Below, one piece after another: positions 1-32,000 of a stretch of DNA of 32,000 nt. Numbering within the stretch: position 1 is the first letter of the stretch; every line of letters begins with the position of its first letter. The notes beneath the pieces are model-generated. The model worked only from the letters and a program-made list of their open reading frames with translations. It made no database searches and had not been told where the DNA came from. Origin of the DNA: Candidatus Kuenenia stuttgartensis (lineage in GTDB: Bacteria > Planctomycetota > Brocadiia > Brocadiales > Brocadiaceae); NCBI RefSeq assembly GCF_900232105.1, contig NZ_LT934425.1, positions 3,870,001 to 3,902,000 on the forward strand. Reading direction: 5' to 3'. Made by a program: the position numbers and the translations under genes.

Positions 1-378
1 ACTGTTCATCGGATATCGCAAAAAACAGTGATGTTGATGAAAGATAAATTTGGGAGTTCGGGGGATGATATCCTTGTAGGTATTGGCCCTTCAATAGGGC
101 CGTGTTGCTACAAGGTAGATATAGCGACAATCGTTAAGAGTAATAACGATTTAAAAGAGAAAAGTGATATAGTTTTACATGAAAAACATGATGGCAAAGG
201 GCATTTTGATTTATGGACAACGAACAAATTACAGCTTATAAAAATGGGTATTCCGGAGAAAAATATAGAAATAGCTGAAAGGTGTACTTCCTGTAATAAT
301 GCCCTTTTTTATTCATATCGAAAAGAAAATGGGAGAACAGGAAGATTTGGTGTGGGGATCATGCTCAGGAGTAAATAA
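1..378 (+). CDS. 3' part of a YfiH/PgeF-family (DUF152, laccase-domain) protein gene; 5' end lies outside the window
   Basis: Frame 1 is open from base 1, so the track ORF 28..378 is the tail of a longer gene. GPSIGPCCY and ERCTSCNNALFYSYRKENGRTGRFGVGI match the conserved C-terminal half of this family as I remember it. Confidence 0.7.
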   Translation, partial: TVHRISQKTVMLMKDKFGSSGDDILVGIGPSIGPCCYKVDIATIVKSNNDLKEKSDIVLHEKHDGKGHFDLWTTNKLQLIKMGIPEKNIEIAERCTSCNNALFYSYRKENGRTGRFGVGIMLRSK

Positions 379-429
379 CACTCCGGGCCTTTTTCTCACC
401 CACGCCATAGCAAGATATGCGGTATTGCA

Positions 430-1293
430 CTACCTTAAATATTTACCAAAAACAACCTCTAATTTCTTTTTCGTCTCTTCTGGAACAATGTCCTTATTGG
501 TAATAATAGCATCCTTTGCCGCAGTAGCGCAAATACATGTCCTACTTTGCTTAATTTTGGGAATAGCTATTTTGAGTATTTTTTTTGCCATTTCCGCATT
601 TTTGTTAAGATTTGAGATAACCATTTCTAATGTAACGTGATCTTCTTCCTCATGCCAGCAATCATAATCTGTAGCCATTGCAAGTGTACTGTAACATATT
701 TCAGCTTCTCTGGCTAATTTCGCCTCTTGGAGATTAGTCATGCCTATAACGCTTACACCCCATTGGCGATACACATGTGATTCTGCGCGTGTAGAAAAAA
801 GGGGTCCTTCCATGCATAAATACGTGCCACCTTTATGTACACGGGCGTTCACGGATTTTGCTGATTCATGTAATAGTGTGGCAAGGTTATTGCAAACAGG
901 ATCGGCGAAGCTTACATGGCCTACAATGCCATTGCCAAAGAAAGTATTTATTCTACCACGGGTTCTGTCAAAAAACTGGTCAGGGATGACGATATCTAAA
1001 GGCTTTATTTCTTCTTTCATACTTCCTACAGCGCTTACGGCAATAATATGCCCAACGCCCAGCCTTTTCATTCCATAGATATTCGCCCTAAAATTGAGTT
1101 CAGAAGGCAATATAGTATGTCCCTTTCCATGTCGTGGTAAAAAAGCGACCCTTTTTCCTTCTAAAATTCCTAAAGTAAAATTATCGGAGGGTTTGCCGAA
1201 TGGAGTATCGATAGACAAAGATTCTACGTCGGTGATGCCTTCGATATCGTAAAGTCCACTCCCACCAATTATTCCAATCGTTTGTTCCTGCAT
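430..1293 (-). CDS. mtnP: S-methyl-5'-thioadenosine phosphorylase (MTAP / PNP family 2)
   Basis: 287 aa. The N-terminal IGIIGGSGLY, FLPRHGKGH, SAVGS and GMTNLQEAKLAREAEICY motifs are typical of MtnP/MTAP. Confidence 0.9.
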   Translation of the reverse strand: MQEQTIGIIGGSGLYDIEGITDVESLSIDTPFGKPSDNFTLGILEGKRVAFLPRHGKGHTILPSELNFRANIYGMKRLGVGHIIAVSAVGSMKEEIKPLDIVIPDQFFDRTRGRINTFFGNGIVGHVSFADPVCNNLATLLHESAKSVNARVHKGGTYLCMEGPLFSTRAESHVYRQWGVSVIGMTNLQEAKLAREAEICYSTLAMATDYDCWHEEEDHVTLEMVISNLNKNAEMAKKILKIAIPKIKQSRTCICATAAKDAIITNKDIVPEETKKKLEVVFGKYLR

Positions 1294-1793
1294 TTAATAT
1301 TTCTCCTTGTACATTATCTGTGTAAAGTAAAAGTGAGATTATGCTAAAATTATGTTGCCGGTGTCAATACATAAAATTTAGGAATAATTATTCTGCGTCG
1401 AATATTTTTGGCATAAATCTGACATAAATAAAGATCCTCTTTTCTTTGAAGGCTATCATTACATTATTGAGTTATTTTTAGGGGACAAATTACTAAAATA
1501 CTATCGATGCGTAAGAATAGCGCGGCATGATTCATTTGCGTTAAATAAAACAGTAGAAAACACTTGAAAACCAAATATGAAATCAATTAAACTATAAAAG
1601 TTTTTGCGCCTCATTGCACTGGCAAGCGGTAAAATTGGGTAACTACATCTTTATGATACGTTATTTTTTGAAAAATAACCCTTGGAGGATTAAATATTAA
1701 TAGCATACCTATTATTTAATTTTTTTATAATCGTAACATTTTTATTAGTAATGTATTAAGTTAATTCTTTGCTTTCAAAATAAAATAGAAAAT

Positions 1794-3716
1794 ATGGTTA
1801 AAGTAACATTACCTGACGGAACTAAAAAGGATTTCGAAGATAATATAACTATTGGTGAGGTCGCAAGTAACATAAACAGCAAGATGGGAGGGATCGCATT
1901 GGCTGCGAGGGCGGACGGAGTTCTGGTAGACCTTAATTATCCTATAAAAGATGATATTTCTCTTTCTGTTATTACGGAAGAAACACAGGAGGGACTGGAA
2001 ATAATACGCCACAGTACAGCGCATATTATGGCGCAGGCGGTTTGCAGACTTTTTCCTGGGGTAAAGCTTGGGATAGGTCCTACTATCGAAAACGGATTTT
2101 ATTATGACTTTGACTGTCCTAACCATTTTACCACAGAAGATCTGAAAAAGATCGAAGATGAAATGTTAAAAATCATAAAGGAAGATATTCGTTTTGAGAG
2201 AACAGATATGCCCCGGGAGTTAGCAGTAAAAGAAATGGAAAAAAGCGGACAACCGTATAAAGTGGAACTCATAAGAGACATTGAAGACGATACCGTTTCT
2301 TTCTACCGCCAAAATGAATTTATTGACCTATGTCGTGGACCTCATATTCAAAAGACGGGCAGGGTGAAATCTTTTAAACTCCTCAGTGTTGCAGGCGCTT
2401 ATTGGCGTGGGAAAGAAACGAATTCTATGTTACAGCGTATTTATGGCACAGCGTTCTTTACCAATGAGGATCTTAAAAAATACTTAAAGATGCTGGAGGA
2501 GGCTGAAAAGCGTGACCACCGGAAAATTGGCAAAGATTTGGATCTTTTCAGCTTTCATGAAGACGGCGGAGCTGGGCTTGCGTTCTGGCACCCTAAGGGC
2601 GCTAGAATGAGAAGCATCATTGAGGATTTTTGGAGACAAGAACATTTCAGGAGAGGGTACGAAATACTTTACAGTCCGCACATAGCAAAGATCAATCTGT
2701 GGAAGACGAGCGGCCATTGGGATTTTTACCGGGAGAGCATGTATTCACCTATCGATGTTGATGGACACGAATACATATTGAAACCAATGAATTGCCCTTT
2801 TGCAGTGCTTATATATAAAACAAAGCTGCACAGTTATCGCGATTTACCGTTACGATGGGGTGAATTGGGGACGGTATACCGGTATGAAAGATCCGGTGTA
2901 TTGCATGGTTTATTACGTGTGCGGGGTTTTACCCAGGATGATGCGCACATATTTTGTACCCCTGATCAGTTAGAACAGGAAATTTTAGAGGTAATTAAGC
3001 TGGCGCAATTTATGCTGTCGAGTTTTGGGTTTAATGAGTATGAGATCGAATTGAGTGTTCGCGGAAAAGGTGAAAAAGAAAAGTATATCGGCAGGGATGA
3101 TGTGTGGGATCATGCAGAAGATGCGTTAAAAATTGCGCTTGAGAAAACAGGGTTACATTACACGCGTATGGAAGGAGAGGCGAAATTTTATGGTCCTGCA
3201 ATCGACATAAAGGTAAAGGATGCTATCGGAAGAGGATGGCAAGGCCCTACGATACAGGTAGACTTTAATCTTCCGGAAAGATTTGACGTCAATTATGTGG
3301 GTTCCGATGGTTATCATCACAGGGTTGTGATGATCCATCGTACGGTCATGGGTGCGATGGAACGATTTATTGGATGCTTAATTGAACATTTTGCAGGAGA
3401 TTTTCCTCTGTGGATTGCGCCTATACAAATGAGAATATTATCGATAACAGACGCACAAATAGATTATGCGAAGAAATTGCAAACTGAGTTGCTTTTAAAG
3501 AATTTTAGGGTAGAATGCGATATTGGCAACAACAAAATTGGTTATAAAATCAGAGAAGGCACGTTACAAAAAATTCCTTACTTATTGATTGTTGGCAATA
3601 AAGAAATGGAAGAAGGATTAGTAGCTGTTCGTAGCAGGAAGAATGGGGATGAAGGGGCGCTTCCTGTTCGGGACTTTATTAGCAAAGTTGAGGAGGAGGT
3701 ACGGGGGAAAAAGTAA
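1794..3716 (+). CDS. thrS: threonyl-tRNA synthetase
   Basis: 640 aa with full-length ThrRS architecture: a TGS-like N-terminus (VTLPDGTKKDFE), the editing-domain HSTAH motif, class II core motifs (FRVRGFTQDDAHIF, GPTIQVDFNLPERF) and an anticodon-binding C-terminus. Confidence 0.97.
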   Translation: MVKVTLPDGTKKDFEDNITIGEVASNINSKMGGIALAARADGVLVDLNYPIKDDISLSVITEETQEGLEIIRHSTAHIMAQAVCRLFPGVKLGIGPTIENGFYYDFDCPNHFTTEDLKKIEDEMLKIIKEDIRFERTDMPRELAVKEMEKSGQPYKVELIRDIEDDTVSFYRQNEFIDLCRGPHIQKTGRVKSFKLLSVAGAYWRGKETNSMLQRIYGTAFFTNEDLKKYLKMLEEAEKRDHRKIGKDLDLFSFHEDGGAGLAFWHPKGARMRSIIEDFWRQEHFRRGYEILYSPHIAKINLWKTSGHWDFYRESMYSPIDVDGHEYILKPMNCPFAVLIYKTKLHSYRDLPLRWGELGTVYRYERSGVLHGLLRVRGFTQDDAHIFCTPDQLEQEILEVIKLAQFMLSSFGFNEYEIELSVRGKGEKEKYIGRDDVWDHAEDALKIALEKTGLHYTRMEGEAKFYGPAIDIKVKDAIGRGWQGPTIQVDFNLPERFDVNYVGSDGYHHRVVMIHRTVMGAMERFIGCLIEHFAGDFPLWIAPIQMRILSITDAQIDYAKKLQTELLLKNFRVECDIGNNKIGYKIREGTLQKIPYLLIVGNKEMEEGLVAVRSRKNGDEGALPVRDFISKVEEEVRGKK

Positions 3717-3740
3717 TCTTAATTATGGAGGAGAACATAT

Positions 3741-4238
3741 ATTTCACAGATATTAAGGATTAACGAGCGCATCCGTGTTCAAAAAGTGAGGCTGATTGAC
3801 GAAAATAGTGAGCAAGTTGGGATAGTCAGCATAGATGAAGCGCTTGGACGGGCAAAAAGTGTGGAGATGGACTTGGTAGAGGTTGCTCCTGAAGCAGACC
3901 CTCCTGTTTGCCGGCTCATGAATTACGGCAAGTTTAAATATAAGCAAAAGAAGAAGAAAACGCAAAAACAGCGAGTGGTTCAGTTGAAGGAATTAAGAAT
4001 CAGGCCCAAAACAGGTGGACACGATATACAGACAAAAATCCGGCAGGCACGTAAATTTTTAGAAAATAAAGATCGGGTGCTTGTAATGATGCTTTTTAAA
4101 GGGCGTGAACGGGCTCATTCCGATATGGGTGATAGTGTTTTAAATCAATTTGCCGTAGAACTGGAAGATATTGCCAAGGTAGAGAAAGACCGCATTTCTG
4201 ATGACAGAAGGATGGGGATTATTTTATCTCCAAAGTAA
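3741..4238 (+). CDS. infC: translation initiation factor IF-3, probably starting at an AUU codon
   Basis: The track ORF starts at GTG 3786, but the frame is open back to 3723. The conserved IF-3 N-terminus RINERIRVQKVRLID begins upstream of 3786. An in-frame ATT at 3741 lies 7 nt after GGAGGAG (3727-3733), and there is no in-frame ATG or GTG upstream. The rest is classic IF-3 (PPVCRLMNYGKFKY, RFRGRE-like FKGRERAH). Confidence 0.88.
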   Translation: MSQILRINERIRVQKVRLIDENSEQVGIVSIDEALGRAKSVEMDLVEVAPEADPPVCRLMNYGKFKYKQKKKKTQKQRVVQLKELRIRPKTGGHDIQTKIRQARKFLENKDRVLVMMLFKGRERAHSDMGDSVLNQFAVELEDIAKVEKDRISDDRRMGIILSPK

Positions 4239-4389
4239 AATAAAAAATGGTATATACTGCGAGGGTTCACAAATAGGGAGCTCCCGATTTGCATATTTGG
4301 CTTAACATTGACAGGTTGCTACGCGCAGGCAGATGCATATTTTATACGAGGAAACATCTTGTCCGTAGCTACAACTGTATTTTTTTGTG

Positions 4390-4418
4390 ATTTTTCAAAA
4401 AACTAAAGTGTTAAAAAA
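4390..4418. repeat. solo copy of the IS66-element terminal inverted repeat (27/29 identical to 31362-31390)
   Basis: Position-by-position alignment of attttt caaaaaactaaagtgttaaaaaa with the right end of the IS at 31362-31390 gives only two mismatches (4400, 4414). I found no partner repeat nearby. Confidence 0.5.
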
Positions 4419-4469
4419 ACTTTAATAGAGAAGAATGGGATTTTTAGTATTTGATAGAGGAAAGCACAC

Positions 4470-4667
4470 ATGCCAAAATTAAAACCACACAAAGGCCTTA
4501 AAAAAAGAGTGAAAATTACCGCAAATGGTAAAGTAATGAGGTCAAAAGCCGGGAAGAGTCACTTAATGTCTGGAAAATCGGGAAGAAGAAAACAACGGCT
4601 TAGAAAGAAGATTGAAGTATCTCCGGGTTTTAGCAAGAATATAAAGAGAGCAATGTTAGAAGAATAA
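4470..4667 (+). CDS. rpmI: 50S ribosomal protein L35
   Basis: 65 aa. MPKLKPHKGLKKRVKITANGKV is the canonical L35 N-terminus, and the gene sits in the conserved infC-rpmI-rplT order. Confidence 0.95.
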   Translation: MPKLKPHKGLKKRVKITANGKVMRSKAGKSHLMSGKSGRRKQRLRKKIEVSPGFSKNIKRAMLEE

Positions 4668-4705
4668 ATTACGCGTTTTATTGTTTTTTTTGAAAGAGAA
4701 GTAAT

Positions 4706-5068
4706 ATGAGAGCTACAAATGGAAGTGCAAAAAAAAGATCCAGAAAGAGGCTGTTAAAAAAGACAAAGGGATACTGGGGCGGCAGAGGTAATTTATATAA
4801 AAAAGCCATCGAGACGTATATTCGCGCGATGGCATACTCTTTCAGGGATAGAAAAGTAAGGAAGCGGGAGTTTCGGAGTCTTTGGATTACAAGAATTAAT
4901 GCGGCTGTCCGTGAGCATGGGATTTCATACAGCCGTTTTATCCGTGGGCTAACGGTTGCTAAATTGGATATAAACAGGAAGATGTTGGCGGAGATGGCGG
5001 TTAATGATAAACCTGCCTTTGCTAATTTAGTGGAGATGGTAAAAGGAAAAGTAGGGGCGTCTCTATAA
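4706..5068 (+). CDS. rplT: 50S ribosomal protein L20
   Basis: 120 aa. Contains the typical L20 sequence KGYWGGRGNLYKKAIETYIRAMAYSFRDRKVRKREFRSLWITRINAA. Confidence 0.95.
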   Translation: MRATNGSAKKRSRKRLLKKTKGYWGGRGNLYKKAIETYIRAMAYSFRDRKVRKREFRSLWITRINAAVREHGISYSRFIRGLTVAKLDINRKMLAEMAVNDKPAFANLVEMVKGKVGASL

Positions 5069-5154
5069 TTTCACCATACATTCACGGTTTAAAACCTCCC
5101 ATTATAACTCCAGGAAACATTTCTTCCATAATACAACAGAAATTAGTATAAATA

Positions 5155-5207
5155 AGGCACGCTTATTCCTTGCAAAATACAATGAATGGGCGTGCCTGTG
5201 TTTTTTA
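5155..5207 (+). terminator. hairpin plus T-run between rplT and pheS (terminator or attenuator)
   Basis: aggcacgc (5155-5162) pairs with gcgtgcct (5190-5197) and is followed by gtg and tttttt (5201-5206). It lies only about 25 nt before the pheS ATG. Confidence 0.45.
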
Positions 5208-5230
5208 TAAACATTAGGAAATTATTCATT

Positions 5231-6247
5231 ATGCCGGAAAAAATACAAGATGCCCAAAAAATGTTTCATAATGAAGTTGGCAAGATAAAAACACGGCAAG
5301 AGGCAGAGCAGCTTAGTGTGAAATATATTGGCAGGACCGGAATAGTCAGTGAATTAATGAAAGTCATACCAAAACTACCTGTGGATAAACGTGCCTCTTA
5401 TGGAAAACAGGTTAATGCTCTAAAAGATGAAATGTGCAGGACGCTTACCGATTTAATAAACAGCTTGTCTTTGGATAAAAAACCTGCAAACAAGAAAGAG
5501 TTTTTTGATGTTACATTGCCGGGAAAGCCAGCGGATGCAGGCAAAAAACACCCTATCACCCAAACTATCGATGATATCAAGGACGTTTTTGCCAGATTGG
5601 GGTTTGAGGTCGCTTACGGACCTGAAGTTGAGTTGGAGTATTATAACTTTGATGCACTGAACATTCCTTCCGACCATCCTTCCAGAACGGATTTTGATAC
5701 GTTCTATATAAAGGAAGATGTATTGTTGCGGAGTCAAACATCCACCGTTCAAATTCGCATTATGGAGAAGCAAAAACCGCCGGTTCGTATCATTGCGCCT
5801 GGCGTCGTTTACCGACCGGACACGGTAGATGCGCGTCATTCCTTTATGTTTCACCAGGTGGAAGGCTTGTTGGTGGATGAAAACGTAAGCTTTGCCGACC
5901 TGAAAGGCACGCTGAATCAATTTATAAAATCTTATTTTGGGCAGAATGTTCAAATGAGGCTCCGCCCTTCATTCTTTCCTTTTACGGAACCTAGCGCCGA
6001 GGTGGATATTTCCTGTTCTCTATGCAATGGCAAAGGATGCAGCGTATGCTCATATAGCGGATGGGTGGAAATCTTAGGGGCAGGAATGGTTGACCCTAAT
6101 GTGTTTGAGGCCGTTCATTATGATGCAGAAAAATATACGGGTTTTGCGTTTGGATTGGGAGTGGAAAGAGTCGCCATGTTAAAGTATGGCATAAATGATA
6201 TTCGTTTATTTTATGAAAATGATATACGTTTTCTTTCTCAATTTTGA
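5231..6247 (+). CDS. pheS: phenylalanyl-tRNA synthetase alpha subunit
   Basis: Class II motifs are present (FRPSFFPFTEPSAEVD, GAGMVDPNV, GFAFGLGVERVAML). I chose the start at ATG 5231 (MPEKIQDAQ...) because the track start at 5186 would read through the terminator T-run. Confidence 0.95.
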   Translation: MPEKIQDAQKMFHNEVGKIKTRQEAEQLSVKYIGRTGIVSELMKVIPKLPVDKRASYGKQVNALKDEMCRTLTDLINSLSLDKKPANKKEFFDVTLPGKPADAGKKHPITQTIDDIKDVFARLGFEVAYGPEVELEYYNFDALNIPSDHPSRTDFDTFYIKEDVLLRSQTSTVQIRIMEKQKPPVRIIAPGVVYRPDTVDARHSFMFHQVEGLLVDENVSFADLKGTLNQFIKSYFGQNVQMRLRPSFFPFTEPSAEVDISCSLCNGKGCSVCSYSGWVEILGAGMVDPNVFEAVHYDAEKYTGFAFGLGVERVAMLKYGINDIRLFYENDIRFLSQF

Positions 6248-6293
6248 ATAGGATTTATACCTTTTTATAAGATTAAAATGAGAAAAGAGTGTT

Positions 6294-8303
6294 ATGAAGA
6301 TTAGCTATAGTTGGTTAAAAGAGTACGTTTGCTTTGATTTGTCTCCCAAAATGCTCGCAGATAAATTGACCAGCGCCGGATTGGTGGCGGCAGGCATTGA
6401 ACCTTTTGGGGATGACTACTGCATTGACCTGGAAGTTACTGCTAATCGTTCTGATTGCATGGGAATTATCGGCATTGCAAGAGAAGTGGCAGCTATTACA
6501 AAAGGAAGCCTGCAACTGCCATGCACGGATATTTCCCGTGAAGGTGATGGTGATATCTCTCAAAATGTTAAAGTAGATGTTAAAGAGCCGTTGCTGTGTT
6601 CACAGTATACAGCTCGTGTGATACGTAATATAATGGTGAAACCGTCTCCGGAGTGGTTGCAGAAAAGACTGAAATGCATTGGGCTTCGTCCTGTTAATAA
6701 TATTGTGGATATAACAAACTATGTAATGATGGAGTCGGGACAGCCCCTTCACGCATTTGATTTGGATAAGGTGTCAGGCGGACAAATACAAGTAAGGAAG
6801 GCGGAGAGCGGGGAAGAGATCGTTGCAATCAATGGCGCCAGACGTGTACTCTTTCATGACATGCTTATTATTGCTGATGAAAAGAGGCCGATCGCAATAG
6901 CCGGCGTAATTGGGGGAAAGGAAACGGAGGTAACAGATGTTACAAGAAATATTCTTATTGAATGCGCCCGATTTGAGCCGAGACAGGTGCGGCGTACTTC
7001 CAAATCGTTGGGAATTGTTTCTGATTCTTCCTGTCGTTTTGAAAGAGGTGTTGACCCATTGGGCTTAGATTTTGCGTCAAAAAGGGCAGCAAAACTAATC
7101 ATTGAGCATGCAGGCGGTGAAATGTGCAAAGGTATTATAGACGTTAGTGCAAATCGAATTGAAGCGAAAAAGGTAGTGCTTCGTATAGAAAGAGTAAAAA
7201 AGATTTTGGGAGTGGATATAAACAGAGATGTAATACTGGATATTCTAAGGAGTTTGCAGTTTAAAATTCTTAATTGTGCTGATACCTTTATTGATGTTGA
7301 AATTCCAGGTTTTCGTGGTGATGTGTCACGTGAAATTGATCTTATAGAAGAAGTGAGCAGGATTTATGACTATAATAATATTCCAGCCAAAACATCAATA
7401 GGCATTCGCGGCAGTAAAAAGAGTAAATACGAGATTGTAGAAAATCTTATTCGCAATAATTTAACAGGATTAGGATTTTATGAGACGAAGACCTTTAGTA
7501 TCGTTAATCATGCTTTTTTGAAGGGAGTGAATCTCTGGTCGGGTGAAGATGTTGTTGAAATAGCAAATCCTTTGCGACAGGAGGAAAGTATCTTACGTAC
7601 CTCGTTATTGCCCAGCCTGGCAAAAGTCAAGATACATAATGCAAATCATGCGTGCGAGAAGGTAAAACTCTTTGAAATAGCAAAAATTTATCTTAAAGGA
7701 GAAAAATTACCACACGAAAAGGTCGGTTTGTCACTATTAGATTCCGCAGGGTTTTTTGAGGGAAAAGGGATTGTTCAATCACTTTTAAAAAATCTTAAAA
7801 TACATGAAAAATGTGAGTGGGTAGCGTTCCATGAGAAAACGAGGTTATTTAATAATGAAAAGGCAGCGAAAATTTTAATGGACGGCAAAACCCTTGGCTA
7901 TATTGGCGAGGCAAGTAAGGAATTGGGCTTCAAAACGTTGTGTACTCTGATAGAGCTGGACGTAGATGCCTTAGTTGAAAAAGCTCATTTTGATAAAAAA
8001 TATTGCGAACCTTCTCCTTATCCAATGGTTAAGAGGGATTTTGCGATAGTTGTTGATGAAGAAAAAACGTGGGCGTCCATAGAAGATTGTATTAATGGCG
8101 CAAATATTTCCATCGTAAAAGAAGTAAATTATTTTGATATATACAGGGGAAAACAAATTCCCGAAGGAAAAAAAAGCATTGCATTTAATCTCTGTTTCCA
8201 ATCTTACGAAAGAACTCTAAAGAGCGAAGAGGTTGATGATGCGTCGGCTGTAATACTTGACGCTTTGTATAAAAAATTAGGGGCTGAATTGCGCACACAG
8301 TAA
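6294..8303 (+). CDS. pheT: phenylalanyl-tRNA synthetase beta subunit, short form lacking the N-terminal OB-fold (B2 / tRNA_bind) insertion
   Basis: 669 aa. The MKISYSWLKEYV start and the B3/B4, B5 (GVIGGKETEV), FDX-ACB-like C-terminus and other blocks are present. The roughly 110-aa segment normally found between IEP... and ...DLEVTANRSDC is absent. Confidence 0.95.
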   Translation: MKISYSWLKEYVCFDLSPKMLADKLTSAGLVAAGIEPFGDDYCIDLEVTANRSDCMGIIGIAREVAAITKGSLQLPCTDISREGDGDISQNVKVDVKEPLLCSQYTARVIRNIMVKPSPEWLQKRLKCIGLRPVNNIVDITNYVMMESGQPLHAFDLDKVSGGQIQVRKAESGEEIVAINGARRVLFHDMLIIADEKRPIAIAGVIGGKETEVTDVTRNILIECARFEPRQVRRTSKSLGIVSDSSCRFERGVDPLGLDFASKRAAKLIIEHAGGEMCKGIIDVSANRIEAKKVVLRIERVKKILGVDINRDVILDILRSLQFKILNCADTFIDVEIPGFRGDVSREIDLIEEVSRIYDYNNIPAKTSIGIRGSKKSKYEIVENLIRNNLTGLGFYETKTFSIVNHAFLKGVNLWSGEDVVEIANPLRQEESILRTSLLPSLAKVKIHNANHACEKVKLFEIAKIYLKGEKLPHEKVGLSLLDSAGFFEGKGIVQSLLKNLKIHEKCEWVAFHEKTRLFNNEKAAKILMDGKTLGYIGEASKELGFKTLCTLIELDVDALVEKAHFDKKYCEPSPYPMVKRDFAIVVDEEKTWASIEDCINGANISIVKEVNYFDIYRGKQIPEGKKSIAFNLCFQSYERTLKSEEVDDASAVILDALYKKLGAELRTQ

Positions 8304-8335
8304 AATGTACGCAGGGAAGAACTGCTAAATTGATA

Positions 8336-8380
8336 AAAAGTCAAGCACAGTAGCTTATACTTTGTGTTGACTTTTAAGTT
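8336..8380 (+). terminator. rho-independent terminator after pheT (A-tract/T-tract flanked, so possibly bidirectional)
   Basis: aaaagtcaagcaca (8336-8349) pairs with tgtgttgactttt (8363-8375) with one bulge. A T-rich tail follows, 33 nt after the pheT stop. Confidence 0.55.
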
Positions 8381-8444
8381 TCGCTTTGCTAAAAGGTAGA
8401 AACTGTATAATAACTTGCTAAGCGTAATAGGATAGACCGTCGTC

Positions 8445-8716
8445 ATGCCTACAATCTCGATGTTCTATGGCATTCTTATCCGGGTGTTTTCTATGATATG
8501 GATAAGCACAACGTGCCGCATATTCATGCCGAATATCAGGGACAAGTAGCGGTCTATTCGATTCATGATGGAACGGTCTTGGCTGGTGAGCTTCCGCCAT
8601 AGAAGCACAAGTTAGTCGTCGCATGGATTGAAATACATCAGGATGATTTACTTGCTGACTGGCAATTGGCAGTAAATGGTAAAAAACCGTTTCCAATTCG
8701 AGGACTTGACCAATGA
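8445..8716 (+). pseudogene. DUF4160-family gene disrupted by a 1-nt frameshift and an in-frame TAG
   Basis: MPTISMFYGILIRVF (frame of 8445) continues as FYDMDKHNVPHIHAEYQGQVAVYSIHDGTVLAGELPP only after a -1 shift in the T-run 8487-8490. TAG at 8600-8602 then interrupts the frame before KHKLVVAWIEIHQDDLLADWQLAVNGKKPFPIRGLDQ. The stop overlaps the next ATG (ATGA at 8713). Confidence 0.75.
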
Positions 8717-8961
8717 ACATTGTAGAAATTGTTCCCAATGACAATTACACGCTGTACGTCAAAGTAGAAAATGGAAGAGCAGGTTTATTTGACGTAAAAC
8801 CTTACTTGGAATCAGAGGCCTTCGCGCCACTAAACGACAGAGTTGAATTCGAACGAGTTCACAACAGTGGGTACTTTGTCGAATGGGACTGCGGAGCGGA
8901 CCTTTCTGCCGATACGATACAGGCGCGATGGAAAACATTGTCAACCGAAAACGCCCAATAA
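8713..8961 (+). CDS. DUF2442-family small protein (usual partner of DUF4160)
   Basis: 82 aa. IVEIVPNDNYTLYVKVENGRAGLFDVKPYL...FERVHNSGYFVEWDCGADLSADTI matches the DUF2442 pattern as I remember it. It is start/stop-coupled to the upstream DUF4160 reading frame. Confidence 0.8.
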   Translation: MNIVEIVPNDNYTLYVKVENGRAGLFDVKPYLESEAFAPLNDRVEFERVHNSGYFVEWDCGADLSADTIQARWKTLSTENAQ

Positions 8962-9039
8962 GGCGCTACACCAGCCGGCGCCAAAAAGCGGCGCGGTTGA
9001 GCTCAGGCGTTAAACTGCTGAAAATATGGGAATACGTTG

Positions 9040-9237
9040 ATGCCTCCAAAGGTAAGGGAACTGATTGCTGAATTAGAAAAGGAAGGCTTCGTAAATAGAG
9101 GTGGTAAAGGCAGCCATAGGAGTTTTGTCCACTCAAAAGTGCCTAAACCTATTACAATTTCAGGCAAACCTGGTGACGATGCAAAGCAATATCAGGTGCG
9201 AGCAGTACGCTTGGCACTGGAGGAGTTAAAAAAATGA
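9040..9237 (+). CDS. hicA: HicA-family toxin (type II TA mRNA interferase)
   Basis: About 65 aa. The HicA/YcfA signature is PPKVRELIAELEKEGFVNRGGKGSHRSFVH...ISGKPGDDAKQYQVRAV. ATG at 9040 follows the track's TTG at 9037. Confidence 0.85.
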   Translation: MPPKVRELIAELEKEGFVNRGGKGSHRSFVHSKVPKPITISGKPGDDAKQYQVRAVRLALEELKK

Positions 9238-9473
9238 AAGACAGCGCAAAATACGCGAAAATCGTCGAATGGTCCGAAGAAGATCAGTGTTATATAGGGA
9301 GTGCGCCGGGACTGATTTATGGAGGTTGTCACGGCGATGACGAGCAACGGGTCTTTGAAGAACTTTGTCAGATTGTTGAGGAAGCCATCGAACTGTATCG
9401 GAAAGAAGGAATACTTTTGCCTCCTGCTACTTCCAGCCGTGACTTCGCAAACCGTATGCAAAGCATCGCATAA
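9234..9473 (+). CDS. hicB: HicB-family antitoxin (short form without an obvious DNA-binding tail)
   Basis: 79 aa. YAKIVEWSEEDQCYIGSAPGLIYGGCHGDDEQRVFEELCQIVEEAIELYRKEG is HicB N-domain-like. It has a 4-nt ATGA overlap with hicA. Confidence 0.75.
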   Translation: MKDSAKYAKIVEWSEEDQCYIGSAPGLIYGGCHGDDEQRVFEELCQIVEEAIELYRKEGILLPPATSSRDFANRMQSIA

Positions 9474-9517
9474 CACGGCGCTCCACCGGAAGGCGGCGAA
9501 GTAGTTGCTGGTGAGCT

Positions 9518-9543
9518 TTGACATTAGGAGTTTTTCGTATAAT
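9518..9543 (+). promoter_or_regulatory. candidate sigma-70 promoter with perfect hexamers but a short spacer
   Basis: TTGACA (9518-9523) and TATAAT (9538-9543) are separated by only 14 nt. The promoter points into the structured inverted-repeat element. Confidence 0.3.
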
Positions 9544-9569
9544 GACGGTGCAACATAACACGGGTGGGT

Positions 9570-9719
9570 ACATTCCCGATTTTTTGTAAAAAAGCAATTA
9601 AGGGGTAATAGTAACTCAAGCTTCCGGCTCGAGTTACAAATATCACAAGCAGGATGCTTGTGGTACAGTACTAGTGTGCCGACAGGCAGGTGTAAAGAGT
9701 TACAAAAAATCGGGAATGT
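9570..9719. repeat. 150-bp element bounded by a perfect 20-bp inverted repeat enclosing three internal hairpins
   Basis: acattcccgattttttgtaa (9570-9589) is the exact reverse complement of 9700-9719. Internal hairpins lie at 9611-9637 (10 bp with 1 mismatch), 9644-9662 (8 bp) and 9677-9688 (4 bp). The right arm is the last six codons plus stop of the radical SAM gene. Confidence 0.65.
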
Positions 9720-11550
9720 TCCTGTTTTGAGAATTGCAAAGCAATGAATAAAGCCTGTTTGTCCCGTAATGCGCCACATATAAAAACACATATTCTCTGA
9801 TAAATATCCTTAAATCCCATCCCTCATAATGATTCTTTTCAAATGCTTCTAGTAATTTTTCTGAATCTTCAATACCAAGTCCTTCGTCAACCGTGTAATA
9901 ATAATTTAACGCAAGATCCCATTCAGGATTCTTATAGTAGGTAACGCCAAAGGTATTATTTTCTTTGGTTACTGGCGCATACTTGCAGAGATCAAATGTG
10001 CCGAATCCTATCGAATGTACAAATTCTTTATTTTCCTCCAAAAATTGTATTGTTTGTTGTGCGTCTTCATAGGACTCTCCCGGAAAACCGAAAAAGCCCA
10101 TTACATGATTCCATATGCCGGCATTAGAAGAGATTTTAAGCATTTTGCGCATAATATTTGTAGTTGTTGACTTATCCATTCGTTTTAATATCCGTTCACT
10201 TCCTGACTCAAAGCCTAAATGCAAATACTTGCAACCGGCATTTGCAGCAGTTTCCCAGATTTCTTCATTTGTTAAACTATTTTCAAATCTTAAATGGGTC
10301 ATCCATGCAATGTTCATGTTGTTTTTTATCAATGCATAAGAGAGTTTTTTAAATAAAGCCGGAGGGTATGATTCGTCGGGAAAGTGAAAATTATGCGTGT
10401 GATACTTGTTTTGAAGATAATGGATATCATTAATAATCTGGCTGATCTTTTTTGCCCTGTAGCCGGCGGTATACCCCTCTCCATGATCACAGAATTTACA
10501 ACGCCCCCAATAACAGCCCCTTGTGGCAACGTAAGGGAGGATTAATTCTGGGACAAAATATTTTTCTAATGGCAAACCATCGAAATCAGGAACAAGCAGT
10601 CTTGTTACATCTTCTGCCATTATTAATGGAGAAGTATGTATGCCTGACGCATCTCTGAATATTACGTTTGGAACGGTTGCAAGATTTCGTGTAGTACCGA
10701 GTGTCTCAACAAGCTTAAGCAACGCGGTTTCTCCTTCAAAGACTATGGCACTATCGAAAACAGCAAACAGATCAGGCTTTTCCGGCAATATGTCACGAAG
10801 CCGCGTTATCGTATTTCCGCCGATGGTGATGTGAATATGTGGAAAATCTTCTTTGATAAGTGAACAAAAAGTCAATGAAGATATAAGCTGTTGCTTGAGA
10901 ACGATTGAAATTCCAATAATGTCCGGATTTTCTGCGTGTATAGACGGTTGCAAAATCTGCTTATAAACATCCCTGTAAACGTTTACCTGAGCATCTTTTA
11001 TTGCTTTCAGAAGCTCTGAGGATATAAAAGTGTTATAGGGCAGTGTTGTTTCCATTGGTGGCAGGCGAATAATTGCAGGGGCGTATACAAGTGAGATGAA
11101 GGAAGTTACTTCGTGGAAAATATTGATAGCCCATTCAAGTTTTTTTACATCAAAAAAATCCGGGGAAGTTACGATCTTTTTTGCTTCTTCAGCATGTTGC
11201 GACAATTCTTTAATACGGGCTTTTGTACAACCGGTTAATGCCTGTTTAATTGATCTGTCATTATCATCCAATCCTAACAGCGCCGATTTATTTTTCAATC
11301 TTTCTAATTGTTTCGGCGCCTTTTCAAAAATAAGTTGAAGACCGTTACTGCTGAAAAACCAATCATACATCTCAAGATTTACATCTTTTTGAACGACAAG
11401 ATGGCCTGCAGACCGCAAGACAGCAGTAAGAGAGGGAAGGCTTAAATATGGTTCAGAAGGAAACCAATCCGGTGGAAACACCAACATTATTTTCTTTGTG
11501 CGATGACAGGCATTTTTATCGCCCATGGTATATAATGACATTTTATGCAA
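9700..11550 (-). CDS. B12-binding-domain radical SAM protein (class B rSAM); start codon uncertain
   Basis: The N-terminal KIMLVFPPDWFPSEPYLSLPSLTAVLRSAGH is typical of the cobalamin-binding domain, and a radical SAM cluster motif is present at ATRGCYWGRCKFCDHG. The ORF opens with TTG at 11550. In-frame ATGs at 11541, 11526 and 11487 (MLVFPP) are alternatives. Confidence 0.85.
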   Translation of the reverse strand: MHKMSLYTMGDKNACHRTKKIMLVFPPDWFPSEPYLSLPSLTAVLRSAGHLVVQKDVNLEMYDWFFSSNGLQLIFEKAPKQLERLKNKSALLGLDDNDRSIKQALTGCTKARIKELSQHAEEAKKIVTSPDFFDVKKLEWAINIFHEVTSFISLVYAPAIIRLPPMETTLPYNTFISSELLKAIKDAQVNVYRDVYKQILQPSIHAENPDIIGISIVLKQQLISSLTFCSLIKEDFPHIHITIGGNTITRLRDILPEKPDLFAVFDSAIVFEGETALLKLVETLGTTRNLATVPNVIFRDASGIHTSPLIMAEDVTRLLVPDFDGLPLEKYFVPELILPYVATRGCYWGRCKFCDHGEGYTAGYRAKKISQIINDIHYLQNKYHTHNFHFPDESYPPALFKKLSYALIKNNMNIAWMTHLRFENSLTNEEIWETAANAGCKYLHLGFESGSERILKRMDKSTTTNIMRKMLKISSNAGIWNHVMGFFGFPGESYEDAQQTIQFLEENKEFVHSIGFGTFDLCKYAPVTKENNTFGVTYYKNPEWDLALNYYYTVDEGLGIEDSEKLLEAFEKNHYEGWDLRIFIREYVFLYVAHYGTNRLYSLLCNSQNRNIPDFL

Positions 11551-11692
11551 GAGGTATCGTTAAACGCATCTGTTTTTAGAGAAATCTAATATAACATCTT
11601 AATAGCGGTATGGTGGGTGGCACTGCCAAACTTGTTTGTCAGTGAAATTCCGCAGGAGACGGAATTCAGGCAATATACTTATAATGCAAGGT

Positions 11693-12262
11693 CTAAGGAC
11701 ATCCGTTTCTGCGATAGCACTCGTCTTTGAGTACTGCTATATAGGGTAAATTTCTATATTTGTTATTATAATCGAGGCCATAACCAACAACGAAATCATC
11801 TCCCACATTAAAACAACAATAATCAGGTTTAATTTTATTTTGACGTCTTCCGCTACGGCTTAAAAGCACACAGCTTTTCAAGGAAGCAGGGGCATATTTT
11901 TTAATATCTGCTAAAACTTTTTTCAACGTATTTCCCGTATCAACAATGTCATCTATTACTAAAACATGTTTGCCTTCAATATCAATTTTAAAATTATGTA
12001 TAATATTGACCTCCCCTTTCGATATAGTCGAATCACCATAACTTGAGGCGTCTATGGTGTCCAATCTTATTGAAAAAGGAATATGGCGAATCAAATCTGC
12101 AAGAAATACGAGACTTCCGTTAAGTATTGCAATAATCGTCCATTCTTTATTTTGATAAGTATTAATCAAAGTATTTGATAATTCGACTAATTTCTCCTTA
12201 ATTTGTTTCTCGCTGATTACGACCCGTGCAACATCCTTTTCCACGTCATTTATCCTCCACAC
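11693..12262 (-). CDS. hpt: hypoxanthine(-guanine) phosphoribosyltransferase
   Basis: The PRPP-binding motif HVLVIDDIVDTGNTL is present, flanked by ILNGSLVFLADLIR and GYGLDYNNKYRNLPYIAV. The start is GTG at 12262. GTG at 12244, 9 nt after GGAGG, is an alternative. Confidence 0.9.
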   Translation of the reverse strand: MWRINDVEKDVARVVISEKQIKEKLVELSNTLINTYQNKEWTIIAILNGSLVFLADLIRHIPFSIRLDTIDASSYGDSTISKGEVNIIHNFKIDIEGKHVLVIDDIVDTGNTLKKVLADIKKYAPASLKSCVLLSRSGRRQNKIKPDYCCFNVGDDFVVGYGLDYNNKYRNLPYIAVLKDECYRRNGCP

Positions 12263-12425
12263 ACTCGTTGAATAAACAGATAATTAAATAAACGGTTTAT
12301 AAATGTAATACTATCGTATTATTCTGTAAAAAATTCTTTTTTGTAGGGGGTTTTGCATCTCCTCCTTGTGAAGGAGGGTAAAGAGGAGTGGTTCTCTTTC
12401 GTTGCGATTTTGCTGTGCTGTGAGA

Positions 12426-13139
12426 TTAATCTCGATTCCTTCTTTCCTGAGTAAACTGTTGTAAAATAAACCTTTCACTTGTTGCCTCTTCAACCATTCC
12501 AAGTTTATCATAAATTACATGCAGAACACTATGTGCTTTTTCTGCTTTCGGATTCAGCATTATTGTTTTTTTTAACGCAGCAATTGCTTCATCATACATA
12601 TTATTTTTGTAATAGCAGACGCCCAGGAAATAGTGTCCGTCTTCCAGTTCCGGATTAAGCGCTATTGCTTTTTTACATGCCAAAAGAGCTTCATCATGAT
12701 TTTCCATCAGACTATAGGCAACCGATAAGTAAAGGTGTGCCTCCGCTTCTTTTTTGACGTCTTTTTTAGAGGAAAATAAATCAATAGCCGTTTTATATTC
12801 TTGTATCGCCTCCATGGTCATTTGCTTTGCCATATATGCAAACGCAATGTTATAGCGGACCTTTGGCTCTTCAGGATTAAGTTCAATAGCGCGTTTTAGT
12901 TCTGTTAGCGACTCGTCTATCATCCCTTTTGTGTAATAGGCTACGCCTAAACCATAATGGGCATCATAGTGATTCTTATTTATTTCCAATGCCTTTTTAA
13001 ATGCGTCAATTGCTTCATCGTATTTTTTTTGTTCAAAAAAAGAAAGCCCTTTTTTATTAAACGAGTCAGCTTTATTGCCGCAACCGATAATTAAAATACA
13101 AAAGAGTAATGATAGGTATGATAATTTACGTATAAACAT
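12426..13139 (-). CDS. TPR-repeat lipoprotein
   Basis: The signal peptide has a lipobox (LLFCILIIGC). It is followed by about six tandem 34-aa TPR units, each with the A..y..Al.l.P signature (for example AIDAFKKALEINKNHYDAHYGLGVAY). Confidence 0.85.
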   Translation of the reverse strand: MFIRKLSYLSLLFCILIIGCGNKADSFNKKGLSFFEQKKYDEAIDAFKKALEINKNHYDAHYGLGVAYYTKGMIDESLTELKRAIELNPEEPKVRYNIAFAYMAKQMTMEAIQEYKTAIDLFSSKKDVKKEAEAHLYLSVAYSLMENHDEALLACKKAIALNPELEDGHYFLGVCYYKNNMYDEAIAALKKTIMLNPKAEKAHSVLHVIYDKLGMVEEATSERFILQQFTQERRNRD

Positions 13140-13457
13140 GATGTGGTTTTAGGGTGCCAGAGAATAGGGGACGTTTTAAAAAACAGCATATAAAAGTTTT
13201 TTATAGAAAAAAATATTCTAACCTCAAGACGCTATATTTTAAAGGATATATTTTTTATTGTGAAAACTAGCAAGAAAAAATAAATCTACGATTGATTAGA
13301 GAGAAGAAGAAATCCATGTTATTTACAAAACAATGCACATACAATAAACACATTTGGAGAGGTAATTGTATGAAGAGATAGGAAGGGGTGTATTGTCTTA
13401 CAAATAAGGTATTAACGAGAAGAAACCATACAAAGGGTGAGGAAAGTTACTGACATA

Positions 13458-13466
13458 TTATCCACA
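13458..13466 (+). promoter_or_regulatory. perfect DnaA box TTATCCACA upstream of dnaA
   Basis: An exact 9-mer match lies about 400 bp upstream of the dnaA ATG. One 1-mismatch box (gTATTCACA) is at 13822-13830, and the other candidates have 2 or more mismatches. Confidence 0.55.
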
Positions 13467-13868
13467 ATTGATTTCCCGCTTTGAGAGGGTAGAGAACAGG
13501 AACTGTGCGCGGGATAATTTGCGGAGCGACTTGGAGGGGTAAATGGATATCGCGAAGGCAAAGCAGCGATAATATGATGTACTGATACGACTTATGGAAC
13601 CTCAAATACAACGGCGATAAAAAAGTGTGGTGAGGAAGTGAGAGAAAAAAAATTATTTCCATCTTTTTGAAGTAGCGGGCATTTTGTTTAACTATGTGAT
13701 ACCTGCAAGGGTTGCATTCGTTTCAGTGGTATGCCAAAAATTTTGGGTAAAAAAAGCACCGGTTTTTTTTTGACACATAAAAACTCTTTTGATACTATCT
13801 CAATCCTTCGCGTACGATTGCGTATTCACAATCCAACCAAAACAAGCAACAAGAAATTAGGAATCACA

Positions 13869-15218
13869 ATGGAACCTTGTTCAAAAATATGGGATGATAT
13901 TCTTGAGAATGTCAGAGAGAAATTAGGCCCATTACGATTCAATCTGTGGTTCAAAAATACCCGTCTTGAGTCAATAGGTGATGCTTACGCAAGCATTGCC
14001 GTTCCTAACGTATTTACCCAGATGTGGCTGCAGGAGAATTTTTCCGGTTTGTTGAAAGAGGACATAGGGCGGTTTCTGAAGAGGAGCGACCTTGATGTAC
14101 GGTTTATACTGGACAACAAGCAGGAGAAAGAGATCGTATTGCCGGAAAAGCCTGATGTTGTTGATGAGAAGGGTGCGTATACGGGGAGGAAAGCACTGGG
14201 GTTAAACAAGGGTTTGTTGCTGGAGGATTTTGTGATAGGCCCCAATAACCGGCTTGCATATACGGCGGCCCTTGAAATGATAAAGGAGGAGTATCCGCCC
14301 TTTAATCCCCTTTTTATTCATGGGAATGTAGGGGTGGGGAAGACACATCTGCTTGTGGGGATATGGAATCGGGTCAGGAAAGAGCAGACGGTGAATGCGG
14401 TGTATATGTCTGCGGAGAAGTGGACGAATGAGTTTATCTATGCATTGCAGAAAGGGAAGATGGAGTCATTTAGGCAGAGATACAGGAATGTGGACGTATT
14501 TCTGATAGATGACGTTCATTTTTTATCCAACAAGCAGGGAGTGCAGGAGGAGTTTTTGCATACGTTTAATGCGTTGTATGATTCGTCAAAGAGGATAATA
14601 TTTGCGAGCGATGCCCATCCGAAGCAGATAAGCCAGTTGAAGGAGAATTTGGCGAGCCGGTTTATGTCGGGTATGGTGGCGCGCATAGAGAGGCCGGAGT
14701 ATGCGACGAGGTTGTTGATATTAAGGACGAAGGCATCGAAGTACGATGTGTATTTTCCGGAGGAGGCGCTGGAGTATATTGCGGAGAAGTTTGATGATAG
14801 TGTAAGAGAGGTGGAGAGCGCCTTGGTGACGTTGACGGCGCATGCCAGGTTTAATGACAGAAAGATAGACATTGCGTTTGTCAAAGATGTGTTGAAGGAG
14901 TTCTTTTACGGCGACGACAAGGTAGTAAAGGTGGAGGAGATAGAGGGTGCGGTGTTGCGGCATTTTAACATAAGCCGCAGTGACCTTCATTCGAGCCGGA
15001 AGGCGAAGACGGTATCGTTTCCGCGTCAGATATGCATGTATTTAATAAAAAATCAGTTGGATTGGTCGTATCAGCAAATAGGGAATTATTTTGGCAACAA
15101 GAAACATACGACAGTGATATTTGCGATAAAAAAAATAAACGAAGAATTGAAAAAAGATGACCAGTTTAAATCGTTCCTCGATATACTTATGGAAAAAATT
15201 AAAAAAAGTCGTAAATAG
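13869..15218 (+). CDS. dnaA: chromosomal replication initiator DnaA
   Basis: 449 aa from ATG 13869 (MEPCSKIWDDILENVREKLG... is the usual DnaA domain I start). It has the AAA+ Walker A GNVGVGKTHLL and a C-terminal DNA-binding domain (SFPRQICMYLIKNQLDWSYQQIGNYFGNKKHTTV). The track's 46-aa N-terminal extension looks non-coding. Confidence 0.95.
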   Translation: MEPCSKIWDDILENVREKLGPLRFNLWFKNTRLESIGDAYASIAVPNVFTQMWLQENFSGLLKEDIGRFLKRSDLDVRFILDNKQEKEIVLPEKPDVVDEKGAYTGRKALGLNKGLLLEDFVIGPNNRLAYTAALEMIKEEYPPFNPLFIHGNVGVGKTHLLVGIWNRVRKEQTVNAVYMSAEKWTNEFIYALQKGKMESFRQRYRNVDVFLIDDVHFLSNKQGVQEEFLHTFNALYDSSKRIIFASDAHPKQISQLKENLASRFMSGMVARIERPEYATRLLILRTKASKYDVYFPEEALEYIAEKFDDSVREVESALVTLTAHARFNDRKIDIAFVKDVLKEFFYGDDKVVKVEEIEGAVLRHFNISRSDLHSSRKAKTVSFPRQICMYLIKNQLDWSYQQIGNYFGNKKHTTVIFAIKKINEELKKDDQFKSFLDILMEKIKKSRK

Positions 15219-15302
15219 ACCCTGAGAATGGCGCATGATGTCGAATTAAAAAACAGTGTTAAGCACATTAAAGATGTAATTATTCCTGTAAATTAGATAT
15301 TT

Positions 15303-16370
15303 ATGAGTTTAGGCGAGATAAAGAAAAAATTAGAAGAAGACGGCGTGGATGGGTTTTTAGTCACGAATGAGATAAATATCAGATACATTACGAATTTTAA
15401 AGGTTCTGATAGTGCTCTTTTAATAACACCGGGAAGCGACTATTTATTCACTGATTCCAGGTATATAGAACAAGCACACCAGGATAATCCGGAAATAAAA
15501 ATAGTAGAAAGAAAGATATCATTGACAAATTCGATATGTGGAAAGATTAAACAACTTAAAATAAAAAAACTTCTCGTCGAGTCTTTATATATTTCAGTAG
15601 ACCAGTTTAATGAGATTAAACAAAGAATAAATAACATTTGTATGCTTACGGTAAAAGGAATAGTAGAGAATTATAGAAAGCAGAAAACAAAGGATGAATT
15701 AGAAAAAATACAGAAGGCTATAGGGATAGCGGAAAAAGCATATACAAATGTTCAAAGCAAAATAAAATATGGCATTACTGAAAAAGATATAGCGGATATT
15801 TTAGAATATGAATTGAGGAAACAGGGCGCGGAAAAAAGTTCATTTGATATCATATGTGCCGTTGGTAAACATGCATCAAAGCCGCACGCACGCCCTTCAA
15901 CAACCATGATTCAAAGAGGGGATACCGTTTTAATTGATTGGGGAGCAAGATTTCAGGATTATAATTCTGACTTGACAAGACTTAAGACCATGGATAGAAT
16001 ATCCCCGAAATTCCGAAGGATATATCAAATAGTGCTTGATGCACAATACCTTGCAATTGGAAGCATAAGGCCTGGCGTAATAGCAAAGAAAATAGATGCC
16101 GTTGCAAGGGGTTATATTGAGAAAAAAGGATTTGGAAAGTATTTTGGTCACGGTTTGGGTCACGGAGTAGGGCTAGAAGTTCATGAAGCGCCATTTATTA
16201 ATAGGAAAAGCAATGAAATATTAAAAGAAGGCATGGTTTTTACTGTAGAGCCAGGCATCTATATTCCCCAATGGGGAGGTGTTAGAATAGAAGATTTGGT
16301 ATTGGTTACCTCGACGGGATGTGAGGTGTTGAGTAAACTGCCTAAAAAGTTATCGGATATTGACGAATGA
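15303..16370 (+). CDS. M24-family Xaa-Pro aminopeptidase / dipeptidase
   Basis: 355 aa with a creatinase-like N-domain and the M24B metal-ligand blocks (DWGARFQDYNSDLTR, HGLGHGVGLEVHE, FTVEPGIY, GGVRIED). Confidence 0.9.
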   Translation: MSLGEIKKKLEEDGVDGFLVTNEINIRYITNFKGSDSALLITPGSDYLFTDSRYIEQAHQDNPEIKIVERKISLTNSICGKIKQLKIKKLLVESLYISVDQFNEIKQRINNICMLTVKGIVENYRKQKTKDELEKIQKAIGIAEKAYTNVQSKIKYGITEKDIADILEYELRKQGAEKSSFDIICAVGKHASKPHARPSTTMIQRGDTVLIDWGARFQDYNSDLTRLKTMDRISPKFRRIYQIVLDAQYLAIGSIRPGVIAKKIDAVARGYIEKKGFGKYFGHGLGHGVGLEVHEAPFINRKSNEILKEGMVFTVEPGIYIPQWGGVRIEDLVLVTSTGCEVLSKLPKKLSDIDE

Positions 16371-16589
16371 TTTAACGTGTTCATTGCGGAAATTCTGCAA
16401 GACCCTTTTTAACAATAGCCTATATTTATTATAGAAAAGCTATTCATTCAGTAGCCCATCGTTTAATCAATCCTTTATCTCTTCACGTAAGCCCGAAATT
16501 TATTTTTTACACATGAAACAATTCGTAATAAGAGATGCTATTTTCGCTTTACTATTTGATAATTACTAAATTTTATATAGGGAAAAATA

Positions 16590-17060
16590 ATGGACATTAT
16601 AGAGAAAGTAAAGCAATTGATAAAAATTATGGATGAGAGCGAGTTGTCTGAGCTCGAAATTCAAGAGGAAGCGACAAAAATAAAAATAAAAAAGGGGATC
16701 TCCGGGTATTCACAAACTATTTCTCACCAGACAATTCCACCATTATATCCGGCGCAAGCCCAACAGATAGAACAGCCATTCGCAATTTCCCGGGAAAATG
16801 AAAGCTCTTCTGAGATTTATTCGCCCATGGTGGGAACATTTTACCGTTCTACTGCTCCAGGCGAGAGTCCTTGTGTTGGAATTGGTGATTTCGTAAATGA
16901 AGAAACCGTTGTTTGTATCATAGAAGCAATGAAAATTATGAATGAAGTAAAAGCGGAAATGGTAGGTGAAATTATTGAAATATATGTACAAGATGGGGAG
17001 GCCGTTGAGTATGGGCAACCGCTCTTTCGCGTCCGACAGACAAAGAAAGCGACGATATAA
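16590..17060 (+). CDS. accB: acetyl-CoA carboxylase biotin carboxyl carrier protein
   Basis: 156 aa. The biotinyl-lysine motif is EAMKIMNEV, with a Pro/Ala/Gln-rich linker, and the gene lies immediately upstream of accC. Confidence 0.95.
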
Positions 17061-17101
17061 GTGGACTCGAATCATTTCAAATAATTAAGGAAGAAGGAAA
17101 T

Positions 17102-18448
17102 ATGTTTTCCCGGATAATGGTTGCAAATAGAGGTGAAATTGCTTTGAGAATCATTAGGGCATGCCGCGAAATGGGGATAGAGACTGTCGCTGTTTGCTCA
17201 AAATCGGATGCAAATGCCACTTATTTAAAGCTAGCCGATATCGTAGTGTGTATTGGACCTGCTGATGCGGAAGGTAGTTATTTAAATATTCCGAGCATCA
17301 TCAGCGCTGCAGAGATCACGGATATAGAAGCAATCCATCCTGGGTATGGTTTTTTATCGGAAGTGAGTCATTTTGCGGAAGTTTGTGAATCGTCAAATAT
17401 CGTATTTATTGGCCCGAAATCTGATGCATTGAGGAAGCTTGGCAATAAGACTGAAGCAAGGAAAATTGCAATAGAAAACAAGGTCCCTGTTGTTCCCGGA
17501 AGTTTGTCTGTAATAAAAAGTCAGCAGGAAGCGTTAAGCGTTGCACATGAAATAGGTTTTCCCGTAATCATTAAAGCTTCTTTAGGGGGCGGTGGACGGG
17601 GAATGCGGGTAGCTCATAATGATATAAGCCTCATTAATTCATTGACTATTGCCCAAAGAGAGGCTAAGGCTGCATTCAAGGATTCGTCTATTTATATAGA
17701 AAAATATATTGAAGATGCACGTCACATTGAGGTGCAAATAGTTGGAGATAATTACGGGAATATTATACATTTGGGCGAAAGGGACTGCACCATGCAGCGA
17801 AGACACCAAAAACTAATCGAAGAGTCCCCTGCACCATACATTACCGATCGGGCGCGGGAAGATATTTGTAAGGCTGCCATAAAAATGGCAAAATCCATTA
17901 ATTATACAAATGCCGGAACTGTTGAATTTTTATTAGATAAGGAAAATAATTATTATTTCATAGAGGTGAATACACGTTTGCAGGTAGAACATCCGGTTAC
18001 GGAAATGGTGACGGGAATAGATTTAGTGAAATTACAAATAAAGATTGCCAGTGGAGAGAGATTAAATATTAAACAGAAAAAAATTCGCAGTCAGGGGGTT
18101 GCTATAGAATGCAGGATCAATGCAGAAGATCCTTATAATGATTTTCGGCCGCAACCGGGGAAGATCACAAATTATCATCCTCCAGGAGGGAGAGGGGTTA
18201 GGGTGGATTCTCACATTCACTCCGGCTATGAAATCCCGCCGTACTATGATTCATTAATCGCTAAGTTGATTGTACATCAAAACACACGTGAGGAAGCAAT
18301 TGCCTGTATGCGTAGGGCATTGAGTGAATACGTTATCGAAGGAGTGAAAACTACCATTCCGTTACAATTGGATTTAATAACACATCCTCAATTTGCAAAT
18401 GGGAATATAAATACAAATTTTGTCGATAATCTTATGGCAAAAACTTAA
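17102..18448 (+). CDS. accC: acetyl-CoA carboxylase biotin carboxylase subunit
   Basis: 448 aa. Contains the ATP-grasp signatures [24 protein letters not shown] and [14 protein letters not shown]. Confidence 0.97.
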
Positions 18449-18483
18449 ATGGTAATTTTATTGATTTGGAAAACAATTTTTAG

Positions 18484-18512
18484 TTGACACAATAAAAAAA
18501 CCATGCTAGTGT
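18484..18512 (+). promoter_or_regulatory. candidate sigma-70 promoter for the cytochrome module
   Basis: TTGACA (18484-18489), a 17-nt spacer, then TGcTAGTGT (extended -10-like, with the -10 at 18507-18512). This would give a leader of about 350 nt before ATG 18867. Confidence 0.3.
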
Positions 18513-18866
18513 ATGCATCTACGTCCGATTATTCATTTCAAAAATTGCGATATGATGGCTTACTAAGCATAAGGGGTGTAATTATTTGAGATAAGGCTTG
18601 GAAATGTTTTTCAGCAAGCACCGCAATTCTATGCATCATTAAACTTCATATATACTTAGTTTCTCGATCTAATTCTTCATAAGTGGTAAAATTAATGGGT
18701 TTGGCAGATGTACTAAAGATAAATTATCATTAAAAAGGTTTGTGGTGATGCTATACGAGTATCGATTGTTGTGATTGGGTTAAGTTTTATTGTTTTAGGA
18801 GTTTCATATTTTTTAAGATTTTAATAGTTTAAGGTTATTTTTTGATTATGTGAAAGGAGCATTTAG

Positions 18867-19577
18867 ATGTTAAGAGGAAGAGTTTACAAGTCATTATTTG
18901 GTGGTTTGGTAATTTCATTTTGTTCTATTTCATTTGCAGTATCTGCGAAAGCAGCTGAGCCTAAATTTGTTAGTAATGCCGGCTGTAAGTGTCACATGTC
19001 TAAGGGATGTTATGAAGGGGAAGAATACAAAGAGAGATTGCATTCAAATACTTGGGAAAAAAGGTTGCAGGGGACAGCGGACGAAGATAATCCTGAATGT
19101 TTGAAGTGTCATGCAACGGCTGTGGGAGCGAAAATTAAGAAAAAATTTGGGGATAAAAAATATTTGCCAAATGTGCAGTGTGAGGCGTGCCACGGTGCCG
19201 GAGAAGAATATGAAAAGGTGAAGAAAAACTATCAGGGAAAGGGAAAGGACGCCTTTAAAGAATTGTTAAAGAAAGACCCTCTTCTTGCAAGAAAAGCACA
19301 ATATGACGCCGGCTTGATTGTTGCGGGCATAAATGGACCTGCTACGGTGAAAGAACAATGTCTGCAATGCCACTGGGAGAGCGCTGATGCTAAGAACAAG
19401 TGTCCTAAAACAGATAAAGTGATGGATTATAAAGAATATTTTAAGAAGGATGACCACCGCGACGAAGATGATATTGACCTTGTAATTAAGAAGCTCTCTG
19501 ATGCAGATAAGAAGAAATGGGCGGACATCTTGCCTAAAGACGATATGCTTTATTTGCCCTATAAGAAAAAACATTGA
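18867..19577 (+). CDS. secreted tetrahaem c-type cytochrome (3 CXXCH plus 1 contracted CKCH); putative HZS redox partner
   Basis: The signal peptide is (…SFAVSAKA/AEP). Haem motifs are CKCH (C40-H43), CLKCH, CEACH and CLQCH. A strong SD (GAAAGGAG) precedes the gene, which is the first in the same-strand cluster leading to hydrazine synthase. I recall the equivalent Kuenenia gene as kuste2854. Confidence 0.9.
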   Translation: MLRGRVYKSLFGGLVISFCSISFAVSAKAAEPKFVSNAGCKCHMSKGCYEGEEYKERLHSNTWEKRLQGTADEDNPECLKCHATAVGAKIKKKFGDKKYLPNVQCEACHGAGEEYEKVKKNYQGKGKDAFKELLKKDPLLARKAQYDAGLIVAGINGPATVKEQCLQCHWESADAKNKCPKTDKVMDYKEYFKKDDHRDEDDIDLVIKKLSDADKKKWADILPKDDMLYLPYKKKH

Positions 19578-19656
19578 TGGGTTTTGAGTTGTTACTTGAG
19601 TTATTATATCCCGATGGGTACCCCCAGTGTGGGAAAGGGACAGGAAGAGAAAGATT

Positions 19657-20700
19657 ATGAAATTAAAACAATTACTACGATTTATTAGACCGGGGTGTTT
19701 TTTCTTTATTGCTCTTGTTTCTGTAATAGGATTATGTTCTCGGGCCGCAGTACTGATTGCGGCCGAGAACGAAACATGTTATGGTTGTCATGCAGATCCG
19801 GAAAAAATAGAAAAGACCGAGAAGGCTAGGATTGACCCGGTTACGGGTGAAATTGAAGTTGTTTCTTTGATGATTGATAGGGAGGTTTTTGATAAAACTG
19901 CACATGGTGGAACAGACTTTTCCTGTACAGATTGCCATGCTTCATTGGAAGAGGCCGAAGATGATGACATTGCGGAAAATGGGCACAAACCTAATCTTAC
20001 GCCTGTTGACTGTATAACATTTTGTCATGACGACCCTGCTGCGGAATATTATGAAAGTAAGCATGTTAAGTTGATGAAGGAGAATGATAAGGACGTACCT
20101 ACGTGCAAGCATTGTCATGGAGGGGTTACTTATCATTTTTCTATATACGGAGAAAAAGCCCCGATGAATGTTCTTAGGGAAACTGACCCGCTACACAGAA
20201 AGTTGACAATAGATACATGTGGTTCTTGTCATGAAGAGCATCTTGCCAGCTATAGGAATAACGCACATGGTCAGGTTACTGCGCTTGGACATACCGCAAC
20301 GGATGTGCCTGTATGCTTTGATTGTCATGGAAAACACACTATTCTCAACTCGTCAGAACCTGAGTCTATGGTTGGACAAGACAACATAATTAAAACATGC
20401 GGTAGTTGTCACGCAAATGCAAATGCAAGCTTCGTGAAACATGTTGAACATCCTCAGATAAAAAATTTAAATTATTACAAGACCTTGCTTGCTGCAGCAA
20501 AAAATTATCGCAAAGATCCTGAAGCGTTGAAGAAAGTAGTTAAAAATCCCCAAACAATCCTATGTATTGTGTTTGTGGCGTATATTGGTATTCTAGCTTT
20601 AACATTTACCAAGTTTGGGCTCCATTCATTGTTAGGCTGGTTTGCTACAGTTCGTGACGAGTTTAGGAGAAAGGGGCATTCCGATGAAGAGCAACACTAA
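19657..20700 (+). CDS. membrane-anchored heptahaem c-type cytochrome (6 CXXCH plus 1 CX3CH)
   Basis: An N-terminal hydrophobic signal or anchor is present. Motifs are CYGCH, CTDCH, CITFCH (three residues between the Cys), CKHCH, CGSCH, CFDCH and CGSCH, with a C-terminal TM helix ILCIVFVAYIGILALTF. ATG 19657 is preferred over the track's GTG 19627. Confidence 0.9.
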   Translation: MKLKQLLRFIRPGCFFFIALVSVIGLCSRAAVLIAAENETCYGCHADPEKIEKTEKARIDPVTGEIEVVSLMIDREVFDKTAHGGTDFSCTDCHASLEEAEDDDIAENGHKPNLTPVDCITFCHDDPAAEYYESKHVKLMKENDKDVPTCKHCHGGVTYHFSIYGEKAPMNVLRETDPLHRKLTIDTCGSCHEEHLASYRNNAHGQVTALGHTATDVPVCFDCHGKHTILNSSEPESMVGQDNIIKTCGSCHANANASFVKHVEHPQIKNLNYYKTLLAAAKNYRKDPEALKKVVKNPQTILCIVFVAYIGILALTFTKFGLHSLLGWFATVRDEFRRKGHSDEEQH

Positions 20701-21529
20701 TTATTTAAGATTTACGCTGTTTCATAGATTCTGTCATTTTTTAACGATTATTAGTTTTTTTGGGCTAGTCTTGACTGGCTTACCACTCGCCTTTAGCGGT
20801 TATGATTGGGGGAGGTGGTTGTACGAGTTGTTTGGCGGATATCCTACGGCAGGATATATTCACAGGGTCAGCGCCTTAATCACTTTCTTTGCTGGTTTTT
20901 TACATTTCGCGTGGCTGTTTTTCAATGTATCTATTAAAAAGAAGAAAGGTTTTTTTTGGGGACCTAATTCAATGCTTTTGCAACCAAGAGATCTTTTTGA
21001 TGTAATAGCAGACATCAAATGGTTTATTGGTATTGGCAAAAGGCCGAATTTTGATAGATGGATTTATTGGGAAAAGTTTGAATATCTCTCTTTGATGTGG
21101 GGAACTATTGTTATGGCCGCTACCGGCTTAATTCTTTGGTTTCCTGTTCAGTTTACAAAAATTATTCCCGTTTCGGTTGCCAGCATCTTCGATATCCCCG
21201 GTATTGCGTTGATTATCCATCGATATGAAGCAATACTGGCGGCTGTTTTTATTTTCACAATTCATTTCATTCACACGCACTTACTGCCTGAAAAAATGCC
21301 AGTAGATGAATCGATATTTACAGGGAGAATAACGGAGGCTGAGTTTAAACATGAGCGCCTTGGTGAATATGAAAGGCTAAAAAATCAAAGACAGTTGGAT
21401 AGTTTTAAGGTAGCGCCTCCATCTCTTTTCGCAAAATTTTTATCAAGGCTGATTGCTGTACCACTTTTGATCACTGGGTTAATATTGGTGAGTCTGATGG
21501 TCTCTGCGCTTGTTGTTTGGGCGCTATAG
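20684..21529 (+). CDS. cytochrome b-like integral membrane protein (FdnI / Ni-Fe-hydrogenase cytochrome b type), probable quinol-interacting subunit
   Basis: About five predicted TM helices carry conserved His residues (HRFCHF, IHRVSALITFFAGFLH, IIHRYEA, TIHFIHTH). ATG 20684 has an SD (AGGAGAAAGGGG) and overlaps the heptahaem gene's stop by 17 nt, which suggests translational coupling. Confidence 0.8.
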   Translation: MKSNTNYLRFTLFHRFCHFLTIISFFGLVLTGLPLAFSGYDWGRWLYELFGGYPTAGYIHRVSALITFFAGFLHFAWLFFNVSIKKKKGFFWGPNSMLLQPRDLFDVIADIKWFIGIGKRPNFDRWIYWEKFEYLSLMWGTIVMAATGLILWFPVQFTKIIPVSVASIFDIPGIALIIHRYEAILAAVFIFTIHFIHTHLLPEKMPVDESIFTGRITEAEFKHERLGEYERLKNQRQLDSFKVAPPSLFAKFLSRLIAVPLLITGLILVSLMVSALVVWAL

Positions 21530-21611
21530 TAGATAAAAATTTTGTAGCAGGCGGATGCTATACTGTTAAGTCCGAATCAATTAAATGCTTGATATATTTC
21601 AAGGTGGAATA

Positions 21612-23003
21612 ATGACTTACAGGGTATTAATAGCTGATGATGAAGAACGCATGCGACGCGTGCTAACGATGATATTCGAGGAGATGAAAGATGTTAAAGT
21701 TGTTGCGGGAAACAGCTTTGAGGATGTCCTCCGCTATTTAGATAAAGAGAGGTTTCACCTTTTAATTACAGACCTAAAGGTTCCTGGCAGTAATAGTATC
21801 GATTTTATCAGGGCGGTGAAAAATAAGGTAGCGGATATCCCAATCATCGTGTTGACCGCTTATGGTTCTGTTGGTTTTGCCATTGACATTATGAAGGAAG
21901 GCGTCTTTGATTATCTGGTTGCGCCTTTCGATAACGATATTTTAGAATTGGCGGTAAAAAGAGCTTTAAAAGTAAGCTCATTGACTATTGAAAATAAAAA
22001 CCTACGCAAGGCGTTAGAGTTGCAATATAACTTTGGGAATATTATCGGCAACTCTCCAAGTGTTGTTGAAACATTGCGGCTGGTAGGCGAAGTTACAAGA
22101 ACCGACTCCACCGTTCTGGTCACTGGTGAAAGTGGTACAGGTAAAGAGCTGGTGTCAAGAGCGATACATTACAACAGCGATAGAAAGTGTGGTCCCTTTG
22201 TGGCGCTTAATTGTGCTGCAATTCCTGAGAATTTACTAGAAAGTGAATTGTTTGGCTACGAAAAAGGGGCATTTACAGGAGCTGAAAAGACTAAGAAGGG
22301 ACGATTTGAGTTAGCCGCTGGCGGGACTTTTTTTTTGGATGAAATTTCCGAGATGTCTGCGGCAGTACAGGCAAAAGTTCTTAGAATAATTGAATCGAAA
22401 GAGCTGGAACGGCTTGGTGGTACGGATACGATAAAGGTTGATGTCCGGATTATATGTGCAACAAATAGAGACCTTGTACAGATGGTAAAAGAGGGAAAGT
22501 TTCGGGATGATCTCTATTACCGCATCAGCGTCTTTCCAATAATGCTGCCCGCTTTAAGGGAGAGAAGTGGGGATATTATCCCGCTGAGCAAACATTTTGT
22601 TAATCATTTTTCAGCAAAAATGGGCAAGACTCCGATTGTATTAAGTTCTGAAGTTGAAAAGATATTAATAAAGCACAAATGGGAAGGTAACATAAGAGAA
22701 TTGCAAAACATTATTGAACGCGCAGTAATTTTGTGTAAAAACGGCGTTATAAGAACAGAGCATCTTCCTACTTCTATTGTGCATGGTTACACCCCTCCGG
22801 AATTAAATGAAAACATTTCACAAAATAATTCCGTTAATTTTGACATACCACCTAATGGCCTGTCGCTTGACGATCTGGAAAAACAATTAGTTGCGAAAGC
22901 ATTAGAAAGAAGCAAAAACAACATCACAAAAGCCGCAAAACTTTTGGGATTAACACGAGGGACATTCCGCTATCGGTTGCAGAAATATGGAATATCAAAT
23001 TAG
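21612..23003 (+). CDS. sigma-54-dependent Fis-family transcriptional activator (NtrC-type response regulator) with an atypical receiver domain
   Basis: The receiver has ADDE and ITDLKVPG. The AAA+ domain has GESGTGKE, the sigma-54 contact loop GAFTGA and FFLDEI, and the C-terminus is a Fis-type HTH (ITKAAKLLGLTRGTFRYRLQKYGI). The start at ATG 21612 follows AAGGTGGA. Confidence 0.95.
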   Translation: MTYRVLIADDEERMRRVLTMIFEEMKDVKVVAGNSFEDVLRYLDKERFHLLITDLKVPGSNSIDFIRAVKNKVADIPIIVLTAYGSVGFAIDIMKEGVFDYLVAPFDNDILELAVKRALKVSSLTIENKNLRKALELQYNFGNIIGNSPSVVETLRLVGEVTRTDSTVLVTGESGTGKELVSRAIHYNSDRKCGPFVALNCAAIPENLLESELFGYEKGAFTGAEKTKKGRFELAAGGTFFLDEISEMSAAVQAKVLRIIESKELERLGGTDTIKVDVRIICATNRDLVQMVKEGKFRDDLYYRISVFPIMLPALRERSGDIIPLSKHFVNHFSAKMGKTPIVLSSEVEKILIKHKWEGNIRELQNIIERAVILCKNGVIRTEHLPTSIVHGYTPPELNENISQNNSVNFDIPPNGLSLDDLEKQLVAKALERSKNNITKAAKLLGLTRGTFRYRLQKYGISN

Positions 23004-23174
23004 CAAGACATTGCGCATTTAACATCAAAGTATGTCAAATTTGCAATAATAAGCTATGTAAAATGGCTGATAACTGCCGTTAAAAATGACTTGTGTTAAG
23101 AGCATCAAAGTGTCTGTGTGTACAAGTAATTGTTTCTTCATATATTATGGACAATGTACAAATTGTTCAGTTGT

Positions 23175-23190
23175 TGGTATGAATTGTGCT
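23175..23190 (+). promoter_or_regulatory. candidate sigma-54 (-24/-12) promoter upstream of the Cys-rich ORF and hzs genes
   Basis: TGGTATGAATTGTGCT has GG at 23176-77 and GC at 23188-89 with the canonical 12-nt offset. It matches 9 of 12 specified positions of TGGCACG-N4-TTGCW, lies 71 nt before ATG 23261, and sits directly downstream of a sigma-54 activator gene. Confidence 0.45.
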
Positions 23191-23260
23191 TAGTTCTTTT
23201 GTCGTGCAAATTTTAAATCAGTAGTTTTTTATAAAATTAAGGAGAGGGGGTGAAAGTGAA

Positions 23261-23806
23261 ATGAAGAAAGGTATTATAGTTTTGCTGGGTATTTTTAGTA
23301 TGTTATTTGCCGTAGTACATTCTAGTTATGCTTTGTGGGACAAGCCTTGTGGTAAGAGGCAGATTATGGAGGTTTACTACTGTAAGGATTGCAAAGAGGT
23401 CCGAGAGTTTGATGAATGTTCTGAGATTGGTTACATATGGGATTTCAAGGCACACAAAGACGCTGGTGATAAAAAACATACTAGTCTTCCTTCAGCATGG
23501 GGATGTCAGAAAATTGCTTATAGCTGTATAAACACTGCCTGTGAAGCATATGGCAAATGCATACCGCATCCTGGCATTTGCGAAATATGTATGGATGATA
23601 TTACCAGCACTAAGGTATGGTCAAGAGTAACATTTAAATGCCCTAAATGTGGTACAGAATATGAAGAACCCGGCAAAAATTTTAAGGTGAAGGAAGGCTT
23701 ACACCCTGCACAGTTGCAAACAGGTGGAGAATGTGAAGCTTGTGGCGGCGTTGAACTTGAAATCGTATGCGAGAAGTCCGGTACATGCCCACATGTTGAA
23801 AGATAA
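23261..23806 (+). CDS. secreted cysteine-rich protein of unknown function (16 Cys, four CXXC pairs, no CXXCH)
   Basis: 181 aa. The signal peptide is MKKGIIVLLGIFSMLFAVVHSSYA, with a strong SD (AAGGAGAGGGGG). CKDC, CEIC, CPKC and CEAC pairs suggest zinc-ribbon-like knuckles. The gene lies immediately upstream of the hydrazine synthase genes. Confidence 0.8.
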   Translation: MKKGIIVLLGIFSMLFAVVHSSYALWDKPCGKRQIMEVYYCKDCKEVREFDECSEIGYIWDFKAHKDAGDKKHTSLPSAWGCQKIAYSCINTACEAYGKCIPHPGICEICMDDITSTKVWSRVTFKCPKCGTEYEEPGKNFKVKEGLHPAQLQTGGECEACGGVELEIVCEKSGTCPHVER

Positions 23807-23836
23807 TTCAGTAATAGATTTTATGATCATTTTTAT

Positions 23837-24997
23837 GTGGTGATTAGGAGGAAAATGAATAAGATGATACGAAAGGGAATGATAGGAGCGGTGATGCTTG
23901 GAGCTGCGGTAGCGATAAGTGGCGGAGTAGCGACTGCGGGGTATATACAGGGTACGCATGTAAAGACGGATTTACCCGGGCCGTTTCACATAACGATGTC
24001 GCCGGATGGTAGTACGTTATTTATATCGAATCAATCTGGGCACAGTGTAACGTTTGTGGATGCAAGGACGCAGAAGGTAACGGGTGAGGTCGCTGTGAGG
24101 GTACAGCCTGAGGCTTCAGCGGTTACGCCTGACGGGGCATTTTTGTATGTATGTAATGCAGAGAGCGACAGTGTATCGGTAGTGGACATACAGAGGAAGC
24201 AGGAGATCAAGGAGATAAAGGTAGGTGACTGGCCGAGCGGGATCAAGATTTCGCCTGATGGCAAGACTGCCTATGTTGCATGTTCCGGTTGCATGTGGAA
24301 CGCGATTGATGTAATTGATACGGGGAGGATGGAGAAGGTAAGGTCGATATATACTTCAGATTACGGTCCCAGGATGGTGGAGATATCTCCTGATGGGAAG
24401 ACCCTTGTTGCGATACTTGACACGGTAGGATCGATCAACCGGAGCGTTGATTTTATTGACATTGCCAGTGGCAGGGTAGTAGAGAACAGGGTAATCCATG
24501 AGAGTTCCAACCTGAGGGATGTTGTATATACGCCGGATGGTAAATACATAGCTGTAACCCACCAGACGCCGAAGAACTGGTTGCCGGTATGTGAAGCGGA
24601 GAATGGTCAGGTATTTACGAACAACGTAACAATCATAGAGACCAAGGCCGGTGGTAAGGTAGCGAGATTACCGTTGGACGATCTCAACAATTACGATGGC
24701 AATCCGTATGGTATGGCGATGGACCCTAAGGGCAAGTATTTGTACATTGGGGTAAGAGGGATGCATCGTGTAACGATACTGGATATGGATAAGGTATTGG
24801 GTCTGGTGAGGAGCAGCACGCAGGAGGAGCTTGATTATCTGAGGGACGACCTTGGGTTGGTAAGAGATTATCTTGTTGCCAGGGTTCCTACGGGTCTGGG
24901 GCCAAGTTCGGTATGTTTATCACCTGACGGCAAATTTTGTTATGCGGCCAACTATTTTTCCAACAATGTAACCGTGATAAGGACTGCGGTTGATTAA
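23837..24997 (+). CDS. hzsB: hydrazine synthase beta subunit (seven-bladed YVTN-type beta-propeller)
   Basis: A signal peptide is followed by seven blade signatures (MSPDGSTLF, VTPDGAFLY, ISPDGKTAY, ISPDGKTLV, YTPDGKYIA, MDPKGKYLY, LSPDGKFCY). ATG 23855, directly after AGGAGG, or ATG 23864 are more likely starts than GTG 23837. The B/C gene naming is inconsistent in the literature; here B means the propeller subunit. Confidence 0.9.
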   Translation: MVIRRKMNKMIRKGMIGAVMLGAAVAISGGVATAGYIQGTHVKTDLPGPFHITMSPDGSTLFISNQSGHSVTFVDARTQKVTGEVAVRVQPEASAVTPDGAFLYVCNAESDSVSVVDIQRKQEIKEIKVGDWPSGIKISPDGKTAYVACSGCMWNAIDVIDTGRMEKVRSIYTSDYGPRMVEISPDGKTLVAILDTVGSINRSVDFIDIASGRVVENRVIHESSNLRDVVYTPDGKYIAVTHQTPKNWLPVCEAENGQVFTNNVTIIETKAGGKVARLPLDDLNNYDGNPYGMAMDPKGKYLYIGVRGMHRVTILDMDKVLGLVRSSTQEELDYLRDDLGLVRDYLVARVPTGLGPSSVCLSPDGKFCYAANYFSNNVTVIRTAVD

Positions 24998-25039
24998 GGA
25001 TTGTATGGAGTGTGAGAGTTATTTATTTTTGGAAAACAA

Positions 25040-26101
25040 ATGGCAAGAGAAATGAGATTAGGAGGAAAAGAAAGAATGAAGACAGGAGTAGTGAAAATAG
25101 GATTAGTTGCGGCCCTGGGGGTAGTGGGGCTGATATCGGCGGGCGGCGTATATGCCGGTCAGCCGCGGGTAATTTCCACGATCCAGACGGGAGCTACGTG
25201 GGAACCGCTGGGAAGGGAAGAACCTTTGACGGTGCCGGAAGTGCATTTCCGTGTAAAGCATTCACCTTTTAAGAGTGAGCTGGTAAGATACGGGCAGTTC
25301 CAGTTTAACGATGCAGCGTGGAGTTTGCAGGGATCATACTCATGCGCCAGTTGTCATTATGAGAGAGGCCAGACAACCGGTTTGATTTGGGATTTGGGAG
25401 ATGAAGGATGGGGTAGCTGGAAGAACACGAAGTATATTCGTGGCGGCCGATATCTTCCTCCGTTCAGGCATGAGGGGTTCACTGGTCATCCTGATGAAAT
25501 AGTAGGGGCAACCAGTTCACTTGACAGGGTATGTGGAAGGGATCCTGGATTTGTGTTCAGGAGTGAGAATTTTTCTCCGATGAGATTAGAGGCGCTCATT
25601 TGTTACATCAGGGCGTTGGAATTTACCGGGAGTCCATTCAGGAATGCGGATGGAAGTTTAACCGAAGCCCAGAAGAGGGGTCAGAAGATATTTGAGGATC
25701 CGAAGGTAGGATGTCTTGAGTGTCATCCTGGCGATCCGATGGATCCGAGGGCATTGTTCAGTGATGCACAGACGCATGATGTAGGAACCGGCAGGGTAGG
25801 TGTAAATGGTTTCAGGTCAACACCTGGGAAGGTATTTAACATATCGGCGTTAGAGGCAGGTGAGGATCCATATGGTGTTGAGAGCAACACACCAATCATT
25901 GGATTGGATCTTGTGAAGGAATTTGATACGCCGACATTGAGAGACATCTATGCATCAGGCACCTATTTCCATGATGGTGGTGCAAGGACATTGATGGACA
26001 CCATAAACAACACGGTAAATGATAAGGACATGCATGGAAGGACGTCTCATTTAAAGCAGCAGGAGCTCCAGGATTTGGTGGAGTACCTGAAGGCGTTATA
26101 A
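25040..26101 (+). CDS. hzsC: hydrazine synthase gamma subunit (dihaem, cytochrome c peroxidase/MauG-like)
   Basis: Two CXXCH motifs are present (CASCH, CLECH), along with a signal peptide. Numbered from ATG 25040, Cys165 (tgt 25532-25534) coincides with the extra haem-linked cysteine I recall from the Kuenenia HZS structure. An alternative start is ATG 25076, after AGGAGG. Confidence 0.9.
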   Translation: MAREMRLGGKERMKTGVVKIGLVAALGVVGLISAGGVYAGQPRVISTIQTGATWEPLGREEPLTVPEVHFRVKHSPFKSELVRYGQFQFNDAAWSLQGSYSCASCHYERGQTTGLIWDLGDEGWGSWKNTKYIRGGRYLPPFRHEGFTGHPDEIVGATSSLDRVCGRDPGFVFRSENFSPMRLEALICYIRALEFTGSPFRNADGSLTEAQKRGQKIFEDPKVGCLECHPGDPMDPRALFSDAQTHDVGTGRVGVNGFRSTPGKVFNISALEAGEDPYGVESNTPIIGLDLVKEFDTPTLRDIYASGTYFHDGGARTLMDTINNTVNDKDMHGRTSHLKQQELQDLVEYLKAL

Positions 26102-26174
26102 GAGAGAAGTGTATGAATGTGTAGTATAAGCGATAAAAATTTAAGGACAATAAGTGAAAGGAGAAGGCCAATAG

Positions 26175-28604
26175 ATGGGTAAGAGGAAATTAGGAGTGAT
26201 AGCATCGGCGTTTGTAGCGGGTGCGTTGGTCTGTGGGAGTACCCTTGTGAATGCTGAGCCTGTAATGACAGGCGGCCCGGTGCAGGGGAAGGCCTTATGG
26301 ACTGATTATAGTGGGATGTCAAAAGAGGTGCAGGGTCCTGTGAGTCAGATATTGTTTACGCAGTCGCCGAGGACAGCCAAAGGGGATCCGTACCAGAACT
26401 ATCCGCACTATATACCGGAAGGAAGCCGGATAGTGTTATTTGATTTAAACACAAAGGAATTGAAGGTATTGACCAATGATTTTGCAACAGCCTTTGATCC
26501 ATGCACCTATTGGGACGGCAAGAAATTTGCGTTTGCCGGGGTACACAAGAAAGGCGGCGGGTGCCAGATATGGGAAATGAACATAGATGGCAGTGGTTTA
26601 AGGCAGATGACTGATCTTAAGGGAACCTGCCGTTCACCGATTTATTATGCAGCGGGAAGTATTGAAGAAGGCGAAGGCCGTATCATATGGCGTGACCGGT
26701 ATTTTGAAGGGGACTGGAAAGAGCATGGCATGGTAGAGAAGACGGGCATGATAATATTTTCAGGTTCACCGGAAGGCGTAATGGATGAGTTCCACAATCC
26801 ATATGCGTATAATCTTTACCGTTTGGATACGCAGGGCGGTAAGATCATACAGAGAATCACCGGACACGTGCTATCTGGCATAGAGTTTCCGCACCTCAAT
26901 ACCACGATAGACCAGATCACCTACAATTTAAGTTCCAACTTTGATCCATGGTTAACTCCTGACGGAAACATCCTTTTCTCAAGCGTGCAGGCAAATGGCA
27001 GCAGGGCTGGCGGAGAAGGCAGGGTGATGATTTGTGTGGACAACTGGGATGGTGCGTATCCAAGGCCTATCTATGGAAACTGTGATGGGGAAATCGGTGG
27101 CACCAGCGGAAGGTCTCAGGCGAAGATCACCTTTGGAGACAGGAAGATTGTCTATGTTGAGTCTCCGTACATGAATTGGGGCGTAGGTCAGTTGGCAGCG
27201 GTGAGCTGGGATGCTCCGTTCAACAAGACGTATGAGAAGTTGACAGGAAAAGATGGTGGATTGTACAGGAGTCCATATCCGCTTCCGGACGACAGGATGT
27301 TGGTATCCTATGCAGAAAGAGGGGATTTTGGCATATACTGGTTTAATTTTAGCAAATGTGCTGCAGGGGACAAGGTATATGATGATCCTAACTGGAATGA
27401 TCACCAGCCTGCGCCGGTTTATGTGAAGTACAAGCCAAGGTGGATTAACACCTTTACCGCCGGTAAGAACTTTGGTGTAACGGTCGTAACGTATCAGCCG
27501 TTTGATCAGGTGAAGGTGGAAGGATATCCGCATTCATGGGGAACATGGATATGCTTTGATACGACATTGTCAGATCAGCCTGTAGGTCCTTATCCGCATC
27601 AGAAGGCAAAAAACGTAAGCCATGGAGATATCAAGGCAGTAAGAATCATCCAGGGATATCAGTGTGTAGAACCGGATTCAACCCGTTTCAGGGTAGGGGC
27701 TGGAGCACATCTTCTTGGTGGAGAGAGATCAAGCAGCAATTCAGGTACAGCATTTCAGCAGAGGGGTATCATCGGGTATCAATATGTAGAGAGCGATGGT
27801 TCAACAGTTACATCCCAGCTTTCAGATGTTCCTTATTACATGCAGATATTGGATGATAAGGGTATGTCCGTACAGACTGCTTTAACCTGGGCATATTTAA
27901 GGCCATATCATGGCAGGATTTGTAGTGGATGTCACTATGGATCATATCGTGGAAGGGCGTTCAAGAACATCCATGCAAAGGCGTTGTACAACTGGTGGTA
28001 TGATGACAGAAGCCACTATGATTCACCATTTGCGTTCAGGTATTTGAAGTTTGACAACGATGGGAATTACAAGGGCGTAAAACATGGAGAGGATGTAGTA
28101 GTACCATCTGACATTTACTATGGTGGTCCATCCGGAACGACATCACAGCCGGTGGAAGGATTGACGCTGGATAAGCAGAGGACGGTGGATTTCCGCAGGG
28201 ACATTCAGCCGATACTTGATGCGAAGTGTGCGATGTGTCATGATTCGAACAATCCTCCGAACCTTGGTGGCGGATTGGAATTGGTAAGTGTAGATGGTAT
28301 AGCAGCATACAGTCGTGCATACAACAGCTTGCTTGAGCCGCAGAGGGGGAAAGACCCGAACATTGGCGGAAAATATGTTAATCCGTCAGCAGCGATCAAC
28401 AGTTTGTTGGTATGGAGGTTGTATGAAGCTGAGTTAAGCGCGAATGCTCCCAGGGAGAAGATATTCCCGATAGAGGGTCGTTTATTGCACAATAAATTCC
28501 TTACTCAGGATGAGAGATATGCGATAGTAGAGTGGATAGACCTGGGTGCGCAGTGGGATAACATTCCGGGACCAGATTTTTATCCTGGATATCTTGTAAA
28601 ATAA
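26175..28604 (+). CDS. hzsA: hydrazine synthase alpha subunit (beta-propeller plus two c-haem domains)
   Basis: 809 aa with a signal peptide. Haem motifs are CSGCH (C583-H587) followed by Y591, and CAMCH (C685-H689), with Cys303 in GNCDG. These residue numbers match what I recall for the unusual Tyr-ligated, Zn-associated haem of Kuenenia HZS-alpha. Confidence 0.95.
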   Translation: MGKRKLGVIASAFVAGALVCGSTLVNAEPVMTGGPVQGKALWTDYSGMSKEVQGPVSQILFTQSPRTAKGDPYQNYPHYIPEGSRIVLFDLNTKELKVLTNDFATAFDPCTYWDGKKFAFAGVHKKGGGCQIWEMNIDGSGLRQMTDLKGTCRSPIYYAAGSIEEGEGRIIWRDRYFEGDWKEHGMVEKTGMIIFSGSPEGVMDEFHNPYAYNLYRLDTQGGKIIQRITGHVLSGIEFPHLNTTIDQITYNLSSNFDPWLTPDGNILFSSVQANGSRAGGEGRVMICVDNWDGAYPRPIYGNCDGEIGGTSGRSQAKITFGDRKIVYVESPYMNWGVGQLAAVSWDAPFNKTYEKLTGKDGGLYRSPYPLPDDRMLVSYAERGDFGIYWFNFSKCAAGDKVYDDPNWNDHQPAPVYVKYKPRWINTFTAGKNFGVTVVTYQPFDQVKVEGYPHSWGTWICFDTTLSDQPVGPYPHQKAKNVSHGDIKAVRIIQGYQCVEPDSTRFRVGAGAHLLGGERSSSNSGTAFQQRGIIGYQYVESDGSTVTSQLSDVPYYMQILDDKGMSVQTALTWAYLRPYHGRICSGCHYGSYRGRAFKNIHAKALYNWWYDDRSHYDSPFAFRYLKFDNDGNYKGVKHGEDVVVPSDIYYGGPSGTTSQPVEGLTLDKQRTVDFRRDIQPILDAKCAMCHDSNNPPNLGGGLELVSVDGIAAYSRAYNSLLEPQRGKDPNIGGKYVNPSAAINSLLVWRLYEAELSANAPREKIFPIEGRLLHNKFLTQDERYAIVEWIDLGAQWDNIPGPDFYPGYLVK

Positions 28605-28662
28605 GAGAGGTTATTAACAGCATTTTATATAGTTGTGGTAAGTAGTAAGAGGTAAAACAAGC

Positions 28663-28710
28663 GAAGAGCCGGGGAAAAGTGGCAAAACCACGTCCCGGCT
28701 CTTTGTGCTT
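28663..28710 (+). terminator. rho-independent terminator candidate after hzsA
   Basis: aagagccggg (28663-28672) pairs with cccggctctt (28693-28702). The loop contains a small gtgg/ccac stem and is followed by tgtgcttcc (T-poor tail). It lies 59 nt after the hzsA stop. Confidence 0.5.
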
Positions 28711-29018
28711 CCAGAGAGATTTGCATGTTTACCGAATAAGCATGAAGCACAAATTCTCCAATTTTTAATGCATCTTTGCGGACAAGTGTTGTTTGTAACA
28801 TATTTAGTTGCAATTGGATATTACAGCCGCCACATGTAGTGGCAAGGCGTGTATTGCTACTACATTAAATATTTGGGATTTTCAATATTTCTAGACCTAA
28901 AACAAGCGTGATTTAACAATCTACACACAATGGGATAATATTTTGGACTATTATGCGTCTCTAAATGTATTTTTTGTTTGTTTCGTCGCGAAAAAACCTT
29001 ACTAAAAAGAAAAATATT

Positions 29019-29044
29019 GTAACACTTTAGTTCTTTGAAAAATT
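29019..29044. repeat. left terminal inverted repeat of the IS66 element
   Basis: Exact reverse complement of 31361-31386. The transposase stop codon (29043-29045) overlaps it. Confidence 0.9.
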
Positions 29045-30476
29045 AACAAGCGATATTATAAGTTAAGCCGGAAGTGGTTTTTGTTAAAAGAGCTTTTTTG
29101 GCGTATGCCAGAAGGTTTTCCACGGGGTTGTCTCCTTGCAATTCTGCAGAGCGAAGCAACGTCATAAGGATAGCCTGGGTATTGGCGCCCTGAACAGAAC
29201 GATTCTGTTGTGATACCTTTCGGGTCAATACTGGCTTTCGCATCTGTTGCTCGGCATGATTATTATAGGGACTCACACCTTCATGTTCCAGGAACGTAAA
29301 GAGTTCCTGTTTATGGCGCTTCAGGCGTTTGGTCAATCTTTGTACGTCTTTATCCTGACAAGGCGTTGCCAAAAACTGTTCAAGCCTGCGATACAATCTT
29401 TTTTTTAGCCGAAGAAAGCATACCAGGCTTATCTGGTTCTTTTTCTCTGATAACCGGATGGCATCCTTGAGCAACCGGGAGAGTTTTTTCCGGAAAGCTT
29501 TCCATGCGGCAGAATGGTTGTGGGCATCTACTTTCACGAGTTCCGTGAACAGATGATAGAAACACCGCTGCTTTGCCAGTGCGCTTATCTTGTTGTAAGC
29601 GCCCAGAAAGTCACAGATCAGGATACCACCAAATAGAATGCCCAAGAGTTTTTTTATGACAGGAGACCCCCGACTTGGTGTTATGAGATAGTAGCAGAGT
29701 TTTTGTGTTGTAAAACACCATAGCCAATGGGTTTTTCCATTCAACCTCCATCCGGTTTCATCTGCATGTAAGACAGCGCTTGCGGAGACTTTTTGGCCAA
29801 TCTCGTTATACTGTGGCTCCAGGAGTGTTGCAAGGGATTTCCATGCCTGGGTTAGACCGCCGGCGCTTATTTGAAGGTTGAAAAATACGGAAAGCATCTT
29901 TACGATGTTGTTTACACTGATACCGATTAAGTAGTGAAGCCATGCGGTAAAGACAACAAGGCGCAATCCTAGTCGGGCGCCATGCAACGCATCTGTGACC
30001 TTGGGTTGAACTATCTTTTTGCAACAAGCACACCAGTAACCATGAACTGTATGTTCCGTCACAACAGGGTCAAGGCGTGGAATATCTTCGATGTATCGCT
30101 TATAAGTTCTTACCGGTTTTTGTAATGGCTGGTGGCAATCAGGGCAACTCTCCATGGAATGCGTTTGATAGGCAGTTACTGTTTCAGGTCGTTTCCGGCA
30201 AACTCCCTTATGTCCCTTTTTCCTGCCACAAGGCCGTTTTCTCTTTTTCTTTGTGGGCTTTAGATAGGGCGGTATCGAACCGGAAGGGGTAGTCGGACCC
30301 GGTTTATCGCAAAGCCGGTCATATTTTTCTGCTTTCTCCGCCAGTATCAGGATGGCTTGAATCGCATCCTCTCTGTCCATCTCCAAAATAGCTATGGCTT
30401 CATCCCTGGTCACAGTCAAGAAACCTCCGAAAGTTTTTTTGAAGAGGGTAGAGGTAGAGATCCTTAGGTTGGCCAT
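29043..30476 (-). CDS. IS66-family DDE transposase (start uncertain; see the frameshift finding)
   Basis: Contains the zf-IS66 motif CPDCHQPL...YWCACCKKIV and the DDE_Tnp_IS66 core LHADETGWRLNGKTHWLWCF...ILICDFLGAYNKI. The frame is open to 30581. In-frame ATGs lie at 30476 and 30380. Confidence 0.9.
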   Translation of the reverse strand: MANLRISTSTLFKKTFGGFLTVTRDEAIAILEMDREDAIQAILILAEKAEKYDRLCDKPGPTTPSGSIPPYLKPTKKKRKRPCGRKKGHKGVCRKRPETVTAYQTHSMESCPDCHQPLQKPVRTYKRYIEDIPRLDPVVTEHTVHGYWCACCKKIVQPKVTDALHGARLGLRLVVFTAWLHYLIGISVNNIVKMLSVFFNLQISAGGLTQAWKSLATLLEPQYNEIGQKVSASAVLHADETGWRLNGKTHWLWCFTTQKLCYYLITPSRGSPVIKKLLGILFGGILICDFLGAYNKISALAKQRCFYHLFTELVKVDAHNHSAAWKAFRKKLSRLLKDAIRLSEKKNQISLVCFLRLKKRLYRRLEQFLATPCQDKDVQRLTKRLKRHKQELFTFLEHEGVSPYNNHAEQQMRKPVLTRKVSQQNRSVQGANTQAILMTLLRSAELQGDNPVENLLAYAKKALLTKTTSGLTYNIAC

Positions 30477-31281
30477 GATACAGATAGCGATTGCCCCGTT
30501 TTGCGCTCCCTTTGGTTTTGCCAGCACGAATCCAATTGGCCGCCTGATAGCAGGTACCCTTAAACCGCGCGGTATCAACAAAGGTTTCGGCTAAATAAAC
30601 GGGATGGCCGTAAACGGTATTCCAGTCATCTGACAGACGTCTGAGGGCAAGTGACAATACCTTGGATGCAAGGTGTTTGATCTTAACCCATGGTAGAATG
30701 AGAAATCGTACGTTATTTGCAATCAAATGTAAGTGTGTACGTTTAGTCGTCTCATCCCATTCAATGAAACGATCACGGTCTTTGACTTTCCATGCGGCGC
30801 TTGCCCACCCCAGGCAGGCAACAACCTGATTGCCTATACGTACGATGTGTCTGAGGTGTTCGCCAACAAGCCGGGGATTGCCGAGGTAGTGATAGTGTTG
30901 GAAGAGATACTCCCAGAGATATCTTTCCTGAGGGTCTTTTACCACATGGATTGTCAGGTTTTCATACTCTGTGATTTTACCTTCTAGTGGTCTCCTGACG
31001 AAAAGGGGTGTCTGGACAAAGACCTTGGGTTTCAGATTGTTTTTGGCCCGTATACGTGGAGGAAGCGTTATCAATCCCTGTTCTTCTAATCTCAAAAGGA
31101 GGTCTCGTGCTGCGTATTCTTTATGTTTGCCATTGGGCTGCACCCAGTTCCAATGCTTGCATAGTTCGCAGGAAATATAAGTCCGACCTCTGAGAAAATG
31201 CTGCTCGATGAGCGCCTTTATAAAGGCGATATCGTCCGCATGCAGTTTTCGTGAACGGTATTGGAATATGATAGGCTTCAT
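30400..31281 (-). CDS. DUF4338-like protein (the domain also found in Druantia DruA) encoded inside the IS66 element
   Basis: 293 aa. YHYLGNPRLVGEHLRHIV...ACLGWASAAWKVKDRDRFIEWD...IANNVRFLILPWVKIKHLASKVLSLALRRLSDDWNTVYGHPVYLAETFVDTARFKGTCYQAANWIRAGKTKG matches the DUF4338 pattern as I remember it. Confidence 0.8.
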   Translation of the reverse strand: MKPIIFQYRSRKLHADDIAFIKALIEQHFLRGRTYISCELCKHWNWVQPNGKHKEYAARDLLLRLEEQGLITLPPRIRAKNNLKPKVFVQTPLFVRRPLEGKITEYENLTIHVVKDPQERYLWEYLFQHYHYLGNPRLVGEHLRHIVRIGNQVVACLGWASAAWKVKDRDRFIEWDETTKRTHLHLIANNVRFLILPWVKIKHLASKVLSLALRRLSDDWNTVYGHPVYLAETFVDTARFKGTCYQAANWIRAGKTKGSAKRGNRYLYHGQPKDLYLYPLQKNFRRFLDCDQG

Positions 31282-31360
31282 AAACTGTTTCCCTTTATTG
31301 AAGCCTTTTATACCACAAAGGAAAAACAGACGCCAGCTTTTTTTACCTTTTTTCGCTATT

Positions 31361-31386
31361 AATTTTTCAAAGAACTAAAGTGTTAC
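31361..31386. repeat. right terminal inverted repeat of the IS66 element
   Basis: Exact reverse complement of 29019-29044. Confidence 0.9.
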
Positions 31387-31525
31387 AAAATATTACTATT
31401 GATCGAGAAAACTACCATACTTTTGCAAGGTGATTACGTACCGCGCCCGCTCTTCTTCTGTTTTCTATTTCTTTTTTACTGTTAAACTACTATTCCATGC
31501 ACAGTTTTAATCTTAGGATTCGTTC

Positions 31526-32000
31526 CTACGTTGCAAAAAAATCCTTTAACCAGTCATTATATCCGAGTATTCGATATACAATCTTACGCTCTGTCTTCAC
31601 TATTTGGCAGGGAATCATTATCAGGGTATTGAGAAACCGCCGAAATTCCATCTTTAACACCTGCCATCCCCTTTCTAAATTTGGCATCAATAATCCAAAC
31701 CATGCCTTGAAATTCCAGGCCTCGGTACGTTTCCCGGACGATTCTCAATATACAACACTTCCTTCGTGTTTGCCAATGACACAATAAATGGCGTATATCC
31801 CCATATCCCCTTGTGCGATATATTCATCCCCTCTTTACATTCTCCGTATGTCCCCACTATCGTTCCATCCACATCTATCAACGCTTCTTCCAATGCCTCT
31901 TTCCACCCTTCCTACCACACACGCTCTCATACCCTGTTGATAATCTCCATCAGCTCTCAATATCATTACGGTCAAACCGCCTTGTAAAATCTCTCGCCGT
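31526..32000 (-). pseudogene. decayed, internally deleted IS1380-family transposase relic (continues beyond the window)
   Basis: The minus strand reads FTRRFDRNDIE / [76 protein letters not shown]. It then jumps in another frame to C-terminal-type sequence [58 protein letters not shown]. At least two frameshifts and two in-frame stops are visible. Confidence 0.7.

Follow-up and report, generated by a model that had tools for sequence, protein, structure and literature searches.

The region is almost certainly, to judge from its sequence, the hydrazine synthase (HZS) gene cluster kuste2854–2861 of Candidatus Kuenenia stuttgartiensis, in which the enzyme is linked to an electron-transfer module (ETM) (Table 1). 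Hydrazine synthase, by which this anammox bacterium converts nitric oxide and ammonium to hydrazine, belongs to an already well studied cluster, and the present finding is a rediscovery. Over the mature lengths of the three distal proteins, identity to chains B, C, and A (beta, gamma, and alpha) of PDB 5C2V/5C2W is 100%, and the genes appear in published tables as kuste2854–2861; hence the core finding was known before, and no new system is described. Three side results may be new, i.e., a sigma-54-type element before gene 5, the family to which gene 5 belongs, and a gene 4 receiver domain without its conserved lysine.

All eight open reading frames lie on the + strand, with limits exactly at 18867 and 28604 of the window (the whole 32,000-nucleotide stretch of DNA analysed). 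This agrees with the preliminary description, whose locus tags and gene functions match the published tables, whose haem counts hold (four in gene 1 with CKCH included, seven in gene 2, and two each in gamma and alpha), and which rightly took the distal trio for HZS beta, gamma, and alpha and the core enzyme as already described. The source is an anammox bacterium, again as had been proposed, because the DNA of the window is 99.5–99.98% identical to K. stuttgartiensis assemblies; among these, CP049055.1 has the same gene context, and the upstream flank (dnaA-like, peptidase M24, accB, and accC) is also in agreement.

Table 1. Features of the hydrazine synthase region, in window coordinates
Feature	Position	Strand	Length	Description
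Candidate sigma-70-type promoter	18701–18730	+		TTGGCA-18-TATCAT; putative, for genes 1–4
Gene 1 (kuste2854, KsTH)	18867–19577	+	236 aa	Soluble tetrahaem cytochrome c; three CXXCH and a contracted CKCH
Gene 2 (kuste2855)	19627–20700	+	357 aa at most	Heptahaem cytochrome c with C-terminal membrane anchor
Gene 3 (kuste2856)	20642–21529	+	295 aa at most	Cytochrome b-like (FdoI/b561-type) integral membrane protein
Gene 4 (kuste2857)	21585–23003	+	472 aa	NtrC-family sigma-54-dependent response regulator; receiver, AAA+, HTH_8
Sigma-54-type -24/-12 element	23175–23190	+		TGGTATGAATTGTGCT; 71 nt 5' of gene 5; proposed gene 5–hzsBCA promoter
Gene 5 (kuste2858)	23261–23806	+	181 aa	Predicted secreted 16-Cys protein; signal-peptide-like N-terminus
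hzsB (kuste2859)	23837–24997	+	386 aa at most	HZS beta, 7-bladed propeller without cofactor; 100% to 5C2V chain B
hzsC (kuste2860)	25040–26101	+	353 aa	HZS gamma, dihaem, CCP/MauG-like; 100% to 5C2V chain C
hzsA (kuste2861)	26175–28604	+	809 aa	HZS alpha, dihaem; 100% to 5C2V chain A
Probable intrinsic terminator of hzs operon	28661–28706	+		Hairpin followed by UUUGUGCUU; -28.5 kcal/mol

The electron-transfer module

Gene 1 counts as tetrahaem only with the noncanonical CKCH (residues 40–43) included, as in Ferousi et al. 2019, an older annotation being "triheme"; the motif is invariant in 10/10 orthologous clusters. Its product KsTH, for which a search found no solved structure, is a putative direct electron donor to HZS and, according to citing papers, reduces haem gamma-I in vitro. 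The product of gene 2, assigned to the electron transfer module in the literature, carries six CXXCH motifs and one CXXXCH (CITFCH), the latter kept in 9/10 clusters, together with a hydrophobic segment at its N-terminus and a transmembrane (TM) segment at its C-terminus. Gene 3, the proposed quinol-oxidising subunit, encodes about six TM segments and nine invariant histidines. The probable starts of genes 2 and 3 are the annotated ATG codons at 19657 (347 aa) and 20684 (281 aa). In the published model, in which the route is termed "potential" or "putative", electrons from menaquinol would pass through the cytochrome b-like protein to the heptahaem cytochrome and on to soluble KsTH.

Gene 3 resembles the FdoI/FdnI-type cytochrome b modules in being a membrane protein with conserved histidines and weak cytochrome b561/FdoI-type similarity (PF01292 and TIGR01583), and its overlap with the gene of the membrane-anchored multihaem protein is akin to modules that combine a quinol-oxidising cytochrome b with a multihaem cytochrome c. 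It has to be noted, however, that all of these matches fall under the curated cut-offs, that a formate dehydrogenase catalytic subunit is absent, and that the partner here, unlike that in the FdoI/FdnI modules, is a heptahaem cytochrome, the literature giving the function of gene 3 as a model only.

The sigma-54 regulator and the proposed transcription units

The reading of gene 4 as a sigma-54 activator is upheld by its receiver, sigma-54 AAA+, and HTH_8 domains, with GAFTGA intact and GESGTGKE as Walker A, a layout shared with NtrC-family regulators such as Aquifex NtrC1 (PDB 1NY5/4L4U; E = 3e-98 to 4L4U); the likeness extends to a -24/-12 element 3' of its gene. It differs from them in that the conserved lysine of the receiver is replaced by Ala113 in Kuenenia and by Thr in Brocadia-type orthologues, and in that the cluster holds no cognate kinase gene; it also scores under every NCBIfam equivalog cut-off and is therefore not AtoC, NtrC, or ZraR proper.

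In the model proposed here, the cluster would comprise two transcription units. Genes 1–4 may use the sigma-70-type promoter, which fits the consensus better than any other + strand site in 18300–29200 and lies 137 nt 5' of the gene 1 ATG, the scan of this interval as a whole giving no enrichment over shuffles. Gene 5 and hzsBCA would be transcribed from the -24/-12 element, activated by the gene 4 product, with transcription ending at the hairpin that follows hzsA (z = -4.57; 0/200 shuffles fold as well). The weight of the -24/-12 element comes from its position and conservation, not from window-wide statistics, since it is the sole match in the 32 kb window with 0.61 expected, which alone is not significant, and departs from the consensus at 3/12 specified positions. 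It is kept, at 83–88 nt, in four other clusters bearing gene 4, and thus occurs in 5/5 clusters with gene 4 versus 0/5 without it, where it is missing or has decayed; in any one gap, a match would arise by chance with a probability of about 0.002–0.003. Among the five loci that carry the element, three belong to closely related Brocadia-type genomes, and shared ancestry could contribute to this pattern.

A different arrangement, in which the eight genes form one constitutive operon read from upstream of gene 1, with the GG-N10-GC element otherwise used or functionless and gene 4 acting elsewhere, would suit the common orientation and generally short gaps, the finding of no terminator-like site after gene 4, and the imperfect match and partly shared ancestry of the element. 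This arrangement is unlikely, although it keeps some weight, as the cluster has its widest gap, of 257 nt, 5' of gene 5 and the element within this gap forms a conserved island in an alignment otherwise 57% identical, persisting with a different spacer in a distant Scalindua-labelled locus. The element is, moreover, lost exactly with gene 4: at one locus (L016) a gene 4 remnant adjoins an element whose -12 GC has mutated to GT, and two loci without gene 4 (L034 and L029) carry sigma-70-like promoters at this site instead. TGGTAC-N..-TTGC likewise occurs upstream of those second hzsBCA copies that come with a paralogous activator. The arrangement in two units is the preferred one. A caveat to it is that published proteomics found HZS to be about 100-fold more abundant than kuste2858, so that an operon with a single promoter would need added post-transcriptional or internal-promoter effects.

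The cysteine-rich protein upstream of hzsB

On the evidence of its sequence, gene 5 is a member of a tiny, lineage-restricted family of predicted secreted proteins with 16 conserved cysteines; a set of 1.84 billion proteins contains only about 20 of its representatives, the named close members all being from anammox bacteria. All 16 cysteines, a DDITS motif, and two histidines are conserved, and Pfam and NCBIfam gave no match to gene 5 itself. Fold searches, Foldseek included, returned no significant match, the weak Foldseek matches being mostly zinc-ribbon proteins, and AF2 gave a model of low quality (pLDDT 64).

All full clusters examined have the gene directly 5' of hzsB, and its protein is detected in published proteomes; it could accordingly be asked whether it acts as an accessory factor dedicated to HZS and not as an unrelated passenger, e.g., a zinc chaperone or assembly factor of the anammoxosome lumen with zinc-ribbon/HMBD-like CXXC pairs. 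The conserved residues, the narrow distribution, the borderline Zn_ribbon and HMBD matches of distant relatives along with the zinc-ribbon tendency in Foldseek, and the binding of Zn by HZS alpha at His587 would all fit such a role. It is nonetheless improbable, slightly more so than the single operon, given that the second hzsBCA copies are without gene 5, that its distant relatives also occur in loci without hzs, and that the chains of the HZS crystal structure match alpha, beta, and gamma alone; its cysteines could simply form disulfides, and the lack of a significant family or fold match and the poor model also weigh against this role.

Hydrazine synthase and related systems

Each HZS subunit exceeds the cut-off of its own NCBIfam equivalog: HzsB, whose gene probably starts at ATG 23855 and whose mature form starts at G35, scores 719 bits against NF052340 (cut-off 560), HzsC 725 against NF052341 (625), and HzsA, which also matches PF18582 (HZS_alpha), 1546 against NF052339 (800). 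The residue numbering (C583/C586/H587/Y591 in alpha and C102/C105/H106 in gamma, in precursor coordinates) fits the literature. According to that literature, in which the steps are established or proposed, the exported subunits assemble into an alpha-beta-gamma heterotrimer that dimerises; electrons enter at haem gamma-II and pass to haem gamma-I, the proposed site of NO reduction, where a three-electron step would yield hydroxylamine, which would then travel along an internal tunnel, with a loop in the beta subunit as its gate, to haem alpha-I (Tyr591 ligand, His587-Zn). At this proposed site of N–N bond formation, it would be condensed with ammonia to hydrazine.

HzsB also fits generic 7-bladed propeller models, and HzsC gives low scores with CCP_MauG and MbnH-type models, but a reading of the distal genes as generic YVTN-propeller and MauG/CCP paralogues, or of the source as something other than an anammox bacterium, is rejected as having practically no chance of being correct, as the HZS chains themselves are the top matches at 100% identity, the subunit-specific cut-offs are passed, and the identity of the DNA to K. 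stuttgartiensis assemblies is 99.5% or more. HzsC shares its dihaem fold family with bacterial dihaem cytochrome c peroxidases, MauG, and MbnH; its scores are far under the cut-offs of those families and, unlike them, it is joined covalently to haem gamma-I by a third Cys and works within an NO-reducing heterotrimer.

A comparison of synteny, which the preliminary description had called for, found the same order of genes (tetrahaem, heptahaem, cytochrome b, regulator where present, Cys-rich, hzsB, hzsC, and hzsA) in HZS clusters of Brocadia-type, Anammoxibacter, groundwater Brocadiales, and Scalindua-labelled genomes, at 40–92% amino-acid identity and with the CKCH and CXXXCH motifs conserved as in Kuenenia. 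The beta–gamma fusion that the preliminary description named for Scalindua was seen in 0/14 readable loci, the lone Scalindua-labelled locus being full of frameshifts, and is indicated here only by the NCBIfam model NF052342. In contrast to Kuenenia, neither the sigma-54 regulator nor the -24/-12 element is present in 5/10 full clusters, and many other anammox genomes have extra hzsBCA copies without the ETM, accompanied by a paralogous regulator with 40% identity. The locus and the K. stuttgartiensis HZS (kuste2859–2861; PDB 5C2V/5C2W; cluster genes kuste2854–2858) are the same thing, gene order and annotations being in agreement, and the other assemblies of this species differ from it only at the strain level (0.02–0.5% in DNA); the IS66-family element 150 nt 3' of hzsA is absent in CAADGZ010000078.1 and present in CP049055.1 and OCTL01000126.1.

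The hydrazine synthase cluster and its surroundings

The eight co-oriented plus-strand ORFs at 18867-28604, here genes 1-8, have exactly the limits given in the preliminary description, and the locus tags that it gives, kuste2854-2861, agree with the published literature, as does its remark that the core enzyme is already described. Its reading of the locus as the hydrazine synthase (HZS) cluster is supported by the three distal proteins, whose mature chains are those of the K. stuttgartiensis HZS crystal structure (5C2V/5C2W) and which pass the NCBIfam equivalog cut-offs, so that each belongs by sequence to its subunit family. Residues 35-386 of the 386-aa gene 6 product (HzsB, beta) are 100% identical to chain B, with 719 bits against NF052340 (cut-off 560), 7-bladed propeller family matches in Pfam and no motif found in the haem motif scan; residues 40-353 of the 353-aa gene 7 product (HzsC, gamma) are 100% identical to chain C, with 725 bits against NF052341 (cut-off 625) and a CCP_MauG match in Pfam; and residues 28-809 of the 809-aa gene 8 product (HzsA, alpha) are 100% identical to chain A, with 1546 bits against NF052339 (cut-off 800) and a middle domain matching PF18582 'HZS_alpha' (Pfam, E = 8e-24). 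HzsC and HzsA carry two CXXCH motifs each. In precursor numbering, the haem alpha-I site C583, C586, H587 and Y591 is present in HzsA together with the second CXXCH (haem alpha-II; C685, C688, H689), as are C102, C105 and H106 in HzsC. Also present are HzsC C165 and D168, HzsA C303 and HzsB E253, which are reportedly among the residues named in Dietl et al. 2015. The roles of the alpha-I residues and of the gamma C102/C105/H106 site are described in PMC12607021; in the literature, His587 is free to bind Zn, Tyr591 is the proximal ligand of haem alpha-I, and haem gamma-I is attached through three Cys.

The genes are separated by -59 to 73 nt, the single exception being the 257 nt ahead of gene 5. 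An exact-sequence look-up placed gene 5 in K. stuttgartiensis assemblies and showed its neighbours there to be the same as here: upstream a dnaA-like gene, an M24 peptidase gene, accB and accC, and downstream, in some assemblies, an IS66 transposase gene and a DruA-domain ORF; the DNA of the window is 99.5-99.98% identical to K. stuttgartiensis contigs, including CP049055.1. Re-sequenced strains have been reported to hold two full hzsABC clusters and an additional hzsBC, and the copy in the window is the one linked to the electron transfer module (ETM, genes 2 and 3). The IS66-family transposase ORF and the overlapping DruA-domain (PF14236) ORF lie within 28754-31400, starting 150 nt past hzsA; alignments between strains break off at 28753/28754, and in one K. 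stuttgartiensis assembly a dinB-like gene takes the place of these ORFs, which makes the segment a strain-variable insertion. The DnaA-family gene sits at a local GC peak (0.475) and maps near 2.47 Mb in CP049055.1.

Features of the window outside the eight-gene cluster or in its intergenic regions, with the equivalent sigma-54-type elements of related loci (locus numbering)
Feature	Position	Strand	Remark
Housekeeping genes	1-13139		purine/uridine phosphorylase-family (-), thrS, infC, pheS, pheT
Housekeeping context, continued	1-13139		615-aa radical SAM protein (-), phosphoribosyltransferase (-), TPR protein (-)
DnaA-family gene (DnaA_N, Bac_DnaA, Bac_DnaA_C)	13731-15218	+	~3.6 kb ahead of the HZS genes
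Candidate sigma-70 promoter for genes 1-4	18701-18730	+	weak evidence
Sigma-54-type -24/-12 element TGGTATGAATTGTGCT	23175-23190	+	257-nt gap before gene 5
Hairpin and U-rich tract	28661-28706	+	57 nt past hzsA stop; -28.5 kcal/mol, z = -4.6 (folding)
IS66-family transposase and DruA-domain ORFs	29043-30581, 30400-31281	-	
Equivalent element, L008 (Brocadia-type)	6877		
Equivalent element, L013 (Brocadia-type)	6974		
Equivalent element, L030 (Brocadia-type)	6958		
Equivalent element, L036 (Scalindua-labelled)	6810		

When genomes were scanned at one per species, relatives of HzsA were found in 36 loci, almost all of them labelled Brocadiales, Planctomycetota, Kuenenia, Brocadia, Jettenia, Scalindua or Anammoxibacter; the best match was K. 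hertensis (91%), K. stuttgartiensis itself not being among the matches. An hzsA at 81-83% identity occurs on each of three short contigs of 2.6-3 kb (L003, L010, L021) in MAGs labelled Terriglobia, Ignavibacteria and Bacteroidales, which most likely reflects binning contamination rather than HZS outside anammox bacteria. The synteny with other anammox genomes, for which the preliminary description had proposed a comparison, is borne out by tblastn with all eight proteins: the full order 1-2-3-4-5-B-C-A recurs in the Brocadia-type loci L008, L013 and L030 and in the Scalindua-labelled L036, the same order without gene 4 is found in L016, L026, L027, L029 and L034, and second copies lacking the ETM (L002, L014, L018) have a paralogous sigma-54 activator (40% identical) ahead of them. 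A fusion of beta and gamma, represented solely by the NCBIfam model NF052342, was seen in none of the 14 readable loci. L036 is too error-ridden to judge, its hzsB and hzsC (7500-10000) being interrupted by several frameshifts and in-frame stops; as assembled, its gamma appears with its own Met and signal peptide past the beta stop, not fused.

Hydrazine synthesis and electron supply

HZS is the key enzyme of anammox, which is responsible for a large part of the nitrogen lost from the oceans and is put to use in treating wastewater. Others have shown, with proteins identical to those encoded here, that it makes hydrazine as an alpha-beta-gamma complex, and the reaction NO + NH4+ + 3 e- -> N2H4 likewise rests on the published biochemistry of the identical protein. 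It has also been shown by others on the identical proteins that reduced haem gamma-I binds NO, that haem alpha-I is ligated by a Tyr and is very low in potential, and that gamma-I is reduced by the tetrahaem protein KsTH. In the published working model, NO is converted to NH2OH at gamma-I, and the NH2OH passes through a tunnel and is then condensed with NH3 at alpha-I.

With regard to electron supply, kuste2855/2856 are described in PMC12053348 and PMC8862662 as the membrane-bound electron transfer module, with kuste2854 as the soluble carrier, and the literature model, worded there as 'potential' or 'putative', has quinol oxidized by kuste2856 and the electrons transferred via kuste2855 to the tetrahaem protein KsTH (kuste2854); according to PMC12607021, haem gamma-I is fully reduced by the reduced tetrahaem protein. 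The gene 1 product (236 aa) has three CXXCH motifs and a CKCH at residues 40-43 that is invariant in 10 of 10 clusters, and with its signal peptide and its location in the HZS cluster it has the features of KsTH; in Pfam it matches Cytochrome_C554. The CKCH corresponds to what PMC7096707 and PMC12607021, crediting Ferousi et al. 2019, give as the tetrahaem protein's 'contracted haem-binding motif', and the label 'tetrahaem' given to gene 1 in the preliminary description is therefore correct. The gene 2 product (357 aa at most) contains six CXXCH and one CXXXCH (CITFCH), the C-x3-CH being kept in 9 of 10 clusters, together with a hydrophobic N-terminal segment and a C-terminal TM segment, and matches cytochrome c7/paired-CXXCH families in Pfam. 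Gene 3 encodes about six TM segments with nine His that are invariant across clusters, and a scan for haem c motifs found none; together, the two genes thus have the make-up of the ETM, a membrane-anchored heptahaem cytochrome c adjoining a multi-TM, His-rich, cytochrome b-like protein. It has to be noted that the gene 3 product scores below the cut-offs of the cytochrome b561/FdoI families (PF01292, 24.8 vs 30.1 bits; TIGR01583, 28 vs 115.9), which by sequence it resembles without being filed as a member. A sequence search found no solved structures for genes 1-3.

A candidate sigma-54 switch ahead of kuste2858-hzsBCA

The long gap before gene 5 contains TGGTATGAATTGTGCT, a GG-N10-GC element which matches 9 of the 12 specified positions of TGGCACG-N4-TTGCW and which, by sequence and intergenic position, has the properties of a sigma-54 promoter. 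It is the sole TGGYAY-N6-TGCW match in the window; 0.61 such matches are expected in 32 kb, so that a single one is not significant on its own, and the chance of a match inside this particular gap is about 0.002. All four other clusters with a gene 4, the distant L036 among them, have an equivalent element 83-88 nt ahead of their gene 5 orthologue, which places it 71-88 nt upstream of the kuste2858 orthologue in 5 of 5 clusters with the activator, and an intact element was found in none of the five clusters without gene 4. In an alignment of the five gaps, the conserved islands are the element and the ribosome-binding site, against a background of 57% identity. In the Brocadia-type L016 (6544-7136), gene 4 is reduced to its last 56 codons (80% identity) and the element reads TGGTAC-N6-TGTT, whereby the GC of the -12 region is lost. 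In two further loci without the regulator, the gene 5 orthologue is preceded by a near-consensus sigma-70 promoter: L034 (6844-7111) has TTGACA-N17-TATAAT and L029 (6648-6923) an extended -10, TGTGAGTATAAT. Where a second hzsBCA copy comes with the paralogous activator, (T/C)GGTAY-N..-TTGC occurs some 190-215 nt before hzsB. The genome of L016 also holds such a second copy (L018) with a paralogous activator.

The product of gene 4 (kuste2857) has the architecture of a sigma-54 activator, with Response_reg (PF00072), Sigma54_activat (PF00158, 241 bits) and HTH_8 (PF02954) domains and with GAFTGA and Walker A intact. It scores under every named equivalog cut-off of NCBIfam, and the haem motif scan found none in it; its similarity to Aquifex NtrC1 (E = 3e-98) marks it as a standard NtrC-family activator. 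The receiver retains D18, D19, D63 and T91; at the position of the conserved Lys (equivalent to CheY K109), Kuenenia has Ala113 and the Brocadia-type orthologues have Thr, the Lys being retained by the Scalindua-labelled orthologue and by the paralogues. This loss in the Kuenenia and Brocadia-type receivers may point to a non-canonical signal input. No kinase gene was found within the cluster. The Brocadia-type orthologues have GAFTSA or GAFTNA in place of GAFTGA.

The most economical reading of this arrangement would be two transcription units, genes 1-4 and gene 5-hzsBCA, the former possibly transcribed from the sigma-70 promoter candidate and the latter predicted to be sigma-54-dependent with gene 4 as its activator. 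The generic sigma-70/terminator scan gave no enrichment over shuffles; the probable terminator past hzsA, a strong hairpin, was spotted by eye and then confirmed by folding, having been overlooked by the consensus scan because its loop is long. The search for activator-binding repeats in 23004-23260 turned up nothing beyond weak inverted repeats, such as a palindrome at about 23031-23048, and no UAS is claimed. A literature search found no paper joining hydrazine synthase, sigma-54 and promoter within the collection searched, which does not by itself prove novelty.

The kuste2858 family and the place of the findings

The first gene of the putatively sigma-54-dependent unit is the one conserved component of the cluster without any assigned role. 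Its 181-aa product has a signal-peptide-like N-terminus and 16 Cys, and it belongs to a very small family, with only 24 relatives in 5.8 billion clusters and 20 representatives in 1.84 billion proteins; conservation is complete or almost complete at all 16 Cys, at a DDITS motif and at two His. No family match was found in Pfam or NCBIfam, the AF2 model is poor (pLDDT 64, pTM 0.44, from a 23-sequence alignment), no Foldseek match in the PDB fell below E = 1, and searching PDB sequences with a profile brought up nothing meaningful, so there is no recognisable fold. The C-terminal motif C-x-SGTCPHV has a counterpart in three distant relatives (P0040-P0042), which share C-x-SGT-x-PHV and have borderline zinc-ribbon and HMBD matches. 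A metal-binding or assembly role is put forward as a hypothesis only, in which this lineage-restricted, CXXC-rich, secreted protein may be a metal-binding accessory factor of HZS. A metagenomic protein of 824 aa (P0033) carries the C-terminal half of the kuste2858 domain on a long N-terminal region with repeated '...SVTNISNNS...PQINNSGQVVW' units, which may reflect a true fusion or else read-through in the gene calling.

P0040 is encoded in a metagenomic locus without hzs (L043, 3860-6474), where an NtrC-type activator, a TGGCAC-N5-TTGCA promoter at 5437 that fits the consensus perfectly and a single-domain response regulator all lie upstream of it; the neighbourhood of P0041 showed no such activator, promoter or response regulator. 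The arrangement in L043 hints at an older regulator-target module that the HZS genes joined. Taken together, hzs expression in Kuenenia, Brocadia-type and Scalindua lineages would be controlled by kuste2857 at the sigma-54 promoter before kuste2858-hzsBCA, with the altered receiver pointing to its unusual input, the switch having been lost in other anammox lineages and replaced by sigma-70 promoters, kuste2858 possibly serving HZS as the accessory factor, and the older module as a possible origin; this joint reading is offered tentatively, as a possibility that falls a little short of probable. The co-occurrence of element and activator provides a definite and testable starting point for work on regulation in organisms without a genetic system.

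The system itself is fully covered by earlier work, crystal structure and locus tags included, and since the HZS locus was described, purified and crystallised between 2006 and 2015, finding the same locus again adds nothing; what the regulatory reading and the kuste2858 family add to it is modest and testable.
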